Shown here: piece by piece, positions 1 through 64,000 of the stretch
Layout: every line of letters begins with the position of its first letter
Numbering within the stretch: the stretch's first letter is position 1
From: a virus
Length of the DNA stretch: 64,000 bases
Strand: one strand, 5' to 3'
IMG/VR virus record: IMGVR_UViG_3300030430_005376
Span: 32,001-96,000 of that record
Program-made: the position numbers and the translations under genes
Notes under the pieces: generated by a model
Told to the model about the DNA's origin: nothing
What the model saw: the letters and a program-made list of their open reading frames with translations, nothing else
Databases searched by the model: none

Positions 1-27
1 AGAGAGTTTATAACTATTTAATCAACA

Positions 28-948
28 TCAAGATTCGTTAATTATGTGACCAGATCCTATTTTCAACTCAATCTTACACATCTTAATTTCACTCAACTCA
101 GATAATCTTGAAAAAACATCTCTTGTTAGAGACTTAATAAAATTCATGTCGTATTTAAGTGTCTCTCTTGTCTCTGAAGACCTTAGATAGAACTCACCAT
201 ATAGAAACTCATTTCTAAGCATAAAGTGGCACAGAGATAAACAGGAGTCATCTGTGTATATAAACCTTCGTGACTCATGTGTTTCTTCACGTCCGTATTC
301 ATTAGCACCTGCTAGTTCGTCATCAATCTTCTTTAAGAGTTTTCTTCTGATCTTATCGTAATATACTTTTTCTTTTTCATAAGACAACATTTCTTCTGAA
401 ACATCTTCAAAAGTTCCATTATCATAATGGGTTATAGACATTCCAATCCTTTCTAAAGATTCTTCAGATGCAGCGGAACCCATAAACATGCGAGCGAAAC
501 TATGAAAAGATCTTCCTTCAAAATGTGATCGAAGGTTATGTACTATGTAATTAACCATGTTTTCATCAATTTCTTTTCTTAGAGTTATAACATTAGGATA
601 GTTCTCAAACTCATCAGCTGCTTCTGAGAATAGATCATAAACTTTTTTAAGTGAAACTAGATTTTGAATCTCATCTCCGCGCTTTTGAAACCTGTCAGCG
701 ATCACACTCCATTCTGGCAGTAGCAAAATCATCACGTTGTTAAAGTTTGACAAATCTCTTTTTAAAGCTTCTACATGAAAATAATCATTCCTACCGTAAA
801 GCCGAGCGTAAACAATCATCGAAAGAGATGATCTATCCTGAATGTTCCAACAGTAATTAGATGCCTCATGAATCTTCTGGTACAAGGTGGTCTTGCCACT
901 CAAATCAGGACCTTCAAGAGTAATTTGATTTATTGGTGTTTTTCTCAT
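28..948 (-). CDS. dNMP (thymidylate-type) kinase fused to a minimal thymidylate synthase-fold domain (putative dCMP-modifying enzyme)
   Basis: N-terminal P-loop [10 protein letters not shown] and DR motif (IQDRSS). C-terminal TS motifs in order: SRR(226-228), SC(236), RSSE(256-259), D267, GSGHI(298-302). Confidence 0.75.
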
Positions 949-2036
949 TTAACAAAGACTCCGTTGAATTGCTGTGATACCCTGACAAAGGTAGTACACT
1001 TGCTAAGCTGCTTAAGGGACGGCGCGCCCACATATGTGCATGTAGATCTTAAACCTCCCAATAAGTCTTTTACAGTGTCGTCAACACTTCCCTTGAAGGG
1101 CACTTCAACAGTTCTTCCTTCAGAAGCACGATATTCAGCAACACCACCGGAGTGTTTATTCATGGCTGTGTCTGAAGACATGCCGTAAAAAGTAACATAT
1201 TTTCTCTCATCAAAAATCGGCCCGCCTGTTTCACCATCATCGTAAACTTCACGCTCAGACGTCTTAAATCTTTTTATGGTGATTTCTCCTCCTCCTTCAA
1301 TGTGCCCCGCAAACATGCCTCCCATCATTACAAAGTCTGCGCCAGCTGCAAAAGCCTTAGCAACATCTCCAGGACAGGTACACCCTCCGTCGGCGATAAT
1401 ATGACCTCCTAAACCGTGAGCTGCATCAGCACATTCTATGATGGCTGACAGTTGGGGATAACCCACGCCTGTCTTTATACGTGTAGTGCACACACTCCCA
1501 GGTCCAATACCTACTTTCACAATGTCAGCGCCTGCAAGAATTAACTCTTGCGTCATATCAGCGGTTACAACGTTTCCTGCGATAAGAGTAATGTCTGGAT
1601 TTTTTTCTTTAAAACGCCTCACGAAGTCAACAAAATATTCTGAGTAGCCATTTGCTACATCAATGCAAACAAACTCTATGTTTGCCTGAAAGTTGTCAAT
1701 AATGTTTTGAGTTTTTTCTAGATCTGAGAGAGAAATTCCGGTGGACATTATTGTAGTCGATGTTTGCCAGTCTGCTTGGTTTGCTTTATAATCGTCATGA
1801 TTATATGACTTTACTAAGCAAGTCATAAGACCGTGTTCGTTTAAAGCTCTTGACATCTCAAATGTACCTACGCCGTCCATGTTGGCAGCAATAACCGGAA
1901 TACCTGTCCAGCTTCTACCGTTTCTAAAAGTATACTGCCTTTTGAGAACTACATCTTTTCTGCTTCTTGCTTCTGATCGCTTAGGGCGTATCAGTACATC
2001 TTTAAAATCTAGCTTTAAGTCTTCTTCAATCCTCAT
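945..2036 (-). CDS. guaC: GMP reductase
   Basis: [36 protein letters not shown] (catalytic Cys), [31 protein letters not shown]. Confidence 0.95.
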
Positions 2037-2391
2037 ATTTCCTCACTATGAAATTTTTTTCTATGTATTCGTGTGTCATTTCGCTTAAACCGTGCCCTGT
2101 CAAAATAGTGTAAGATCGGTTCCACTTCTTTTTTCCACCTTTTTTATCGATAACAACACCGCAAAAGTTTACCTTGTCTCCAACATACATCTCTTTTAAG
2201 TTGATCAGAACAAAAGTTAAGACGTTTCCTGGTTCAAATAAGGTGTGATCAGCATCGCTGCGAAAACTAGCTTTAATCCTGGCAAGTCTTTTTTCTGATT
2301 TTTTGATTCTCTTTTTCCTCTTTTTATTTGACAAGTGGGCGTACTTTCGCAGCGCTCGTTGAAGCTCCCCAGTTGGGGTCGTTTGATGCAT
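2026..2391 (-). CDS. hypothetical protein (true start may be TTG near 2334)
   Basis: Fills the gap between dnaE and guaC on the coding strand; the ORF-track start overlaps dnaE by 68 nt. Confidence 0.5.
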
Positions 2392-5300
2392 TAGTTAACC
2401 ATATTGTGTAGGGTTGCATAGAGTTAGGAATCTGACCCCAGACACGAAGCCAACCTGTATTGCTTTCCTCATCTGTTATCTTAACACGATAGAAAGTCTT
2501 TTTATTCTTTGTGGTCTTTTTAATTGTCTCAACAACACAGAACCAAGCAATACCTTTTTCACCTGGATCCATCTGCAGAACTGACTTGACATTAGCACTT
2601 CGAATCTTTGTCATAAGTTCGTCAGGAAATGCTAAGTCGTCACGAGTTGCAGAGCACATGTCCTGATACATTTGAAGCTTTTCAATACGTGTCCAGTCTT
2701 CAACATCTTGCGTTTCTTCAATAAGTTTCGGAAGGATAGGTTCTGCATCTTTCTTCTTTGCTTGTCGAAGTGTCATGCCAAACTTACTCTTTTTAAGCGT
2801 GTTGTAGTTCTCGATGATAATCTCGTGAAGCTGCCTGTGATTGTTAATCTCACCTTTCCACACTTCTTCGAGAACGTCGAGTGCTTCCACAGAACATAGC
2901 GCAGCGAAACCAGTCTTATTGAGTTTAGAGTGGTACCACTTTCCTTCTTCATCGTAAAGCATTTGATTTAGCGATGTGTAGGGGCGATTCTCAAAGATTT
3001 CTTTAACAGCATTTTTGCCAAGACCCTTGATAGATGTCAAAGGAGGAATGAAAGAGTTTTTATTTTCAGACCATGCCCAGTTGATACCTGACTCATTGAC
3101 GTCAGGAGTACTGACTGAATAACCCATCGCTTTAATCTCAGAGATTGCTTTTGACAAGTTCTTAGGGTTACCATTTTCAGATTCAAGAATCGTACCAAGC
3201 CAATCAGTCTCGTAGTATGTGTGAAGCCAGGCAGCATAGTAGGAACCGATTGCATAAGCAACAGCATGCGACTTGTTGAAGCCGTAAACTGAGAAGAACT
3301 CAATTCTTTCCCAAAGCTCTTGAGAAACATGTTCAGGCACGCCATTTAGATCTTTAGCACCTTTGACAAACTTAAGACGAGCAGCCTCACGCTCATCACC
3401 TTTCTTGCCCATCGTGTCAAGAGACTTCTTGACCAGCGTCTTGCGAAGCTTATCAGATTCCGCCGGTGTGAAACCGCCTAGTTTCTGTGCCAAAAGCATG
3501 AACTGCTCTTGGAAAGTAACGTGACCGAATGTTGGCCCAAGAATCTCTTTGATAATTGGGTGAGCATACTCGATCTGTTCGGCCCGGGCTTTATCCTTGA
3601 CATATTTCTTGTGAACGTTAGCTCGAAGAGGACCGGGTCGATAGATTGCCGTCAGTGCAGCGAGTTCGATGATAGATGTCGGCTTAGCATCTTCGCAGAA
3701 ACGTCGAGCGCCTTCAGCTGTGAACTGAAAGACACCTACTTTACGGCGCTGATGATAAACGTGCTCCCAGACCTTTGGATCATCTTGTTCCACGAATCGG
3801 CAGTTGAGATGCTCGTCAAACCAGTCACGAATCTCAATGAAGGTGGGTTCTTTACCTGTTTCTCTAGTGATAATTCGACGAATGCAGTTTTCAACATCCT
3901 TAAGAAGCGTAAGACCCAAGAAGTCAAACTTAATGAAACCATTATCTTCCAAGTTTCGGAAGTTCATGCCTTCTGTCCAAGGAGTCTGTAGTTCGCCTCG
4001 AACACCGATAATAGGCATTGTTTTCGCCAAGTCTTCAGCCGGGCCTATGATAACGCCACCGGCGTGACGACCAATTGATCTATTTTGCATGAAGAGCGCT
4101 TCAATGTGATCTTTGACCTTTGGATACTTTTCCATAAAGTCGCGATACTTTTTGGAGTATTCCATACAGTCTTCATGCTTGAGAACAAACACAGACTTCT
4201 CAGTGTTTTCGTCCCTCGCTTGTGCCATAACTTCATCTTGCAGCGGACCAGTCATCTTATTGACCTCAGCAAAGTCAATCTGGTAGAACTTAGCAATGTC
4301 CTTGACAAGAGACTTAAGCTTTAGCGTGTTAAAGTTGGAAACAGGAATAACTGATTCAAAACCATAAAGTTCTCTTGCGGCATTAATAAGGGCGTCGCGA
4401 TCACCTGCATCAGAGTCAATGTCAGGCCAGGATGTTCTGTGACGCCCAAGGAATCGCTCCCAAAGGAGATCGTACTTGAGCGGATCGACCTGGGTTATTC
4501 CAAGAAGGTAGTTGACTAGAGAACCACCGCCCGAACCTCGAGCAGCTCCAAAGAGAGTATGATCTGCAGCTTTGTGGAAGACTTCGTTCATGACCAAGAA
4601 GTAGTTTTCAAATCCTAAGAACTTGATATCAGCAAGTTCCATCTTGGCACGTTCAACGTACTCTTCTTTTTCATGCATTCCTTCTTTGACTAGTGCTTGC
4701 TTAACTTTCTGCGCAAGCTGTTGAAAAGCAGTCTGGTCTGGTTTATTAAAATCAGGCAACTTAACACTGGTATCAATCCAACAATCAGTACATTTATCCC
4801 AAGCGATATCATGAGTTCTCTCAATCGAATCCTTAACGGCAATTTCGTATCCCTCATAAGTGTCTTTATATTCATCGTAGTGCCTCGTAAATTCATCCCA
4901 CATCTGTTGCGCATTCTTAGGGTAGAGCTCGCACTTTAGATCTTCAAACTCTGGCAAGGGAGAAGGATCATTACCCATCCAACCTAGCTTTTTGTAAAGC
5001 TCGCGTGCTTCCCATTTGTTAGGATTGTAGTAGTGTGAGTCAGGAGTAGCGACAAGATTGAGACCTGTCATTTCTGCGTGCCGCAGTAAGTGATGGTTTA
5101 CAAGATGTTGTTGTTTAAGCCTGTTAAATTGAATCTCAAGATAAAAGTTTTCTTCACCAACAGCATCAACAAACTTATCAGATAGCTGCATAAGCTCTGC
5201 TTGAATCTCACTGTCTGACTTCTTAAGCGCATTTCCGCGCATGATTCTATTAGAGTAAATACCACCTAAACAAGCGGTAGAGACATTAAGGCCTTTGCCA

Positions 5301-5839
5301 TGTTGTTTGAGAAGATCAAAGTCAATGCGGGGATAACGATAGAATCCCTCTGTGTACGCACGTTTGATCAGAGTGAACAAATTGCCTAAACCTTCACGGT
5401 CCTGTGCAGTGATCACCAGATGATAACGTCGTTTCCATTCATCCTTGTTGACATCTACTGTCTTAGTCTCGTCTTCGTTCTCGATAACATGCCCAGCATC
5501 AGCATCTTCCTTAAGCGCCTTTTGCTTTGCAAGTGCTCGATCAATCTTTGATTGCTCATAATCTTCTTTCCAGCCTGCAAGCGAGGGAACAAAATAGAAC
5601 TCGCAACCATAAATCTGTCGATACTTTCGGCCGCTCTTCTGAATCTTGGTTGCATGCTTGTGAGCGTGTGCCAAACCGCTACCGTTTCCGTGATCAGTCA
5701 GACCCCAAGCGTCCATGCCATTTTCAAGAACAAAGTCAATGTGATCCTTAGGGTAACCTAGTCCGTCGAAGACCGAGAAACCTGTGTGACCGTGTAATCC
5801 TACAAAGCGAGTTGGCGCTTTCATGTCAAAAATGTTCAT
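2324..5839 (-). CDS. dnaE: DNA polymerase III alpha subunit (family C) with PHP domain
   Basis: PHP ligands HGH, TDHG, GCE, YHL, TAC, PDSHY; RGSGGGSLVNYLLGIT; PDIDSD; KFDFLGL; YGFNKSHA; C-terminal OB fold. Start set at ATG 5839 (AGGAG upstream) rather than the track's 5863. Confidence 0.95.
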   Translation of the reverse strand: MNIFDMKAPTRFVGLHGHTGFSVFDGLGYPKDHIDFVLENGMDAWGLTDHGNGSGLAHAHKHATKIQKSGRKYRQIYGCEFYFVPSLAGWKEDYEQSKIDRALAKQKALKEDADAGHVIENEDETKTVDVNKDEWKRRYHLVITAQDREGLGNLFTLIKRAYTEGFYRYPRIDFDLLKQHGKGLNVSTACLGGIYSNRIMRGNALKKSDSEIQAELMQLSDKFVDAVGEENFYLEIQFNRLKQQHLVNHHLLRHAEMTGLNLVATPDSHYYNPNKWEARELYKKLGWMGNDPSPLPEFEDLKCELYPKNAQQMWDEFTRHYDEYKDTYEGYEIAVKDSIERTHDIAWDKCTDCWIDTSVKLPDFNKPDQTAFQQLAQKVKQALVKEGMHEKEEYVERAKMELADIKFLGFENYFLVMNEVFHKAADHTLFGAARGSGGGSLVNYLLGITQVDPLKYDLLWERFLGRHRTSWPDIDSDAGDRDALINAARELYGFESVIPVSNFNTLKLKSLVKDIAKFYQIDFAEVNKMTGPLQDEVMAQARDENTEKSVFVLKHEDCMEYSKKYRDFMEKYPKVKDHIEALFMQNRSIGRHAGGVIIGPAEDLAKTMPIIGVRGELQTPWTEGMNFRNLEDNGFIKFDFLGLTLLKDVENCIRRIITRETGKEPTFIEIRDWFDEHLNCRFVEQDDPKVWEHVYHQRRKVGVFQFTAEGARRFCEDAKPTSIIELAALTAIYRPGPLRANVHKKYVKDKARAEQIEYAHPIIKEILGPTFGHVTFQEQFMLLAQKLGGFTPAESDKLRKTLVKKSLDTMGKKGDEREAARLKFVKGAKDLNGVPEHVSQELWERIEFFSVYGFNKSHAVAYAIGSYYAAWLHTYYETDWLGTILESENGNPKNLSKAISEIKAMGYSVSTPDVNESGINWAWSENKNSFIPPLTSIKGLGKNAVKEIFENRPYTSLNQMLYDEEGKWYHSKLNKTGFAALCSVEALDVLEEVWKGEINNHRQLHEIIIENYNTLKKSKFGMTLRQAKKKDAEPILPKLIEETQDVEDWTRIEKLQMYQDMCSATRDDLAFPDELMTKIRSANVKSVLQMDPGEKGIAWFCVVETIKKTTKNKKTFYRVKITDEESNTGWLRVWGQIPNSMQPYTIWLTNASNDPNWGASTSAAKVRPLVK

Positions 5840-5857
5840 TATACTCCTAAAAATAAA

Positions 5858-5883
5858 CCTCACACTTATTATAAAATGTGAGG
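5858..5883 (-). terminator. intrinsic terminator hairpin CCTCACA/TGTGAGG followed by TTTATTTTT; loop contains the dnaE -10 box
   Basis: 7-bp inverted repeat plus U-tract downstream of 5914..6738. Confidence 0.7.
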
Positions 5884-5896
5884 CTTAGGTTTACAC
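5868..5896 (-). promoter_or_regulatory. sigma70-type promoter GTGTAA-N17-TATAAT for dnaE
   Basis: Perfect TATAAT with a 17-nt spacer; -35 resembles the TTGTAA/TTGTAC boxes at recA and ssb. Confidence 0.7.
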
Positions 5897-5913
5897 TCTT
5901 TTAAATTTATTAC

Positions 5914-6738
5914 TTAAGCTTGGGAAGATAATGCATCTTTTAGTTTTTTTGCTTCTTCTTCACTCAAAGCACCTTTTTTGACGTTTGCAATCAGCTGATT
6001 CTTCATCTTTTCGGCAGCTTCTGTTTTTATAGTCTTTCTTCTCTTCAGTATCGCAGTTGTAAAATCCTTGTCAATTAACGGCCCTTTACGTTTTTTGCCG
6101 TTTAAGTCTGTGTACTCTTCAGAAATAAGTTCAAGATACAACCTTTTCCCTTCTTTAGTATCCATCACGGCAGCAAGATAGTCTACCATTTCATAGCGTG
6201 ACCATGATTTTACTACAAGAGTTTTTCCAGGATTTCTTGCTATGTCAGTTAGCTTCAACGGAGTATCTTTACCGCCGGTTCGGCGGAGTGACCTCAGCTT
6301 CTTTAACACACCCTCAACAGTATCTAACTGCTCAATGCTTTTTTGCAACATATTTGGGAGAAAGTTAAAAGCCCCCCACACAGCAGCTACAAGCAGTAGC
6401 GGCCCAGCAAAGCTCGCGGCGGTTTTCGCCGCCTTGAAAGCACTTTCGCTTCCCTTCTGCAACAATGTCTTTTTCAATAGTGTTGACGCTGTGCCTTCTA
6501 CGCCGCCTATTTCAGCTTGTACCCCTCTGCCGTAAGTGCCTCCAGAAGATGCTCCAGCCGCCGCGCCGCCGGACCCACCCATAGCAATTGCAAGTAATTT
6601 AGATCCCTGAAAAGATCCCAGAAGAGCTAATAATTTAGCTGTCTCTGTGGCCCCGGAAACTGTTCCAGCTCTCTTTACTTCGGCTTCACCAAGCATTTCA
6701 ACGACTAAGTGCTTTAGTTCTCTTCTCGTAATTTTCAT
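5914..6738 (-). CDS. putative internal virion protein with MKITRRE leader and Gly/Ala-rich hydrophobic segments
   Basis: Leader shared with ORFs at 61781-62851; hydrophobic stretch FAGPLLLVAAVWGAFNFL. Confidence 0.55.
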   Translation of the reverse strand: MKITRRELKHLVVEMLGEAEVKRAGTVSGATETAKLLALLGSFQGSKLLAIAMGGSGGAAAGASSGGTYGRGVQAEIGGVEGTASTLLKKTLLQKGSESAFKAAKTAASFAGPLLLVAAVWGAFNFLPNMLQKSIEQLDTVEGVLKKLRSLRRTGGKDTPLKLTDIARNPGKTLVVKSWSRYEMVDYLAAVMDTKEGKRLYLELISEEYTDLNGKKRKGPLIDKDFTTAILKRRKTIKTEAAEKMKNQLIANVKKGALSEEEAKKLKDALSSQA

Positions 6739-6743
6739 ATAGA

Positions 6744-6750
6744 TAAGTAT
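6744..6750 (-). promoter_or_regulatory. candidate late promoter ATACTTA
   Basis: Same ATANTTA motif occurs upstream of several structural genes; here 5 nt from the ATG with no SD sequence. Confidence 0.45.
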
Positions 6751-6759
6751 TGACTATTC

Positions 6760-7755
6760 TTAGTAAAAGTCAGTCAAGTTTACACCTTTCTCTTTTGCCT
6801 CGTCAAGGTGAACAAGCGGATCATATCCTTCGCTTTCACGAATCTCTCTAATCGTTCTACGTATACCTTCTTCAAGTGAAATCTTGGGCTGCCAGCCTGA
6901 CATTGCTCTAAACTTTCTTGAAGACAATCGGTGGTTTCCTAAATAGTCAGTTTCAGGATGCCAGGTCAAAACATCTGAAGTCTTGCCTGTTTCTTCAAGA
7001 AGTATACTTGAGAGCAATTCCATGATCTCGCCTGTGTTCATAGGCGTCTCTGCAGCCACGTTCCAGTCGTCATTCCACAGACCTTGCTTAATGGCTGTTA
7101 AAACTGCATCGCAGTAATCATCAACATGCATGTAGTCTTTGATCTTCTCTTTATCTAAGAACATGTCAATTTCTCCACGATTGTTCAAACTTCCATATAC
7201 AGTCTTAGCTATAAGAGAGTTCATGTCACCATCACCGCCGTAAGCAAAGAGAGGTCGAACAATCATCCATCTGTTACCTGTTTGACTTTTGACAATGTCT
7301 TCGGCACATAGTTTCTGACAGCCGTAAAGAGTTGAAGGTCCTTTTGTTGAAACCTCTGTTATGTCTATTTCTTGATATTTAGCAACATCATAAATAACTG
7401 TGGTTCCCATGTAACAAACAGGTATTCCTAAACCTTTTGCTGCTCTGCAAATGTTATAAGTGCCGGCGACATTAGTCAATGTTGCTTCACTTGCGTTTAG
7501 TGCAACAACATCAGTTCCGACAACGGCTGCATTGTGAATCACAACATTGACTTTGTTTCGATAGAAAAACTCTTTCCAAGCCATAATATCATTCTGATGA
7601 ACACAAAGCTCTCCTGGCTTATGGAAAATTAATTCAACATCGTTTGGTGTGTCGAATTTTGAATCTGAAGAAACGTGTTTAAAGCCAAACTCTTGAAGCT
7701 TTCTTACAAGATTTCTACCGATGAAGCCTTTTTCACCTGTTACAAATACATTCAT
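6760..7755 (-). CDS. NAD-dependent NDP-sugar epimerase/dehydratase (extended SDR)
   Basis: TGEKGFIG (GxxGxxG), HNAA, catalytic YGCQK (YxxxK), RPLFAYG, KDYMHVDD. Confidence 0.9.
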   Translation of the reverse strand: MNVFVTGEKGFIGRNLVRKLQEFGFKHVSSDSKFDTPNDVELIFHKPGELCVHQNDIMAWKEFFYRNKVNVVIHNAAVVGTDVVALNASEATLTNVAGTYNICRAAKGLGIPVCYMGTTVIYDVAKYQEIDITEVSTKGPSTLYGCQKLCAEDIVKSQTGNRWMIVRPLFAYGGDGDMNSLIAKTVYGSLNNRGEIDMFLDKEKIKDYMHVDDYCDAVLTAIKQGLWNDDWNVAAETPMNTGEIMELLSSILLEETGKTSDVLTWHPETDYLGNHRLSSRKFRAMSGWQPKISLEEGIRRTIREIRESEGYDPLVHLDEAKEKGVNLTDFY

Positions 7756-7757
7756 TT

Positions 7758-8210
7758 TTATTCAATCTTTCCCTGATAGCGTCTGGGCAAAACTGTGTTA
7801 CCTTCGTCAATACAGTACTGAAGATATTCTTCAAGATCACTCAGCGAAGTACATACAGCTTCACCGCTAGCAGCTAGCATTAGATTGAACTGCGCGCCTT
7901 CTGGTAAGCCTGCACAAAAATAAATAATAGGCTTTTCTAGCTTATGAAAGTATCCTGCTTCAAAGATACTGCCCATGTCTTTGTTTCTAGTATTGCAAAG
8001 CATCCAGTCGCATTCTTCCATTCCACGAATGTTGCCATTGAAAACCTGATCTTGGAAGTTTACTGTTGAGTCTGGTGTGCAGAGATTTTCATCTTTTGGT
8101 GAAAAATAATCTAACCCTAAGTCGTCTAAAGTTGCTTTGATATTCTCTAGTTCTTCAAGCCACTCAGGTGAAAACCACCCACTTGCAATATAACATTTGT
8201 TCATGCTCAT
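7758..8210 (-). CDS. nucleoside 2-deoxyribosyltransferase / dNMP N-glycosidase family protein
   Basis: YIASGWF, YFSP, DMGSIFEAGY (catalytic Glu), KPII. Confidence 0.85.
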   Translation of the reverse strand: MSMNKCYIASGWFSPEWLEELENIKATLDDLGLDYFSPKDENLCTPDSTVNFQDQVFNGNIRGMEECDWMLCNTRNKDMGSIFEAGYFHKLEKPIIYFCAGLPEGAQFNLMLAASGEAVCTSLSDLEEYLQYCIDEGNTVLPRRYQGKIE

Positions 8211-9193
8211 TATCTTCTCTCCATAAATGTTTCGTAGTTATCTTTCATTTCATTAATTTCTTTCATTGTACTTTCCCAAATATCTTCAAAGACTGTTAAC
8301 GTGCCTGGATTGTTTGTACCATTAATCTCTTCCCGGCGAGCTTGGTAAATTGTGTCATCAGGGTGAAACTCAAAGATATCGTTCTTAGGTTCAGGCCAAT
8401 ACAAGTTTGTACCTCTTGAAGTAAATCCGTCACCTACCTTTACTCTAAAGGTCTTGACATAGTGCATATCAGGCTTATCGAAGTTGATAGCAGTTGAAGC
8501 TTCTGGAAGAACTCGAATAAGCTCTCTTGCCATGTAAGCTGCAAGAATATTATCAGCGGCTGGCTGAATCTGTCGGTCTTGTCGTTGACGAATAAAACCC
8601 AGCAGGTCTTTAAGATTCATGCGCATAAGATAAAAAGAAGTCATGCACTTAGGCAGAATCATACGAGCATCCATCATAGATACGTCTTTAGAATCAGTCA
8701 TGTCTGCGTAAAGTTGCTTTGAGTCCCTTACAATATCCATGTATCGACGTAAAAATTCTGGAGAGTTTTCTACTGCTTCAGGAATAACTGCGTCGTCATC
8801 ACGAAGATCCCGGTCGCCTGTACATTGCGCTGCGAAAGAACCTGCTCTGTGTCGAATAATGTGAGTAACTTCTTGGAAAGAAAGGCCACTCAACTTAAAA
8901 GTAAAACCTAAACATTCCATTGGTGTTGGAAGGGCTCTAAAGTTTAAGACATCTTCAAGATTCTGAGAAAGATCTTGCATAGAAGTAGTTGAAGGATTAG
9001 TTTCATCGTGATGATCTGCCCAAGTTGCTTTAACGTACTGCCACGCAACATTTAGAGCTTGTGATCTAGTTGGGTGATCAACAAGTTCGACGCCTAAAGC
9101 ACGAAGATTGTTAGAAAAAGTTGTCGATGGAGCTTGATCAAACTTTAGTTCCATCGGCAAAGTGACAGGTGTGAGTGACTTGTTAAGTGGCAT
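8210..9193 (-). CDS. thyX: divergent flavin-dependent thymidylate synthase (ThyX-like)
   Basis: RHRAGSFAAQCTGDR (canonical RHRxxSxxxxSxRY), DARMILP, RQRQDRQIQ. Confidence 0.75.
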   Translation of the reverse strand: MPLNKSLTPVTLPMELKFDQAPSTTFSNNLRALGVELVDHPTRSQALNVAWQYVKATWADHHDETNPSTTSMQDLSQNLEDVLNFRALPTPMECLGFTFKLSGLSFQEVTHIIRHRAGSFAAQCTGDRDLRDDDAVIPEAVENSPEFLRRYMDIVRDSKQLYADMTDSKDVSMMDARMILPKCMTSFYLMRMNLKDLLGFIRQRQDRQIQPAADNILAAYMARELIRVLPEASTAINFDKPDMHYVKTFRVKVGDGFTSRGTNLYWPEPKNDIFEFHPDDTIYQARREEINGTNNPGTLTVFEDIWESTMKEINEMKDNYETFMERR

Positions 9194-9430
9194 TTATGCT
9201 TCCTTCCTTTTGTTTATGTTCTTATTATTTTCTTTTTTATTTGTTTTTACAGGCGTACCTGTAATTACTTTAAATTTAATTCCTGCCGGGCCGCATCGTC
9301 TAATCTTTACGTGATCGAAGCCATCTTCTAGCAAACTAACTCTAAAACTGTCGGCGCTAGTGTAGTCTAAAAATGTTCTCACTTCTTTCCACGTGAATTT
9401 TCTTATGCTTGTTTTTGTTTCCTTACTCAA
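9194..9430 (-). CDS. hypothetical protein
   Basis: In-operon ORF abutting both neighbours. Confidence 0.65.
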   Translation of the reverse strand: MSKETKTSIRKFTWKEVRTFLDYTSADSFRVSLLEDGFDHVKIRRCGPAGIKFKVITGTPVKTNKKENNKNINKRKEA

Positions 9431-9431
9431 T

Positions 9432-10334
9432 TTATACTCCTATTATTTCTTTTAATTCACTATAAAAATCAATGTTTTTGTTTTCAGAAATATGCTTGTT
9501 GTAACTTTTGATAGGTACTTTGACTTGTATTCCGTGATCAGCATACTCGATGGCATGCTTCGGTGAGTCATCAACTGCAAACTTAATTGCATTTGTGTCA
9601 TAATACTCTGAGTTCATGCACCACCTAAGTTTTTCGGGTGAAAAGTCAACCCTATCAAAAGGTAATCCAGTTGTTGTTAACCAGCTGTATGTATCATAAA
9701 ATATCTTAAGATTATTTTTAGGGCGTGCTGTCAAAAGCTGAATCCAATATCCTCTTGACCTAAGATCTTCTAGAAATGTACGAGCGTCTTCTACGATAGG
9801 CAGACACCTAAAATGCCTCTCTTGAACAAAAGATTCAAAAACTTTTTCAGGGTTAATATTTCCTGATGCTTTCAATATATCTTCGACAAAGAAGTACTGT
9901 TCACTTTCAACGTCAGCTTCAATGTCATAAACTCTGCTTAAAAACTCTGCGAAAGGAGTTCTAAATTCTGCAAGAACGTCGTCAATGTCAACTATTGCTA
10001 CTGGCTGTCCTGACCACTTTCTTGTATTGATCTTATGATCAAGCTCTAAATAAGTGTCCTTTAAACTAAATGCTAACGACACATCTTCAGGCGCTATTTC
10101 CCACAAGTTTAGCATTGACATAACATAGCGAAGAACGTCAATTGATGAATAGACTAAGTCATCCTCATCAGGCACGCCACTATCAACACGCATTTTTTCA
10201 ATCATCTTATTAATTGAATTATAAGCGTTCAAAGCTAAATCTTTACTAACTTCTCTTTTTTGACTAGTTTCAAGCTTTCCAAACTTTGCCTCGTTGTAGT
10301 TAGCTTGAAACCTCATCATTTCTATGAAATTCAC
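9432..10334 (-). CDS. degenerate all-alpha NTP-pyrophosphatase-like domain fused to a HAD 5'(3')-deoxyribonucleotidase
   Basis: C-terminal HAD motifs VDIDDV, LTARP, K, AVDDSP; N-terminal helical domain resembles the adjacent pyrophosphatase. Confidence 0.7.
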   Translation of the reverse strand: MNFIEMMRFQANYNEAKFGKLETSQKREVSKDLALNAYNSINKMIEKMRVDSGVPDEDDLVYSSIDVLRYVMSMLNLWEIAPEDVSLAFSLKDTYLELDHKINTRKWSGQPVAIVDIDDVLAEFRTPFAEFLSRVYDIEADVESEQYFFVEDILKASGNINPEKVFESFVQERHFRCLPIVEDARTFLEDLRSRGYWIQLLTARPKNNLKIFYDTYSWLTTTGLPFDRVDFSPEKLRWCMNSEYYDTNAIKFAVDDSPKHAIEYADHGIQVKVPIKSYNKHISENKNIDFYSELKEIIGV

Positions 10335-10711
10335 TAATAACCTTCCTTCAACCTATTCATTATGATCTCATGCTTCCTAACATAAGATTCATAAAGATCG
10401 TCCTCATTAAAACCTGATGCGATGAGAAGAGAGAAAAAATAATTTAATGCATCAACTATTTCTTCTAAGAACTCTTCTCTATCAGGCCCTTCGTTAAACT
10501 CAGTCATTCTGTGTGGCTTCCAATTTTTCAAGTGCTGAAGCGCTTCAAACATTTCTTCAACACCTCTCAAGGCCAAATCTCTACAGAATTGTTGAGAATT
10601 TTTCTTACTTAGATTAAGTGGCAAATCTGGATAAGATCCAGGTCGAGCTTCTCTCATTTCAGAGATAAACTCATTTCTAAGTTTAAACATTTTTTGCAGG
10701 TTGCAATTCAT
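10334..10711 (-). CDS. all-alpha dNTP pyrophosphatase (dUTPase_2 / dCTPase / MazG-like)
   Basis: EEMFEAL, NWKPH, EEIVDALNY (EExxE ... ExxD metal motifs). Confidence 0.8.
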   Translation of the reverse strand: MNCNLQKMFKLRNEFISEMREARPGSYPDLPLNLSKKNSQQFCRDLALRGVEEMFEALQHLKNWKPHRMTEFNEGPDREEFLEEIVDALNYFFSLLIASGFNEDDLYESYVRKHEIIMNRLKEGY

Positions 10712-10716
10712 GTGTT

Positions 10717-10935
10717 CTAGCTCTCTGCAGACTCACTCTGCATTCTTACAGCTTCTTGAATCATTCGTTGAATGTTATCGTCACTCTGAGACTCGTAATC
10801 TGGATCTAAGAATAGCTGACCTTCGGTTTCTACCAAAGTCATCATTCTCATGTGGTCAACCACATCTGTTCCTGTTAACATTGCAAGCTGCACTAACTGT
10901 GCGATGTGAGCAATAGTTGCGTCGCTAAGTTTCAT
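10717..10935 (-). CDS. hypothetical protein
   Basis: SD GGAG upstream; in operon. Confidence 0.7.
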   Translation of the reverse strand: MKLSDATIAHIAQLVQLAMLTGTDVVDHMRMMTLVETEGQLFLDPDYESQSDDNIQRMIQEAVRMQSESAES

Positions 10936-10944
10936 TGTTTTCTC

Positions 10945-11775
10945 CTATTTTTGAATTTCTGGTACCCAATGTGTTGTTCTGCCATCAGGAGTTTTAGTTT
11001 TAACTACATTATTATTATAAGGGTCAAGCTTTTGATTGTACACTAAAAACTTGCTTGAATACGTACCTTTTGACCCATCAGCTCCGTAGAAGCTTTTGAT
11101 GGTAGCTCCTCCGTTTTGAAAAGAAGTTCTAATGACTGATTGAATATTATCTCTCAGTGAAATTACTTCTTCGTCTGTGAGACTGTTAACAGTTCTGAGG
11201 GGTGAAACTTTTGAAAGCCAGAGGACTTCAGCCTTGATATAATTACCTACCCCTGCGACAGTCTTTTGATTCATTAATGCCTCGCAAATGGTCTTTTCAC
11301 CTCTTTTGTTTTTCTTAAAAAGTCGATTCTTAAATACATCTATGTGTATATCATGTGTAAGGGGATCAGGACCTAACTGCAGTAGCTTTTCTTGCGTTTC
11401 TTCAAAAGTCATGGCAAACTTTAGAGTACCAAAGTTTCTAGTATCTGTGTACCAAATTGAAGAGCCGTCTTCAAAATCAAACCTTACACGAGAATGTTTT
11501 TTCTCACTGTAAGACCAGTATCCTGACATTCCTAATGTGTTCCACACAAAACACTGTATTTCAGATCCACCTGGACCGAAACCGCCATAAATAAATTTAC
11601 CTTTTGATCCCCAGCCAGCGCAGTTTATGGGAAGCATAGATTTAAAGCAGTCTAATCCTTGAGGCGGCTTTTTAGTGTATCTTCCTGACAAAACCTCAAC
11701 ATTAGTTAAAATTTTATCGCTCATAAAACTGTTAATTGACTGTGCAGTAGCTGCGCACTCAGGTCCTTCTGGCAT
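10945..11775 (-). CDS. Fpg/Nei-family DNA glycosylase, Nei-like with zincless finger
   Basis: N-terminal MPEGPE (catalytic Pro; start at second ATG), LGMSG, DTRNFG, H2TH LMNQKTVAGVGNYIKAEVLW, C-terminal DPYNNNV...GRTTHWVPEIQ with no Cys. Confidence 0.9.
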   Translation of the reverse strand: MPEGPECAATAQSINSFMSDKILTNVEVLSGRYTKKPPQGLDCFKSMLPINCAGWGSKGKFIYGGFGPGGSEIQCFVWNTLGMSGYWSYSEKKHSRVRFDFEDGSSIWYTDTRNFGTLKFAMTFEETQEKLLQLGPDPLTHDIHIDVFKNRLFKKNKRGEKTICEALMNQKTVAGVGNYIKAEVLWLSKVSPLRTVNSLTDEEVISLRDNIQSVIRTSFQNGGATIKSFYGADGSKGTYSSKFLVYNQKLDPYNNNVVKTKTPDGRTTHWVPEIQK

Positions 11776-12178
11776 CTTCAAACTCCTTTAACCAGTTGTG
11801 ATAGTTTACTAAAGCTCCGTCTTTTGGTTCTACTTTTTTCCATTCCGGAGTACAAAAAATCTTGTAAGCATCTGATCCGTACTTCCCAATTCCGTAGAGC
11901 TTTGTTGGATCATCTTGCCACTCTTTTGATAGGTAATCTTTTGACATTCTGACAAGTGCTTTTGCTCGGCGCTTAGACAGGCCGAGAGGTTGTATGACTG
12001 CAGCTACTTCAGATTCGCTAGCACATGCTAAGTCTACTGGTTGGGGCCACAAGTTTAAAACTTGTCTAAAATAAGGTTCCGCTGACACTCTTTTTGTCAA
12101 GTTGCAGAATATACAGCAAACAAAAATCTTCCATGGGTCATAGTTTATTTCTTCTTGCAAAAGCCCGTAAGGAGACAT
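11759..12178 (-). CDS. MBD4-like HhH DNA glycosylase (G:T/G:U mismatch type)
   Basis: LLQEEINYDPWKIFVCCIFCNLT, LGL..RRA, LYGIGKYGSDAYKIF, YHNWL match the MBD4 glycosylase domain pattern. Confidence 0.85.
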   Translation of the reverse strand: MSPYGLLQEEINYDPWKIFVCCIFCNLTKRVSAEPYFRQVLNLWPQPVDLACASESEVAAVIQPLGLSKRRAKALVRMSKDYLSKEWQDDPTKLYGIGKYGSDAYKIFCTPEWKKVEPKDGALVNYHNWLKEFEDARRT

Positions 12179-12195
12179 AGCTAACCTCGTTAAGG

Positions 12196-12930
12196 TTATT
12201 TTACTCTTTTCCTTATGTGATTTACAGGTCTTGTGCCTAATTTTCTCTTAATTCTTTTTACTCTTTCAAATGTTTCTTTTATATCTTCGTCTTTAAAAAC
12301 ATAACCCAGAGAAGTCAAGTAATTCTTTAGCACAACATGTTTACTTTCTTCCGGTACAGTCTGCCATTGATATGCAATGCTATTTTTTCTACTACTAAGC
12401 ATTTCATTCATTTTTTTATTTTTTGGCTTGATTAGCTCAGAAACTTTATTTTCAGGAAGCTCAATATCTAGTTCAAAGCCCACAAAAAGTAAATTTTCAT
12501 AAGAGCCTTCAGTAAAACTATCTACGGCTAGATTGTAGTATTTATTGAATTTTTTAACGAGCAGGGGTACGTTAAAATTTTGAGTCTTGTCTGGGTGTGT
12601 GGAAAACACTATCTTTCTATAGAGATGCTTTGCCCAAGCCTCAGGTTTTAAATTTTTTTCTGAAGTGCTTACTGTGTCTTGTTGCTCGTCAAAGTTAGTA
12701 ACAGGACTATCATCACTCATCTTTTTTTCTATGTCTTTGTCACCAAAAAATTGTTCGTTGAAGTTTTCTCGCTGACCATCAACTTCTTCAGATAAGTGCT
12801 CTCTAAAATTTGTGACGTGCGCAAGTAAATCTGCTTGACCTTTTTGGAATAAACTTTCGACAATTTCAAGCTCTTCAAAATAAAGCTTATACTGAAGTAT
12901 TTCAATCTTTTCTTCAGGCTTGATTGCCAT
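12196..12930 (-). CDS. J-domain-containing protein
   Basis: KHLYRKIVFSTHPDK (HPD motif). Confidence 0.65.
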   Translation of the reverse strand: MAIKPEEKIEILQYKLYFEELEIVESLFQKGQADLLAHVTNFREHLSEEVDGQRENFNEQFFGDKDIEKKMSDDSPVTNFDEQQDTVSTSEKNLKPEAWAKHLYRKIVFSTHPDKTQNFNVPLLVKKFNKYYNLAVDSFTEGSYENLLFVGFELDIELPENKVSELIKPKNKKMNEMLSSRKNSIAYQWQTVPEESKHVVLKNYLTSLGYVFKDEDIKETFERVKRIKRKLGTRPVNHIRKRVK

Positions 12931-12935
12931 TTTTC

Positions 12936-13160
12936 CTACTTAAAAATTTCGATAGGCCAAAGTATGTATCGAAGAGGATTTTTACGCTTCTTGCACTTTG
13001 TTAACAATTCTCTCTGATTTTTTACATGCTTAGAAGACTCAATCACTTCAACTGCTATTTTTTTTAATGAACTTTCAACGTACCACACGATTACACCAAG
13101 TGATAAGTAAGAAAATCCTGCAACTATTAATAAATTAATTAAGACTTGCTCTGGTATCAT
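12936..13160 (-). CDS. small membrane protein
   Basis: N-terminal hydrophobic helix; C-terminal ILWPI. Confidence 0.6.
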   Translation of the reverse strand: MIPEQVLINLLIVAGFSYLSLGVIVWYVESSLKKIAVEVIESSKHVKNQRELLTKCKKRKNPLRYILWPIEIFK

Positions 13161-13654
13161 CTTGACTTCAATGCCTCTATCAATGTCAATATATCTTTGT
13201 CAGTTAACTTTGTTTTACCGTTGTCTTTCTTTTCTACAATCTTTTTGTCAGGCCTCACCTTTTCAGGCGCAGCGTTGCTACTATTACGTTTTCTTACTTT
13301 TACATTTGATAAACTTACTTGAGGTTTTAAGAGCGGTTTCTTCTTTTCTACTTTTTCAGCAACTATTGAAATGCTCTTTTCAAAATTGCCTACCATCTCA
13401 AGAGGTTTAAAAAATTTATCATCTACAATGACTTCTAAGTTCATATTGTATTCACCCTCTTTTATAACATGCCCTAAAGGTGGCAATACAACGCTAACTT
13501 CTTCACCATCGTATGGTTCTGAGTCAAAAGCTAGTGACATTCCTCTGTTTTCAAGTATAAGTCTGCACTTTGCTGTAGCTGGTCTGGTTCCTTCTATCTT
13601 TAAAGCAAAAGTTAGCTCATTTTCTTCGTCTAATAAGAGATCAATGTTTGACAT
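13157..13654 (-). CDS. hypothetical protein
   Basis: Overlapping operon ORF. Confidence 0.7.
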   Translation of the reverse strand: MSNIDLLLDEENELTFALKIEGTRPATAKCRLILENRGMSLAFDSEPYDGEEVSVVLPPLGHVIKEGEYNMNLEVIVDDKFFKPLEMVGNFEKSISIVAEKVEKKKPLLKPQVSLSNVKVRKRNSSNAAPEKVRPDKKIVEKKDNGKTKLTDKDILTLIEALKSR

Positions 13655-14003
13655 TTTTCTTGTTCCTTACCTTAATGTTTTCGACAACAACTCTCACATC
13701 TTTAGGTTTTCTGTGTTCTACAGATTTTGGTGTGATTTCTTTAATAACTATCTCGTTCTTGACGAAAGTTTTTCTTATATTTCTTGCAATTGGCTTCAAA
13801 AGGTCTTTGTTGTTGTGAGATATTAACATGGCACTTATCTTAAAGTTTTCAACTAAATCTTTTGCCGCTCTAGAAGCAGCACTTCGACCACCTCTAAAAA
13901 TTCTTATGGCTTCTACAGCAGCTGCAGGAATAAACCCTCTAGCAATTAAGTGAGTCGGTGTTGCTCCCGGGCCGAGACCTCTTGTAACTGTAAAACCAGG
14001 CAT
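13641..14003 (-). CDS. hypothetical protein
   Basis: Coupled to the upstream ORF by stop/start overlap. Confidence 0.7.
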   Translation of the reverse strand: MPGFTVTRGLGPGATPTHLIARGFIPAAAVEAIRIFRGGRSAASRAAKDLVENFKISAMLISHNNKDLLKPIARNIRKTFVKNEIVIKEITPKSVEHRKPKDVRVVVENIKVRNKKNVKH

Positions 14004-14434
14004 CAGACGCTACCAGTGCCGACTAGGCGCCTCTCAAAAAGTTCTGTTATAGACGAATTTCCATTTCTATCAAAAAGATCGTATCTAGCAATTTCTGTTG
14101 CGTTATCATCTTGGAAAAATATCATTTGATTTGTATTTTCATCTACTTGCCAACGGCCTGTATGTATGTATCTCGCCATTTTTTGATCAATTTTGACTTC
14201 TTCAGTTGCAAACACGTTGTTATTTCCGTCAACAGACCACACGATTGAACCGCTAAACTGTGTTGATAAATCAAGCTGGACGCCATACAGACCTGTACTG
14301 CTTCCAAGCTCATAAATTCCTGTGTTCGAGGCAGTAGTCACAGAAGCGCCTAAAGTATCGTATAGACGATACCTAATGCTTCCTGATATTCCTCCCAGGC
14401 TCCTTCCCAAGTTTGCTGTTTGAAGGACTTTCAC
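14003..14434 (-). CDS. hypothetical, possibly virion-associated protein
   Basis: Beta-rich, G/S/T-rich composition; operon coupling. Confidence 0.65.
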   Translation of the reverse strand: MKVLQTANLGRSLGGISGSIRYRLYDTLGASVTTASNTGIYELGSSTGLYGVQLDLSTQFSGSIVWSVDGNNNVFATEEVKIDQKMARYIHTGRWQVDENTNQMIFFQDDNATEIARYDLFDRNGNSSITELFERRLVGTGSV

Positions 14435-14904
14435 TCTTCACCTTCTGCATTAATTTCTTCTTCAACAAACACTGCAGCTTCTTCTCTTTTTTCTTTTACA
14501 GTTTTTGGTCTTTCACCAATTTTTCTAATGTCTCTCTTTTCTCTCTCGACTGCGCCATCTTTTTCTGCGTTTATTTTTTCTTCTGCGACCTCTCTTTCTC
14601 TATTGTTTTTAGAGATCATTGCCTCAAGAAGTTCTACTCTAGATTCTGCTTTTATCTTTTCTGTTTTGTAAGTTTCTTTAGTTGAGCTTACGGCTGTAAG
14701 AATTCTTTCTGAGAAACTTTCAAGGTATTTTGACAAAGCTTCATTTTGCATCCTGTAAGCTATTATTTCAGATAAACAAATTTCTCTTACGTTTGCTAAG
14801 ATAGTGTTTACTAAAATATCGTCATTTAAAAGTCTACTTTTTTGACTCTCAAGTATTTCATCTAGATCTTCTTTTAGCCTTCTGTGGTATTCTAAATCTT
14901 CCAT
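14431..14904 (-). CDS. hypothetical coiled-coil protein
   Basis: E/K/R-rich; ATANTTA motif at 14922-14928 upstream. Confidence 0.65.
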   Translation of the reverse strand: MEDLEYHRRLKEDLDEILESQKSRLLNDDILVNTILANVREICLSEIIAYRMQNEALSKYLESFSERILTAVSSTKETYKTEKIKAESRVELLEAMISKNNREREVAEEKINAEKDGAVEREKRDIRKIGERPKTVKEKREEAAVFVEEEINAEGEE

Positions 14905-14960
14905 TAAATCTCCATTTTAAATAATTATAAGCTAAAAAAAGATTATGTTTACAAACAAAA

Positions 14961-14985
14961 CAGGGAGCCACTAAGTGGCTCCCTG
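14961..14985 (-). terminator. intrinsic terminator (11-bp stem CAGGGAGCCAC/GTGGCTCCCTG plus U-tract)
   Basis: Perfect inverted repeat after 15026..17509. Confidence 0.85.
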
Positions 14986-15025
14986 CAGAATCAAAGCTTA
15001 AGCTTTTATTCTATGATAGCTAGGA

Positions 15026-17509
15026 TTAGCTACCTCTAAGGATTACTGTGACAACGTCATCAACTTCAAGATCAAACTCAAACTTGAGATCACCTGCTCC
15101 AGTGCCTGGGTAGAAGTCCATGTTTGCGCTTGCATCAGCACCCCTTGCAAGAAGCTGACCGTTGACGAAGACTTCAAGTCGACTTTCTGCTGCAGTTTTT
15201 ACACCAGAGACGCCTGTGGCGAAGTCAGAGTTGGCAGCTACTGCAGCTGAGACGACTGTGACGTTCTTCGTAGCAGCCTGAGCGCTTGCGATGTAGGTCT
15301 TGAGGTCGCTCGCTGGAATCTTCTTGGTTGTTCCACCGTCGTCGACGATGAAACCGTCGCCGTCAGCAAGAGTGATTGAAGAACCAACAGCGACGCCGCC
15401 GTCAAGCAAGCTGAGCTCTGTAGCAGTTGCGCTAACAACAGTACCACCGAGGAAAAGACCGTTTGTACCATCGTGTGCAACAATGTCAACGTTTCTGCTT
15501 GAATCCAGTGCCATTGATATCGTAGTACCATGAGTTGCTCCGACACCAAACTCAAGTGTGTCAGACCCGTCATCGAGACCGATACGATAATCTTGAGCGT
15601 TGCCATCAAAGACCAGCAAGGTGTCTTCAGCATCAGCGTCACCGATAACCAGCTTTGGAGTTGTTCCACCAAGAACCATACCGGCTGCTGGAAGAGCGAA
15701 ACGAAGTTGATCTGTGCCATCTTCGTCGTACTCGATTGAAGCATCACCTGCTGCACCAAACTCAAGCTTAGTATCATCGCTGAATCTTAAACTTGCGCCG
15801 GCGTAGAGAAGTGTATCTGAGCTTGCTTCATCATACTTGAACGTGGCATCGTTATTGGTACCAAATGTCAAACCGATGTCGTCAACTATCTTCACACCGG
15901 CTGAGGCCATGCTCACGATATCAGAACCACCTACTTCAAACGAAATAACATCATCAGAGGGTGAGCGAATTGATGTGTCGGCGTCTTCATCGAGATCGAT
16001 ACGACCCTGACCGTTGAGATCAACGTCATCGACAAAGATCTTGCTGAAGGCTAGCCCATCTTCACCGAGGCTAACAGTGCTGTCGGCGTTAGGCTTAACA
16101 GATCCGCCGCCAGGACGAAGTTCGAGGTCTGCGTTTGCTCTAACGATAAGGTCAGTATCAACAGCGATTCTATCGTTTGAGTTGCTACCAACTTCAAGTC
16201 TTCCGAGACGAAGTCTTGAGTAAGCTTCAACTGCAGCAAATGAACCAGAAGTCGGGCCGGTTAATGTTTCTGCAAGGTTGAAACGTGTACCATCGAAGAA
16301 CAGTGCGCTTGTTGCTGAACCAGCAGCGCCGCGCGGGAAGAGAATACCTCTATCACCTGTGGCACTGTAAGCACCAGAACCTGACACACCGAGAGCGATG
16401 ATTGAGTCCTGGACTGTTAAGTTAACAGTGTCAATTGTTGTTGTCGAACCATTAACGTCGAGGTTACCAGCAACAGTAAGGTTTCTACCGACTGTGACAT
16501 CTAAAAGGCCGTCAACTACAAGTGCATCGTTACCAGAGTTGTTCTGAACAATGAATTGAGTGTCAGCTGTGTCAGCGCCAAGTGTTATCTCAACACCGTC
16601 ACCGCTGTCGGTTCCCTGTGCGTCGATTGTTACTTTGTTAGCTGCTACAATGTCGAGGTTGTTGCTTGAGTTTACAGCAAGATCTGTGCCATCACCGCTG
16701 ATGTTTTCACCTGCGTCACCGAACTGAAGTGCACGCGCGCTGTTCAAAAGAAGACCAGCATCGTGAACGTGAGTCAGAGTAACATCATCATCAGCACCAA
16801 ACTGAAGCACAACGCCGTCGTCTTCAAGATCAACAATTGGTGAGTCTAACTGGATCGATGTAGCTGCCTCAACCTCAATTACAGCGTGATCTGCAAGCTT
16901 GAGACCGGCACCTGGGTTTGAGATTTTTGAGTTAGCGTCAGCAAACTGAATTTCTCTCGTTGAGTTAAGCAAAAGACCTGTGTCATGAACGTGTGTCAGT
17001 GAAACTTCACCGTCGCCACCGAAAGAAAGAACTGCAGCATCACTGCCAAGTTTTACATCGTCTCCGACTTCAAGATCGTTAACAACTAATACGTTTTGAC
17101 TTGAATCAACTTCAATAGCTGGTGTTGTGCCAACTGCAGAACCGAGACCAATCATAAGCTTGTCTGTTCCGTCGTCAAGAGCTACGTAGTAGTCTTGTGC
17201 GTTTCCGTCAAAAACAAGTGATGTGTCTTCAGCGCCGCCGTCACCGATGGTGAGTCTAGGGGTTGAACCAGCAATGACGAGATCTTGATCGAACTGTCCT
17301 GCTACGTTTGAAGCGAAGGTGCTTGCACCTGTTATACGCTTGACTGATGATGCGATTTCAGAAAGAACACCGACCAATGAGCCTGAATTTACTTGAATTC
17401 CGGCCAGAGTTGCAGCTCCGGTTGGACGAGTATCAACAATCTTACCTTCAGCTTGTCCGAAGGACCCGGTAATCTGACCGAGTCTCAATTGTGTTTTAAA
17501 TGTAGCCAT
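15026..17509 (-). CDS. fibre-like virion structural protein with internal repeats
   Basis: G/A/D/T-rich; repeated THVHDxGLLLNS and VFDGNAQDY modules; own late-like motif (17595-17601) and terminator. Confidence 0.7.
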   Translation of the reverse strand: MATFKTQLRLGQITGSFGQAEGKIVDTRPTGAATLAGIQVNSGSLVGVLSEIASSVKRITGASTFASNVAGQFDQDLVIAGSTPRLTIGDGGAEDTSLVFDGNAQDYYVALDDGTDKLMIGLGSAVGTTPAIEVDSSQNVLVVNDLEVGDDVKLGSDAAVLSFGGDGEVSLTHVHDTGLLLNSTREIQFADANSKISNPGAGLKLADHAVIEVEAATSIQLDSPIVDLEDDGVVLQFGADDDVTLTHVHDAGLLLNSARALQFGDAGENISGDGTDLAVNSSNNLDIVAANKVTIDAQGTDSGDGVEITLGADTADTQFIVQNNSGNDALVVDGLLDVTVGRNLTVAGNLDVNGSTTTIDTVNLTVQDSIIALGVSGSGAYSATGDRGILFPRGAAGSATSALFFDGTRFNLAETLTGPTSGSFAAVEAYSRLRLGRLEVGSNSNDRIAVDTDLIVRANADLELRPGGGSVKPNADSTVSLGEDGLAFSKIFVDDVDLNGQGRIDLDEDADTSIRSPSDDVISFEVGGSDIVSMASAGVKIVDDIGLTFGTNNDATFKYDEASSDTLLYAGASLRFSDDTKLEFGAAGDASIEYDEDGTDQLRFALPAAGMVLGGTTPKLVIGDADAEDTLLVFDGNAQDYRIGLDDGSDTLEFGVGATHGTTISMALDSSRNVDIVAHDGTNGLFLGGTVVSATATELSLLDGGVAVGSSITLADGDGFIVDDGGTTKKIPASDLKTYIASAQAATKNVTVVSAAVAANSDFATGVSGVKTAAESRLEVFVNGQLLARGADASANMDFYPGTGAGDLKFEFDLEVDDVVTVILRGS

Positions 17510-17616
17510 TTTATCTACTCCTAAAGTTATTGTTTTATAGCTTTACGTAACTTTAACTAGTGGACTTTACTATGGACTTAAACTGTAACGCTTCTAAATA
17601 TCTTGCTAAACTTGAT

Positions 17617-17871
17617 TTAACTCTTATAAATAATATTTTTTAGATTTTTTATGTGAGCATCAAATTTTGCGGACTCGCTATTCACGTACTCAATTGACAT
17701 TTGAAAAGCTTTTCCGTCCGGATCTTCAAATTTAAACATAAATCGGCCACCTTTCTGAACTGATGCGTCAGAAAGCTTAAGACCCCGCATCATTAAATAT
17801 GCGGCAATAGCCAAGTCAGATGTTTGGAAGTAGTTCACATTATAATTATTTTGTCGCTTTCGATAGTTCAT
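17617..17871 (-). CDS. small conserved protein (DUF5659-like)
   Basis: FQTSDLAIAAYL..RGLKL...FMFKFED pattern. Confidence 0.55.
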   Translation of the reverse strand: MNYRKRQNNYNVNYFQTSDLAIAAYLMMRGLKLSDASVQKGGRFMFKFEDPDGKAFQMSIEYVNSESAKFDAHIKNLKNIIYKS

Positions 17872-17872
17872 G

Positions 17873-19159
17873 TTATAAGGTCTCGTTTGTTAAATAATTT
17901 GCCATAATTACGCTCCCAACTTCAGGTTTTGAAGCAGTTGTAAAAAACACGTTTGATCCAGTAATGCTGTAATCTTGAAAGGGGGCTGAAGTTATGCTTG
18001 TTGCTGGCATTTGCAACAAGCCATTTACAAAAATTGAAACTTTTCCAGCTTCAACCGGAGCGTGATTGAGTGTGAAAAGAGTGCCAGCACTTGTTCCTAA
18101 TCCTAAATACTCATTAAAGACATGATTCGGTGCACTGATAGTTATCTGCCCGGAAGATGCTGATGTCACAGTGATCGAGCCTGCATGCTTTATAAAACTA
18201 GTGCCGTCTAAGAGCTTAGTGTGAGATCCTGTTAATTCATTAACACCTAGTGAACCGGTGACACCAACACGCCCACTAAACTCTGAGCCTGATAGAGTAG
18301 CAACAATTGAGTTGTCAACTGAGATTGTAAAGTTTCCATTCGCGCCTCCATCTTGTGTTTTGATACCAGTACCTGAAGTTAGCACTCTTTCAGCGCTTAG
18401 TGAACCAGTAGCTGTCTGAACAATATAAGTTGCACCAGAATCTCCTGACCCACCTGACCCACCTGCACTAATAACTTCATCGGCCATTTTTCCGACGTAA
18501 GCAAAAGCTTTTGCGTGTGCTGGTATTTTAGATGCATTGTAATCTTGAAGGAATAAAATACCATTGTAGAAATCAACATTCCAATCAATATTGTCTAAGA
18601 GGGGTATTTCATCCCCAATACCTCCGGCGCCATCGTCTTTGTATATTTTGACAATATAAGGATTAGGTGCGTTTTGAGAAAAGAAAGGAGGTATTAACTG
18701 TACCTTTCCCAGCGTTTCGTGCACTATTTTGTTGTTGTCAAATAAGCCTGCGCCTTTATTAGGATTTGAAGAATTGGCTTGGTAGTCTGAAGGGAATACA
18801 AATTTGTATGTGTGCGGACCAGCAGTTTGACTACTCTCTCCTGCATCTTGACCTGAACCGCCGTCAGGATTTGTGCTGTTAGCATCGTAAGTTGTGCCTG
18901 TCAACGCTGTCAGTATAAAAGGAATGTACTCAACAGTTCCAGGTGCTCCGTTAGATGCACTTTGAATCGTATATAGGTCTAGGCTAGGGTTTGCAGGTAT
19001 TTCTTCGCCAAAAATTAGCGAAGTTGCTGCTTGAATGTTAGACCCTATTAACTCTTCGCCATCAGTTTTAAGATTTGAAGTGTGAGCTTTACCAAGAAGC
19101 TTCTTCTGGGCGAAAAATGTAGCAGATGTATTGGTTTTTCCTGCCATTAACCGCTCCAA
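17873..19159 (-). CDS. virion structural protein (fibre/baseplate associated)
   Basis: G/S/T-rich; C-terminal IFVNGLLQ...DYSITG module resembling the C-terminus of 15026..17509. Confidence 0.6.
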   Translation of the reverse strand: MERLMAGKTNTSATFFAQKKLLGKAHTSNLKTDGEELIGSNIQAATSLIFGEEIPANPSLDLYTIQSASNGAPGTVEYIPFILTALTGTTYDANSTNPDGGSGQDAGESSQTAGPHTYKFVFPSDYQANSSNPNKGAGLFDNNKIVHETLGKVQLIPPFFSQNAPNPYIVKIYKDDGAGGIGDEIPLLDNIDWNVDFYNGILFLQDYNASKIPAHAKAFAYVGKMADEVISAGGSGGSGDSGATYIVQTATGSLSAERVLTSGTGIKTQDGGANGNFTISVDNSIVATLSGSEFSGRVGVTGSLGVNELTGSHTKLLDGTSFIKHAGSITVTSASSGQITISAPNHVFNEYLGLGTSAGTLFTLNHAPVEAGKVSIFVNGLLQMPATSITSAPFQDYSITGSNVFFTTASKPEVGSVIMANYLTNETL

Positions 19160-22100
19160 GCCACTTGAATTCTATCTAAATAACCAGTCCAATTTTCGCT
19201 AGCAGATATTTTTATTACAAAATATTCAGCACCTGAAGTTGTACCGTTGACAGTTTGGCCGTTGAAAGTACACACATTGGTCTCTCCAGAACCATCGATA
19301 TTTGAATTTAGATCTCCAAACAAACACCCATCACCTGCAGAGATATTTCCTGCGCCTGCTGAAGGTTTTCCTAAATCTAAGAACTCGGTTTTGCCAGGTA
19401 TTTTTAATTCAACAAAAATGTTCTTGTTGCTACCTAATGCTGCGGCATTAGGACCAGTCTTTCCTACTAGCGCTGCGTCGCCATACAGCGTAATCGTTAC
19501 TCTTGCCAGATCATTTGTGGTATTATTTAAAAATCCTCTAAAGAAATCTCTAGTTGAGTTTGTTAAAGTTGAGTAGTTTACATTACCTGCAGGAGATTCT
19601 ATCCCACCCCCTTCGTCGTGGTTTCTAAAGTCACCTGAAGATCCTGCTGCTTTTGGTGATATTAAATAAGTATCGTATACAAGGAGGCCAGTTGCGTGTT
19701 CTGCATAAGATACCTGATCGTTCATTGACTGCTGTGAGTTCCAATTGTTAGATCCTCCTGATATGTCTGCTTGTGCACTGTAACTTCCGCTGACCAGCCT
19801 ATTCGCTTCAGCAGTAAACTGCTCATCTGTGTTTGCATTTGAAGTGTCAGAAGGTGTCCAAACTAAAAGATTTGTGGTAGTTTGTGTAGGCGTTGTTAGA
19901 TTAGATTTTAGAGGGTGGACAAAAGTCATCGCGCCGGCGCAATCATGTGCTGTGGTTAAAGAAGAACCCGGTAGAGACTTAGACTGAGAAAAGTTGATGG
20001 TTCCAGTTGCGTGAAGAATTGTATCTTGGGAGTCAGTAGATGTGCTCAAAGTTTGCAGTGAATCATTAGCAGCACTAGTTGATTTTGTTGAAGTTAATCC
20101 TGATCCGCTCTGAATTACTTTTGCGCCTGTCGCGTTTGTTAAATTTGAAAAAGATATTGCACTATTACTGTCTGAGTATACATTCTTGTATAAGTTAGAT
20201 ATTCTTGTGCTGATACTGCCTGACGGTGAGTTGAAGTATTTTACACCGCTTATGAAACTAAAAGAATCATCTCCAAAAATTGACAAACTGTTTCCTGCAG
20301 ATGAAAGTGCATCTGCATTATTGTCGTTTACCCATTCAACATAATTTGTAGTCCTTGTACCCCAAGTACCTATATGCTTAACACGAGCGTAATTCCAGCC
20401 GTTTCTCTGATTTGCCGTGTGTACTCTGTACTTTCCTGTTCTTTGTATTTCTAAGAAATGTGGCACTTCGTTGTCAAACTCTGCAGGCTTCCACGTACTT
20501 AAATCAAAAAATCCGCTATTTCCTGTAAATGATGTGCCGGTTCCAGAACCAGGCGAACCAGCGCCGACAAGATTAAAAGATCCTGTCAGTTCAACTGTGT
20601 GTATGTCAGATCCATTAACTTCTAAAACTAAAGATCCACTATTAGCATCTGAAAAAGCATTTGCTACAAAGTCAGGAGAATTTGCAGAAACATCTTCGTT
20701 TAAGTCACCTTCAATAATAGTGTCTAAGGCAAAAACACCTCTTCTCAAATTATTGGAATTTGAAGTAATCTCGTACAATCCATTAAGATCAACTGCTGAC
20801 TCGATACCTGCAGAGTCACCGACGCTTGTGTATCCCGTAATAGACTTCGAAGATCCAAAAGAAAGATTTGCGTCAGCTCCTGAATCATTACAATCAATGT
20901 CATCTAAGTCAGGTATTGGAGTTATTGTCCCTGTCCCTGCACCAAAAGTTACCTCTATTTGGTTTATAAATCCTGTCCAGCTTGCATCTGCTTCTATTCT
21001 TATTCCGATGTATTCATTGTTTGATACACCAACTGTTCCTAATGTAACAATGTTAGTTGCGTTTAGTGAATTATCAAAACTTAAGCTTCCATTTGCTGTA
21101 TGTGCGCCGTCATTATCTGTGTATGAGTCTAAAACAAACTCTGTTGCAAGATCTAGCCAGCCTGTTTCTCTTGTTCCATTGTTTGGAAACTTGACAAACA
21201 CACGAATTCTACTGCTGTTTAATGAAGTTGAGGCAGGTACAATTGTTGTGCCAGAACCATTAATTTCAATAGAAAAATCTTGTTTTGTAGAGCCCGTTGT
21301 ATTTCTAAACCACCTATAAAAAGTGCGTTGACCTGATACTCCTGAATAATTAGGATTCTCCGCCGGGCTGTTGTCTAGCTTGCCGCCATCTGAAGTTGAA
21401 CGAAAATCTCCAGATCTTAGTGTGTTTATAGGAGAGAATAATTTTGTATTGTAAAATTGCAAACCGTTTGTGTGTGCGCCATTAGAAGCGGTCATGTGAA
21501 TTGTGCTGTCCCAGACGTTTCCAGCATCAACAAGTGACGCTTGTGTGTCATACGCACCTGAAATTATTCTAAAGTTTTCTCTTCTAAATGTTTCTAAAGT
21601 ATTTGTTGAGGTATTTGACAAATTGTACATCAAAATACCTGTAACTGTTGATTGACCTCCGTTAGAAAGATTAGATTTCAAAGGATGTGTAACATTGATT
21701 CCTGCTGTCAAAGCACCACTTATAAAATAATTTGACGTAACGTTTCCAGAACCAGTTACATGTAAAATTTTATTATGGTCCTCAGAGCCGCCTATTGTTG
21801 GTTTCGCCTGACTTGATATAGAAAAAGAAGGACTGCTTGATTCTTCAGCACTATTGCTTGTTGTGAAAGTTATATTGTTGTTATCATGAACATACTTGTA
21901 TGCATTTGTCGCTCTAACTTTATATTGTGCGCTGCCGCTTTGAAAATATTCGACCCCTGATAAATGAACGCTACCGCTTCCTTCAAAAGATAAACTGTTT
22001 CCACTCGCGGCTAAAGCATCATTATTGTTATCATTTACCCATTCTATAAAATTTGTAGTTGTAGTCGAGCCAGACCTAACGTGTTGGACTCTAGCATAAT

Positions 22101-22938
22101 TCCAACCGTTTCTTTGATTGTCGGTACTTACTACAAATTGACCTGTCCTGTGCTTGAAAGAATTAAACGGGTTGCCATTTGAAAAAGTACCAGACGTAGG
22201 GGAAGAAAAAAAGTTAAATCCTGAGCCGTCTGAATTTAAGTGAGATCCTGTCCCCAGGCCTGACGTTCCACTTCCAATCATCACAGTAGTTAAGTCTATT
22301 TCTTTAATTGTGGAACCGTTCACGTTCAATCTAAGGACACCTGTATCTCCATCGCCGAAAGAAAATGCAGGAAAATTCTGAACTCCTGAGCCTTGACTGT
22401 TTGCAGCTATATCAGAATTTAAAACACCGCTAATGTGTGTTGCACCTGAAAAAACACCTAGTCTAATATTGTTGCTACTGGTTGTGACTGTGTATGAGCC
22501 ATTTACATCAACGCTTGAACCTAAACCTGCACTTGAACCTACAGTAGCATAAGCAGGCACAGCAGAAGATTGATCATTTGAAGAACCAAAAGAAAGAAGT
22601 GCAGTGGTTCCTGTCTGAAGTGAATTTAAATTATCGAGTCCAGGCCCTGGCGCAGGAGCTAACGCTTTTAAGACTTCATTAAACCTGTCAATAGAAACTC
22701 CAATCAGTGTTTCTGTCGTAAAATCAGTAAAAAGCCCATCCGTATAATCACCATCCTCAGCTGAGCCTATGGTTGAACCGCCTGTAGTTGATGCAGCAAT
22801 TGTAAACGAACCTGAATCTTCAGTAATGGTAACGTTTGAGCCTGCGACTAAAGAACCAGACAAAAAGCTTCCGTCACCAGCTGATACTTGGATAGTTCCT
22901 AACGAGCCTGTCGACTCTGTAACTCTTATTGCTGTCAT
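19147..22938 (-). CDS. large virion structural protein with internal duplication (tail fibre/spike-like)
   Basis: 1263 aa, S/G/T/N-rich; two copies of NQRNGWNYARVxH...TTNxxEWVNDNNxDAL. Confidence 0.65.
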   Translation of the reverse strand: MTAIRVTESTGSLGTIQVSAGDGSFLSGSLVAGSNVTITEDSGSFTIAASTTGGSTIGSAEDGDYTDGLFTDFTTETLIGVSIDRFNEVLKALAPAPGPGLDNLNSLQTGTTALLSFGSSNDQSSAVPAYATVGSSAGLGSSVDVNGSYTVTTSSNNIRLGVFSGATHISGVLNSDIAANSQGSGVQNFPAFSFGDGDTGVLRLNVNGSTIKEIDLTTVMIGSGTSGLGTGSHLNSDGSGFNFFSSPTSGTFSNGNPFNSFKHRTGQFVVSTDNQRNGWNYARVQHVRSGSTTTTNFIEWVNDNNNDALAASGNSLSFEGSGSVHLSGVEYFQSGSAQYKVRATNAYKYVHDNNNITFTTSNSAEESSSPSFSISSQAKPTIGGSEDHNKILHVTGSGNVTSNYFISGALTAGINVTHPLKSNLSNGGQSTVTGILMYNLSNTSTNTLETFRRENFRIISGAYDTQASLVDAGNVWDSTIHMTASNGAHTNGLQFYNTKLFSPINTLRSGDFRSTSDGGKLDNSPAENPNYSGVSGQRTFYRWFRNTTGSTKQDFSIEINGSGTTIVPASTSLNSSRIRVFVKFPNNGTRETGWLDLATEFVLDSYTDNDGAHTANGSLSFDNSLNATNIVTLGTVGVSNNEYIGIRIEADASWTGFINQIEVTFGAGTGTITPIPDLDDIDCNDSGADANLSFGSSKSITGYTSVGDSAGIESAVDLNGLYEITSNSNNLRRGVFALDTIIEGDLNEDVSANSPDFVANAFSDANSGSLVLEVNGSDIHTVELTGSFNLVGAGSPGSGTGTSFTGNSGFFDLSTWKPAEFDNEVPHFLEIQRTGKYRVHTANQRNGWNYARVKHIGTWGTRTTNYVEWVNDNNADALSSAGNSLSIFGDDSFSFISGVKYFNSPSGSISTRISNLYKNVYSDSNSAISFSNLTNATGAKVIQSGSGLTSTKSTSAANDSLQTLSTSTDSQDTILHATGTINFSQSKSLPGSSLTTAHDCAGAMTFVHPLKSNLTTPTQTTTNLLVWTPSDTSNANTDEQFTAEANRLVSGSYSAQADISGGSNNWNSQQSMNDQVSYAEHATGLLVYDTYLISPKAAGSSGDFRNHDEGGGIESPAGNVNYSTLTNSTRDFFRGFLNNTTNDLARVTITLYGDAALVGKTGPNAAALGSNKNIFVELKIPGKTEFLDLGKPSAGAGNISAGDGCLFGDLNSNIDGSGETNVCTFNGQTVNGTTSGAEYFVIKISASENWTGYLDRIQVAWSG

Positions 22939-23006
22939 TTTAAAAACTCAACTTAGACAAACTTAACTTTGAAATCTTACTAGGTATTTGACTCCTATTA
23001 AAAAAA

Positions 23007-23462
23007 TCAATATTTTAATTTTTGATTGACCATATATGCATAGGACTCGTACTGACTGCATGTTGCAGACAGAAAGTCGCCCATCCCCAAAGATAAAACC
23101 CCTTCCTTTTCTAGTGTTACTTTTAAAGATTCAATGGCCTTAATGTGATCTACAATTAACACTAAAGCGTACATTGAAATTTCTCTATCTGATAAATTAG
23201 CAGGTGTCTGATAATTTCTCAGTATTGTAGCTGCCATAGAAGAAATAATTAGAGGGCAAGCGCATTCCTCGTCGTTTGTTTGATACAAAAATTTTTCAAC
23301 AATTACGTCAAAATCTTTACTTGCTGATTCATATATTCTTCCATACAAAAGCTCGTGATTTGCTATAAAAGCCGGACCTTTTGTAAGATGGTGTGCTGCG
23401 TGCATCCACATCTCAACAGCTTTAAATGAACCGATAGTTGATAAAGCTATTTCTTTGAACAT
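23007..23462 (-). CDS. ferritin/Dps-like four-helix protein
   Basis: WMHAAHHLTKGPAFIANHELLYGRIYE...D..VE Dps-like motif. Confidence 0.7.
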   Translation of the reverse strand: MFKEIALSTIGSFKAVEMWMHAAHHLTKGPAFIANHELLYGRIYESASKDFDVIVEKFLYQTNDEECACPLIISSMAATILRNYQTPANLSDREISMYALVLIVDHIKAIESLKVTLEKEGVLSLGMGDFLSATCSQYESYAYMVNQKLKY

Positions 23463-23500
23463 TTCTACTCCTAAGATAAATATCTCTAAAATTAAAAAAA

Positions 23501-23523
23501 GACACCTTTATTTCAAAGGTGCC
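23501..23523 (-). terminator. intrinsic terminator after clpP
   Basis: GCACCTTT/AAAGGTGT stem followed by a T7 run. Confidence 0.75.
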
Positions 23524-23548
23524 TTCTTGTTAAAATCATCTATTCTGT

Positions 23549-24151
23549 CTATTGAAAATCGATATTTACATCTATTTTTACTTCTAGTTTTGGAAGCCTA
23601 GCATGATTTACTAAACCAATGTTTTTGCACTCATCAACTTCTAAAAACCAGTCAGCATGTCCTCTCTTGTGTATTTCTTCAAGAAAGTAATCATCGGGTT
23701 TACCACAATTTCTTGCCATTATTCTAAATATCTTTTTGTTAAGTCTATCTGTTTCTGCAGCTGATGCTTGTATTTCTTCGTTTTTTCCATGTTGGCCTGA
23801 TGCCACATCGTGAATCATGACAGTTGCGTCTTGATCCATAAAACGCATTCCTTCATCGCCACAAGTTAAAAGAACAGCACCACAAGACATTGCTTTTCCT
23901 TCAACTATTGTTGCAACAGGTAAAGGGCAAGATCTAATAGTTGAAATCATTGACATCAAAGAATAGACTTGACCACCATACGAATCAATAACGACAGGTA
24001 CAACTTTTTGACCGGTATTTTGTGCCATAGAAAATTTATTTCTAAAGTCTTCTGCTGCTTGTTCGTCAAACTTGTTGACTGTGACTATAACTGGGTTGTT
24101 AGATAATTCAAATTCTTTTAAAAGATTTGACGCTTCAAATTTCCATAACAT
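23549..24151 (-). CDS. clpP: ClpP-family serine protease
   Basis: IDSYGGQV, GKAMSCG (Ser), VMIHD (His), DWFL (Asp). Confidence 0.85.
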   Translation of the reverse strand: MLWKFEASNLLKEFELSNNPVIVTVNKFDEQAAEDFRNKFSMAQNTGQKVVPVVIDSYGGQVYSLMSMISTIRSCPLPVATIVEGKAMSCGAVLLTCGDEGMRFMDQDATVMIHDVASGQHGKNEEIQASAAETDRLNKKIFRIMARNCGKPDDYFLEEIHKRGHADWFLEVDECKNIGLVNHARLPKLEVKIDVNIDFQ

Positions 24152-24168
24152 GTTCTATTCTCCTTATG

Positions 24169-26694
24169 TTAAGAACATTTACTAAAGCCGCAAGACTTGC
24201 ATGTGACGCAGCCTTCTTGATACACTAAGCTTCCTTCTGCACCGCACTCAGAACAAGTCTTGTCTCCGCCAACGGTTCCGTCAGGTATGTAGTTTTTAAG
24301 ACACCTAGCAATTACCTTGCTAAAGCTGAATAAATCTGCTTCTTTATCTTTTTGAAGTTGCTCAACTACATACTGGATAGGTGCGCCATGACGCAAAGCC
24401 AAAGAAATAGTTCTAGTGTAACCGGCGTGATTGGGATTGTCAAAAACTGCTACGACATCTTTTATTGCAAACTCGTCTTCTCCAGTACCGCAGAATAAGT
24501 CATACTTAGAAAGCATTGTCTTTCTTTGGCGACGCCTGAGTTCTCCGTAGCGATGTTTTCTAGGTATCTCTATATACTCGCTCAATCCACCTATTACCTC
24601 GTAGGGTCTTCCTTCCATTAGACCAATAAGAATAGTCCACTTCTCGCCCTTGATAGTTGCGTGATGTATTTCGCACTTTAAGCTTTCTGGGCGCTTAGGT
24701 GCATTATTGTCGGTAAATTTCATATCAGCTCTATCTTTAGCTTCTGGTTCTTCTGTGCTTACAAGAACTCCTGACCTGCTTCCGTCACGATAAACAGTAA
24801 TTCCTTTGCATCCACTCTGCCACCCACGCATGTAAACTTGTTTTACGGTATCAATGTCGATGTCAGCAGGTAAATTTGTAGTGTTTGAGATTGCGTGACA
24901 GACCCACTTCTGCGCGGCGGCTTGCAGATCTACTTTCGCCACCCAGTCAATTTCATTTGCAGTAGCGCCAGAATAAGGACTCATTTGTATCAATTCATCG
25001 GCGTCTTTATCCATGTGCTCTGGCGTTAAAGCATTTGTCATCCAGCTCTTGAAGTTGTGATGGTAAACTGTAAATTCAGTCCACCGATCGCCTAAGTCAT
25101 CAACAAAATCTACTCTTGCATCTTTATCGTTAGGATTGATCTTTTTACGACGTGTGTAGTGAAGCATAAATGCTGGTTCAATTCCACTTGTTGTCTGTGT
25201 AAGGACTGATACAGAACCTGCTGGAGCTGTTGTTGTATTAGCAATATTTCTGCGCCCAAATTTAGCGTTATGTTCTCTTGCAGTAATGTTGTTGATTCCT
25301 CCATTTTCGTCAATTGCATCAAATATTCTATCCAAGAAAGGATGATCTTCTTCTCTGCTTGGATCGTGAACTGTAAAGGAACCTCTCTCTTGTGCCATAA
25401 TCATAGAAGAAAAGTATGAATTAACAGCAAGCGCTTTGTAGATAGACTCAGTCATTCTAATACTAGCCCTGCTACCGTATGTAATGCCTAACATCGCAAG
25501 CGCGTCGCCAATACCTGTGATACCTAATCCTGTTCTACGACCGTTAACAGCTTGCTCTTTTACTTTATTCCAAAGATTAATTTCAGGTTGCTTAGCGTCT
25601 GGTGACTCTGGATCTGTTTCGATCTTAGCAAGGATCTTATCAATTTTTTCTATTTCTAGATCGATCATATCATCCATTAATCGCTGTGCCTTTTGTGAAA
25701 CTTCTCCAAAGTGAGCAAAGTCAAACTCAGCATCATCTGCCCAGGCATTCTTAACAAAAGAAGTAAGATTAACCAGCATTAGACGACAGCTATCGTAAGG
25801 TGAAAGAATGATTTCACCGCAGGGGTTGGTAGAGGTTGAGCCAAAGCCTTCTGCTTCGTAGATATCAGACGGAGTCATTCTCTTCGCTGTATCCCAAAAC
25901 AGAAGACCAGGCTCGGCTGACGCGTGTGCAGATTCAACAATCTCATGCCAAAGATCTTGGGCACTAACCCACTCTTCTACAATGGGCTCTTTGGCATCTA
26001 CAGGGAAACGCAGTTGTATTGGATCACCCCCTCGGACTGCGCGCATAAATTCCTCGCTTAAGCGAACTGAGATGTTTGCGCCTGTTACACGTGTCAGATC
26101 TCTTTTAATTCTAATAAAATCTCTAATTTGTGGATGGTGGACGGATAGTGATATCATCAGTGCACCTCGCCGGCCTCCTTGTGCGACCTCGCGGCAAGAA
26201 TTTGAAAAACGATCTAAGAAAACTTCTAAACCAGATGTTGTCTTAGCAGCGTTCGAAGTAGCAAGATTCTTGGGGCGAATGTTTGAAACGTCAAAACCAA
26301 CGCCACCACGGCGCTTCATAATTTGAACTTGCTCTTGGTCAGTCTTGAGAATTCCGCCATAGCTATCTTCGGGTGATGCTATAACAAAACAGTTTGACAA
26401 AGACTGAATTTGAAAGTTGTTACCTACTCCACTCATTGGTGAGCCTTGAGGTACTACATACTTAAAATCTTCAAACAGCGAGTAAATTTCATCTTCAGAC
26501 ATAGCGTTAGGATATTTTTGCTCAACTCTTGCAAACTCTTTTGCTAGCCTTCTGTGCATATCGCTTGGATCTGTCTCTAAGTAATTTCCTTCTCTATCTT
26601 GAAGCGCATATTTTCCAGCAAACACACTTGCTGCAAGCTCGTCGCCTTGGAAATATTCTGTTGATAATTTTAAAACTTGTTCGTATGAGTACAT
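24169..26694 (-). CDS. nrdJ: class II (adenosylcobalamin-dependent) ribonucleotide reductase
   Basis: VPQGSPM, LSNCFV, TNPCGEI, DSCRL, TAPAGSVS, TTSGIEP, KGITVYRDGSR, C-terminal CxxC ribbon. Start set at ATG 26694 (GAGGG SD) rather than 26730. Confidence 0.9.
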   Translation of the reverse strand: MYSYEQVLKLSTEYFQGDELAASVFAGKYALQDREGNYLETDPSDMHRRLAKEFARVEQKYPNAMSEDEIYSLFEDFKYVVPQGSPMSGVGNNFQIQSLSNCFVIASPEDSYGGILKTDQEQVQIMKRRGGVGFDVSNIRPKNLATSNAAKTTSGLEVFLDRFSNSCREVAQGGRRGALMISLSVHHPQIRDFIRIKRDLTRVTGANISVRLSEEFMRAVRGGDPIQLRFPVDAKEPIVEEWVSAQDLWHEIVESAHASAEPGLLFWDTAKRMTPSDIYEAEGFGSTSTNPCGEIILSPYDSCRLMLVNLTSFVKNAWADDAEFDFAHFGEVSQKAQRLMDDMIDLEIEKIDKILAKIETDPESPDAKQPEINLWNKVKEQAVNGRRTGLGITGIGDALAMLGITYGSRASIRMTESIYKALAVNSYFSSMIMAQERGSFTVHDPSREEDHPFLDRIFDAIDENGGINNITAREHNAKFGRRNIANTTTAPAGSVSVLTQTTSGIEPAFMLHYTRRKKINPNDKDARVDFVDDLGDRWTEFTVYHHNFKSWMTNALTPEHMDKDADELIQMSPYSGATANEIDWVAKVDLQAAAQKWVCHAISNTTNLPADIDIDTVKQVYMRGWQSGCKGITVYRDGSRSGVLVSTEEPEAKDRADMKFTDNNAPKRPESLKCEIHHATIKGEKWTILIGLMEGRPYEVIGGLSEYIEIPRKHRYGELRRRQRKTMLSKYDLFCGTGEDEFAIKDVVAVFDNPNHAGYTRTISLALRHGAPIQYVVEQLQKDKEADLFSFSKVIARCLKNYIPDGTVGGDKTCSECGAEGSLVYQEGCVTCKSCGFSKCS

Positions 26695-26702
26695 TAGCCC
26701 CT

Positions 26703-28079
26703 CTATTTGCTTGCTGTTATTTCTTTCCATTTAGATTTTAACATGTCTTTTGTGCCTGTATTATGAGAATCATAAATATCTACTAATGACATTTGACTAG
26801 GGTCGTCTATTATTTCTATCTTAGATCTTGCTGTGTCAATTTTAACAGGAAAAAGAATTCCATCTTTTCCAGCACGATTTTTTGCTACAAACAGACGACC
26901 AGAACCAGTAGCTTTTTCTGTTGCCTTTCTCGATAAAGAAACAACAATGTCGGCGACCATGGCCTTGCCATAAGCTTCTGACATGTTTTCGAGACCAACT
27001 ACTTCGGAGTTAGAAGCTTCCCGGTTTGCTTGTGATGCTGTCCAAACAGGAATGTTCATCTCCATTGCAAGGTTTCTCAACTCTTCATAAACAAGCTTAA
27101 GCTCATGTCGCAAAGAATCGAATTGTCTAGTTGATCTCATAATATCAGCATAGTCAATTACGACGAGTGACGGAATAAAATCTTTCATTGATAGTTTTTC
27201 AATGTGATTTCTAATCGTCACTATGCTGGCAGAACCTGTTGGGTACTGCTTTATAATTAGGCGACCGTAGTCGTTTTCCTTATAATGACTTAAAACATTT
27301 TCTTTGTTGTCAACAACATCTGAGGACGGTATTCCTGTTAAATTACTATCGTATCTAATGCCTACAGCTGTTTCAGAAAGCTCAAAAGTGTAATGAACAA
27401 CATTCTTGCCACGCTTAAGCGCCTCAGCACCCATTGCTACTAGCCAATGAGATTTACCAACACCTGTAGGCGCAACGATGACTCCAATTTCCCCTCTAGA
27501 AAGCCCACCGTTAAATACGTCCTTTGCATCTAAGTGATGCATTCCTGTTGGACAACAAACTCTATTTATTTTAGCAAATCTAGCTTCATGATCTTTGAAA
27601 AAGTCATGACCAACTGAAGAACCTGACCCTTTAGAAACAGCATCTTTCATGATATTTAGCACAGCTTCATAGTTTTCACCTTGAATTGCCTTTACACTGT
27701 CTTCGAGAGCTTGCTGAAGTACTTGCTTTTTGCAAAAATCTAAACTTTTTTCTTTTACGTATTCTAAGTCTCCTAAGTCAGGTGAGGACTTAACTCTTGA
27801 GAGATACTCAATAACCTGTCCTTTGAGAATTATGTCATCACCTTCAGTAAGCTCATCTTTGATAATTGATACCAACATGCTCAAGGTTGGAAAACTTTTG
27901 TATTTTAAGTAAAATCCAAAAAATCTGTCACATAAGTACTGAAGATATTTAAGTTCAAAATACTCATGTGTCATTACTTCAACCATTTGAGTTGCCCACT
28001 GATGGTCTCTCAAAAGAGATTGAAATATTTTTTCTTGAAAGTCTTTTCCGTACTTAGAAAAGTGATTTTCATAACTCAT
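26703..28079 (-). CDS. replicative DNA helicase (DnaB/T4 gp41-like)
   Basis: APTGVGKS Walker A, FELSE, VIDYAD, TASQANR, KNRAG. Confidence 0.9.
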   Translation of the reverse strand: MSYENHFSKYGKDFQEKIFQSLLRDHQWATQMVEVMTHEYFELKYLQYLCDRFFGFYLKYKSFPTLSMLVSIIKDELTEGDDIILKGQVIEYLSRVKSSPDLGDLEYVKEKSLDFCKKQVLQQALEDSVKAIQGENYEAVLNIMKDAVSKGSGSSVGHDFFKDHEARFAKINRVCCPTGMHHLDAKDVFNGGLSRGEIGVIVAPTGVGKSHWLVAMGAEALKRGKNVVHYTFELSETAVGIRYDSNLTGIPSSDVVDNKENVLSHYKENDYGRLIIKQYPTGSASIVTIRNHIEKLSMKDFIPSLVVIDYADIMRSTRQFDSLRHELKLVYEELRNLAMEMNIPVWTASQANREASNSEVVGLENMSEAYGKAMVADIVVSLSRKATEKATGSGRLFVAKNRAGKDGILFPVKIDTARSKIEIIDDPSQMSLVDIYDSHNTGTKDMLKSKWKEITASK

Positions 28080-29044
28080 TTAATAGTGCCTTTTTTTAAG
28101 TTTTTTAGAAGATAGTTCCACCTTAAAAGATCAATCTTATCGATTGATGATTCTTTAAGGATTTTGTGTATAGTCATATTATCATACGCAGGAAGAAAAT
28201 TTTCAACATCACTTTCAATCTTTTCTATATGTGATAATGATAAGTTGTTTGTGTCAAGAAGAACTAACCGATTGTTTCTTTTAATCAAATCTTCGCTGCT
28301 AACAATTCTTTCAAATATTTTTGGACCTTTTGGTTTTTGCAATTGCTTTGCATCGGCAACTAAGTCATAGAGCATATATTCGTGGGACTCTGTTAACTTC
28401 TGGAAGCGTTTAGCAAGGCTTTTGTATGAAACACCTTTTACGCCCGGTATGTTGTCAGAACTGTCTCCTGCAATACTCTTTGCAAGGCAAAAGTTGTTGG
28501 GATGAATACCGAATCTGTCAATAATTTTATTTTTATCAACAAAAGATTTTAGCGTAGGTGACCATATAATTGTTTTGTCATTGACAAGCTGATAAAAATC
28601 GTGGTCTGAAGAGACTATCACAATGTTCTTGTCTTTGAGCAGGTACTTGCAAAGATAACCTATTGCGTCATCTGCTTCTGCGCCAGCCACATAAGTTTGA
28701 CACACAGGCAAACAGGCAAGTATTGATATCAAAGTCTTTAATTGAAAGTTTCTGTTTTGATATGTAGAAGGAATATCACTATCTTCATAGTATCTATTTA
28801 ATTTTTGAGGTTTGGAGTTTCGTTTATACTCTTTATACAGACCTCTTTTTTTCTTAGAACCTTCTCCTTCCCAGATTACTACAACACCTTCAGGTTTGCA
28901 TTTTTCAACTAATCGCATCATTGCATTAAAAAATCCTACAACGCCTCCAACGTGCTCTCCGTTTTCAGACATTGCAGGATTTGCTATGAAGTGCCTCGTA
29001 AACAAATTGAGGCCGTCAATAAGAATTATGCGATTCTTATACAT
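28076..29044 (-). CDS. 5'-3' exonuclease / flap endonuclease (T4 RNase H-like)
   Basis: LIDGLNL, EADDAIG, SSDHDFYQL, GDSSDNIPGVKGV. Confidence 0.9.
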   Translation of the reverse strand: MYKNRIILIDGLNLFTRHFIANPAMSENGEHVGGVVGFFNAMMRLVEKCKPEGVVVIWEGEGSKKKRGLYKEYKRNSKPQKLNRYYEDSDIPSTYQNRNFQLKTLISILACLPVCQTYVAGAEADDAIGYLCKYLLKDKNIVIVSSDHDFYQLVNDKTIIWSPTLKSFVDKNKIIDRFGIHPNNFCLAKSIAGDSSDNIPGVKGVSYKSLAKRFQKLTESHEYMLYDLVADAKQLQKPKGPKIFERIVSSEDLIKRNNRLVLLDTNNLSLSHIEKIESDVENFLPAYDNMTIHKILKESSIDKIDLLRWNYLLKNLKKGTIK

Positions 29045-30215
29045 CTACATCAAAGTCCATATCCAATTCGCTAGCAAGTGATTGAACTTCTTCATACGAG
29101 TCAGCGTCGATGTCGACACCTTCAATAGAACCAAGCTTTTTAAACATCGCAGACTCAGTCAAAATATCTACAGCTTCTTTCCAGTCATGACTTTCGACAA
29201 TCTCATTAAAGTTAGCTTTGTAAAATTTCTTTTCTGCAACTACTTCGCCTGTGTTTGTATCTGTCATGCTAATTGTTTTCCAAGCTCCTCCACCCTCGAT
29301 CTTGTACATGATGTTATCCTTTATGACATCATTGTCCTTGCAGTGTTTTCTGAGAAGATCAAACAACTCTTCGTGCTCTACGATGCCTTTTCCAAAGTGA
29401 ATTTGAAAGTGAACTTTTCTAAATGGTGGGGCAACTTTATTTTTGACAGTCTTTGCCCAAACGTTGATGCCGATCACATCATCTCCGTCTTTAATTGGTT
29501 GTCCAGCGCCTAGCTTAATCCTAATGGAAGAGTGAAAAGGAATGGCTTTGCCGCCAGGAGTTGTATCTGGATCTCCGTACATTACTCCAATCTTGGTTCT
29601 GATCTGATTAAGAATCACAAACAAGCTGTTAGTCTGTCCAATAATACCTGTGATTTTTCGCATGCCTTTTGAAATTGCCCTTGCTTGCAGTCCTATACTT
29701 TCTTTGTCGTAGTCACCCATAAGTTCTGCTTTAGGAGAAGAAGCAGCTACCGAATCCCAAATAACTGTGACTGGTACGTCTTTATCAAGCGCTTTTGCTT
29801 TCAATATTGTCTTTTCAGCAATTGAAAGAACTTCTTCAGTACAGTGTGTATCGACGTACACAAATCTTTTTGAAACATCAACGCCAAGCAATTGCAAGTT
29901 TTCAACTGAAGTTGCATTTTCTGTATCTATATAAACAACAATACCGCCCATAGTCTGGGTGCTTCTAGCTATCTGTGTAGCTATGTGAGATTTTCCAATA
30001 CTAGGTGGGCCGAATATTTCGACAATTCGACCTTCTGGTAAACCTCCGTTAGGTTTATTTGCGCAAATCCAATCTAATTGTTTAGATCCGTTACTTATCC
30101 ACCTCTTTACATGAGTCGGACTTTCATCGACAGCTAAATTGTAAGCAACTCTAGATCCTTGTTCTTTATTTAGCGACTTAATTAAGTCTTTGGTAAAATC
30201 ATCGTTTTTAGACAT
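29037..30215 (-). CDS. recA: RecA/UvsX recombinase
   Basis: GRIVEIFGPPSIGKS, YIDTENA, WDSVAA, NQIRTKIG, TTPGGKA. Confidence 0.92.
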   Translation of the reverse strand: MSKNDDFTKDLIKSLNKEQGSRVAYNLAVDESPTHVKRWISNGSKQLDWICANKPNGGLPEGRIVEIFGPPSIGKSHIATQIARSTQTMGGIVVYIDTENATSVENLQLLGVDVSKRFVYVDTHCTEEVLSIAEKTILKAKALDKDVPVTVIWDSVAASSPKAELMGDYDKESIGLQARAISKGMRKITGIIGQTNSLFVILNQIRTKIGVMYGDPDTTPGGKAIPFHSSIRIKLGAGQPIKDGDDVIGINVWAKTVKNKVAPPFRKVHFQIHFGKGIVEHEELFDLLRKHCKDNDVIKDNIMYKIEGGGAWKTISMTDTNTGEVVAEKKFYKANFNEIVESHDWKEAVDILTESAMFKKLGSIEGVDIDADSYEEVQSLASELDMDFDVDV

Positions 30216-30236
30216 TCAGTTCTCCTAATTTATACG

Positions 30237-30265
30237 ATTATACAGAAAATTAGCAAATCTTACAA
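30237..30265 (-). promoter_or_regulatory. sigma70-type promoter TTGTAA-N17-TATAAT for recA
   Basis: Exact spacing; a TTGACA lies 10 nt further upstream (30270-30275). Confidence 0.75.
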
Positions 30266-30292
30266 GCGTTGTCAAACTTAATTTAAAAAAAA

Positions 30293-30316
30293 GAAAGACA
30301 CCTTTCGGTGTCTTTC
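30293..30316 (-). terminator. intrinsic terminator, GAAA tetraloop, after ssb
   Basis: GAAAGACACC-GAAA-GGTGTCTTTC followed by a T-run. Confidence 0.9.
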
Positions 30317-30336
30317 AGCATAAGTTTTTCTAATTT

Positions 30337-31128
30337 TCAGTCCATCAAGTCTGCAAAAGCATCATCTAAGCTTGAAAACTTTTCGCTCTTGTTAGACTCA
30401 GCGGAAGTATCATCGCTTGTTGATTCATTTGTGCTTGTTGGGTGTTCAGTTCCCTCACTCGACATAGTGTCATCATCACCATTGATCCACTTCTCAAGAA
30501 TTCCTGAGATCTCGTCGTAAGACTTGAGCGTGTACAAGTCTTCCACTTTAGGAATATTTTCAAGCCACTCAGATGCTTGCTTTGACTTTGTAGAAAGCTT
30601 TGTCACTTTACCTCTAGGCATAACATCAGTCATGGCATACTTTTTACCAGGAGGTTTGGTGCAAACAACCTTAATGTCGCGGCCTTCGAGGGGATCAGTA
30701 ATATCACCGTAATCTTCATCAAGCATGATCGATAGAAGCTTTTGATACACAGTCTTGCCAAAACCCCAAATCTTTACACCTTCATCTTCTTGTCCGCGGA
30801 CAACAACTGCAGCATAAGTGCGCATGTTCGGGTAAAGCTTCTTAGCCATCTCGTAAGACTCAGGTGAGCCTTCTTCTCTAAGTTTTCCAATCAACTCTTG
30901 AACTGGATCTTTCTTTCCAAACTGGTACGGGGCCACTAAGCCTCGTGCACCTGGAATATTGTAGTACCACTGTACTTCCTTAAAAGGCTGACCATCGTTG
31001 TCAGGAAAAGAAATAAGCCTCACAGTGTGTTCTTCACCTTCAACAGGCTTCCAGGTTGAATTACGGTTCTTGTTTGCGCCGCTAAGACGCTCAAGTTTGC
31101 GTTTAATCGCGTCAAAATCTATTGCCAT
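30337..31128 (-). CDS. T4 gp32-like single-stranded DNA-binding protein
   Basis: WKPVEGEEHTVRLI, KIWGFGKTVY, DYGDITDPLEGRDI, acidic tail SSLDDAFADLMD. Confidence 0.85.
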   Translation of the reverse strand: MAIDFDAIKRKLERLSGANKNRNSTWKPVEGEEHTVRLISFPDNDGQPFKEVQWYYNIPGARGLVAPYQFGKKDPVQELIGKLREEGSPESYEMAKKLYPNMRTYAAVVVRGQEDEGVKIWGFGKTVYQKLLSIMLDEDYGDITDPLEGRDIKVVCTKPPGKKYAMTDVMPRGKVTKLSTKSKQASEWLENIPKVEDLYTLKSYDEISGILEKWINGDDDTMSSEGTEHPTSTNESTSDDTSAESNKSEKFSSLDDAFADLMD

Positions 31129-31141
31129 TGTTTTCTCCTTT

Positions 31142-31182
31142 AATGTTTAATGTGCAATGTTTAATGTGCAATGTTTAATTGC
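31142..31182 (-). repeat. about 3 x 14-bp tandem repeat (ATTAAACATTGCAC on minus strand) forming the ssb 5' UTR
   Basis: Two exact units at 31142-31155 and 31156-31169, plus a near copy at 31170-31182. Confidence 0.9.
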
Positions 31183-31188
31183 TTAAGC

Positions 31189-31217
31189 ATTATACTAAAG
31201 GAGTGATGTTTGTACAA
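31189..31217 (-). promoter_or_regulatory. sigma70-type promoter TTGTAC-N17-TATAAT for ssb
   Basis: Exact spacing, directly upstream of the repeat leader. Confidence 0.75.
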
Positions 31218-31224
31218 AATTTAA

Positions 31225-32331
31225 TTATAAGGGCAAGTGTCTGCTGGCTGCAACAGTTTGTAGGTCGCGACCTGTACCCCGGATATTGTCAACGGTTTGT
31301 GTAAAAGTAGCACCGCTATCAGTGCTTTCATATATGTCGCCTCCTTTCGTCACAATCATCCAAGTGTGGCCATCTGTCGTTATGTCACGTATATCAGCTC
31401 CATTGTATGCTGGTTTTGCTAGATTGCTTATCGATGTACCACTAACATCAATCCTAGCAATCTGGTCTCTTCCATTGGCAACTATTACAGCCCGGCCATT
31501 CGCTGCTGCTATGCTCGTTCGCGCGAGAGGTACATTAATGTCCCCTCCGTTGTCCTCGGGCTTATCGATCGTGAGATTAAATTCAGCGCTCCAAGTGGTC
31601 AAGTCCGAATCTGCTGCCGTCCTTGCGCGTAGGTTGGATGCATCGGGCCGACCGTACACCACAATCCAAGTTGAATTTGTGTATGCGACTCCGCTAATCG
31701 AATGGAATTGAAAGGGCTGTGATGAAGAGAATGAAGCCCCATCGTCCGTGCTAACAAGTAAATGACCGTCACCACCGCCACCAACGGCATTCGCCTGACC
31801 GGTTACAAATTTACCGCTTCCATTTCCAGCAATCGAAAGAATTGATTTACCGCTGTCATTTGGCACAGTGATTTCGGTAAAAGTCGAAGCGCCATCGGTA
31901 CTTCGGTAAACATGACCATTTCTTCGACCAACCATCCACACACCTGATGTAGAGTTTGTTGAATCATTGGACCATGTGACAGCATCACAAAATCGCGCAC
32001 CGCCGTCAACTAGATTAAGACCTGTCCACTGAACACCATCAGTAATATCGTTAGAGCTAATAGCAAGTTCGCCTGGGGTGGTGCTTGAGGATTGGGAGAA
32101 TACATAGATACCGTTTCCACTGCCGTCCTTTCCATACGCTCCATCAAGTGACGAAGAATTGTTGGGGCTTTTATCGTAAAAAGTCCATGATGTTCTATCA
32201 GTGTTGGCGGCGTAACCGATGTCACCCGTACCGGAAGCTTCTCCAACAACCCAATAAGTTGCTGGAGGATTGCCATTTTTAACAGATAAAGAACCTCTTA
32301 AATTTAACTGCCCTTTTAGAATTACACTCAT
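31225..32331 (-). CDS. beta-propeller protein with Asp-box/BNR repeats (paralog B)
   Basis: YRSTDGASTF, VSTDDGASF, YESTDSGATF. Confidence 0.75.
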   Translation of the reverse strand: MSVILKGQLNLRGSLSVKNGNPPATYWVVGEASGTGDIGYAANTDRTSWTFYDKSPNNSSSLDGAYGKDGSGNGIYVFSQSSSTTPGELAISSNDITDGVQWTGLNLVDGGARFCDAVTWSNDSTNSTSGVWMVGRRNGHVYRSTDGASTFTEITVPNDSGKSILSIAGNGSGKFVTGQANAVGGGGDGHLLVSTDDGASFSSSQPFQFHSISGVAYTNSTWIVVYGRPDASNLRARTAADSDLTTWSAEFNLTIDKPEDNGGDINVPLARTSIAAANGRAVIVANGRDQIARIDVSGTSISNLAKPAYNGADIRDITTDGHTWMIVTKGGDIYESTDSGATFTQTVDNIRGTGRDLQTVAASRHLPL

Positions 32332-32352
32332 TTTTTATTTTCTCCAAATGTT

Positions 32353-33441
32353 TTATAGGGGCAAATGCTTCGATGCTGCAACCCCAAAAATAGATGTTCC
32401 GGAACTGGCTGTGCCAGTGAGCATATCATCTACTGTCTGCGTGAATGTTGCTCCAGAATCTGTACTCTCATGAACATCGCCGCCGTTAGTTACTATCATC
32501 CAAGTAGACCCATCTGTTGTAATATCGCGAATGAGAGCTCCGCTGTATGTTGGATTTGCTAAGTTGCTTATCGTTGTTCCGCTCACATCAATCCTTGCGA
32601 TGGCAGCGACCTTATTAGATGTAATTACTGCTCGACCACTTGCGGCTGCAATGTTAGCCCGGGGTCCCGGATCGTGATCACCATCAGCCGCGGCAGGCTT
32701 GGCAATGCCAAGATCAACTTCCGAACTCCATGTCGTTAGATCAGAATCAGCAGCAGTTCTAGCAAAAAGATTACTTTGCCCACTCTTAGTATATGCCACA
32801 ACCCAAGTTGAGTTAGTATAAGCAACACCAGCAAGAGTTTCAAAGGTAAAAGGCTGAGATGCCGAGAATGAAGCACCATCGTCAGTGCTTATAAGCATTC
32901 TATCGGACTGACCAGTTACAAACTTGCCGCTGCCATTACCTGCTATTGAGTAAAGGGCAGTATTGTCATGCGAAGGCACTGTTATTTGACTCCATGTCGA
33001 TGCGCCATTAGTGCTGCGGTATAGTCTACCGACTGTGCTACCTGCTAACCAAACACCTGATGTAGAATTCGTCGAGTCATTAGCCCAAGCAACCGCCTGC
33101 ATTTTATTAACAGTAAGATTGCTGGGAAGATCTATCTTTGTCCACAGGTTACCATCTGTAATGTCAGTGGAACTGACTGTAAGTTCTCCGCTGCTGGAAC
33201 CGTTACCGAAAACGTATATGCCGTTGCCGCTTCCGTCTTTACCATAAGCACCATCGAGCGAATTACCGTTACCAGATACTCGATTGTAAATTGTCCAAGA
33301 TGTCCTGTCGGCATTGGCTGCATAGCCGACATCGCCAGGACCGGCTGCAAATCCAACAACCCAGTAAGATGCAGGCTGATTGCCGTTACTTACGACTAGA
33401 CTCCCTCTCAAATTCAACTGCCCCTTGAGAACAAGACTCAT
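32353..33441 (-). CDS. beta-propeller protein with Asp-box/BNR repeats (paralog A)
   Basis: YRSTNGASTW, ISTDDGASF, HESTDSGATF; collinear with paralog B. Confidence 0.75.
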   Translation of the reverse strand: MSLVLKGQLNLRGSLVVSNGNQPASYWVVGFAAGPGDVGYAANADRTSWTIYNRVSGNGNSLDGAYGKDGSGNGIYVFGNGSSSGELTVSSTDITDGNLWTKIDLPSNLTVNKMQAVAWANDSTNSTSGVWLAGSTVGRLYRSTNGASTWSQITVPSHDNTALYSIAGNGSGKFVTGQSDRMLISTDDGASFSASQPFTFETLAGVAYTNSTWVVAYTKSGQSNLFARTAADSDLTTWSSEVDLGIAKPAAADGDHDPGPRANIAAASGRAVITSNKVAAIARIDVSGTTISNLANPTYSGALIRDITTDGSTWMIVTNGGDVHESTDSGATFTQTVDDMLTGTASSGTSIFGVAASKHLPL

Positions 33442-33443
33442 TT

Positions 33444-34937
33444 TTACTTACCTCCAAAAGTTTTCCTCGCGTACTGCTTAAACGCATCTCTGTTTTTCTT
33501 GCTGTAAGGAAACGCCTTACCTCCAGATGTAGCACTCCTCTCACCCTTAGGTCCTTTTGTTGACATACCAAGCGGAAGAGTACCGATTGCTACAGCACCG
33601 CCTGCGCCAGAAAACTCTGTTATGTCTTCTTCTTCTGACTCTTCTTCTTTGCTATCTTCTTTTTCTTCTATTAAGTACTGCAAAGATTTGTCTCTTAGGC
33701 TTTCTTCAAAAAGACTTGTGTCACCAGGATCGGTAAAAAATAACTTTCTAATAAAATCACTTGAACCTGAATCCACTGAAGCAGAAGGTGAATCATCAGG
33801 CCCTTCTAAAGAATCTGAGTATTCTTCAGGTGAATCTGCACCTATTTCTTCTCTTGAGTCTTCTAATTCTTCTCTTCTAGATTCTATTTCTTCTTCTACT
33901 CTTTCTTCAAAAGAGAGCTCATTTCTTGGAGACTCATAGTCGTAGCTGTCGGCGCTGTCACCTGGCTGTAAAATCCTGTATCTATACACAAAATCTTCTT
34001 CTGGAATGCCGACGCCAATAGCTACTTCTTTCTGAATGTGGTAGTCTTCCATTAGATCACCCAGCAACATAATTCTTGAGATGGTTCCCATGATTAATGA
34101 CTTATTTTCTTCAACTTTTTCAGGAACAAAGTCAGAGTTAAACAACTTCATTGCCATCTTGACAACAGGGGCGACCACACCATAAAAAGAAACTCTTCTA
34201 ACAGACTTGGCTGTAAACTTTCTTCCGGCTGCAGCGATAGAGTCTACTTTTGAAAAAGTAAAGTAAGTCTTTAAGAAAGTAACTACTTTTTTATAACCGT
34301 TAACAATACTAATAAGCACGCTGGTTGCTTCGGCTGCTGGAGTAGGTTCAGGTATTAATTCTATTATTCGTTGAAAAAGATCGATAATATCTGTCATGAG
34401 TGCATCAAATATATCAGACATTTTTTCTGCTGCTTGATCGTTTGGCCTGCTTAAAAATTGACGTACAATTTCATCAGCTCTTTGTCGACCTTTTTTTATT
34501 TCATAAAGATTCTTAGCGATAAACAGCAAGCTGGTACCTGTTCCAACCGTTCTTGTAGGGTCCAGACCAGAAATTGTAGATGCTGTGAAGTCTCCAATAA
34601 GATCTATGCCTACATCACCTATGGTCGACAGCGCATCTCCTACGTCCTCATTCATTTTCATTGTATCTTGTAATGAGTATCTAGAATTCTCTACTACTAC
34701 GTCCTCATCTATTGGTTCTTCTTCAATGTCGTCTTCTAAAAGATCGTAATAATCACTTGGTACCAATGCCTGCATCCTCCTAGAAAAATTAGAATCTGCG
34801 CCTCGAGTGCCTAAGCTGCCTCTAGAGTGGGTCCCCAAGTCTTTGCCGTGGTAAAAATTACTACCTGGGCCAGGACCGCCGGCAAAAGTTCGGCGTTGAC
34901 TTCCGTAAGATTCTACTTTAGCTTTTTTATCTGCCAT
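33444..34937 (-). CDS. acidic hypothetical protein, possibly an internal head protein
   Basis: E/D-rich tracts, several (L/I)xE motifs, central helical hydrophobic block. Confidence 0.55.
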   Translation of the reverse strand: MADKKAKVESYGSQRRTFAGGPGPGSNFYHGKDLGTHSRGSLGTRGADSNFSRRMQALVPSDYYDLLEDDIEEEPIDEDVVVENSRYSLQDTMKMNEDVGDALSTIGDVGIDLIGDFTASTISGLDPTRTVGTGTSLLFIAKNLYEIKKGRQRADEIVRQFLSRPNDQAAEKMSDIFDALMTDIIDLFQRIIELIPEPTPAAEATSVLISIVNGYKKVVTFLKTYFTFSKVDSIAAAGRKFTAKSVRRVSFYGVVAPVVKMAMKLFNSDFVPEKVEENKSLIMGTISRIMLLGDLMEDYHIQKEVAIGVGIPEEDFVYRYRILQPGDSADSYDYESPRNELSFEERVEEEIESRREELEDSREEIGADSPEEYSDSLEGPDDSPSASVDSGSSDFIRKLFFTDPGDTSLFEESLRDKSLQYLIEEKEDSKEEESEEEDITEFSGAGGAVAIGTLPLGMSTKGPKGERSATSGGKAFPYSKKNRDAFKQYARKTFGGK

Positions 34938-34945
34938 AACATTAC

Positions 34946-36043
34946 TTAGGCACTTAGCTTTGTAACTTCTATAGGTAAAGTTAACTTTGATATGGGTTCG
35001 TAAAGTTCTTTTACATCTTTAATTTTTTCATACATTTCTTGATCGACATCAACGACCATGTCGTCATGAACTAAGTAACAGACATCTAAATTAAACTCCT
35101 CCACAAAATTTAAAAATGCCAAACTACAAAAATCCACCGCTGATGACTGAATCCATTTGTTAAGTATACTTTTGTCTGAGTGTATTGGTCTCCCGTAAAG
35201 ATTGTATATTGTGTCGCTTTTACTAAACTCTTCTTTCAACTCTGCTTCTATTTCTTCTATCTTAAAAAATTCTTTTATCTTGTCTAAAGTCTTTTTATTA
35301 CTCCCTAAAATTCTGCTTGAAGTGCTGTCTGATGCTCCGTAAAGTACTGATAAAATACCTCGTTTAAGTGTGCTTCTATCTTTTACATCTAAGTCAAGCT
35401 CAGAAGAAAGATACTCATAAATGTCTGGGTTTGATACTTCTCTTCCAATAGATCTTAAAAACAAGTTTGGTTCACAAGCTTTAAAATCTATGCTTACTAG
35501 AATATTACCATCTGTTTTTGATTTACAACTTTTACGAAACTCTTTTTTAGAAGTCAAGTAATTAAAACCTTTTTTAATTGTTGTTCTTCCAGTAACTCCT
35601 GCATGTGAGTACACGGGGACTTCTAAGTCTGTACCTTTAGAATCTTTAATTTGAGTAAGGTTTTGGTATAAAACAGATCTTTTTGGCAATATTTCTGTAT
35701 GATACGTTGTTACTTTATCTATAGAAAATCTTAAATCTTTGAGTAAGCTCTTGTCGAAATTATCACACTTTTTCTTACCTACCAACAGATCCCATCTAAC
35801 TTGCCTCTCAGTTATATTTAACTCTTCACAAAATCTATCAAAATAGAGTCTATAATCTTTTATTTTATCTAGATTTGATATAGTTCTAAAAGTGTTTATT
35901 TTACACATATCTAAATCTACACCATCATTTGAAAGTGCAACAATTTTTTGATTACCTTTTCTATTATATTCAGAAGGCAATATTAGATTCTTTGTCTTGA
36001 TTTTATCAAAGTTTCTTTTAAGCATAATCAAATATAGTGACAC
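34946..36043 (-). CDS. minimal family A DNA polymerase-like protein (start may be ATG 36025)
   Basis: Motif A SIDFKACEP, motif B KRGILSVLYG, NKWIQSSAVD, motif C LVHDD; no exonuclease motifs seen. Confidence 0.7.
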   Translation of the reverse strand: MSLYLIMLKRNFDKIKTKNLILPSEYNRKGNQKIVALSNDGVDLDMCKINTFRTISNLDKIKDYRLYFDRFCEELNITERQVRWDLLVGKKKCDNFDKSLLKDLRFSIDKVTTYHTEILPKRSVLYQNLTQIKDSKGTDLEVPVYSHAGVTGRTTIKKGFNYLTSKKEFRKSCKSKTDGNILVSIDFKACEPNLFLRSIGREVSNPDIYEYLSSELDLDVKDRSTLKRGILSVLYGASDSTSSRILGSNKKTLDKIKEFFKIEEIEAELKEEFSKSDTIYNLYGRPIHSDKSILNKWIQSSAVDFCSLAFLNFVEEFNLDVCYLVHDDMVVDVDQEMYEKIKDVKELYEPISKLTLPIEVTKLSA

Positions 36044-36060
36044 TAAAAATGCTTTTACAA
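36031..36060 (-). promoter_or_regulatory. candidate promoter TTGTAA-N18-TATATT
   Basis: Same -35 as recA; predicted start site coincides with ATG 36025. Confidence 0.45.
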
Positions 36061-36079
36061 TCTAGTATTTCAATGAATT

Positions 36080-39000
36080 TTAAGATTGACTTTCTTCTTC
36101 AAGTGCCTTAATTTTAGAGAGAACTTTGTTTCGAGTAGACGCAACAATATTTTGGTTTGGTGCCAAAAGATTCACAGTTGTTGTAAAATCACCAGGAGTA
36201 ATTGAATGTGTAACAGTGTTTGCTTGATATAAGTTATCTAAAGAAGTTCCTGTCTTTAGATCCAAAAATAGAGTGGTCCCTCTCAGCATCATCGGGCAAC
36301 CCATCATACTTACGTTAACAGCAGTAGGAAAAAATTGAACTTCGTCAAACTGTGCCTCGTTCTCATCTACCACCTGTCTTGCAATTGTTCTTTCATATCC
36401 TTCAACTATTTGAACATTTGCTATAATCGGAGGTACATTTGAGTCAACATTAACGCTCTTGATGACGCTGCTTGAATTGCCGTGAATTATTGTTGGATAC
36501 TTAGAAGCAATCACACTCTTCCAAAAATTTCTACTATTCTTAAATTTGTCAGATAAAGTTATGTTTTGTTGCGTGGCTGGCTCCAAATCAGGTGGTTTGA
36601 TAACTTTGCCGTCTTCTCTAGACCCTAGCCCTAAAACTACTTCATCCGAGTGTGGAATGGCGCCGGCGTCGTGCACGTGTATTCTTAAAATAGTCTTATC
36701 GACAAATATTCCATCTTGATCTTCAGTAGGGATGTCATCTTTTTTTGAGTCTTTAAAGGTTTTTACTACTTCAGCAAAGGGCCCTAAAATAGAACCAAGC
36801 CCTTTTTCTTCCGCAGTTTTTTCATCAATTGCAGGCGCGACTTCAAAAAATACATCTAACCTAATAGGTTGAAAAACACCAGATCTAGCACATAATTTAA
36901 CACCATCATTTTCATATATGTGGTTTAAGTTTGCTTCAATTTGCTGAAGTGCTGCTTTTGTAATACCCTCTAGAAAGTCTTGGATAGCTTTATCTTCTTT
37001 CTCTTTTTTAACTTCTGGTGTGGCACCTGCAGTTGTTGCAGGATCAAATTTAAATTTAAACGATACACTGTCAAATGAACCAACATTATCAGAAGGAGAT
37101 GAAGGAAGAGCAGTCAAAAAAGCTATTTTTTCTTCATGTGTCATTTTTTGAAAATTAGACTTTGTTTCTTTTATAGAACCTGCTGAAATTTTCTTGCTGT
37201 CTTCTTGTAAGTCATAAGCGCTGATTGATCTATCACTTAGATAGCGTTTAAGATGATTGACAAAACCTATGGCAGACAATTTTCTACTATTTACTTTTTC
37301 TTGATCATTTTCGCCCTGTAAAGACTTGTCCAGCATGTTTTTAAAAGCTTCTGCATTTATAGGCACACTCGCTGTCGTGTGTCGTCTGGCGCCGCCAGCT
37401 TGATGGTTAACCGGATAGAAAAAGACTTGGACATCATCAAAGACACCTGCTGTTGCCATCGGCAAGGCAACAAACTTAGTAAAAAGCTTGCCTAGCGTCA
37501 CATGATAGTCACCTTCTACGGTCTCTCCAGGCTCTATTCCGGCCTTGATTTGTGAATCTCTTAAATAAAAATTTAATAACTGACCAGCACCCTGATCAAA
37601 TTTTTTGTCACCGCGCCAAACATTTTCAGTAGTGACAGTGTCCTCAAATCTAGTTGCAAGCTGAAATGGATCAGGGGTAGTTCTTAAAGTTTCCCACTTT
37701 TCTTGAAAAGCTTCGCCTTCTGTCTTAAAATAAGATAATCCTGCAGCTCCATCTTCACCGGATGTTCCGTCGATAGGTTTTCCGTTAGCGTCTATGTACC
37801 CTGTCATCGCCTTTCTAAGTGCTTCAAAGAATTTTTTTCTATCTGCGTTGCTTTCTATACTAAAATCTTTTGCTTTAATAAGCTCGTTCACAGCTTGCAG
37901 CTTGTCAAAAGTTACTAACCTAGAAGGAGATGAAAGCTTATCATTTAATACTGTAGACTTTGGACGAGTCTCAGAAGCTTTTTTAACACCTTCGCCTTGC
38001 GCAGAGTTGACCGCCAAATCAATTACTCCTGCAAAAGCACTTAGACTCTGAAATACTCCAGCTCCAGAAGAAACTCTAGGAGTGACTGAACTGCTTCCTT
38101 TCGTGATGATATCAATGGTTATGTCAACAGTGTTGTCTGCCCCAAATCCGTAAGATACATTCTTTATATTATAAGCGCTTACATTTCTTAGATTGTTTAT
38201 ATACTTTCCTACTGTATTTGTTGAAGTAAGCTTGCTGTCTGGATGTGTCCATCCGTATTCGATAACAAAGTGTGAGTTTGCAAACTCATCAACTGCCAAC
38301 ATTGGGCTTACTTGTTTAAGCCTAGACTTGTCGTGAAGCTTAAGCTTAAGAACACCGTTTCTTGTTGACAGAAGACCTCCCACACCAGCGTCTTGCTCTG
38401 TTATGTCTAGCGATATTAAAGAAAGAAAAGGCTGAAATGGATCAAGCACAGCGCGATCTGCTCGAGCTCGATCTCCGTCTTCAGTGGCAAAATCAAATCC
38501 AAAACTGCTTTCTAGAATTGAGCTAAATGTGTTGTTTTCTGAATTGTAGTTTGCGTTCACCATCGTTTGTGGTGAGGTAAATAAATTCATGTAAGAGTAA
38601 CTCTCAAATGCAGTCTCGTTTTCATCTAAACCAGACGAGTTATTTATAGGCAATGGGTTTGTAAACGTATCATTTTTGTCCTCACCGAAAAATCTCGTGT
38701 AAGACATTTTAGGATTACCCACTTGATTTGGAAAAAATCGAGCTGGATAAACAAATTTTATTTCTAAGAAAGGCTGACATCTTGACATTTCAACATCAGT
38801 TATCGCACTAAAAAATATCGGCAAGTGTTGAGACTGTCGAGAACTTGGAGAATATGCTCCTTTTCTTATCACGTGTGCTGACAAGGAAGGCGCTGAAAAT
38901 TTATCTGCTTCTCCAGCTGTTGTAGCACTGTTAAGCCCTATGCTTTCTAGAGTAGTATTCTGATTTGGGTCTGGATTTGTATCAACAAAATCTAATATGC

Positions 39001-39376
39001 TGATCAACTTCTCATCTGATGAATTTACATCAGAAGTGTCTGAGATTGTTATGTCGTCAACTGACTTACCGTTATAGCAGGAGAGAATCAGGTCGCTTCT
39101 ATGTGTTACTTCCTTAAGAGCAGCAAAATCATTTAAAAGTTTGCTCATCCCTAAAGTTGTGTGAGCACCGACTGTGCGATCAAGTATTTTAGCTGTTAGG
39201 TTATCAGTAGCTATTTTTTCTGGATCCTCTTCCGTTTTTTCACTTTCTTTTCTTACTTCAAGTGTGTACTGATTGTACATTTCTTTATCAAGCCCTGTAA
39301 TAAATTTCTTGTACTCTTCAACAGCTGACAAGAAAACTTCAAAAGCAAGGTTGTAATTTCTGATATCTCCACTCAT
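36080..39376 (-). CDS. baseplate hub-like protein
   Basis: Position after the LysM/gpX-like gene; C-terminal VSMMGCP...LDL...YQANTVTHSITPGDFTTTVNL resembles late-control-D/hub proteins. Confidence 0.55.
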   Translation of the reverse strand: MSGDIRNYNLAFEVFLSAVEEYKKFITGLDKEMYNQYTLEVRKESEKTEEDPEKIATDNLTAKILDRTVGAHTTLGMSKLLNDFAALKEVTHRSDLILSCYNGKSVDDITISDTSDVNSSDEKLISILDFVDTNPDPNQNTTLESIGLNSATTAGEADKFSAPSLSAHVIRKGAYSPSSRQSQHLPIFFSAITDVEMSRCQPFLEIKFVYPARFFPNQVGNPKMSYTRFFGEDKNDTFTNPLPINNSSGLDENETAFESYSYMNLFTSPQTMVNANYNSENNTFSSILESSFGFDFATEDGDRARADRAVLDPFQPFLSLISLDITEQDAGVGGLLSTRNGVLKLKLHDKSRLKQVSPMLAVDEFANSHFVIEYGWTHPDSKLTSTNTVGKYINNLRNVSAYNIKNVSYGFGADNTVDITIDIITKGSSSVTPRVSSGAGVFQSLSAFAGVIDLAVNSAQGEGVKKASETRPKSTVLNDKLSSPSRLVTFDKLQAVNELIKAKDFSIESNADRKKFFEALRKAMTGYIDANGKPIDGTSGEDGAAGLSYFKTEGEAFQEKWETLRTTPDPFQLATRFEDTVTTENVWRGDKKFDQGAGQLLNFYLRDSQIKAGIEPGETVEGDYHVTLGKLFTKFVALPMATAGVFDDVQVFFYPVNHQAGGARRHTTASVPINAEAFKNMLDKSLQGENDQEKVNSRKLSAIGFVNHLKRYLSDRSISAYDLQEDSKKISAGSIKETKSNFQKMTHEEKIAFLTALPSSPSDNVGSFDSVSFKFKFDPATTAGATPEVKKEKEDKAIQDFLEGITKAALQQIEANLNHIYENDGVKLCARSGVFQPIRLDVFFEVAPAIDEKTAEEKGLGSILGPFAEVVKTFKDSKKDDIPTEDQDGIFVDKTILRIHVHDAGAIPHSDEVVLGLGSREDGKVIKPPDLEPATQQNITLSDKFKNSRNFWKSVIASKYPTIIHGNSSSVIKSVNVDSNVPPIIANVQIVEGYERTIARQVVDENEAQFDEVQFFPTAVNVSMMGCPMMLRGTTLFLDLKTGTSLDNLYQANTVTHSITPGDFTTTVNLLAPNQNIVASTRNKVLSKIKALEEESQS

Positions 39377-39663
39377 ATTATCACGCCTATGGCAGCTTCA
39401 AGACTTACAGGAATTCTAACAAGAGTTCCAGCTGGAACCTGCAAGCCCCAACCGATGCCGCTTGCAGCAGCAATCACCCACCAGTAAGCACCGTCGCCGT
39501 AATTTTCACCAGCTAACTGATCAAGTCTTCGGCCTTCTTCTAGAACAATATTCTTTGTTTTAATTGTGCCGTTCGAAGCCGCTCTAAATATTAAAAAATT
39601 TGCATTGCTAATAGACACACCTTCAGGTATTCTTCGAGCAAAATTATATCTTGAAATTGCCAT
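39373..39663 (-). CDS. LysM-like / gpX-type baseplate protein
   Basis: EGRRLDQLAGENYGDGAYWWVIAAA...PAGTLVRIP. Confidence 0.75.
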   Translation of the reverse strand: MAISRYNFARRIPEGVSISNANFLIFRAASNGTIKTKNIVLEEGRRLDQLAGENYGDGAYWWVIAAASGIGWGLQVPAGTLVRIPVSLEAAIGVII

Positions 39664-42600
39664 TATTTCTTACCTTTTTTATCGCCTAAGACGCGATGCT
39701 GATTTCCTGATTTATAAATACCAGTCTTTCCGGCTTTTCTAAAGTTAATTTCAGATTCTGATATTGCCTCCTCGTACGGATCACCAGCAACACTTCTCAT
39801 TATCTCGCCAACGTTGTAAAGCGGTGCTCTGTTGTATCCTGTGTGATCGATACCTGGCGGTATATCGTGTATGACGTCAAACTGAAATGTTATATCGCAA
39901 CCAATTGGAGCGCGAGCATTAAAATCTGTTTCCCAAGGAATATTATCTTCTAACCAGTTGAACGAGATATTTTTCATGACACCTGCTAAACCTCTACCCC
40001 TGGTTGTCTCAAAAGCTTTTGTAAAAGGGTTGACTTCAGGTCTCATAAATGTAGATTCTTTGTTTTCTATTAGAAGATTCACAAAACTTGTTGCAAAGTT
40101 GATTGTACCATTTAAAGCCTCAGGGGCGCTACCATCTCCAAATGCTGATCTCGCAGCGAGCGACAAAGCGCCGGCGGCATCTAGTGAACCAGCGCCGAAG
40201 ATAATACCAGCGAGTGAAGAACTAAAAGTCCTGAGTGGGCTGTTTAGAATTGACTCATGACTTACTATTAAGACTTTGTCAAATAAGGCATCCCCTGCTG
40301 TTTTATCTTTAACTTTAGCTCTGTAGAAAATCTTTCCGTCTGTATTGTTTATTGTTTTATCCACATCTACAATTAAGCGCTTTGTGGTAAAATAATTTTT
40401 ACCGTCATCTTCGCAGAAATAACCGTCTATGAAATTTGGATTTAGATAGTTAAAACCTTTTTTAAACTTAGCACCAGCATTCTCTCCAGATACGTTTGGG
40501 TCTTTAAGCACATTTATGATCTGACTGGTTAGAAGCGGGTTAGCGTATCCGTTTACAAGAACTGTGGCAAGAGCTGAAGCAGCAGCATCTGATGCTCCTA
40601 GCGCCGCTGCTCTCCCTAGCACACTGTCGATTCCTTGCGCATCTACCGAAAGAAGCTCAATTAACCCTTGAGGAGAGCCTAAAACAGCAGCAAAAAGCAA
40701 GATCACTGCTTCTTTAATTGCATCCACTACCTTAAAGAAGCCTTGCCCAGCAAATTCAGTTTGTAAGTTAATAAATTGATCAGAAATAACTTTTGCACTG
40801 ACTTCTGGATCTCCAATACCAAAAGTTCTGGCTAAATTAAATCTAGAATAGTTTGATTTAATAATGTCACCGACTCTAAGTCTAATTACTGGAGAAGCAC
40901 CGACAACTTGCGTAAAGGGCTGATAGAATTGTGACTCATCTGAGAGACTGCCTACAAAAGTTCCTTTCGTCCATTGTGGGTAAAGAAGTGTGACTAACTT
41001 ATTTATTTTATACCACATCTCATCAAAATCTTCTCTGTTGGTTGCGTAAACTGTGAAGCCGAGTTGCAAAGACCTGGTTGTTCCTTGGTAAGTCTGGACA
41101 GGATCCATTCTACCAAACGACCTTGTCTGCCCATATGAGGGGGTAATAGTGTCAGATAATTGTTTCAAAAACGCGTGGAAAGCAATAATTTCGTTTGTTC
41201 TTAGGTCGTGAAAGTAGAACGGAACATACTCGGAGTCAAGCCTATCTTCGATAATCTTAACCACTCTGTTTGGTATTCTTGCATTTGTTCCGTTTGTGTC
41301 TAGACCCGTGTAAGTATTTCTAACCATTCTGCTTCCGAGCATACCATGCATCGGGTTTTGTCCTGAAAAAGTATTGTTTAGCAGTTGAACTGATCTGATT
41401 ATATTCAAGGGTAATAAATAAGTTGATGGGACGCTGCTTTGCTCCCAAGCTAGAGTCGTTTCGCTTCCCATTGTTGGATTAGAATCAGGCTGCTTACCTA
41501 TTCTACTTTTTCCTACGCGATGACCTGGAAGATTTGGCAATGAGTCTGGATCTCTAACTAAATCTACATTTTTCCTATCATCTTGCTTAACAGCATTTTT
41601 CGAATGCAGACTTTTTTCTCCAATAGTAGCGATCACGTTTATGACTCTTAAAATCTTGTCATTTTCATTTAGTATTTTTGAGATGGCAATTTTTTCAGAT
41701 TCGGTGTCACCGTTGTTTGGTGCACCTACGTTTTCTAAACTCTCAGTAAAACTGTTAACAGAGTTTAAGATAGAATTAGACACTGCGTGCCAGAAGCCTG
41801 GGGCGTCTGAAAAATCTAACCTGCGTTCTTGTCTTCCTTTGCTTGTAGAATTTTTAGTCAGATTAGTCTCTGACAAGTCTTGATCTTCTTTGTTTCCAAA
41901 CATTGATAGAAGACCTTCATTAAAACAGTCAAGGTAGTTAAAGTCTGTGACACTTAACACGTTTGTTAAAAAATAATTTTTTGCTACAAATCGTGTTGAT
42001 TTTCTACTTTGGCCTAATATGAGCTTACCAGCTTGTGCCTTGTCTGTCAAAGTAGCAATTTTAGGTATACTCTCAGAAATACTTTTAAACTCTGCTACAT
42101 TTAATTCTTCTGTTATGGTTTCAAATAGTGTTTTTGCTGCGCTGACGACTGCAATTAGCCTAAAAGCAGTTTTTAATCTCTGTGCTCTAGAGTAATCTCC
42201 AAATCTAATTGCACTGTTGTAGCTAGAACCAAATGAGGAAGAATTTTTAGAATTTTCTTCTTCATAGTCTAAGTTTATACCTGTACCGGCTCTTACTGAT
42301 TCTTCTCCGAAAGAAGCACCTAGCGCAGGAAAACCTGTTGCGTTCATACTTAATAATCGAGTCATTACCTTTTTTTGAACATCTCGAGCTTCTTCTAAAT
42401 CTCCTGCAGCAATGTTTTGAAGTGTTGATTCCACAAATGACAAGTCACCACCTGGCACGTCTCTCACGTCATACCCAGTAGCCCTAAGTAGTAAAGATGA
42501 TCCAATATTTTTTAGCTGATCAAAAGAAACGTCTGTAGTAATTCTTTGGTCTCTTCTTCCGTCGTTGCCTACATCTGGCCCTGAATAGCCAGGTATTGTC

Positions 42601-43274
42601 AAGTTATCTTTTTCATCTATTTCTGATCCAAAAGGTAATGTTTCACTAGCATAACTATTGTCAACATTAAACCTGTTGTTTCTTTTTAGAGCCTCAATAG
42701 ATGCAGCAACAAGAAAGTCTTTTGGGTCGCTAGCTTCTTCAGGGATTAAAACTTTGCCCAACAAGTCATTTGCAGTTCTAGGACCGCCAGGTTGGCCGTC
42801 TCCTCTCTCTGCACCGTCAATTTTACTTATGAGTTGATCAAGCTCGTCAACTGGAGACGCAGCTGTTCCAGTTGAAGGATCGTCAAAATATCCGGTGTTG
42901 CTGTAACTCGACAACATTGAATCTTGAACAGATCCTTGTGTCACGAAAGGCTGACCTAAGATAAAGCCACTAGGATCTTGCAGAGGCTCTCCTCTTTTAC
43001 CTGCATATGTTTCATTGTTGCCTCTTCCAAAGACATAGAGGTTTTCTTCTCTCTCAGAGATAAAGTTTAAGAACCTGCCTGTGAGGCCAGCGTCAGCGTC
43101 AGCTGCATCAAACCCAATTAGAGGTTGCCCGGTATTTGTCTCAAGTCCTAATCCTGAACTATCACCAAACGCGGCCACACCGTCAACAGTATAGCTAACC
43201 ATACCTTCAGGATTTTCAAACCCGGCAGGTAAAGTTTCACCTCTTAAAAAATCTTTGAAAGTTTCTCTTGCCAT
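39663..43274 (-). CDS. tail tube initiator / baseplate protein with long extensions
   Basis: Tube-fold-like segment FHAFLKQLSD...FGRMDPVQTYQGTTRSLQLGF...KINKLVTLLYPQW; C-terminal NISFNW...CDITFQFDVIHD. Confidence 0.55.
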   Translation of the reverse strand: MARETFKDFLRGETLPAGFENPEGMVSYTVDGVAAFGDSSGLGLETNTGQPLIGFDAADADAGLTGRFLNFISEREENLYVFGRGNNETYAGKRGEPLQDPSGFILGQPFVTQGSVQDSMLSSYSNTGYFDDPSTGTAASPVDELDQLISKIDGAERGDGQPGGPRTANDLLGKVLIPEEASDPKDFLVAASIEALKRNNRFNVDNSYASETLPFGSEIDEKDNLTIPGYSGPDVGNDGRRDQRITTDVSFDQLKNIGSSLLLRATGYDVRDVPGGDLSFVESTLQNIAAGDLEEARDVQKKVMTRLLSMNATGFPALGASFGEESVRAGTGINLDYEEENSKNSSSFGSSYNSAIRFGDYSRAQRLKTAFRLIAVVSAAKTLFETITEELNVAEFKSISESIPKIATLTDKAQAGKLILGQSRKSTRFVAKNYFLTNVLSVTDFNYLDCFNEGLLSMFGNKEDQDLSETNLTKNSTSKGRQERRLDFSDAPGFWHAVSNSILNSVNSFTESLENVGAPNNGDTESEKIAISKILNENDKILRVINVIATIGEKSLHSKNAVKQDDRKNVDLVRDPDSLPNLPGHRVGKSRIGKQPDSNPTMGSETTLAWEQSSVPSTYLLPLNIIRSVQLLNNTFSGQNPMHGMLGSRMVRNTYTGLDTNGTNARIPNRVVKIIEDRLDSEYVPFYFHDLRTNEIIAFHAFLKQLSDTITPSYGQTRSFGRMDPVQTYQGTTRSLQLGFTVYATNREDFDEMWYKINKLVTLLYPQWTKGTFVGSLSDESQFYQPFTQVVGASPVIRLRVGDIIKSNYSRFNLARTFGIGDPEVSAKVISDQFINLQTEFAGQGFFKVVDAIKEAVILLFAAVLGSPQGLIELLSVDAQGIDSVLGRAAALGASDAAASALATVLVNGYANPLLTSQIINVLKDPNVSGENAGAKFKKGFNYLNPNFIDGYFCEDDGKNYFTTKRLIVDVDKTINNTDGKIFYRAKVKDKTAGDALFDKVLIVSHESILNSPLRTFSSSLAGIIFGAGSLDAAGALSLAARSAFGDGSAPEALNGTINFATSFVNLLIENKESTFMRPEVNPFTKAFETTRGRGLAGVMKNISFNWLEDNIPWETDFNARAPIGCDITFQFDVIHDIPPGIDHTGYNRAPLYNVGEIMRSVAGDPYEEAISESEINFRKAGKTGIYKSGNQHRVLGDKKGKK

Positions 43275-43492
43275 CCGAGTTCCTTAATCTGTTCTTTGAA
43301 CAACTGACCTGCTCTTTTTCTTCTGACAGGATCGCTTGATATACTTTCCACGCTTTCAAATAAAGGTTCAAGCTCTTTCACGACCTCATCTAAGTAAATA
43401 TTAATCTCTTCAATTTCTTTTTCAGACATACCTTCGCAAAAAGCATCTTTTTGCCTTGCGAGTTCATCAATAATTTCTTGGTAGTGTTTCAT
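43244..43492 (-). CDS. hypothetical protein
   Basis: Small ORF between tape measure and baseplate genes. Confidence 0.6.
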   Translation of the reverse strand: MKHYQEIIDELARQKDAFCEGMSEKEIEEINIYLDEVVKELEPLFESVESISSDPVRRKRAGQLFKEQIKELGWQEKLSKIF

Positions 43493-43499
43493 ATTTTTC

Positions 43500-45725
43500 C
43501 TAAGAAGTCTTTACGTAAGCAAATGATCGATTATCTGATGTTCTTGTTGAAGGTTGAAGCAAGACTTCAGCAAGCATTTTCTTGTCAATTTCAAGTGTCA
43601 CGTTAGTTGTCTGATCTATGTTTTCCATGCCATTTTGAATTGCATCTACAATTGCGACCTTAATCTCTTCAATTACTTCTGTCATAGAAAATTCTTCTTC
43701 ATTTTCAGTAGCTAAATTTTTAGACAATTCTTCTAGCGCATTAATTTCTTCATTTAAGTTTACGTCAGCAGACAAAACAGTGTTGATTTCTTCAGGGGCG
43801 AGTCCCATCAAGTCTACGAGTGCTCCTTCCTGGGCACGTGTAAGTGCGTCTATTTCTAGGTTCTGTTCAGCAAGATAAGTTTTTAGAAACTCGCTTCCTT
43901 CTCCAACAGGTTTAAATACTTTAGGTAGCGATGCAGGTGACCATGACTCACTAGTCACATCGTACAAATCTTCATAACCTTCTTTGTAGGGGTCAGATAT
44001 GAACGGAGCAGTTTCTTGCATGTATCCAACAAGATATTTAGTGCCTTCTTCAATTGGTCTGTAAATTTTAGGCATCGATCTTGGCGAAAACAGATCTTGA
44101 ATAAACTCAAACAGTTTATTTATTGCTTTTTCTGTCCCACCTGTCACAGAATTGATTGATTTCTCGAGAGATCCAAGCATCTTCTCGCCAGCCTCAATAC
44201 CTTTTGCTACTGTTGACAATTCTGTTTGAATAGCTCCTTCGACACCTGCTGTGTACGTTTTAAAGCTGCCCTTTGTTGCCTCGTTGAGCACTTTACCAAA
44301 TGCTGATTGGTTACCAAGCGATTTTATCACTTCGCCAGAATAGCCTGCCATGGCTTCTGAGTGTTTGTTAATCTGAGATGCGATCGTAAGGAATCTTTGA
44401 TCTTCTGCGATTTGAGCTAGTCGTTCACTTGACCTCTGGTACTTGAGAGTCGTCTGGTCTAGAGTTTTTTCTCTATCTTCCTGCGTTTGAGTTGCTGCTT
44501 CTCCGGACGCCTTAAGCATGTCTGCTTGACTAGTTAAGGTGTTGTTAGCGTTCATTAGCGTCTTGAGCTCGCTCATCGGTACGCCTATCGCCTGAGAGAG
44601 TGCTCTCTGTTTTGTATTTGACATCGTCTCAAAATCTTGACCTTGGGCTAAAAGATCCTCTCTGAGCCTTCTTGCAAATTCTTCTTCGTCTTCATTGGCT
44701 AGGTACATGTACTCTTGAGCATCGATTTGAATATCAAAAAGAGAACTCAGCAGATTTGCTTTTTCAACAGCACCCCCAAAGTCTCTAAATCCTGACACAA
44801 CATTTTGGAATGTTCCGGTCTGCATACCTACTTCTTTAAGAGAAGCAGCTAATCGAGTAGCGCCAGCAACACCAATATTAGTGAAGAAGTCCATGTTCTT
44901 CACAAGTTTAGTTGTGTCATCAAGAAGATCTTGCATTGTCACACCAACTTCTCTACCTACCATTTCTGCGTGACTTACAAGATCATCAAGAATCTCTGTG
45001 CTGACTTTTCCTGTCTGTGCAAACTGAACATTGATTAACTCTGCAACACCTTCAGCTTCAATTCCTGTTGCTTTTGAAAATTTGACAACGTCTTTCATGT
45101 TGTCACCAGTTATTTGCTTCACTGCCTGGACGTTTTGGTTTGACAATGCTGAAGAGAAATTTTGGAAATCTTCTACTAGGTCAGCTAAGTTACCAGAAGT
45201 TATCTGCATCATATCGCCGCCAGCATTAAAGTCGTCTCTTAAAGATGCAAATATCTGTAATTGACTTTTAGCAAACTCATTTGTAATACTCGAAAAATCA
45301 ACTTCTGCAGACATATCCTCTATGTCTTTAAGTCCTGCACCAAATGTTTGAATGAGACCGCGGTTCATTCTGGACATCTCGTTGTTTTGCAAGTTTGCGG
45401 CGTTATCAAAAGCTGCCTTGTTGACGGCTATCATCTGTGCACCGAGACCTATGACCTTGTTCATTATCACATTTGCTTGTGCGTCAACTTGAGCCGCAGG
45501 TACTGTCAGAGTATCTGATAAAGGCGTGAGTCCTTCAGGTGCACCACCTGCGTCACCAGTTCCGCCTAAACGAGTTCTGGGTGGCGGCGGAGACTCATCA
45601 ATTCCTCCGCGGCGGCCTCTTGCCCCAGCACCTCTTCCTGAAGAAAAATAGTCGTCAAAACCCCTTCTGATGCCTTTAGAAATAGCTTCAGTAAGATCTG
45701 CCATGTCTGAGCTGTCTAGAGCCAT
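43500..45725 (-). CDS. tape measure protein
   Basis: Helical A/L/S/E-rich protein directly downstream of tube and chaperone genes. Confidence 0.7.
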   Translation of the reverse strand: MALDSSDMADLTEAISKGIRRGFDDYFSSGRGAGARGRRGGIDESPPPPRTRLGGTGDAGGAPEGLTPLSDTLTVPAAQVDAQANVIMNKVIGLGAQMIAVNKAAFDNAANLQNNEMSRMNRGLIQTFGAGLKDIEDMSAEVDFSSITNEFAKSQLQIFASLRDDFNAGGDMMQITSGNLADLVEDFQNFSSALSNQNVQAVKQITGDNMKDVVKFSKATGIEAEGVAELINVQFAQTGKVSTEILDDLVSHAEMVGREVGVTMQDLLDDTTKLVKNMDFFTNIGVAGATRLAASLKEVGMQTGTFQNVVSGFRDFGGAVEKANLLSSLFDIQIDAQEYMYLANEDEEEFARRLREDLLAQGQDFETMSNTKQRALSQAIGVPMSELKTLMNANNTLTSQADMLKASGEAATQTQEDREKTLDQTTLKYQRSSERLAQIAEDQRFLTIASQINKHSEAMAGYSGEVIKSLGNQSAFGKVLNEATKGSFKTYTAGVEGAIQTELSTVAKGIEAGEKMLGSLEKSINSVTGGTEKAINKLFEFIQDLFSPRSMPKIYRPIEEGTKYLVGYMQETAPFISDPYKEGYEDLYDVTSESWSPASLPKVFKPVGEGSEFLKTYLAEQNLEIDALTRAQEGALVDLMGLAPEEINTVLSADVNLNEEINALEELSKNLATENEEEFSMTEVIEEIKVAIVDAIQNGMENIDQTTNVTLEIDKKMLAEVLLQPSTRTSDNRSFAYVKTS

Positions 45726-45753
45726 GTTTTCTCCTATTTTTAAATAGGTCTAC

Positions 45754-45999
45754 TTAAATTTTTTGATTAATCATTTTTTCAAACTTGTCTAAGCTTGACA
45801 TGTCAGGTGAAGATTGAGAATTACTTGATCTGTTTTCCATTGCTTTTTTCTTGTCTTCAAAATGTTTTGACAGTCGTTTTACGTACCATGTTCTGTATCG
45901 AACTGGTAATCTTCGCAATTCTGTGTATGACATACCCAGGTGCATCTGGAGCAGGAAGCACTCTTCTAAGAATGCTTCTCTCCAGTTATGTACTGGGCC
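45754..45999 (-). CDS. tail assembly chaperone extension (GT-like), likely reached by frameshift
   Basis: Frame is open from the T7 run (GPVHNWREAFLEECFLLQ) into MHLGMSYTELRRLPVRYRTWY; weak SD at ATG 45945. Confidence 0.65.
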   Translation of the reverse strand, partial: GPVHNWREAFLEECFLLQMHLGMSYTELRRLPVRYRTWYVKRLSKHFEDKKKAMENRSSNSQSSPDMSSLDKFEKMINQKI

Positions 46000-46816
46000 A
46001 AAAAAACTCTGTAGTTATAGGAAGCGATATGTCACTAACTGTGCCGCAATTTTGGCATGTCATGCTATGCTTCATATTGATACCTGGTTCGTTTTCAACA
46101 ATAAACGCTCTCAACTTTTTTGAGTCAAAAGCTGGCATATTCTTAATAAAGTGCTTAATTTTGAGTCTGTCTCTAATACCATCAACTGATGTGATTGTGC
46201 TTTCTAAGTAAGAAGTTATGTTGTTTTCTATCTTTGAACCTAGCGCTTTCGTTTTGTTTTTGCTTTCTATCCCTCTTCTTCTTTCCTCGCCGCCTGTCAA
46301 GTATTTAAAAGTTACTTTCTTCTTTGTCACAGGTAGAATATATTCAAAATCGTTAGTACCTGGCGCTGTTGGTTCTATTTTAAGCCTATTAATTTCAAGA
46401 GAAGATAAATCTGCTTCAAATTTATTGTTATGCCCACAGTTAGGACATGATGAAGAAGCCTTATAAGAAGGTCCGTATCCGGTGACTCTAATGCCTACCA
46501 TTAAAGAAATTCTATCTCCAAGTATTAGATCTTCTGGGTTTATTGATTTATCAACAAGACATGACTTAATCAATTGTGAGATAACTGTGCCTTCTTTATG
46601 AAATGCGGGTGAAGCAAGAATATCTTCTTCATGAGCAGTCATTGACTTAATTTTCAGTGTTTCTCTATTGTACAAAACTGAGTCTGGATTGTATAGTGAA
46701 CCACGTGAAGGAAGAGGAATAGCTTCGACTGGCACCTCCCATCCGAAATCTTCCTTCATAATATTTTGACGCATCATACCGTCGGGTGTTTCACCCATTA
46801 ACTCTGTTTTTGACAT
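45986..46816 (-). CDS. tail/baseplate assembly chaperone (T4 gp26-like)
   Basis: IPLPSRG..Y, IKSMTAHEEDIL, CPNC and CQNC Zn pairs, ending FFWP. Confidence 0.75.
   Translation of the reverse strand: MSKTELMGETPDGMMRQNIMKEDFGWEVPVEAIPLPSRGSLYNPDSVLYNRETLKIKSMTAHEEDILASPAFHKEGTVISQLIKSCLVDKSINPEDLILGDRISLMVGIRVTGYGPSYKASSSCPNCGHNNKFEADLSSLEINRLKIEPTAPGTNDFEYILPVTKKKVTFKYLTGGEERRRGIESKNKTKALGSKIENNITSYLESTITSVDGIRDRLKIKHFIKNMPAFDSKKLRAFIVENEPGINMKHSMTCQNCGTVSDISLPITTEFFWPST
46000..46006 (-). promoter_or_regulatory. candidate programmed +1 frameshift site UUU-UUU-UGG
   Basis: T7 run; the +1 frame is open into the downstream ORF and the -1 frame stops after 11 codons. Confidence 0.65.
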
Positions 46817-46832
46817 ACTTACTCCATAAAAA

Positions 46833-46859
46833 AGCGATCGTACTAAATATACGATCGCT
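46833..46859 (-). terminator. intrinsic terminator after tail tube; loop carries ATATTTA late-like motif
   Basis: 10-bp stem AGCGATCGTA/TACGATCGCT plus T-run. Confidence 0.8.
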
Positions 46860-46886
46860 CAGTATGTCAGTAAAACTATTTTTAAA

Positions 46887-47375
46887 TCAGAATTGCAGGA
46901 CGCAGTTATCAAACTTAATTGTCATGTCAATCATCTGAACATCATCACTGTTGTAATCAAGTGTCTGAAAATTGATGTTTGTGAGCAAGCAACCTTTAAT
47001 GTCCCAGAGCTCAACAACTGTACCAATTGGATCTAGCATCTTAAGCTGAATGTCTCTCTTATAAAAGTCAGCGTATCCTGCGCGACCAGAAACAGACTCG
47101 TAGTGAGTTCTAATCCATTCCATAACCTGCTGAGCACCTGAGGGAGCGATCGGATCGTGTATGGTAACAGATAAATCGCCAAACTCAAGCTTACCTGATA
47201 CTCGACGATAACTGTTGATAAAGTCTATTTTCTTATCTGTAAGCGTAATTGTAGGTCTGTTTGCCTTGGCAATTAAGAATGCGTCAATGCCTTCAATTGC
47301 AAGAACCCACCGATAATTTCTTTTAGGCTCAAATTTGTTTGGTAACATATCTGTGACTGATAGTGTTTCTGCCAT
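46887..47375 (-). CDS. tail tube protein (T4 gp19-like)
   Basis: FEPKRNYRW, AQQVMEW, YKRDIQLKMLDPIGTVVELWDIKG. Confidence 0.9.
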   Translation of the reverse strand: MAETLSVTDMLPNKFEPKRNYRWVLAIEGIDAFLIAKANRPTITLTDKKIDFINSYRRVSGKLEFGDLSVTIHDPIAPSGAQQVMEWIRTHYESVSGRAGYADFYKRDIQLKMLDPIGTVVELWDIKGCLLTNINFQTLDYNSDDVQMIDMTIKFDNCVLQF

Positions 47376-47406
47376 TTATAACTCCTCAATATAATATATA
47401 GGTTTT

Positions 47407-50400
47407 CTAGATAGTTGTTCCAGCATTTGTCACAACAAAGTCGAGAGCAACAAACTCGATAGCTCTTGTAGGCTGCAAGAAGATTTTTCCTCTAATCGTG
47501 TTGTTTTCAACATCTGCTTGGGTTGTTGTTGTTGTGTCGATTATCACTCTGAACCTATCAACACCTTGTTTCTCTTGAACTGATTGAAGAATTGGGTTGA
47601 CAAGACGTGAGAATCTGTCAAGTGTTTCTGATCTGTTAGGTTCGAACAGAAGCGTGTTTGCAACGCCGCGGACCTTCCTTCTAACATCTATGAGTAATCT
47701 TCTGATGTTGACTCTATCGAGTGCAGAATTAGCTGCAAGTAGTGTCTTCTGTCCCCATATTGCTAGAGGTCTTCCTGGATATTGAGCCAGTGGGTTAATG
47801 TCTGCATCATAGAGATCATCAAGGTTTGTTCTGTTCAAACTAACGCTTGTACTTTCTACAGCGTTTAGTGCACCACGTGTAAAGCCAGCTGGAGCAAACC
47901 AAGGATGCCCTATTCTATCGTTAAGAGAGAAAGCACCAATTGTCACAACTGACGGTGGAACAGAGACAAGTGCACGAGTGTCGGGGTCGGTAACTGTTAC
48001 GTCAGGGAAGTAAGCAGCTGCAAACGATGAATCAAGTGCTCTGTTCTTAAAAGCAGTAACTGTGTTTGCGACGTGAGGATTTTGAACAGAAGAAGTAATG
48101 ACAGAGTTGAACTGGTCTCTCTCTTCAATATCCATAATGAGCATTGCATCAAATCTATTTTCCATAGCGTCAATTGCAAAGTCTGTGACAGACGAGTGAC
48201 GAATCCCTGGTACTGTGAGAAGTTGGATATCTACGTCAGACGTTGAAGCCATGATGTCAATAGCTTTTCTGTAAGCAGCTACTGTAGGTCCTGCAGTACC
48301 GCCTTGGTTTGTAGAGTCATCAATTTCTCGCTTAGCAGCATTATTAGTTAAGTCACGCTTATCTTTGTTGAATATTTCAACACCATTGAAGCCGCCCTGC
48401 ATAGGAACTGTAAACTTAAGGTATTTTCTATTTCCGACTATTTTCAAGTCGTCCATGGTCAATCCTCTAGTTTTATTATCGTCGTTAGCAGATATTACTC
48501 CATTTCTAACGTATGATGCGCTTAACCACTGATCTGGGTCAGCAAAAGTATCTGATCCTGTTCTTACAAGAATCTTTTCTAAGCTGAATCTGTTGTTGTT
48601 AAAGCGATCACTGTCTAAAACTGCACCGTTCTGGTCGACAACACCTGGGTTGTTACCTACCGAGAAGTTAATTGCATCTTTTCTGTGATTAGGGAAGTGC
48701 TTGACAAAAGTAAACAGTGATTGGTCGAAAGGTGTATTGGCATTTGGCGTAGTTGAATTTTCAACTCTATTGGGTTGCATGCCCCAGTAGAGTGAAGAGT
48801 CCGATCTTTTGCTCAAACCCGTGCCTTGTGCGACTGTGCTTCTGTATGGGAAAGGAGGCTCAACAATTCGTTGATGTTGACCAGAATCAGTATCTAGATC
48901 GTGCCTAGCCATTTTAACACCATTAAGAAGACTACCTGAAGTAACCAAGTGGTTGGGCCCTCTATAACCCATAGGCAAAGCATCATCAGGGACTTCGTTC
49001 TTTTTCAAAGCATCAGAAATTTGAACTCTAATAAATCTAGATCTAACAGGGTGCGTACCATCCACTACTATTTTTTGTGATTCTGCATCAGCATCAAAAT
49101 TGTAAAGTATTTCTTGATCACCAATTGCTCTTCCGACAAAGCGAGAAGACCCCGGATCTAAAGATAGGCCTCTAAAAGACTCGAAAACTTTTCTTTCATC
49201 ATCAGTATCGTTAAAGTCTCTAACTAGCAGGTCAAATGTACCGTACTCGTCACTATCAGAAGTAGATTTTACTATGTTCTCTATTGATATTTTAAATCTA
49301 GAAGAAAGACCTTCACCTGCAGATAGTGCCTTAACTCTAAAAAGATTGTAGGGAACCGCACCGTAACCTTGCGATATTATAAAAGGTGTCATTGCATGCG
49401 AGAAACGATCTTCAAAAGATTCATACACAGGAACTGTCGAAGAAGGCGCGCCTTCGCCGGCGGCAACTCTTTCAACTGAAGAGGTGAGCAGCATAGCAAT
49501 TGGCTCCTCATCATTCTGATATTTTTCTGCAACCATAGCACCTGAACCTGTTACAGCTGCGATGTTTGGATGTATGTCGTAAGAGCCATAAAGGAAGTGA
49601 CCTTTTTCTTCTATTTTAAGCGGATCTGTGTTGAAAACATTAGCAAAGTAATTGTTTGCAGTCATGTCAAATGAAGCCGTTATTACTGTCGGACTAGCAG
49701 TGGTACCCTTGTAGCCGTTCATGAGCAACACAAAGTCTTGTGCACCTGCAGTTAACTTAACAGAACCAGACGTGAAACCTCTAACAGTTGAGGAATCTGC
49801 TGTGCTTGCCGGGGCACTGTTATCTACGCCGTTCTCGTTTCCACTTAAAGCTAAGACGACACCGCTTGGCGCAAGAAGAACACCACGAAGGATAGGTACA
49901 GCCCGAGGAGCTGTCACACCGCCAGACAGGCTTGATGCTGCAAGTGTGGCTGCAGAAGACTCTGCCAAGGCAATGCTGTTTCCTATTGCACCTATGGACA
50001 ATGCTGCTGTTAGTGTAATTGTCGTGGTTGTGGATCCTTCTGCTGCTGATAAGTTTGTTATACCTGACGTTGCAGCACCTGAGATGTTTGATCCGTACTT
50101 TACCTTTAAGGTATCAGATGACCCGTTAATTGCCAACACAATGTTATCGGTTTGTTGTGTTGTTGAACCACCTGCCATAGATACAAAGATTTGATTTGCA
50201 GTTGGTGTTCCGCCCATAGCATTTTTTATGACTATTTCAATTGTCTTGCTACTGTCTGCACCCATTCCAGCAGGAGTAGTTATCGTAATTGTTTCACCGT
50301 CTGAAAGACTACTTCCTATTGTAAGCGCATCTGTTAAAGAAGCAGCTGCTACAGCCTCTGGCGTAGTTTTCTGTATTCCAGCATCACTAAATATTGTCGA

Positions 50401-50844
50401 ACCATTCGACTCAGACATGAAGCATCCGAGGAAGTATGTCCGGCCATGGCCGGCTCCACCAGTGTTAGCAAACGGGTTGTTACCAACAATTCCGTTATCT
50501 TGAACAATTGATTGTCCTACGACGAAACCTGCGTTTGTAACGTTTCCTGTCGCTGAATCTCTCTTTTTTCCGTCACCGGCTCCTAAAACTCTGACGTAAG
50601 TTACAGCTTGCGCATTTTTTAACCATTCGTTAACCGCGATAGGTCCAAATTTTGTACCATCAGATGCACCATACGCTAACTTGAACTCACCGTAATTTGC
50701 AAAAGTAAGAGGCACGAAAGCAGGACCTTCGAGCGCCGTACCAACAATACCTGCAGGAACACCGGTAGGACCAGTAGGAGTAGGTCCAGAAAGATCTATT
50801 TCTCTTGTGCTTACACCTGCTGATTTAAAAGTTAATTCTGCCAT
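47407..50844 (-). CDS. tail sheath protein 1
   Basis: SAGVSTREIDLS, GPAFVP, PWFAPAGFTRG, INPL, WGQKTL, DRVNIRRLL, IFLQPTRAIEFVALDFVVT. Confidence 0.92.
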   Translation of the reverse strand: MAELTFKSAGVSTREIDLSGPTPTGPTGVPAGIVGTALEGPAFVPLTFANYGEFKLAYGASDGTKFGPIAVNEWLKNAQAVTYVRVLGAGDGKKRDSATGNVTNAGFVVGQSIVQDNGIVGNNPFANTGGAGHGRTYFLGCFMSESNGSTIFSDAGIQKTTPEAVAAASLTDALTIGSSLSDGETITITTPAGMGADSSKTIEIVIKNAMGGTPTANQIFVSMAGGSTTQQTDNIVLAINGSSDTLKVKYGSNISGAATSGITNLSAAEGSTTTTITLTAALSIGAIGNSIALAESSAATLAASSLSGGVTAPRAVPILRGVLLAPSGVVLALSGNENGVDNSAPASTADSSTVRGFTSGSVKLTAGAQDFVLLMNGYKGTTASPTVITASFDMTANNYFANVFNTDPLKIEEKGHFLYGSYDIHPNIAAVTGSGAMVAEKYQNDEEPIAMLLTSSVERVAAGEGAPSSTVPVYESFEDRFSHAMTPFIISQGYGAVPYNLFRVKALSAGEGLSSRFKISIENIVKSTSDSDEYGTFDLLVRDFNDTDDERKVFESFRGLSLDPGSSRFVGRAIGDQEILYNFDADAESQKIVVDGTHPVRSRFIRVQISDALKKNEVPDDALPMGYRGPNHLVTSGSLLNGVKMARHDLDTDSGQHQRIVEPPFPYRSTVAQGTGLSKRSDSSLYWGMQPNRVENSTTPNANTPFDQSLFTFVKHFPNHRKDAINFSVGNNPGVVDQNGAVLDSDRFNNNRFSLEKILVRTGSDTFADPDQWLSASYVRNGVISANDDNKTRGLTMDDLKIVGNRKYLKFTVPMQGGFNGVEIFNKDKRDLTNNAAKREIDDSTNQGGTAGPTVAAYRKAIDIMASTSDVDIQLLTVPGIRHSSVTDFAIDAMENRFDAMLIMDIEERDQFNSVITSSVQNPHVANTVTAFKNRALDSSFAAAYFPDVTVTDPDTRALVSVPPSVVTIGAFSLNDRIGHPWFAPAGFTRGALNAVESTSVSLNRTNLDDLYDADINPLAQYPGRPLAIWGQKTLLAANSALDRVNIRRLLIDVRRKVRGVANTLLFEPNRSETLDRFSRLVNPILQSVQEKQGVDRFRVIIDTTTTTQADVENNTIRGKIFLQPTRAIEFVALDFVVTNAGTTI

Positions 50845-50871
50845 TTAGTTTCTCCATATATCCTTTTATAA

Positions 50872-53800
50872 TTATTCAAAACTTACGCCTGAATTGGTAA
50901 TAATGAAATCTATTGCAATAAATTCTGCTGCTCTTGTTGGGACAAGCACAATTCTTCCATTAAGTCTATTCTGTTCTGCGTCTTCTGCAGTGTTGTTTGA
51001 AGAATCCATTATGACTCTGAAAGAGTCAATTCCTTGATTAGATTGGATTCTTGCCAGGCGAGGCTTTGTTGAATCAATAAATCTTTGTCTAGTAACAGGT
51101 GTGTTCTGTTCAAAAATCAAACCGTTTGCAATATCTGACACAATTCTCTTAACTTCTAGCAACATTCTTCTGACGTTTACTCTATCTAGCGCAGACTTTG
51201 CTTGCTGTAGCGTTTTCTGTCCAAATATCACAAATCCTCCGTCTGGGAATGAAGCGATAGGATTAATTCTTGTTTCATACAAAACGTTTCTATCTTCTGC
51301 GTTTAACCGAACCTCAGTGTTTAAGACCGAATCTAGTGCGCCTCTGTTAAATCCTGCAGGTGCAAACCACGGGAAAGCTACCCTGTCGTTGAAACCAAGG
51401 GCTCCGAGAGCAGCCACACTAGCTGGTACGTTTACTGCATCACCGTTAACTTCATCATTGATAATTACATCTGGGAAGTAAACAGCTGAGTAGTTACTGT
51501 CAAGAGCTCTTCCTTCAAACTGTTCAGCAGTTTTTCTTACGTTTGGCCGAGTCGAAGCTCCATCGTAAAGCCTAGTAAGATCATCGCTAAACGGAGGAAT
51601 GTCCATTAAGTATATTGCTTGGCTGTACTCTTTTGTTTTCTCCATCGCATGATCGGTAATGAAAGAACTTCTTAAACCTGGAAGTGTCACAATGTTAACT
51701 CTTGAAGCAAAAGGATCTGTAAGTATTGAGATTGCTGTTCTGTAAGAGCTCACAATGTTGTTTTCTTTTCCAGCGCCTGGCGAAGAGACAGCTGGCAAGT
51801 TTTCATACCCAGCAGCACCTCCAGTTGCTTTGCCTCCAGAGGCAACGTCAGAAGACTTATCATTCATAAGTCTTTGGTCTCTATCGAGAATGTTTAATCC
51901 GTCAAAGCCGCCATACATCATGTTAGTAAACTTCATGTATTCTGTAAATTTATTGAAAGCAGTGGCGGACTTAGCAGCAGCCAAGCTAGCAAATGTTAAC
52001 CTATCTAGAGCACCGTCCTTAATAGTGTATCTGGGCTTTTGAACTTTACCATTTCTGATGTACGCCGCCTCTACCATGTGTGCCGAGACAGAACCTGTTA
52101 TTTGATTTTGCAAAGAAACTGCGTCATCTAGGTTTTGAGTCGCAGATGCTGGCTGATTGAAGAAGGCTACTCTTGAAAGTGTAAATTTATTGTCATTGAA
52201 TAAGTCAACAGAAGAACCAGATAGTAATAAGTCTGATTTTTCTACTCCCAAGAACTTAGAGTAGGAATCTAATAATTTGTTTCTTTTACCAGATGCATTT
52301 GATTGCAAGACAGGGTTTGTAATGTCTTTTGATGAAGGAACAGTCTCAAATTTTACACCGAAGAAAAGCCTAGAGTCAGCTAGTTCTAAGATACCTGGGT
52401 CTCCTGTAAAGGAAGGAGAACTGTTAACTGCGCCTCTTGAAGCTTTAAACCTGAGAGGTACTGGTGGAAGTATAGATCTCTGCAATGCTGAACTACCAAC
52501 GCAACCTAATCTAAGAGTTGATGCGTGGTCACTTCCTCCTGCAAGAGTTGAAGTAGAGTCTGTAAGTGAAGTCGTTGTCTTAATCAGTGGAAGCCCTCTG
52601 AATCCGAAAGGAAGCGCGTCAGCCGGGACTTCGCCGTCTTCAACAGCAGCATTCATGACAATTCTAACAAAAGAAGATCTGTTTGGTCTCTTACCCGAAA
52701 CGTTCACTCTTCTTTCAGACTCAGTCTCTGCATCAAAATTAAACACGGCTTTGAAATCACCAATCTTGGTACCGACATAATCATCATCACCTGGATTAAG
52801 TGTGCAAAGAGGATACTGCTCCAGAATTTTCATATCAGTGTCAGTATCTGTGTAGTCTCTTACTAAAACTGTAAAAGTTCCGTATGGATTCTTAGGATCT
52901 GTTGATCTTCTTAAGTTTGATATTGAAATTTTAACTCTTCTATTTCCTGCGACACCATCATCAATTGACTCAAAGTGAAACAAGTCATACTCAGTATCTC
53001 CAAACGGCTGTGAGATAAACGAAGTGCTTCTCGAAGGACGATATCTTGTATCAAATCTTCCGTAGAGCTCTGTAAAGGGAGATCCTAATAATCCTCCAGA
53101 CTGGACTTGAGCATCTGATCCAGATGTGATACCTACGCTACCTGCAGAAGTCTTTACTTTTGCAAGTTCTGATTCAATTGGAAAGTCTGCATAGAGCAAG
53201 TGCTGCTCAGTGCCGAATCTGTCTGGGTTGGTGTTGAGAATTTTTCCAACAAAGTGTTGGCTTGCTGGATCTAGAGAAGCTGTGTAGATCCTAAGACCTG
53301 CTTGACCTTCATCATTTCCGTACAAGGATCCCATTGAAGAAGAAAGTACTATCTTAAAAGTACCAGCCCCAGAGCTACCGTCGTAAGCACTTATTGTTGC
53401 AATATCGTCGCTCACATTCGAGGTTGAGTAAGACTGATCATGGTCCAGAACCATGACTCTGGATCCTGTAGCAGTAAGTATCATTGATCTTACAAAGTGC
53501 ATGTCGCCTGTAGATGTTACAGAGCTGTTATCTGTAAGTACTGGATAACCTGCTGCCTCATTTGTCCCCTGTGTATGAATTGCTGTTAAAAACTGAACTG
53601 TTCCGTTGTATCTACTATCTTCAGATGCTTCTGCTCTAGAACCTGAGAGTCTGAAGCCTGCGTTTTTAACAATACCTGCAGTTTGTGTTAGAGAAATTTC
53701 TGATGTCGTAGCGTTTGCACCTGCCCCCAACACTCTAATGTATGTAAGAGCTGTTCTGTTTTTTAACCACTCGTTAGCTGCATAAGGACCAAACCTATCA

Positions 53801-53988
53801 GGGTCTAGAGAACCAAATTTTGATTCAAAATCAGCAAATGATCCCACAGTAACTGGCACAAACGCAGGTCCTTTTATTGAAGTTCCAATTACTCCTGCCG
53901 GGGTGCCTACAATCTCTGTAGTACGCTGAGTGAGATCAATCTCTCTCTCAAAAAAGCCCGGAGATCTGAAAGTTTGTTCTGCCATCAA
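50872..53988 (-). CDS. tail sheath protein 2
   Basis: SPGFFEREIDL, GPAFVP, PWFAPAGFNRG, INPI, FGQKTL, DRVNVRRML, VPTRAAEFIAIDFIIT. Confidence 0.92.
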   Translation of the reverse strand: MMAEQTFRSPGFFEREIDLTQRTTEIVGTPAGVIGTSIKGPAFVPVTVGSFADFESKFGSLDPDRFGPYAANEWLKNRTALTYIRVLGAGANATTSEISLTQTAGIVKNAGFRLSGSRAEASEDSRYNGTVQFLTAIHTQGTNEAAGYPVLTDNSSVTSTGDMHFVRSMILTATGSRVMVLDHDQSYSTSNVSDDIATISAYDGSSGAGTFKIVLSSSMGSLYGNDEGQAGLRIYTASLDPASQHFVGKILNTNPDRFGTEQHLLYADFPIESELAKVKTSAGSVGITSGSDAQVQSGGLLGSPFTELYGRFDTRYRPSRSTSFISQPFGDTEYDLFHFESIDDGVAGNRRVKISISNLRRSTDPKNPYGTFTVLVRDYTDTDTDMKILEQYPLCTLNPGDDDYVGTKIGDFKAVFNFDAETESERRVNVSGKRPNRSSFVRIVMNAAVEDGEVPADALPFGFRGLPLIKTTTSLTDSTSTLAGGSDHASTLRLGCVGSSALQRSILPPVPLRFKASRGAVNSSPSFTGDPGILELADSRLFFGVKFETVPSSKDITNPVLQSNASGKRNKLLDSYSKFLGVEKSDLLLSGSSVDLFNDNKFTLSRVAFFNQPASATQNLDDAVSLQNQITGSVSAHMVEAAYIRNGKVQKPRYTIKDGALDRLTFASLAAAKSATAFNKFTEYMKFTNMMYGGFDGLNILDRDQRLMNDKSSDVASGGKATGGAAGYENLPAVSSPGAGKENNIVSSYRTAISILTDPFASRVNIVTLPGLRSSFITDHAMEKTKEYSQAIYLMDIPPFSDDLTRLYDGASTRPNVRKTAEQFEGRALDSNYSAVYFPDVIINDEVNGDAVNVPASVAALGALGFNDRVAFPWFAPAGFNRGALDSVLNTEVRLNAEDRNVLYETRINPIASFPDGGFVIFGQKTLQQAKSALDRVNVRRMLLEVKRIVSDIANGLIFEQNTPVTRQRFIDSTKPRLARIQSNQGIDSFRVIMDSSNNTAEDAEQNRLNGRIVLVPTRAAEFIAIDFIITNSGVSFE

Positions 53989-54043
53989 TTTCTCCTAAAT
54001 TTTCTATTATAACTATGTTTCGAATTCTTAAACATCTCTTTAA

Positions 54044-55255
54044 TTATGAATCAATTGACTCAATTTCCTCTAATAATTCAGAAGAGGCGACGGTCTCGCC
54101 TGTTCTTTGATTTCTATGTCTTACTTTTGAAAATTCAGTCTTTGTGCTATTAGTAAAAGGATTGACAATTTTGTTTTCAAGAACTTCTCTGCTTTGTCCT
54201 CTCTGCAGTTGATTTTCTTTTATGTTTGTAAGATCTTGAAGTACATGCCTTTTAACCTTGTCTCTCTTTCTCTCAGGCTGATAATCAATTACTTCTGCTT
54301 CTCCTTGAGTTACACCAAAACTAATTTCTGGTGCAGATATGTAGCTTCTCAATAGTTTTGGCATGCCCGGGTGTTTAGGATTGATAATGTAGCCCGGAAT
54401 GGTAACTGTGAAGCTGTGTTTAATAATTCTTTCACTCTCAGTAAATTCATCTAAATTAGTGCCGGAATTTGAGAAAGGACCTGAAAAGAAAGCTACTAAT
54501 TCATATCCTCCTTCTGTCAGCATTGGTATTTCTTCACCTTGCCCGGTAAAGTTAAGCAAAAGTGTTTCAATCATTTGGTTTGATTGCTTCATGTACTGTG
54601 TCCAAAAAATCACATCATAAGTCACTGCAACAAATTCTGGATAAGGTATTTCAATAATTTCAAACATGTTGCGACCTAAGTCTTCTTTTAGCGATACTTC
54701 AGCAACACTAGAAAATCCTAAATTTGCAGAAGATCTTCTAGTAGAGACAGATTCAGGTCTTGCTGCAAAGCCCGGAGTTGGGTTGTTTAGAATAAAGTTG
54801 TTTTTTGATGATACATTTTTTTGGCTTTTGAGCCCCTGCTTGTTAATAATATTTTGATACTTTCTATCTCTTTCGCTAAGTCTATATTTGATTATATAAC
54901 TTTCTTGTTCTCTAAAAGCAATAGCAGTTCTTTTGTTTGCTTGAGATGGTGAAAAGTCAATATTTTGTCGCATTATTGAAACTAAAGGTAAAATTAGAGC
55001 GTTTTCACTGTCTCGAATTGGGTTCTTTCTTCTTGTAAGCGCGAATCTTTCACCTGACGCAAAAATAACAGGAACTTTCTGAACAGAACCTTTGTTTTTT
55101 ACTTCAAAAGAAATTTTCTCATCAAATAATTTAAATATAGCTCTGTCAATATCAGCAATTCCTATTGATGGTATGTCAAAGTCTTCTGGTGCATTATTAC
55201 CATCAAAACTTCTAATTATCTTTTCACCTTTTGGATCATTTGGATTGTGAGCCAT
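54044..55255 (-). CDS. tail terminator / neck protein (T4 gp15-like)
   Basis: KVPVIFASGERF, LPLVSIMR; position between neck and sheath genes. Confidence 0.55.
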   Translation of the reverse strand: MAHNPNDPKGEKIIRSFDGNNAPEDFDIPSIGIADIDRAIFKLFDEKISFEVKNKGSVQKVPVIFASGERFALTRRKNPIRDSENALILPLVSIMRQNIDFSPSQANKRTAIAFREQESYIIKYRLSERDRKYQNIINKQGLKSQKNVSSKNNFILNNPTPGFAARPESVSTRRSSANLGFSSVAEVSLKEDLGRNMFEIIEIPYPEFVAVTYDVIFWTQYMKQSNQMIETLLLNFTGQGEEIPMLTEGGYELVAFFSGPFSNSGTNLDEFTESERIIKHSFTVTIPGYIINPKHPGMPKLLRSYISAPEISFGVTQGEAEVIDYQPERKRDKVKRHVLQDLTNIKENQLQRGQSREVLENKIVNPFTNSTKTEFSKVRHRNQRTGETVASSELLEEIESIDS

Positions 55256-55257
55256 TT

Positions 55258-55923
55258 TCAGTCCTCATCATAGAATGCAGAACCTACGTTACTAGAATCG
55301 CCTTCAGGTGAAACTTCTTTTGGTCCTGTGATTGGGCCTTCAAGTACTCCTCTCTTCTGGAGCTCTCTGACATCGCCTGTTTCGCCAAGTTTGTTATTCT
55401 TAGCACCTCTTTGTTGTACAAATGTATCTTGAACAGCATCTTCGTCTGTAAACGATTCTGAAGTTGGACCAAACACCTTTGATATAAACTGGCCTTTTCT
55501 CGACTGTTTGCCTGTGATTGTAATATACTGCTTGTTCTCAATTTGTCCAAAAATAACATTTGTCGCAGGGCTTTTAATGACTTCAAAAAATACAGTGCCG
55601 TACGAAAAAAAGTCCCCCTCTAATATCTCTATCCCTTTGTCAATTAAGTCTCTAGACTGTATGTACGCTTCAACCGTGTAGTACTCTTCTGAACCGAATC
55701 TATTTGTTCTAATTTCTTGAGGAAGGTACTTAACTAAACAGTCTATTTCGATCGGGTTTTCAAAGACTTTGTCTGGTGATTCTTCATACACATCATGAAC
55801 TTTAGACTTAATTTCACTAATCGGAAAATAGTAGATTCTTTGTCCTATTACGTCTTTTACAATTTCTTTAGCAACATCGTTGATGAAGTTAATTTCTCTT
55901 GGCGTTATAAAAACTCTACCCAT
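55258..55923 (-). CDS. neck protein (T4 gp14-like)
   Basis: IGQRIYYFP, VYEESPDKVF, ILEGDFF; synteny. Confidence 0.6.
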   Translation of the reverse strand: MGRVFITPREINFINDVAKEIVKDVIGQRIYYFPISEIKSKVHDVYEESPDKVFENPIEIDCLVKYLPQEIRTNRFGSEEYYTVEAYIQSRDLIDKGIEILEGDFFSYGTVFFEVIKSPATNVIFGQIENKQYITITGKQSRKGQFISKVFGPTSESFTDEDAVQDTFVQQRGAKNNKLGETGDVRELQKRGVLEGPITGPKEVSPEGDSSNVGSAFYDED

Positions 55924-55926
55924 GTA

Positions 55927-57102
55927 TTACCCCATAAATATTGCTTTACCTAGTGGCATAGGTACAAAGCGAAGTTGCTTGTTCATTTGTTCTGCCCGAG
56001 TAGACTGTATTTCTATCAGCTTGTCATATGTCATTGTTTCGAGCATTTCTTTCAGCTGTGTTTTCAACTCTTTCTGATCTTCACGCCCTTGTGATATCAA
56101 GTCTCCTCCGTTTAGTGTGACATCACCTCCAGGAATGGGTATGTTTCCAAATTTTGATCGAACGATACCTAGTTGTTCTCTGCTCAAAGCAAGAGTGTAT
56201 TGCCTTATCCACTGTCTTCCTATCGAATTAATCTTCTTGTATTCAATGTTACCAAAAGGAAGATTTGACATGTTTGATACACCTGCAATAGTTGCGTCTT
56301 TATAGGCAGGTGATGTCGGGTCTGGATATTGTCGCACTCTTATGTAAAGTTTTTTCTCAGTAAGTGAAGTAGGCGTTGGAAATATCCTAATTTTTGTGCC
56401 GCTTATTTCGTAAGAGTAGTTTGATCTTCTTACGCGGTTAGACAAATCAAGCTGTCCTGCTCTAAGAATATCTTCGAAAACAGGTAGAACATAAAATATT
56501 GTTTCTGGAGTAAATGATTCAAAAGAAAATTCATTATTCAAGTAGTTGATTGCTGAAGTTGTGTCAAAAAATCTATAAGCAGCTTGTGGGTTAAAGTGAA
56601 AAACTTCAACTATTTTAAGTTTACCCTTAGCATCGTTGAATATGGCATTGTCATTAGAATCTTTTAGCTCTGTGTACATGTCATAGTCTTGACGACCAGA
56701 CTCTAGAGCAATTGAGCCTGACACTGTGTTATAAGATCCTCCGACACCTGCTTCCATTGCGTAAGGTTCAGCAAATCTAGATAAATACTCAAGGTTGTCT
56801 CTAATGAATTTTTCTTCGCTGCCGGACGCTATGTGAGGATTATCAGCGCTTCCTGTTGGAAAACCTAAATAATTTACAAGTTGAGACTTTGCCTGGTACT
56901 GATTTAAAATTGAACTATATTCTAGCGTTGACTCTTCAAAATTTGCAAAAATTTGTTTTTTTGTGAGTTCAACACTTAAAATATCATCGCCCATCTTTCG
57001 CTTAACAAATGTGACAAGATTATCAGCCTCGCTTGAAAAAGACGAATCATCGTCGAAAATACCAAACGGTGTTGCGTTAGAAGTATTTGCAAATGTTGTC
57101 AC
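55927..57102 (-). CDS. neck protein (T4 gp13-like), GTG start
   Basis: WIRQYTLALSREQLGIVRSKFGNIPIPGGDVTLNG. Confidence 0.7.
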   Translation of the reverse strand: MTTFANTSNATPFGIFDDDSSFSSEADNLVTFVKRKMGDDILSVELTKKQIFANFEESTLEYSSILNQYQAKSQLVNYLGFPTGSADNPHIASGSEEKFIRDNLEYLSRFAEPYAMEAGVGGSYNTVSGSIALESGRQDYDMYTELKDSNDNAIFNDAKGKLKIVEVFHFNPQAAYRFFDTTSAINYLNNEFSFESFTPETIFYVLPVFEDILRAGQLDLSNRVRRSNYSYEISGTKIRIFPTPTSLTEKKLYIRVRQYPDPTSPAYKDATIAGVSNMSNLPFGNIEYKKINSIGRQWIRQYTLALSREQLGIVRSKFGNIPIPGGDVTLNGGDLISQGREDQKELKTQLKEMLETMTYDKLIEIQSTRAEQMNKQLRFVPMPLGKAIFMG

Positions 57103-57163
57103 AAAAATCTCCGACTTTTTGGTTCATAATATATATCGTCGAAAGTTTTGTTTGTCTAGAATC

Positions 57164-58486
57164 TTAAATAAGGTTTTCTATTTCAAAAAATATGTCGTCT
57201 TTCGTATCAATTCTAGACTCAAAAAGGTCAGCTAGTTTAAAATTGAGAATCATCTTTTTAATTTTTTTTGTGTCTTCTTTTATTTGATTGCTAGATTTTT
57301 TATTTTTATCCTCTTGTTTTGAGTTTGCATCACTTATATTATAAAGGTCAAGCACATTTTTTTCAAAGTCGTCTATCAGATCACAAATTTTTTCATATTC
57401 TGCTTCTACGTTTCTATCACTCATCAGGTGCATCATCGCGGTGTCTCTGTTTTTCATCAAGTTTTGCAAAGAAACAAGATTTGTAATAATTTCGTTTTCT
57501 CGATTAATGTAGTAATCTAAACTATCTTTTGTGTCATTGTTCTGTATGCGGGCTTGCTCTATATCATCTAACCCTTCCATTTCGCTAAAGTCGTCGTCAG
57601 GGTCTAATAGTCTTACAAGATTTGTTTCATTTATTTTTTGCTGAGGGGACACAGCGGACCAAGATTGAAACGGCGCATTAGTCGGCTCTTTATAGTCTAA
57701 TATTATCACATCAATTACAGGTTTGATTTTGTCATTGTTTATAGTTTTGACGCCTTTAAATTTTGATCGCCCTGGAATTGGCCTAAAATAAAATTTGTTA
57801 TTTCCCGGGTCGATTGCTATTTGTGACCTTGTCTTGTAAGATGATAAGTTTCTGTGTGCATCATACGCTGTGTGATTACCAAAGAGTTTATAATTTAGTC
57901 CATCGAGTATTTTTTCGATTGTTGCTCCTTGAGAAAACATAACTTCGCCGACTGCTTTTCTTGTTACCGAAGAGATGTAATCCATGTGATCGTCGTCTAG
58001 TGAGAAACCACCTCCGAGCAATTCAATGGAATGATTTGTTCGAACTGTAGGTGTTTTCTTTTTAGTCACATCTAAAATTTTTGGTTTGCCTCTTTTATCA
58101 AATTCTAGAAGTACTGCATTGTTCTCACTTATAATAATTGTATTGCCATATACTTCGTGATTCGGTTCACACATTAAATTTGCAGCTTGAGATGGAGTTT
58201 TTGCTTGCATGAGAGCACGCAATATATTTTTACCTTCGTCCGATTTTTCTTTATTAAAATCAGTACCGTTTTCTAAGGCGGAGTTTAATATTCCAATTCT
58301 TGTGTGTCCGTTATATCCTTCCATATAATTTGTGTCATAATCATAAAGAATAACATACTCTGCATCTTGACTAACTTTGTGCACAATTGAAACGCTAGGT
58401 GAATACACTCTATCTCTATTTTTTGCAATGACAAAACCGTTATCAATCTTTTTGCAGCCAACAACGCATTCTTCTATGAGAGACAT
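57164..58486 (-). CDS. Ntn-hydrolase (C45/linear amide C-N hydrolase-like) with C-terminal extension
   Basis: Cys7 nucleophile, AKNRDR, GILNS, YGNT, RTNH. Confidence 0.7.
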   Translation of the reverse strand: MSLIEECVVGCKKIDNGFVIAKNRDRVYSPSVSIVHKVSQDAEYVILYDYDTNYMEGYNGHTRIGILNSALENGTDFNKEKSDEGKNILRALMQAKTPSQAANLMCEPNHEVYGNTIIISENNAVLLEFDKRGKPKILDVTKKKTPTVRTNHSIELLGGGFSLDDDHMDYISSVTRKAVGEVMFSQGATIEKILDGLNYKLFGNHTAYDAHRNLSSYKTRSQIAIDPGNNKFYFRPIPGRSKFKGVKTINNDKIKPVIDVIILDYKEPTNAPFQSWSAVSPQQKINETNLVRLLDPDDDFSEMEGLDDIEQARIQNNDTKDSLDYYINRENEIITNLVSLQNLMKNRDTAMMHLMSDRNVEAEYEKICDLIDDFEKNVLDLYNISDANSKQEDKNKKSSNQIKEDTKKIKKMILNFKLADLFESRIDTKDDIFFEIENLI

Positions 58487-58512
58487 TAGTTACAACCCAT
58501 TTATCGTATAAG

Positions 58513-59298
58513 TTAAATATCTAGATGATCGTAAAACATCACTTGCTGATTGTATAAGTCATCAATTGTCTTGATATTACTTTCATTTGTAGTTAACTTT
58601 TTGTATAGCTCAATATCTTTTGACCAAGCTCTGCCTGTCCACCACTCAAATCCGGCGTAATTACTTTTACTTAATGCACTACACTCATAAGAAGAGCCGA
58701 GATAAATGTAATCAAAACCACTATTTTGTGCAACTTGCTGCTCTACGTAATAGCTTATTTTTCCTAAGTTGAGTTCAGGTGAAGCATAATCCCAAGAAAA
58801 TTGAGTAGCTACAACCGAGTTGTTGACAACATCTAGCAGGGAAAAAGCGACAGGTTTTTTAAAATGATAAAAGACAATTGTTATACGATCGTCACCATAG
58901 TCAGATTTTGCAAACGGGTGATCAGCCCCGTACATATCTACAAAACCTCTGGCATTTAGATAAAGGTTGTATATCTTTATCATGGTCTCGACATCAAAAC
59001 TGTCATAGAGCTTATAAGATAAATTGTTATCTTTGTTTAAAAGCTTCCTGTGCCTTTTTTTAAAAACATAATCACTAGGTTTCAACCTGGCTGTCCTGCT
59101 TTGATACCACACAGGAGTTCCGCTTTCCTTACATTTTCTAAACCAACTACAGTTAGGGTTATACCAAGTAGACGTAATTAACCACCCATTTTGTAAGGCG
59201 TAATCAAACTGATCACGCTCAAATATCGCAGATACAGGAGAATGTATTATTTCATACTCTTGAGTTTTACCAGCGACGTGATCAAAAAATAGCTGCAA
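58513..59298 (-). CDS. aminoacyl(Arg/Leu)-tRNA-protein transferase-like (ATE1/Bpt family)
   Basis: ALQNGW, RTARL, PVAFSLLD, FSWDY..PELNLGK, YIYLGSSY, K.NY..FEW. Confidence 0.75.
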   Translation of the reverse strand: MQLFFDHVAGKTQEYEIIHSPVSAIFERDQFDYALQNGWLITSTWYNPNCSWFRKCKESGTPVWYQSRTARLKPSDYVFKKRHRKLLNKDNNLSYKLYDSFDVETMIKIYNLYLNARGFVDMYGADHPFAKSDYGDDRITIVFYHFKKPVAFSLLDVVNNSVVATQFSWDYASPELNLGKISYYVEQQVAQNSGFDYIYLGSSYECSALSKSNYAGFEWWTGRAWSKDIELYKKLTTNESNIKTIDDLYNQQVMFYDHLDI

Positions 59299-59301
59299 GT
59301 A

Positions 59302-59904
59302 TTATTCCTGTTTTAACAAAGTAAATTCCCATCCGGCGCTTCCGGCTTCGACAGACTTAAGCTCAACTTGGACTTTTAGAGGTGGTGCTTTAAAGTCATC
59401 CGGGACAGGATCTCGCCAAATAATCCTGTTGGAGGGCTGGGCTGCGATTTGACCGTTGTCAAGCTGGATTAGATAAGCAGACTTTCTTATCTCTGGAGAC
59501 TCTCCTCCCGAACCAATGGCCCAGTCAATAGTGCAATAGTATTTTCCGGCGAAGAAGCCTTTGCCTGGTACGTATACATTGCACCGGCGACCAAACAGCA
59601 TGTTGTAAACTACTGAAGTACAGTGATAAGAAAAACAATCGTAAACTTGAAGTTGCGAGAGAGACAGTTGATCTCCTTCTGGTTGTTTCCACTTGATTGC
59701 ATCAATCGGTAATCTCTCATATATTGCACCGTTTTCTAACTCTACATGAAAAGATAGCACTCTGCACATAATTGAACAACCTGCAAAGATAACACCTTTA
59801 AAGTACGCTTGATCAGGATTATTTGCAATGACATTTGAATCAACAAGAACTGGAAGAGGATCCAGATTAGTGAGTAAAAAGTTTTTTTGAACTAATCTGT
59901 CCAC
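59302..59904 (-). CDS. conserved phage hypothetical protein
   Basis: FHVELENGAIYERLPI, QVYDCFSY, GKYYCTIDW, QLDNGQIAAQPSNRIIW. Confidence 0.7.
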   Translation of the reverse strand: MDRLVQKNFLLTNLDPLPVLVDSNVIANNPDQAYFKGVIFAGCSIMCRVLSFHVELENGAIYERLPIDAIKWKQPEGDQLSLSQLQVYDCFSYHCTSVVYNMLFGRRCNVYVPGKGFFAGKYYCTIDWAIGSGGESPEIRKSAYLIQLDNGQIAAQPSNRIIWRDPVPDDFKAPPLKVQVELKSVEAGSAGWEFTLLKQE

Positions 59905-59906
59905 AG

Positions 59907-60719
59907 CTATTCTCCTAAAGAATACAAGTCAAAAAGACTTTCTAGTCTTCTCTGATTTAACCATTTTAGGGAGATTCCATCTTTTATTTTTCTCGTTATT
60001 CCTGGACCATTAGAAGCAGCTGTAAAATTTATAGACCCACCGTAACTTACGCAAGGTATTCCATATACTTCAATTTTTTTAAATCTCTTAGAAAATTTTT
60101 CAACCCATGTATAAGTCTGATTAGGACATAAGTCAAAGTTGTCTGACTGAGATATTATTATTCCTCCTGGTTTGAGTAGACTAAAAATTGCGCTCATTAC
60201 TTCATCTGACATTATACCTTCAGAGGGAGTATCATGTTGAGGGTCAGTAATGTCTAGAAAGATAGCGTCGTATTTTTCTTTACAGTGTAGCGCCCACTGA
60301 CATGCATCTTCGACATGGAGAACGCACCTTTTATCATTAAAAGAGTCAAGGTTAAGAGAAGAGAGATACTTTTTAGAAGCTTCAATGACTTCTACGTCTA
60401 TTTCTACAAGATCTACAACGATATCATCATACTTTAATATTTCTCTAACCAGGCATCCGTCTCCTCCACCGAGAACAAGAGTTCGGCTTGGTGAGTCCAG
60501 AGAGTTCAATACTGGGTGGACCATAGACTCGTGGTATTTTGCATCATCGAGTTCTGAAAGTTGAAGTATATTATCTAAAACTAATGTCTTGCCTAAAGAG
60601 CCTAATTCAACTACTTGAAGCTTTTGAAACTTGGTTAAACTCTCGTGTAAGACTTTAATCAGAGGAAATGTGTGTGCGTGTCCTTCGTTAGAGAGTACAA
60701 AAGTCATTTGATTTGTCAT
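59907..60719 (-). CDS. speE: spermidine synthase (aminopropyltransferase)
   Basis: GKTLVLD, YHESMVHP, LVLGGGDG, VEID, EDA, LDITDP. Confidence 0.88.
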   Translation of the reverse strand: MTNQMTFVLSNEGHAHTFPLIKVLHESLTKFQKLQVVELGSLGKTLVLDNILQLSELDDAKYHESMVHPVLNSLDSPSRTLVLGGGDGCLVREILKYDDIVVDLVEIDVEVIEASKKYLSSLNLDSFNDKRCVLHVEDACQWALHCKEKYDAIFLDITDPQHDTPSEGIMSDEVMSAIFSLLKPGGIIISQSDNFDLCPNQTYTWVEKFSKRFKKIEVYGIPCVSYGGSINFTAASNGPGITRKIKDGISLKWLNQRRLESLFDLYSLGE

Positions 60720-60727
60720 TTTAAAAC

Positions 60728-61192
60728 CTACGGTATTCTGCGAGATGCTACTTGAGTAGTTATCTCTCTTATGTCATAAAATTTACTTATGACGGATTTT
60801 ACTTTTTCTACGTCAAAACTTTTGCATGAGTAACAGTCAAATGAAAAATACTCTAACTCAGGAAAGGTGTGGATACTCAAGTGAGATTCAGCGATCATGG
60901 CAAACGATGAGTAACCGTATGACTCATTTTTTCTTTCTTGTAGCTTATTTCTCAGGTCTTTTGCTGATTTGCTCTCGCCAAGACCTTCAGATTCAAGATC
61001 CTGCAACACTCTTTTCATTTCGCAAGTTGCGTGAGGAAACTTAACTGTCACAGGAGGCAATATCATTGTCATGTCAATTTCTTCTATGATGGCTTCGAGC
61101 ATGCTCACACCAACCTCAGGAGAAACTAAAGACTCTGGGTTCTTCACGACTGCGTCTATCATCAAGTGTAAACCGTCGTATTCAAAACTCAT
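60728..61192 (-). CDS. speD: S-adenosylmethionine decarboxylase (pyruvoyl type)
   Basis: GLHLMID, IAESHLSIHTFPE (E/S autocleavage), DCYSCKSFD. Confidence 0.88.
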   Translation of the reverse strand: MSFEYDGLHLMIDAVVKNPESLVSPEVGVSMLEAIIEEIDMTMILPPVTVKFPHATCEMKRVLQDLESEGLGESKSAKDLRNKLQERKNESYGYSSFAMIAESHLSIHTFPELEYFSFDCYSCKSFDVEKVKSVISKFYDIREITTQVASRRIP

Positions 61193-61797
61193 GTCTTAGC
61201 TCCTAACACTTTAAATAGGTTTTTTCTGCCCAAATTACCTGTCCAGTGACAAGAAGAACAGCCAAAGACCAAATCAAAACTAGGTAAGTTATCTAGATTG
61301 AAATCATAGACTTCTTCTGTTTCAAACTTTAAACTCATGCCTTTAGGAAAATTTTCAGAATCTTTGTTTCTAAACCAAGTGTACTTTATAATAGGGCTGT
61401 CTTGTAAAAAGTAAACCCAGTTACCCTCGTCTAACTCATCAATTGAATGCCATCCTTCATAGTACACGTCGTGATGATGATCAAAATTAAAAATGCTAAA
61501 AGGCTCATCTTTCGGCAAGAAAGGTAATATTTGATGGTGATGTTCTGCTATTACAACAGGGGTGTCTATGCTGGTTTTTTCTCTAATAACACTTTTCAAC
61601 AATTCTATTTTTGATTGATTTACTTCGGGTGTTGGCAGATTATTTTCTTTAAAAATCTTCATCTGCTCTAGCAGAGATATTTTACTGCCTTCAACATAGT
61701 CTTCGTAGACGGAAATTGTAGGACTATACGCATAATCAATGTCGATAGAGAGTATATTCACGAAACGCTTCTTTTTAATTTTAAAATTCTGATACAA
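61189..61797 (-). CDS. UPF0489 / arginase-deacetylase-like metallohydrolase
   Basis: LSIDIDY, EHHHQI, NFDHHHD, EGNW; true start uncertain. Confidence 0.55.
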   Translation of the reverse strand: MYQNFKIKKKRFVNILSIDIDYAYSPTISVYEDYVEGSKISLLEQMKIFKENNLPTPEVNQSKIELLKSVIREKTSIDTPVVIAEHHHQILPFLPKDEPFSIFNFDHHHDVYYEGWHSIDELDEGNWVYFLQDSPIIKYTWFRNKDSENFPKGMSLKFETEEVYDFNLDNLPSFDLVFGCSSCHWTGNLGRKNLFKVLGAKT

Positions 61798-62110
61798 CAG
61801 AATATTGAGTGTTGCCTATTTTTTTATACTCAAGTGATTTTGTTCGCTTTAAAGTGCGGTTAACCAAATTAGGATTTTCCTCAAGATGGCGCACTATCTT
61901 TCCTCTGGCGTTAGAATCTGCAGCAGTCCTTGCCAAGCTTGTCATTCCAGGTGCAATAGGTGCACTTCCTAAAGCCATAAGCTTACCATCTTTCTCAACA
62001 ACTTCATCGGGATCATGATCCCAAAAACCTGCGAGGTCTGCATTTTGTTCGTCAATCTTGTCTATTGTTTCAACAATAATCTGCCTTAATTGCCTACGTG
62101 TTATTTTCAT
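61781..62110 (-). CDS. small protein with MKITRRQLRQIIVE leader
   Basis: Shared leader motif. Confidence 0.7.
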   Translation of the reverse strand: MKITRRQLRQIIVETIDKIDEQNADLAGFWDHDPDEVVEKDGKLMALGSAPIAPGMTSLARTAADSNARGKIVRHLEENPNLVNRTLKRTKSLEYKKIGNTQYSVVSEF

Positions 62111-62117
62111 TGTAAAA

Positions 62118-62537
62118 TTACTCTCCTCTCAAAGCTGATTTTTTAATCATGACTTTGACCATATCTCTGTTGTCTAGACGACTTGGATGTATCAGGAAAT
62201 CAATGTCGTCGTCTTTTAAGTTGTGTCTTCGAGCAACTTGCTTAAAAATAGCGCTGAGACCTGATATGCCTCCGAGTCGGTCCCGCACTCTAGAGTCCAG
62301 TGCCCCCTGCTTTACAAAAGTTAACACAACTAATCCTCTTCCGCCAAGAAGCTTATTAGAAGGAGGTGATCCTTTCCTATAGTTGAGCTTAGGAAGAGCA
62401 GCATCGATGGTCTTGTAAAGATCGTCTATAATAGGTTCTGCTCTTTTTTCTAATTCTTCATAGTCTGCTACACCTGTCAATCGAGTAGGGAGTGCTTCGG
62501 AAATTATCTGCCTTAATTGTCTACGTGTGATCTTCAT
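62118..62537 (-). CDS. small protein with MKITRRQLRQIISE leader
   Basis: Shared leader motif. Confidence 0.7.
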   Translation of the reverse strand: MKITRRQLRQIISEALPTRLTGVADYEELEKRAEPIIDDLYKTIDAALPKLNYRKGSPPSNKLLGGRGLVVLTFVKQGALDSRVRDRLGGISGLSAIFKQVARRHNLKDDDIDFLIHPSRLDNRDMVKVMIKKSALRGE

Positions 62538-62851
62538 TTTATTTCTGGTCCAATATGCATTCTAATTTGAGTTACAATACCGTTGAGTCTACCTCTAACT
62601 CTTTTGCTCATTTCTTCTCTTCTTAACATAGAATCAATATCCCGCGCAATCATTTCAAGTCGCATTCTGTCGTCAACTGGAGGCTTGCGAGGTCTATCTG
62701 ATTTAAAAGCTGGATCATCCAATCCGAACTGGCCACCTGGTGGAATTGCTCCGGTGTCGCTCGACAGTGGCGCTTTGTATCCAGGTCCCGGGCCGTCTCC
62801 TGGAAAAGATTCTTCAATGATCTTTCTCAACTCTTCACGCGTGATTTTCAT
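62534..62851 (-). CDS. small protein with MKITREELRKIIEE leader
   Basis: Shared leader motif. Confidence 0.7.
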   Translation of the reverse strand: MKITREELRKIIEESFPGDGPGPGYKAPLSSDTGAIPPGGQFGLDDPAFKSDRPRKPPVDDRMRLEMIARDIDSMLRREEMSKRVRGRLNGIVTQIRMHIGPEIK

Positions 62852-63081
62852 TTTTTACATCCTTTAGGTAGTTGTGATTTAAGTTCTTTTTTGTAAACTT
62901 CTAGTTTTGGTTGTTCCCACTTGAGACGCGGACAGTACTCCTTGTGATCTTCTTTGTCTTGCAGAAAAAGTTCGAGCGCTTTAGCAGATCGCTCGAGGTC
63001 GTTGGCTTGTTGAGCAAAAGTGTATGTAGCTCCAAAAAGTGTGCCTGTTAAAACACACGTTACAAAAGTCACAGCCCTCAT
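62848..63081 (-). CDS. small secreted/membrane protein
   Basis: Signal-peptide-like N-terminus. Confidence 0.6.
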   Translation of the reverse strand: MRAVTFVTCVLTGTLFGATYTFAQQANDLERSAKALELFLQDKEDHKEYCPRLKWEQPKLEVYKKELKSQLPKGCKK

Positions 63082-63347
63082 TCTGTCACCAGCCTTTCAA
63101 TTCTACTCAGAATTTCTCTAACGTGTCCAAGATCGCTCTGAACTTTAATAAGAGTCTTTGTTGCTTCTTCTTGCTCTTCTACAGCTTCTTCTAATTCTGC
63201 AACGTGGCGCTCAAGATCACCTAAATCATTTCTAAGCTGAGCTACTTCTACGTTGACAGTCCACACCCAACCTGCAAGAGGCAAGACAAGTGCTGACATG
63301 AGAAGTGATACTGCCTTCCAAACATCGTCTTTAGTTATAGCTGCCAT
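63078..63347 (-). CDS. membrane-anchored coiled-coil protein
   Basis: One TM helix followed by a heptad coiled coil. Confidence 0.6.
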   Translation of the reverse strand: MAAITKDDVWKAVSLLMSALVLPLAGWVWTVNVEVAQLRNDLGDLERHVAELEEAVEEQEEATKTLIKVQSDLGHVREILSRIERLVTE

Positions 63348-63348
63348 C

Positions 63349-63561
63349 TTATTCTCCTTTTAATGCTTTGCTTCTCTCAACAGCCCGAAGCTGTTTGAGA
63401 GCTTTTTTATAAGACATAGGTTTCTTAGAAAGTGCTTTTCGAGTCTTTCTACCCTTTTGTGGTTTCTTAGGGTAGACTTTGTAACCGCCCTTGACCTTTC
63501 TTATTTCTTCATCAACAATGTTTCTTATAAGTTCCCTTAAAAGGGCTGCTGGGACCTTCAC
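63349..63561 (-). CDS. small basic protein with a variant leader (GTG start)
   Basis: LLRELIRNIVDEE followed by K-rich KVKGGYKVYPKK...ALKQLRAVERSK. Confidence 0.65.
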   Translation of the reverse strand: MKVPAALLRELIRNIVDEEIRKVKGGYKVYPKKPQKGRKTRKALSKKPMSYKKALKQLRAVERSKALKGE

Positions 63562-63638
63562 AGATGACTCCTGGTGAACTTAAAAACCTTTCTAATATAG
63601 ATAGGCGGCAGAGATTTAAAGTACCTTGGAAAACAAAT

Positions 63639-63661
63639 CAAGCAGCCTAAAGGGCTGCTTG
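63639..63661 (-). terminator. intrinsic terminator
   Basis: CAAGCAGCC/GGCTGCTTG stem plus ATTTGTTTT. Confidence 0.75.
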
Positions 63662-63689
63662 AAGTTGCGAAATTTAAGTAATTCAGAGA

Positions 63690-63998
63690 TTACGTTAAAG
63701 ATCTTCCTACAATCCACTTATCAGTTTGATAAACGCAGACGGCCATGTCACCGATGTTAGTTAAAGTAAGATCTCCTGTAGATGCGTTTGTACCCTTAAG
63801 TAGAACGTTATCTGCAGTTGTTGTTATAATAATTTTAACTGCGCCGTCTTCGGCTGTTGCTGGCAAAACTAATCCGCCGCCGGCGATGGCTGCTGTAGCG
63901 ATAGTTAAAAATGTTGTAGCATCTAAGTTACCTGGGGCTGCAACTGAAGTAATGCTGTTGAGCTCGACACCCGCACCAGAGGCTTGAACCAGACCTTT
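63690..63998 (-). CDS. 3' end of a probable head decoration/fibre protein (truncated by the window; absent from the ORF track)
   Basis: Open frame KGLVQASGAG...DKWIVGRSLT*, followed by a terminator. Confidence 0.6.
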   Translation of the reverse strand, partial: KGLVQASGAGVELNSITSVAAPGNLDATTFLTIATAAIAGGGLVLPATAEDGAVKIIITTTADNVLLKGTNASTGDLTLTNIGDMAVCVYQTDKWIVGRSLT

Positions 63999-64000
63999 GG

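Follow-up and report, generated by a model that had tools for sequence, protein, structure and literature searches.

Gene content and conservation

The window analysed here is a stretch of 64,000 nt, positions 32,001–96,000 of the IMG/VR record IMGVR_UViG_3300030430_005376, whose full 137,660 bases are only about 53% complete. The DNA originates from an uncultured marine giant phage with a G+C content of 39% (range 35–45%). From position 28 to 12178 of the window, every gene lies on the minus strand in tight packing:

28–948, minus strand: KinTS, a YorR/phrog_761-type nucleotide kinase plus a minimal thymidylate-synthase (TS) fold (Pfam, AF2, Foldseek, VIA, conservation)
945–2036, minus strand: GMP reductase, GuaC (NCBIfam score above cut-off)
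2026–2391, minus strand: 121-aa basic protein with no assigned function, poorly conserved (2 loci)
2324–5863, minus strand: DnaE-type replicative DNA polymerase (PHP, alpha, finger and HhH domains)
5914–6738, minus strand: 274-aa protein with an MKITRRELK... leader in common with head-cargo proteins of the same phage
6760–7755, minus strand: SDR331, an extended-SDR NDP-sugar epimerase/dehydratase (assigned at family level only)
7758–8210, minus strand: nucleoside 2-deoxyribosyltransferase-family protein (NDT), catalytic Glu motif present (Nuc_deoxyrib_tr, E 7e-14)
8210–9193, minus strand: divergent ThyX-family flavoprotein with a 95-aa C-terminal extension (Thy1, 70 bits)
9194–9430, minus strand: 78-aa basic protein with no assigned function
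9432–10334, minus strand: degenerate MazG/gp56-like domain fused to an NT5C-type HAD 5'(3')-deoxyribonucleotidase
10334–10711, minus strand: 125-aa all-alpha NTP pyrophosphatase of the T4 gp56 (dCTPase/dUTPase) family
10717–10935, minus strand: 72-aa acidic conserved protein, invariably flanked by the pyrophosphatase and Nei
10945–11775, minus strand: Nei/NEIL1-like DNA glycosylase-lyase (Fpg/Nei family match)
11759–12178, minus strand: MBD4-type HhH-GPD mismatch glycosylase domain (E 1.7e-33, full length)

All nine genes named in the original prediction are present where it had placed them, but its list missed the GMP reductase at 945–2036, which scores 530.7 bits against NF003470 (cut-off 397) and 524.9 bits against TIGR01305 (cut-off 492). 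The prediction had also proposed a check of co-occurrence across related phages. In this regard, the gene order of the block recurs in at least 67 uncultured viral contigs, with synteny across the whole clade, and a combination kept in identical order in 67 related contigs is not due to chance. The DnaE gene, whose product reaches at most about 30% identity to the DnaE of any isolate phage, adjoins KinTS in 67 of 67 loci, the GMP reductase gene sits between both in only 13, and SDR331 is found at the equivalent position in 31. Outside the 12-kb stretch the block continues with a dCMP deaminase gene about 3 kb from KinTS, and TK is also present. The stretch is a portion of a larger conserved early-gene block flanking the DnaE gene in a clade of uncultured marine giant phages. 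The 274-aa protein, for which no homolog was found in the related loci, is outside the nucleotide pathway. In four related contigs KinTS is absent yet the genes for the pyrophosphatase, NDT and TK remain; the dCMP deaminase persists in three of these contigs, and the HAD fusion along with a ThyX-family gene in two, which indicates that the block is not one obligate pathway.

The kinase/TS-fold fusion

KinTS is composed of a kinase (residues ~1–145, with Pfam Thymidylate_kin spanning 22–129) followed by a TS fold (~146–306), both modelled by AF2 with a pLDDT of 91.8 and a pTM of 0.88. The best Foldseek match of the model is the HY126 dCMP hydroxylase (9iqu, E 1.9e-6), and many TS-family chains are matched with a probability of 1.00 and E values from 1.9e-6 to 7e-5. 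In VIA comparisons, residues 7–155 reach Z 13.2 to YorR (2axp), and the C-terminal half Z 11.1 to 9iqc and Z 10.4 to ThyA, the overall values for TS folds being Z 9.0–11.1 across 140–154 residues with an rmsd of 3.3–3.5. At the sequence level, the sole TS-fold relatives in the PDB are dCMP enzymes. The TS-domain profile finds T4 dCMP hydroxymethylase at E 0.0012 and HY126 AfhB at E 0.098, and the T4 D179N mutants at E 0.022 (6l18) and 0.26 (6a9a), D179N scoring 4 bits lower; ThyA is not among its PDB matches up to E 10. PF00303 gave no match for KinTS, across the whole record or in four relatives, and KinTS is a member of the TS superfamily by modelled structure and motif only.

Among 67 homologs, 28–83% identical, the conserved residues are SRR226–228, Cys236, Arg256-Ser257, Glu259, Asp267 and Ser299-x-His301. 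Asp267 and Arg227 are invariant (67/67), Cys236, Arg256, Ser257, Glu193, Ser299 and His301 are each retained in 66 and Arg228 in 65. Arg227 and Arg228 correspond to the Arg pair which, in the TS superfamily, serves the phosphate bound by the other subunit. The register C-x19-RS-x-[N37/D22/E8]-x7-D has the same spacing as RB69 gp48, Xp12 TS and gp42, and its Cys and RS align with those of T4 dCH, RB69 gp48 and Xp12 TS. Asp267, 11 residues past Arg256, occupies the position of E. coli ThyA Asn177 and aligns with T4 dCH Asp179. A kinase/TS-fold fusion with a cytosine-type Asp, as originally proposed, is therefore upheld by a confident fold, a conserved catalytic set and an Asp present in every homolog.

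The chemistry is less clearly written. An Asn at the position of ThyA Asp169 has been proposed as diagnostic of flavin-dependent 5-hydroxy-dCMP synthases (PMC13326640); across the KinTS family this position is Asn in 37 members, Asp in 22 and Glu in 8, including Glu259 of the window copy, so that neither a hydroxymethylase nor a 5-hydroxylase signature is fixed. Moreover, some 30 residues are missing from the segment by which relatives hold pterin or flavin, so that the TS fold points to no particular co-substrate. A homodimer of the TS type, which in the superfamily is obligate and built through the beta-sheet, is predicted with an ipSAE of 0.77 (best control 0.00; a mark attained by 20 of the 30 homomers with solved structures and by one monomer in 23), with contacts 100% concordant between runs and a pLDDT of at least 90. 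In this predicted dimer Arg227/228 contact Arg256/Ser257 of the partner. The prediction may in part echo solved TS dimers.

Accompanying enzymes of nucleotide metabolism

The 125-aa pyrophosphatase aligns with RB69 gp56 across 121 columns (hhalign 94.7%, E 6e-8), both proteins match phrog_173, and its EExxE...EExxD metal motifs are intact and invariant; the gene occurs in 37 of 43 related records. The all-alpha dNTP pyrophosphatase of the original prediction holds at the level of membership in the gp56 dCTPase/dUTPase family. The same genome encodes a separate canonical dUTPase, beside which the pyrophosphatase would need another substrate, an indirect pointer to dCTP. The N-terminal domain of the 9432–10334 protein is a paralog of this adjoining pyrophosphatase (hhalign 97.3%) whose acidic metal motif is eroded, and judging from its residues it looks inactive in the window copy, while the HAD domain retains its DxDD, T, K and DD motifs. 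Of the pyrophosphatase-like/HAD nucleotidase fusion, then, the nucleotidase half is sustained and the other half appears degenerate.

A DNPH1-type N-glycosidase had been suggested for the 7758–8210 protein, a reading that found no support. Its best PDB match is the true nucleoside transferase NDT 6evs (E 1.7e-7), with PTD 1s2d as the only other PDB relative and no match to DNPH1. The N-terminus, CYIASGWF, is also more of the NDT type than of DNPH1, in which the motif is GSIRGG. The divergent ThyX was correctly recognized. The 8210–9193 protein matches the Thy1 family and is divergent in that it scores 44.5 bits against TIGR02170, under the cut-off of 87.9. It keeps the RHR, but the positions of T. 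maritima Arg74, Gln75, Glu86, Ser88 and Arg90, dUMP-site residues among them, are altered, and the intact RHR-x7-S-x-R signature of ThyX is not found. Its gene is among the most conserved of the block, with 70–78% identity where KinTS has 33–39%. As a general observation that counts against cytosine replacement, phages with unmodified DNA commonly encode dCMP deaminase, ThyX, TK, MazG-like enzymes and HAD nucleotidases as well.

DNA glycosylases

Both glycosylases of the original prediction were recovered. Residues 2–132 of the MBD4-like domain match residues 6–135 of 6vjw (E 1.7e-33), GKYGSD aligning with GKYGND and keeping the catalytic Asp. Among about 50,000 records of isolate phages, MBD4-like homologs are almost confined to the Xp12 group, the exceptions being three records; the DNA of Xp12 contains 100% 5mC (PMC7653180), which gives the phage gene a precedent in 5-methylcytosine phages. 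The MBD4-like gene is missing from 23 of 43 KinTS records, two of them 77% and 84% complete.

The Nei-like protein, whose actual start gives the N-terminus MPEGPE, has three Pfam domains, with the H2TH domain of the family present, and no CxxC zinc finger. It belongs to the NEIL1/MvNei1 branch of the Fpg/Nei family, with mimivirus Nei1 (MvNei1) as best PDB relative (E 2.4e-45), against ~1e-20 for bacterial Fpg and 5e-6 for E. coli Nei, and it scores under the NCBIfam Fpg and Nei cut-offs. Since NEIL1-type Nei excises 5-hydroxycytosine, DNA with unprotected 5-hydroxycytosine would clash with this phage enzyme.

Sugar-nucleotide genes

The extended-SDR protein at 6760–7755 agrees with the NDP-sugar epimerase of the original prediction, in the wider sense of an epimerase/dehydratase. 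A second gene, for a WbgU/WbpP-type UDP-sugar 4-epimerase, follows KinTS just beyond the window edge. In distant DnaE phages without KinTS, a gp42 ortholog with 51% identity to T4 gene 42 overlaps by 4 nt the stop of an epimerase ortholog, itself 51% identical to the one following KinTS, and a UDP-sugar 4-epimerase is in this way linked with a dCMP-modifying TS-fold enzyme in two lineages. As for the glycosyltransferase that had not been seen in the window, no GT1, GT2 or sugar nucleotidyltransferase (PF00534, PF00535, PF00483) was found in the 137,660-base record, about 53% complete. The conserved proteins u237 and u244 are not GT-like, and GT1 genes occur in only two of four large relatives, far from the block. 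A sugar-bearing base is accordingly a conjecture.

A proposed pathway and its alternatives

From what was observed here in folds, protein families, conserved residues, gene order and gene co-occurrence, we lean towards a block that replaces cytosine before replication, much as T4 and Xp12 do, and that brings along a base-excision repair of its own. In such a pathway, the gp56-family pyrophosphatase would convert dCTP into dCMP, leaving dUTP to the separate canonical dUTPase. Cys236 in the TS-fold domain of a dimeric KinTS would then attack C6 of dCMP for a C5 substituent to be installed, and the fused kinase would phosphorylate the product or, alternatively, supply dCMP from deoxycytidine. The modified nucleotide would be incorporated by the phage DnaE, and dTMP could come from the dCMP deaminase, the ThyX-like enzyme and TK. 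After deamination of the modified cytosine, the MBD4-like glycosylase would remove 5-substituted uracil or thymine opposite G, the NEIL1-like Nei would remove oxidised pyrimidines, and the WbgU/WbpP-type epimerase may provide a sugar donor for later glycosylation. Every substrate and product here is inferred, as is the modified base in virion DNA, for which 5-hydroxy, 5-hydroxymethyl and 5-methyl are all candidates. In metaviromes, a deaminase paired with a TS homolog is a hallmark of modified-cytosine contigs (70% vs 6%; bioRxiv 10.1101/2024.12.05.627091).

The strongest alternative, which we judge rather unlikely but deserving of serious attention, is ordinary dNTP supply and salvage with general base-excision repair in a phage of canonical DNA, where the pyrophosphatases do house-cleaning and the TS-like part of KinTS, instead of modifying a base, serves to bind nucleotides, to regulate or to dimerise. 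The phage would degrade host nucleic acid and push G/C nucleotides to A/T for its 39% G+C genome by means of GMP reductase, dCMP deaminase, ThyX and TK; a shift of pools by GuaC and the deaminase fits the G+C range of 35–45%, and the HAD nucleotidase, the true-NDT-like transferase and TK make up a consistent salvage loop at the nucleoside level. Apart from the TS fold, every partner is commonplace among phages whose DNA is normal, most of them are retained in the relatives without KinTS, and the record yielded no glycosyltransferase. What this view hardly explains is a non-catalytic TS domain retaining, at 28% identity, the full catalytic set (Cys, Glu, Arg-Ser, the cross-dimer Arg pair and Ser-x-His) together with the cytosine-selecting Asp. 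It is also at odds with the equivalent placement of the gp42 ortholog beside the same epimerase in distant relatives, with the 5mC DNA of MBD4-bearing isolate phages, three records aside, and with a second pyrophosphatase whose substrate must differ from that of the dUTPase.

An active KinTS could also yield a mere pool intermediate, for instance in a bypass from dCMP through 5-methyl-dCMP to dTMP/dTTP via the deaminase, or only a partial substitution, with no genome-wide replacement of cytosine. Such a bypass has been proposed for deaminases of the Xp12 type. No more than about 3 kb separate the deaminase from KinTS, the divergent ThyX-like enzyme might be an inefficient thymidylate synthase, and there is precedent in 5mC-selective deaminases that turn 5-methyl-dCTP into dTTP (bioRxiv 10.1101/2024.12.05.627091). 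This possibility appears improbable to us, because the highly conserved ThyX-like gene (70–78% against 33–39% for KinTS) and TK already offer a thymidylate route, the precedent phages replace all cytosine, and the presence of an MBD4-like repair enzyme points to a modified base located in the DNA.

Finally, hydroxymethyluracil phages have a dTTPase and a dTMP nucleotidase, which the pyrophosphatase and the NT5C-type nucleotidase resemble, but an SPO1/SP8-style modification of uracil or thymine, with KinTS as a dUMP hydroxymethylase-kinase fed by the dCMP deaminase and the HAD fusion and pyrophosphatase excluding dTTP, is very hard to credit given an Asp at the ThyA Asn177 equivalent in 67 of 67 homologs, a KinTS profile that matches dCMP enzymes only, and a ThyX and TK that make dTMP, contradicting thymine exclusion.

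Comparison with known systems

The glycosylases resemble mammalian MBD4 and the mimivirus/NEIL1-type Nei in their full-length matches, in the MBD4 catalytic Asp and in the N-terminal Pro-Glu of Nei. They differ in that the phage protein is devoid of the methyl-CpG-binding domain of mammalian MBD4 and in that both genes belong to a phage, where they are set within a block of nucleotide metabolism.

The T4 system comprises the gp56 dCTPase, the gp42 dCMP hydroxymethylase, the gp1 dNMP kinase, the cd dCMP deaminase, td, tk and glucosyltransferases. The window phage shares with it a gp56-family pyrophosphatase, a dCMP-type Asp in the TS-fold enzyme, and the clustering of kinase, dCMP deaminase, thymidylate synthase function and TK near the polymerase gene. 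By contrast, its TS fold of ~160 residues escapes PF00303 and is joined to a kinase that resembles YorR and not gp1, its thymidylate synthase is of the ThyX type and its polymerase a DnaE, and it has a separate dUTPase and MBD4-like and Nei glycosylases, with no glycosyltransferase found.

Xp12 (MT664984) has an MBD4-like glycosylase 32% identical across 136 residues. Its gene shares a row close to the polymerase with genes for a HAD hydrolase, for a TS homolog of the dCMP type (C-x19-RSSD-x7-D) and for a dCMP deaminase, in this order. The TS homolog has the local motif LRSS[DE]...L.YD in common with KinTS. Unlike KinTS, that TS homolog is a full-length, folate-type protein (289 aa) accompanied by DHFR, in a 64-kb genome with a Pol I polymerase. 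The HAD hydrolase of Xp12 is not homologous to the HAD protein of the window, and Xp12 is without Nei, NDT, ThyX and a fused kinase.

The 5-hydroxy-dCMP (5hodCMP) synthase clusters of RB69, DLP3, RL38J1 and HY126 AfhB (PMC13326640; PDB 9iqu, 9iqc) differ from the window phage in that kinase and TS fold form here one polypeptide, with a TS fold ~60–80 residues shorter and Glu instead of Asn at position 169 of the window copy. The hhalign match of KinTS to RB69 gp48 is weak (probability 2.7%), no genes for arabinose or other glycosylation, nor transferases, were found in the window phage, and a NEIL1-like Nei is encoded. These clusters nevertheless provide the best structural match to the TS fold of KinTS. 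A YorR-like kinase adjoins the 5hodCMP synthase in DLP3, RB69 and RL38J1 (PMC13326640), and a phrog_761/YorR-like kinase likewise accompanies the TS homolog here, phrog_761 being common to the KinTS kinase and RB69 gp45. In both cases the cluster adjoins the polymerase gene with sugar-nucleotide genes near, and 37 of 67 KinTS members carry the Asn at the ThyA-169 position.

Gene content and setting of the block

All nine genes that the original prediction placed in the region are present at their places, and its gene list proved correct except for one omission, since the 363-aa gene between DnaE and the kinase/TS fusion is a GMP reductase (GuaC) scoring above two equivalog cut-offs. The genes of the region, all on the minus strand, and those found beyond the limits of the window, across which the block extends, are the following.

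Genes of the block and its surroundings (window positions unless marked; strand for the window genes)
28-948, minus: KinTS, kinase fused to a minimal thymidylate synthase (TS)-fold domain
945-2036, minus: GuaC, GMP reductase
5914-6738, minus: protein with the MKITRRELK leader of the phage's head-cargo proteins
6760-7755, minus: SDR331, epimerase/dehydratase
7758-8210, minus: NDT, N-deoxyribosyltransferase family
8210-9193, minus: ThyX-like protein
9432-10334, minus: HAD fusion, pyrophosphatase-like domain with NT5C-type nucleotidase
10334-10711, minus: pyrophosphatase, 125 aa, gp56 family
10717-10935, minus: u72, 72-aa protein
10945-11775, minus: Nei
11759-12178, minus: MBD4-like glycosylase
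Directly downstream of KinTS, outside the window: SDR347, a second SDR, WbgU/WbpP/TviC-like UDP-hexose or UDP-HexNAc 4-epimerase
Downstream of KinTS, outside the window: small cupin, thymidine kinase (TK), DHH phosphoesterase, dCMP deaminase, SOD-like protein
Genome 96714-97142, some 700 bases beyond the end of the window: canonical trimeric dUTPase (PF00692, 70 bits)
L002:10328-11176, farther from the block: eukaryote-type phosphomannomutase
L001:3752-5350: Cpn60 chaperonin
L001:2267-3001: sigma-70 factor
L001/L002 (upstream region of the record, genome 1-32000): FEN-type 5'-3' exonuclease, amidase-type lysin, SOD-like protein, DHH phosphoesterase

The window covers bases 32001-96000 of a 137,660-base IMG/VR virus record, about 53% complete according to CheckV. 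This record belongs to a phage far from those in culture: megablast of the region gave zero matches, its DnaE shares no more than about 30% identity with that of any isolate phage, and KinTS found no tblastn match among 50,697 phage records, no isolate phage encoding it. GuaC, which only 13 of the 67 related loci have, would together with the dCMP deaminase push G/C nucleotides toward A/T precursors. The head-cargo-type protein at 5914-6738 is outside any nucleotide pathway; it interrupts the early nucleotide block midway, and its homologs are absent from the related loci. Avoidance of palindromes or restriction sites in the 137-kb record is faint and uninformative (GATATC at 0.58 of expectation; CCTAGG 0 versus 6.4 expected).

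Conservation across the clade

In regard to co-occurrence among relatives, the same gene order recurs throughout the clade, running from MBD4-like, Nei, u72, pyrophosphatase, pyrophosphatase-like/HAD, ThyX-like, NDT, (SDR331) and DnaE to (GuaC), KinTS, (SDR347, cupin), TK, DHH, dCMP deaminase and SOD. The combination is thus conserved and non-random; the original prediction had named co-occurrence in relatives as a check. It is also not an all-or-none unit: four contigs carry one or more other genes in the KinTS slot while retaining pyrophosphatase, NDT and TK, with the dCMP deaminase kept in three of them and the HAD fusion in two. The ThyX-family genes of KinTS-less relatives are more degenerate still (RGR, not RHR), and therefore these phages provide no clean contrast.

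Some further observations concern individual loci. KinTS-less relatives hold a 262-aa conserved protein between DnaE and the epimerase (L117:13507-14295; L128:6352-7140), followed by a small zinc-ribbon protein, and neither Pfam nor PHROG gave a match for the former. Signs of mobile elements occur in relatives (L117:7849-8991; L128:4070-6355; DnaE matches of L115, L124, L135 and L138). One relative shows a GIY-YIG domain fused to an N-deoxyribosyltransferase domain. Several DnaE genes exceed that of the window by 0.5-1.5 kb, and one DnaE ORF opens with an intein-like ...VLTHNS junction, suggestive of inteins or homing endonucleases in the block.

The kinase/TS-fold fusion

A confident AF2 model of KinTS (pLDDT 91.8, pTM 0.88) shows residues 1-145 as a YorR-like P-loop kinase (2axp at VIA Z 13.2, with a profile match to the same protein) and residues 146-306 as a TS fold, for which Foldseek ranks the HY126 dCMP hydroxylase 9iqu first, ahead of many thymidylate synthases, the T4 dCMP hydroxymethylase and MilA. 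An alignment of the window's protein with 66 full-length IMG/VR homologs (28-83% identity) revealed Asp267 and Arg227 in all 67 sequences, and Cys236, Arg256, Ser257, Glu193, Ser299 and His301 each in 66, the exception being a single locus (L067, record G033, 10001-10870). In that copy Cys is replaced by N, Arg-Ser by KQ, Ser-x-His by Y and the Arg pair by NRN; as the catalytic residues other than Asp267 and Arg227 are lost, it is probably dead.

The motif Cys-x19-Arg-Ser-x-X-x7-Asp has the same spacing as the E. coli ThyA residues C146, R166, S167, D169 and N177 (listed in PMC13326640), and aligns residue for residue with RB69 gp48, the Xp12 TS and gp42-like proteins. For TS-fold chains in the PDB, matches of the C-terminal domain profile were limited to T4 dCMP hydroxymethylase (E 0.0012), the D179N mutants of that enzyme, of which 6l18 scores 4 bits lower, and AfhB, the HY126 hydroxylase; dUMP-specific ThyA was absent up to E 10. 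A TS-type dimer is predicted in which the Arg227/228 pair touches Arg256/Ser257 of the partner subunit (ipSAE 0.77 versus 0.00 for the best control; contacts 100% concordant between runs; pLDDT at least 90), a mark attained by 20 of 30 solved homomers, as against 1 of 23 monomers. Such a model may be recall of known TS dimers, and therefore indicates likeness, not binding.

As for the reaction, the position equivalent to ThyA 169 separates 5-hydroxylases (Asn) from folate enzymes (Asp) (PMC13326640); among the 67 sequences it varies (N in 37, D in 22, E in 8), with Glu in the window's copy. Moreover, about 30 residues of the pterin/flavin-site segment are absent relative to gp42-like proteins, so the product of KinTS is not readable from its sequence. 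The domain profile matched 412 representatives of clusters formed at 50% identity, almost all of them having the fused form of about 300 aa, and a word-based search for stand-alone short forms gave fragments only.

Enzymes of the nucleotide pool

The 125-aa pyrophosphatase is homologous over its full length to RB69 gp56, the T4-type dCTPase/dUTPase (hhalign 94.7%), has intact metal motifs and is found in 37 of 43 related records. A dUTP-specific enzyme, together with a TS fold inactive on dCMP, had been named as evidence that would tell against cytosine replacement; given that a canonical dUTPase is also encoded, a purely dUTP-directed pyrophosphatase would be redundant, but this does not prove specificity for dCTP. 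The pyrophosphatase-like domain of the HAD fusion is a true paralog of this enzyme (97.3%), and the HAD motifs of the NT5C-type nucleotidase are intact, but the window's copy of the pyrophosphatase-like domain has lost the acidic motif and a 5-residue segment that are both kept in relatives. The HAD hydrolase of phage Xp12, considered as a homolog of the fusion, was rejected as not homologous.

The DNPH1-type reading of NDT was not borne out, its PDB relatives being only true nucleoside transferases, with DNPH1 unmatched; its N-terminal motif resembles the NDT type. A nucleoside-level salvage loop formed by NDT, the NT5C-type nucleotidase and TK fits at least as well as the destruction of deaminated nucleotides. 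Such a loop would also find a place in an ordinary pool-balancing and repair block whose TS-like domain is non-modifying, a reading that we consider less likely but a serious rival, and against which stand the near-invariant catalytic residues of KinTS.

The question of a sugar

The record was searched for the glycosyltransferase that a sugar-bearing base would call for, and GT1, GT2 and sugar nucleotidyltransferase are absent from its 137,660 bases (about 53% complete); two of four large relatives do have GT1 genes, at a distance of some 100 kb from the block. This part of the original prediction is therefore suggested by epimerase linkage only. Two conserved proteins were tried as glycosyltransferases and rejected, u237 being an acidic low-complexity protein and u244 (12196-12930) having a J-domain-like HPD motif. 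The latter, of 244 aa and located beside the MBD4-like gene, carries this motif in YRKIVFSTHPDK and had no match in Pfam or PHROG.

Glycosylases and the possible maintenance of a modified base

The MBD4-like protein matches human and mouse MBD4 (E 1.7e-33), and its homologs occur in only 16 isolate records, 13 of them from the Xp12 group (Xanthomonas, Stenotrophomonas and Janthinobacterium phages), the rest being one cyanophage and two records of an archaeal virus. The DNA of Xp12 contains 100% 5-methylcytosine by LC-MS (PMC7653180). Near its polymerase lies a row of genes for an MBD4-like protein, a HAD hydrolase, a dCMP-type TS homolog, a dCMP deaminase and DHFR; the first (L141, MT664984, 8914-9396), annotated 'hypothetical protein', encodes an MBD4-type glycosylase and lies just upstream of the genes for the HAD hydrolase and the TS homolog that methylates dCMP, and our literature search found no paper that notes it. 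Deamination turns 5-methylcytosine into thymine, and thymine opposite G is the classic substrate of MBD4. The association of MBD4-like glycosylases with phages of C5-substituted cytosine suggests that phages need to mend deamination of the modified base they carry, this deamination being faster or mutagenic. It is a link for which no paper was found in the literature searched, and which is directly testable with Xp12, as this phage is in culture.

Within the clade, the MBD4-like gene is present in 20 of 43 KinTS records and absent from two with a completeness of 77% and 84%. In one single case, the record with the probably dead KinTS copy (G033, 84% complete) also lacks it, and the MBD4-like gene of G002 (100521-100928) has one in-frame TGA, which may be a pseudogene mark, a sequencing error or recoding. 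The Nei protein is closest to mimivirus Nei1. Enzymes of the MvNei1/NEIL1 branch remove oxidised pyrimidines, 5-hydroxycytosine among them, and this speaks against DNA with naked 5-hydroxycytosine.

Comparison with known cytosine-modifying phages

The block is tied to phages known to modify cytosine by four independent links, namely the kinase domain, the gp56-type pyrophosphatase, the MBD4-like glycosylase and the pairing of the epimerase with a TS-fold enzyme; the deaminase comes in addition to these. Two more distant DnaE phages without KinTS, one of 369 kb with terminal repeats and the other of 309 kb, both encode a T4 gene 42 ortholog (51% identity; phrog_160; RSND...D...SLHVY), with a 4-nt overlap between its start and the stop of an epimerase ortholog (51% identity to the epimerase after KinTS), and in the clade of the window the epimerase comes after KinTS in 44 of the 67 loci. 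Two lineages thus pair a dCMP-modifying TS-fold enzyme with this epimerase, each with its own version of the enzyme. The dCMP deaminase lies within about 3 kb of KinTS, and in metaviromes a dCMP deaminase with a dCMP-type TS homolog marks modified-cytosine contigs (70% versus 6.1%; bioRxiv 10.1101/2024.12.05.627091); the MetaGPA paper makes no mention of kinases, glycosylases or epimerases.

Altogether, we lean slightly toward a variant of T4/Xp12-type cytosine replacement centred on the fused kinase and minimal TS-fold enzyme, with phage-encoded MBD4-type and NEIL1-type glycosylases. If KinTS makes modified dCMP, no smaller TS-fold enzyme acting as a pyrimidine modifier would be known, and none before it fused to its kinase, which would be of interest for enzymology and for the enzymatic synthesis of modified nucleotides; by the 412 representatives of its domain profile, an abundant uncultured marine phage clade would then have non-canonical DNA, with consequences for the sequencing, restriction and counting of such phages. 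A more specific version is speculative and rather doubtful: this widespread marine giant-phage clade would make its C5-modified cytosine with a co-substrate perhaps bound off the canonical folate site, giving a product perhaps undescribed, and the MBD4-type and NEIL1-type enzymes of the block would be a dedicated maintenance pair, specialised for what that base yields by deamination and oxidation, a 'modify and maintain' logic common to the Xp12-type 5-methylcytosine phages.

For the kinase part of KinTS there is a parallel in RB69. The sole PHROG of the kinase domain is phrog_761, which also contains RB69 gp45, and the RB69 gene map places this kinase next to the 5-hydroxy-dCMP synthase, as described for the YorR-like 'nucleotide kinase' gp45, with equivalents in DLP3 and RL38J1 (PMC13326640). 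In those three phages kinase and synthase are separate proteins, whereas in KinTS both are fused, an association of the Rosetta-stone type.

Follow-up and report, generated by a model that had tools for sequence, protein, structure and literature searches.

A kinase and a thymidylate synthase fold in one gene

The window, by which we mean the whole 64,000-nucleotide stretch of viral DNA analysed here, encodes a 306-residue polypeptide in which a nucleotide kinase domain is followed by a minimal thymidylate synthase (TS) fold. The gene, its motifs and the neighbouring features are listed below.

28..948, minus strand: gene for the fusion of a kinase and a minimal TS fold, 306 aa (ORF and translation; AF2 model with pLDDT 92.1)
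514..948, minus strand: P-loop nucleotide kinase domain of dTMP-kinase / deoxynucleoside-kinase type, residues 1-145 (Pfam, PHROG, PDB profile, VIA)
889..912, minus strand: P-loop GPDLSGKT, residues 13-20 (sequence and alignment A1)
829..837, minus strand: D38-R39-S40, the DR(Y/F/S) motif of the dTMP-kinase / deoxynucleoside-kinase fold (aligns with DRF of YorR)
673..693, minus strand: LID-like motif RFQKRGD, residues 86-92 (aligns with RVRGDE of YorR)
31..513, minus strand: minimal TS-fold domain, residues 146-306, 161 aa (Foldseek, VIA, hhalign, language-model neighbours)
361..363, minus strand: Tyr196, probable equivalent of ThyA Tyr94, at lower confidence (hhalign at mact 0.2)
265..273, minus strand: S226-R227-R228, equivalent to ThyA S125-R126-R127 with the phosphate-binding Arg pair (hhalign, conservation)
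241..243, minus strand: Cys236, equivalent to catalytic Cys146 of ThyA and Cys148 of T4 gp42 (alignment, conservation)
178..183, minus strand: R256-S257, equivalent to ThyA R166-S167 (residue map, conservation)
172..174, minus strand: Glu259, equivalent to ThyA D169, gp42 D171 and gp48-type N186 (residue map)
148..150, minus strand: Asp267, equivalent to ThyA Asn177 and T4 gp42 Asp179, the residue that sets base specificity, here of the cytosine type (alignments, conservation)
46..54, minus strand: S299-G300-H301, equivalent to ThyA D205-T206-H207 and gp48-type S-A-H; the His corresponds to gp42 H216 (residue map)
945..948, minus strand: ATGA overlap between the stop of the upstream GMP-reductase gene and the start of the fusion gene (sequence)
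2324..5863, minus strand: DNA polymerase III alpha, DnaE-type (within 10 kb of the fusion gene in 67/67 related viral loci)
8210..9193, minus strand: divergent ThyX paralogue, 327 aa (PF02511, E 2.3e-19)

An earlier note on this DNA had picked out the SRR motif, Cys236, Arg256-Ser257, Asp267 and a GSxH motif ending at His301. The translation and the residue map confirmed the ORF and each of these residues, in TS order, with Asp267 11 residues past Arg256. Through its ATGA overlap, the fusion gene is predicted to be translationally coupled to the GMP-reductase gene upstream.

The N-terminal kinase domain

The N-terminal domain has its catalytic motifs intact: a P-loop of the form GxxxxGK[ST], a DR(Y/F/S) motif and an Arg-rich LID. 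Gly13, Pro14, Asp15, Gly18 and Lys19, together with Arg86, Arg90, Gly91 and Asp92 of the LID-like motif, were invariant in alignment A1. The kinase fusion proposed in the earlier note was supported by Pfam, PHROG, PDB profile and VIA searches alike. PHROG 761 ('thymidylate kinase') matched at 8.6e-10, and the PDB profile match was SPbeta YorR (1.4e-6). PF02223 matched at E 1e-5 with 25.8 bits, below its 27-bit cut-off, and TIGR00041 gave 29.9 bits against a cut-off of 83.25. Because both of these scores fall under their cut-offs, the sequence points to a relative of the dTMP kinase / deoxynucleoside kinase fold rather than to an assured thymidylate kinase.

By structure, the domain scored highest against YorR (VIA Z 13.0 over 139 aligned residues, 21% identity), followed by deoxyadenosine kinase (Z 11.5) and dTMP kinases (Z of about 11). 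The P-loop, the DR motif and the RGDE LID of YorR (PDB 2axp, 3kb2) all align with the kinase domain, although YorR and the dTMP kinases are stand-alone proteins and the kinase here is fused. To our knowledge the substrate of YorR has not been established, so this match does not fix the substrate of the kinase domain. With deoxynucleoside kinases among its closest structural matches alongside dTMP kinases, the kinase domain might work on the step ahead of the TS-like domain instead of on the one that follows it.

The C-terminal domain is a minimal TS core

The AF2 model of the fusion protein was of high confidence (pLDDT 92.1, pTM 0.88) and placed the C-terminal domain in the TS superfamily, which includes ThyA, gp42 and MilA, in agreement with the fold proposed in the earlier note. 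Its top Foldseek matches were AfhB (9iqu/9iqc), TS, T4 dCH and MilA. Residues 145-306 aligned with TS-superfamily structures at VIA Z 10.5-11.8, over 142-153 residues and with an rmsd of 3.1-3.6, and only TS-superfamily chains covered the C-terminal region in a Foldseek-independent search of 48,161 representative chains.

Homology was also detected by profile comparison. Profile-profile alignment with 22 RB69-gp48-type TS homologues gave a probability of 95.4% (E 1.9e-8), and the C-terminal domain alone, compared with the gp48-type set plus E. coli ThyA and T4 gp42, gave an hhalign probability of 97.3% (E 2.1e-11). In single-sequence hhalign comparisons the domain matched T4 gp42 best (93%, E 2.8e-7), then the gp48 type (90%, 1.6e-6), with E. 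coli ThyA weakest (55%, 1.2e-4); by these scores it appears closer to phage dCMP-modifying enzymes than to ThyA. The language-model neighbours of the domain are annotated PF00303 (Thymidylat_synt), the fusion protein itself gave no PF00303 match at E up to 1, and a PDB sequence search matched its kinase part alone. We conclude that the C-terminal domain is a minimal TS core, with both its fold and its in-register homology far above chance.

Conservation of the nucleotide site

The TS residue equivalences were all in register in the hhalign residue map, in ThyA, T4 gp42 and RB69 gp48 numbering. In a set of 59 diverse relatives (25-78% identity), Arg227, Arg256, Ser257 and Asp267 were present in every sequence, Cys236 and Arg228 in 58, His301 and Tyr196 in 57 and Ser299 in 54. 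Asp267 was likewise found in 65/65 viral loci, and Cys236 in 64/65. One relative, L073, has lost Cys236, Arg256, Ser257 and His301 and keeps the domain and Asp267. In TS dimers the Arg pair R126/R127 is supplied by the partner subunit, and the conservation of the SRR motif would suit a dimer of the TS kind, in which each active site draws on both chains.

An Asp where ThyA has Asn177 is an established determinant of dCMP specificity in T4 gp42, MilA, the ThyA N177D variant and the 5-hydroxy-dCMP (5hodCMP) synthases (PMC13326640). Asp267 occupies this position, and its alignment with ThyA N177 and gp42 D179, as the earlier note had put it, held throughout. A second position, that of ThyA Asp169, has been proposed as diagnostic of 5-hydroxy-dCMP synthases, which have Asn there (D169N; PMC13326640). 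This signature is absent from the fusion protein, which has Glu259 instead. Most of its relatives do share the Asn of the AfhB/gp48 type at this position (N in 34/59, D in 18, E in 4), which has changed between N and D/E at least 7 times on the family tree, with the Glu clade of the window's protein nested inside an Asn clade. In loci of the D/E type, ThyX-like, NDT-like and NT5C genes lie closer by; we rejected this gene context as a functional signal tracking residue 259, as the pattern follows the tree. Asp233, counted three residues before Cys236, is variable and polar in the family, and the shortened loop leaves the position of ThyA L143, where 5-hydroxy-dCMP synthases are expected to have an acidic or polar residue, unalignable.

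The cofactor-binding region is missing

The loop between SRR and the catalytic Cys is much shorter than in ThyA, as the earlier note had observed: the R228-C236 spacing is 7 residues rather than 18, with a 16-residue gap in the alignment. The same note had taken the N-terminal folate-binding region to be missing, and this has to be redrawn. The domain does keep the N-terminal helix and the first strand of TS; what is gone is an internal stretch of about 38 residues (ThyA ~37-93, with E58, W80 and W83). From the first strand (166-176) to Tyr196 there are about 20 residues, compared with about 58 in ThyA and gp48. At the other end, the chain stops 5 residues after His301, as opposed to 57 in ThyA and 30 in gp42, and the C-terminal lid of TS has no counterpart.

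None of the folate-binding elements of ThyA, gp42 and MilA (the E58 helix, the W80/W83 segment and the C-terminal lid) was found in the fusion protein. Low-stringency alignment likewise gave no counterpart for gp48 residues ~58-115, which are invariant in 5hodCMP synthases and would line the pocket on its cofactor side. Because the segment that binds folate (or flavin, in the 5-hydroxy-dCMP synthases) is without a counterpart, methylene-THF is unlikely to be bound in the manner of ThyA. The suggestion in the earlier note that the C5 donor may not be methylene-THF is consistent with this loss.

Relatives and genome context

We found 597 relatives of the fusion protein, nearly all of 295-325 aa. 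The family spans more than 100 clusters at 50% identity and at least 67 large viral contigs. Among eight short relatives (160-230 aa), five begin within the kinase domain and look truncated, and three (P0242, P0268 and P0271) begin where the two domains meet and may be free-standing proteins. One source assigns PF27365 to the relative P0077. In loci L076-L087 the kinases are stand-alone proteins of 175-193 aa with no TS domain, and a search with a related stand-alone kinase for longer, kinase-TS proteins returned none. BFVD contained no protein with the same two-domain layout (all TMq <=0.37), and the literature held nothing relevant on a kinase-TS fusion or on a phage pterin dehydratase.

Matches in sequencing runs (Logan contigs) came only from marine and seawater metagenomes, from many studies; such assembled contigs carry no base-modification signal. 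GenBank phages gave neither a DNA match nor a tblastn match to the fusion protein, and no cultured phage has a Pol III alpha more than 30% identical to this one. The source is an uncultured large (giant) marine phage without a cultured relative.

The fusion gene is a fixed member of a replication and nucleotide module. Pol III alpha lies within 10 kb of it in all 67 related viral loci (IMG/VR) and is the immediate upstream ORF in 30/65. Also within 10 kb are a thymidine kinase (55/67 loci) and a dCMP deaminase (52/67), and further neighbours include a nucleoside 2-deoxyribosyltransferase-family protein, an NT5C nucleotidase and a DHH phosphoesterase. A dUTPase_2-type pyrophosphatase, which could exclude dCTP, is close by in only 18/67 loci. 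Across about 90 ORFs of the phage's own record and the related loci, neither Pfam nor PHROGs detected a DNA glycosyltransferase family, which leaves room for an unrecognised one.

The earlier note had argued that a nearby ThyX frees the TS-like domain from dTMP synthesis. The nearby gene turned out to be a divergent paralogue: TIGR02170 matched it at 1.3e-11, far below the cut-off, and its AF2 model, built from 6 sequences, was too poor for a structure search (pLDDT 47.6). Canonical ThyX proteins of 222-267 aa are encoded elsewhere in 8/9 of the relatives' records, besides the divergent copy, and in the phage's own record, which is 53% complete, the divergent copy alone was seen. No PF00303 gene was present anywhere in the 137.7-kb record or in the records of four relatives. 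The TS-like domain is therefore likely to be free of dTMP synthesis, on the strength of the canonical ThyX of its relatives rather than of the neighbouring gene.

Comparison with known TS-family systems

The closest known systems are the flavin- and O2-dependent 5-hydroxy-dCMP synthases (phage HY126 AfhB, PDB 9iqu/9iqc; RB69 gp48; DLP3 gp80) and T4 gp42. AfhB/gp48-type proteins gave the top Foldseek match (E 2e-6), VIA Z 10.7-10.9 and hhalign probabilities of 95-97%, and share with the C-terminal domain the Cys, the R-S pair, SRR, the Asp at the N177 position, the S-A-H motif (S-G-H here) and a short C-terminus. Folate-type chemistry is expected in neither, and both are paired with a nucleotide kinase. 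However, AfhB/gp48-type proteins have 217-238 residues rather than 161, and contain the ~58-115 segment and a 16-residue pre-Cys loop that are both absent here. At the D169 position they have Asn, where the window's protein has Glu and its family toggles between N, D and E. Their dNMP kinases are separate proteins (PMC13326640) of the T4 gp1 type, whereas the kinase here shares a chain with the TS fold and is of a type with dTMP kinases and YorR. No arabinose or glycosyltransferase cluster was found.

T4 gp42 (PDB 1b5d, 6l18) was the best single-sequence profile match, with a VIA Z of 9.1, and its D179, Cys148 and acidic D171 correspond to D267, C236 and E259. With the gp1 dNMP kinase it follows the same logic, a hydroxymethylase and a kinase supplying modified dCTP to the phage polymerase, but as two proteins rather than one chain. 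It also has 246 residues and a full methylene-THF site with E60, the region missing here. Because the cofactor region is absent and the D169N position is Glu, the fusion protein belongs to neither the AfhB/gp48 type nor the T4 gp42 type.

MilA, a CMP hydroxymethylase (PDB 5b6e, 5jnh), gave the C-terminal domain its top VIA score (Z 11.8, with an rmsd of 3.4 over 147 aligned residues), which ties with ThyA and AfhB within 1 Z. It too has Asp at the specificity position (PMC13326640), but it acts on a ribonucleotide, CMP, in a Streptomyces antibiotic pathway, has 318 residues and is folate-dependent. ThyA of E. coli and L. casei shares the core sheet and helices, Cys146, R166-S167, R126-R127, H207 and probably Y94; it differs in having Asn177 where the fusion protein has Asp, and in E58, W80, W83, the L143 loop and 57 C-terminal residues that have no counterpart here. 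For the fusion itself, the bifunctional DHFR-TS of protozoa and plants offers a precedent: there TS forms the C-terminal part of a chain that begins with an enzyme acting one step away, and Foldseek aligned the two domains loosely. Its partner is DHFR and not a kinase, and its TS is full-length and dUMP-specific.

Proposed function and alternatives

The fusion protein is most likely an enzyme that modifies dCMP at C5 and is coupled to a kinase, a reading to which we give about an even chance. The C-terminal domain would bind the phosphate of dCMP through R256, S257 and R227/R228 of the partner subunit in a TS-like dimer, with His301 contacting the sugar side and Asp267 the N3/N4 edge of cytosine. 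Cys236 would attack C6, as across TS-family enzymes, making C5 nucleophilic. C5 would then accept a substituent from a donor that, because the ThyA-type folate pocket is absent, would lie outside it. The likeliest donor would be an oxygen from O2, by way of a loosely bound or diffusible reduced cofactor (compare the flavin-dependent 5-hydroxy-dCMP synthases); a one-carbon unit seems less likely. The fused kinase would convert the product to the diphosphate, for a host NDP kinase and then the phage Pol III, or would supply dCMP from deoxycytidine. In RB69, gp48 and its dNMP kinase are required jointly for strong 5hodC incorporation (PMC13326640). The relatives' supply of dTMP by other means (canonical ThyX in 8/9, no PF00303 gene) counts for the dCMP-C5 reading. 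Against it count the lack of space for any known TS-family cofactor site, the missing D169N signature, the missing PF00303 match, the scarcity of dUTPase_2, the failure to find a glycosyltransferase, and the losses in L073. The observations of the earlier note are thus confirmed, and its interpretation is supported in part.

The least unlikely of the alternatives, itself unlikely, is that the TS-like domain is a non-catalytic module that binds a deoxypyrimidine nucleotide such as dCMP and controls or anchors the kinase, for instance by sensing the nucleotide allosterically or by docking the kinase to the replisome or the dNTP-synthesis complex. The loss of the entire cofactor-binding part of TS and the constant proximity of Pol III alpha would suit such a role, as would L073, where the domain and Asp267 outlast the Cys and three other active-site residues, which implies that activity is dispensable. 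L073 is, however, a single degenerate copy on a long branch, and retention of the Cys in 58/59 and 64/65 sequences over deep divergence, together with that of Y196 and H301, would be unnecessary for binding alone. We consider it less probable that 5-methyl- or 5-hydroxymethyl-dCMP is made, that the zinc dCMP deaminase encoded nearby turns it into dTMP or into a derivative of dUMP, and that the kinase domain phosphorylates the result, leaving the DNA unmodified. The frequency of deaminase and thymidine kinase genes within 10 kb is in line with this route, and dTMP kinases are the best family matches of the kinase domain. But the canonical ThyX of the relatives already yields dTMP from dUMP, the deaminase product; transfer of a methyl or hydroxymethyl group requires a one-carbon cofactor site, which is missing here; and a deaminase neighbour is not diagnostic, as T4, with its pathway to hmC, encodes a dCMP deaminase as well.

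The retention of a nucleotide site and Cys after loss of all cofactor elements also brings to mind cofactor-independent chemistry, in which addition of the Cys at C6 of dCMP would lead to deamination via a 5,6-dihydro adduct, to C5 proton exchange, or to glycosidic or other cleavage of dCMP that depletes the host pool. The pool-clearing neighbours (the nucleoside 2-deoxyribosyltransferase-family protein, the NT5C nucleotidase and the DHH phosphoesterase) would be in keeping with this. We think it rather improbable: most loci already have a dedicated zinc deaminase, a kinase fusion makes poor sense for a degradative step, and we know of no TS-fold enzyme with a cofactor-independent physiological role of this kind. 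Very improbable is a fusion of thymidylate kinase with an ordinary, if small, thymidylate synthase that turns dUMP into dTMP. The fold has the Cys, the RS and SRR pairs and the His, its partner domain is dTMP-kinase-like, and a 437-aa viral 'thymidylate kinase / thymidylate synthase' cluster was a language-model neighbour (Atlas, score 0.91), which we treat as a lead only. Yet Asp replaces Asn at the N177 position in 59/59 relatives, the folate-binding segment and C-terminal lid are lacking, PF00303 does not recognise the domain, and the relatives already have ThyX.

Within the preferred reading, that of a dCMP C5-modifying enzyme, the minimal TS domain might represent a new cofactor regime, in which a diffusible reduced cofactor and O2 place an oxygen or other group on C5 of Cys-activated dCMP; tetrahydropterin would be one version. 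We give this proposal a small chance. A gene for pterin-4a-carbinolamine dehydratase lies about 10 kb downstream of the fusion gene, in the same module, and the dehydratase was found in the phage's own record and in 35/45 records of relatives (mostly fragments). Its usual partner, an aromatic-amino-acid hydroxylase, was absent from five large records, including one that is 100% complete. Among these five, the one record that lacks the dehydratase is the one with the Cys-less fusion protein.

Significance

Almost every pyrimidine hypermodification known from phage DNA starts with a TS homologue, and recent work is reported to show a single change of cofactor in the family, from folate to flavin and O2. 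In the fusion protein the TS catalytic core is down to some 160 residues, joined to a kinase and stripped of all known cofactor elements, with its nucleophile and cytosine-type Asp still conserved. If the domain is inactive, it would be a clear example of an enzyme fold converted to a nucleotide sensor. If it is active, it would define the minimal machinery for C5 activation of dCMP. On its sequence, this phage, together with hundreds of relatives, probably makes an altered cytosine nucleotide; with an active domain, common uncultured marine giant phages would carry modified cytosine, affecting DNA sequencing, quantification and restriction resistance. Should the pterin version hold, a metal-free nucleotide hydroxylase that depends on pterin would be the source of a non-canonical cytosine in a lineage of marine giant phages that is both abundant and widespread.

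The fusion gene and its distribution

28..948, minus strand: kinase + TS-like fusion gene, a 306-aa ORF

The start codon of the fusion gene and the stop codon of the GMP-reductase gene upstream of it overlap in an ATGA. The source IMG/VR virus record has 137,660 bases, of which the window covers bases 32001-96000; CheckV estimates it to be ~53% complete, and its called ORFs share one strand in all cases except one. Neither the DNA of the stretch nor the fusion protein had a match among GenBank phages, and the stretch was found in marine and seawater metagenomes from many studies. Whole-protein searches returned 597 proteins (90% clustering), nearly all 295-325 aa long. Searching with the TS-like domain alone gave 111 clusters (50% identity), none of which was a canonical TS or exceeded 329 aa; most of the short matches to this domain were truncated, and three may stand alone. 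In IMG/VR, 67 full-length fusion loci were found on contigs of up to 284 kb.

Fold and active site of the TS-like half

Pfam gave no match within residues 146-306. The AF2 model of the fusion protein was confident (pLDDT 92.1, pTM 0.88), and the best PDB match by Foldseek for this half was AfhB, the dCMP hydroxylase of phage HY126 (9iqu, E 2e-6); next came 9iqc, thymidylate synthases, T4 dCMP hydroxymethylase (gp42) and the CMP hydroxymethylase MilA. VIA-align Z scores for MilA (11.8), a ThyA (11.2) and AfhB (10.9) were ties, with 142-153 of the 161 residues covered at an rmsd of 3.1-3.6. A Foldseek-independent search of 48,161 representatives found only TS-superfamily chains for this region. 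The profile of 59 diverse relatives (25-78% identity) matched 22 RB69-gp48-type enzymes (95.4%, E 1.9e-8), and that of the C-terminal domain alone matched those 22 together with E. coli ThyA and T4 gp42 (97.3%, E 2.1e-11). Language-model neighbours of the domain carry PF00303, and single-sequence profile scores placed it nearer gp42 and gp48 than ThyA. Structure comparison and profiles thus agree with the TS fold that the earlier note had claimed for this half.

When ThyA and gp42 numbering was carried through the profile alignment to the fusion protein, the equivalences proposed from the sequence alone (SRR, Cys236, R256-S257, Asp267 and H301) were all confirmed. S226-R227-R228 aligned with S125-R126-R127 of ThyA, C236 with C146 (C148 in gp42), R256-S257 with R166-S167, E259 with D169 (D171 in gp42), D267 with N177 (D179 in gp42), S299-G300-H301 with D205-T206-H207 and, at lower confidence, Y196 with Y94. 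R227, R256, S257 and D267 were invariant in the 59 relatives, C236 and R228 were each present in 58, and H301 and Y196 each in 57.

The proposed shortening of the SRR-to-Cys loop also held: gp48-type enzymes have 16 more residues in this loop. The first strand (166-176) is separated from Y196 by ~20 residues, compared to ~58 in ThyA and gp48, and there is no room for the E58 helix, the W80/W83 segment or the invariant stretch of 5-hydroxy-dCMP synthases. Only 5 residues follow H301, compared to 57 in ThyA, 30 in gp42 and 14 in gp48. The suggestion that an N-terminal folate region is missing was therefore only partly right: the structure alignment shows that the TS N-terminal helix and first strand are retained, while the internal cofactor region and the C-terminal lid are lost.

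The kinase half

Residues 1-145 gave a weak thymidylate-kinase match (PF02223, E 1e-5, just below the cut-off) and a match to PHROG 761 (8.6e-10), and their TIGR00041 score was far below the cut-off. A PDB search with the family profile returned YorR, a kinase-fold protein of the SPbeta prophage (1.4e-6), with the P-loop, DR motif and RGDE LID aligned. The AF2 model of this half scored Z 13.0 against YorR, 11.5 against Mycoplasma deoxyadenosine kinase and ~11 against dTMP kinases. Because of these matches, and since the kinase motifs, RFQKRGD among them, are invariant in close relatives, this half is predicted to be an intact nucleotide or nucleoside kinase, whose substrate the sequence does not fix.

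Gene neighbourhood

Table. Genes within 10 kb of the fusion gene (number of the 67 viral loci)
Pol III alpha: 67
Thymidine kinase: 55
dCMP deaminase: 52
SDR NDP-sugar epimerase/dehydratase: 44
Fe/Mn-SOD-like protein: 42
DHH phosphoesterase: 37
Nucleoside 2-deoxyribosyltransferase-family protein: 33
ThyX-like protein: 28
Pterin-4a-carbinolamine dehydratase: 19
NT5C: 19
dUTPase_2: 18
GMP reductase: 13
ThyA, gp42 or gp48 homologue: 0

The ORF immediately upstream was Pol III alpha in 30 of 65 loci; immediately downstream it was an SDR epimerase in 25 and thymidine kinase in 16. The following genes were also observed.

5914..6738, minus strand: 274-aa protein starting MKITRRELKHLVVEM, placed between replication genes
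6760..7755, minus strand, and own record 30922..31965, 30470..30934 and 10328..11176: NDP-sugar genes near the fusion gene (two SDR epimerase/dehydratases, a small cupin and a phosphomannomutase)
7758..8210, minus strand: nucleoside 2-deoxyribosyltransferase-family protein, 150 aa, a pool-editing candidate
9432..10334, minus strand: NT5C-type nucleotidase with an N-terminal extension, clustering with the next gene, a pool-editing candidate
10334..10711, minus strand: dUTPase_2 (all-alpha NTP pyrophosphatase), 125 aa, fragment-like, a pool-editing candidate that could act as a dCTPase/dUTPase
10945..12178, minus strand: adjoining base-excision glycosylases, Fpg/Nei family (278 aa) and a short HhH-GPD (139 aa)
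24169..26730, minus strand: large chain of ribonucleotide reductase (class II type), carrying a TSCPD domain at its C-terminus
Own record 27672..28376 (L004:15672-16376 in the own-record locus), minus strand: Fe/Mn superoxide-dismutase-like gene (Sod_Fe_C 5.4e-17, far below NCBIfam cut-offs)

The SOD-like protein is an odd constant companion for a nucleotide module. The SDR directly downstream of the fusion gene is most like TviC/GalE-type 4-epimerases in NCBIfam, and the small cupin (PHROG 'cysteine dioxygenase') is perhaps a sugar epimerase. No glycosyltransferase family was recognised among the annotated ORFs of the own record, so a link of the NDP-sugar genes to DNA is not supported. Near the fusion gene, Fpg/Nei occurred in only 9 of 67 loci and HhH-GPD in only 5. 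The ribonucleotide reductase is adjoined by DnaB, RecA, a gp32-like SSB and two 5'-3' exonuclease genes (28076..29044; own record 17539..18336), and the replication module of the phage is built from bacterial-type parts.

Supply of dTMP

8210..9193, minus strand: divergent ThyX, 327 aa

Two Thy1-family genes were present in the records of 8 of 9 relatives. One is a canonical ThyX (L088-L092 in relatives; 222-267 aa, E 1e-36 to 1e-52, RHRTWSYNEIS motif), and the other a long divergent form (L093-L097; 320-351 aa) with 'IRHRAGSFAAQCTGDR' and a C-terminal extension of ~90 aa, encoded a few kb from the fusion. The own partial record shows the long form only; its AF2 model, from 6 sequences, had a pLDDT of 47.6. 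This divergent ThyX could act in the pyrimidine pathway of the fusion. PF00303 genes were found neither in the own record nor in four relatives and, given the canonical ThyX in 8 of 9 relatives, it is most likely this enzyme that provides dTMP in the lineage. The argument that a nearby ThyX frees the TS-like domain from dTMP synthesis thus survives by way of the relatives, but the gene originally pointed to is the divergent paralogue.

Comparison with 5-hydroxy-dCMP synthases and proposed mechanism

RB69 gp48 and DLP3 gp80, both TS homologues, produce 5-hydroxy-dCMP using O2 and a loosely bound flavin; strong incorporation by them requires a dNMP kinase, and their marker is Asn at the D169 position, beside N177D and L143E (Lee et al., PMC13326640). 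The fusion family resembles gp48-type enzymes in its Asp at N177, S-A-H motif and short C-terminus; it lacks the cofactor side of the gp48 pocket. Residue 259, at the D169 position, is Asn in 34 and Asp in 18 of the 59 relatives, and Glu in the window protein. It changed state at least 7 times in a tree built from 65 viral copies, where the Glu clade of the window protein is nested inside an Asn clade (98% support), so the D169N signature is not a stable property of the family. Because of this instability and the absent cofactor side, we do not assign the domain as a 5-hydroxy-dCMP synthase. These enzymes are probably its nearest same-substrate relatives.

The domain keeps the nucleotide half of the TS active site, including the nucleophile and the arginine pair, which TS borrows from the partner subunit; its base-specificity position always carries Asp, and its cofactor half is lost. 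These features suggest that it would act as a dimer, in which Cys236 would add to C6 of dCMP and C5 would react with a donor that the domain itself does not hold tightly, the nearest precedent being the use of reduced flavin and O2 by AfhB and gp48. The fused kinase would then take the product to the diphosphate, or feed dCMP in. This reading, a dimeric dCMP C5-modifying enzyme with a loosely held donor and a kinase step, stands about an even chance of being right.

A degenerate copy in one relative (L073:10001-10870, IMGVR_UViG_3300035145_003993) has Cys236 replaced by Asn, R256 by Lys, S257 by Gln and H301 by Tyr and keeps Asp267, so the predicted activity would seem to be dispensable. The domain might then be a non-catalytic dCMP sensor or tether, which we consider unlikely, the nucleophile being kept in nearly all relatives. 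A thymidylate route via modified dCMP and a deaminase is slightly less probable still; dCMP deaminase is a common neighbour, but canonical ThyX is the likely source of dTMP. The lost cofactor half is compatible with a cofactor-free reaction, e.g. deamination or exchange; we rank this a little lower again. Plain TS activity, to which the fold would point and the fixed Asp and lost cofactor half would not, is highly improbable.

For the proposed dimeric dCMP-modifying enzyme, a further gene offers a lead on the donor.

Own record 22209..22622 (L004:10209-10622), minus strand: pterin-4a-carbinolamine dehydratase gene (PF01329, E 3.8e-15)

It belongs to the same replication/nucleotide module as the fusion gene and lies beyond the window, ~9.4 kb downstream of that gene. 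Of the 45 records searched from relatives, 35 contained the dehydratase (4 of 5 large, 31 of 40 fragmentary). Five large records, including a complete one, yielded no biopterin-dependent hydroxylase (PF00351); the dehydratase is an 'orphan' recycling enzyme in this module. The sole large record without it, of 211 kb, is that of the degenerate fusion, which is one coincidence in a single syntenic lineage and not evidence of a link. Because the orphan dehydratase shares the module and no PF00351 hydroxylase was found, tetrahydropterin and O2 may be considered, as a lead, a candidate cofactor system for the TS-like domain.
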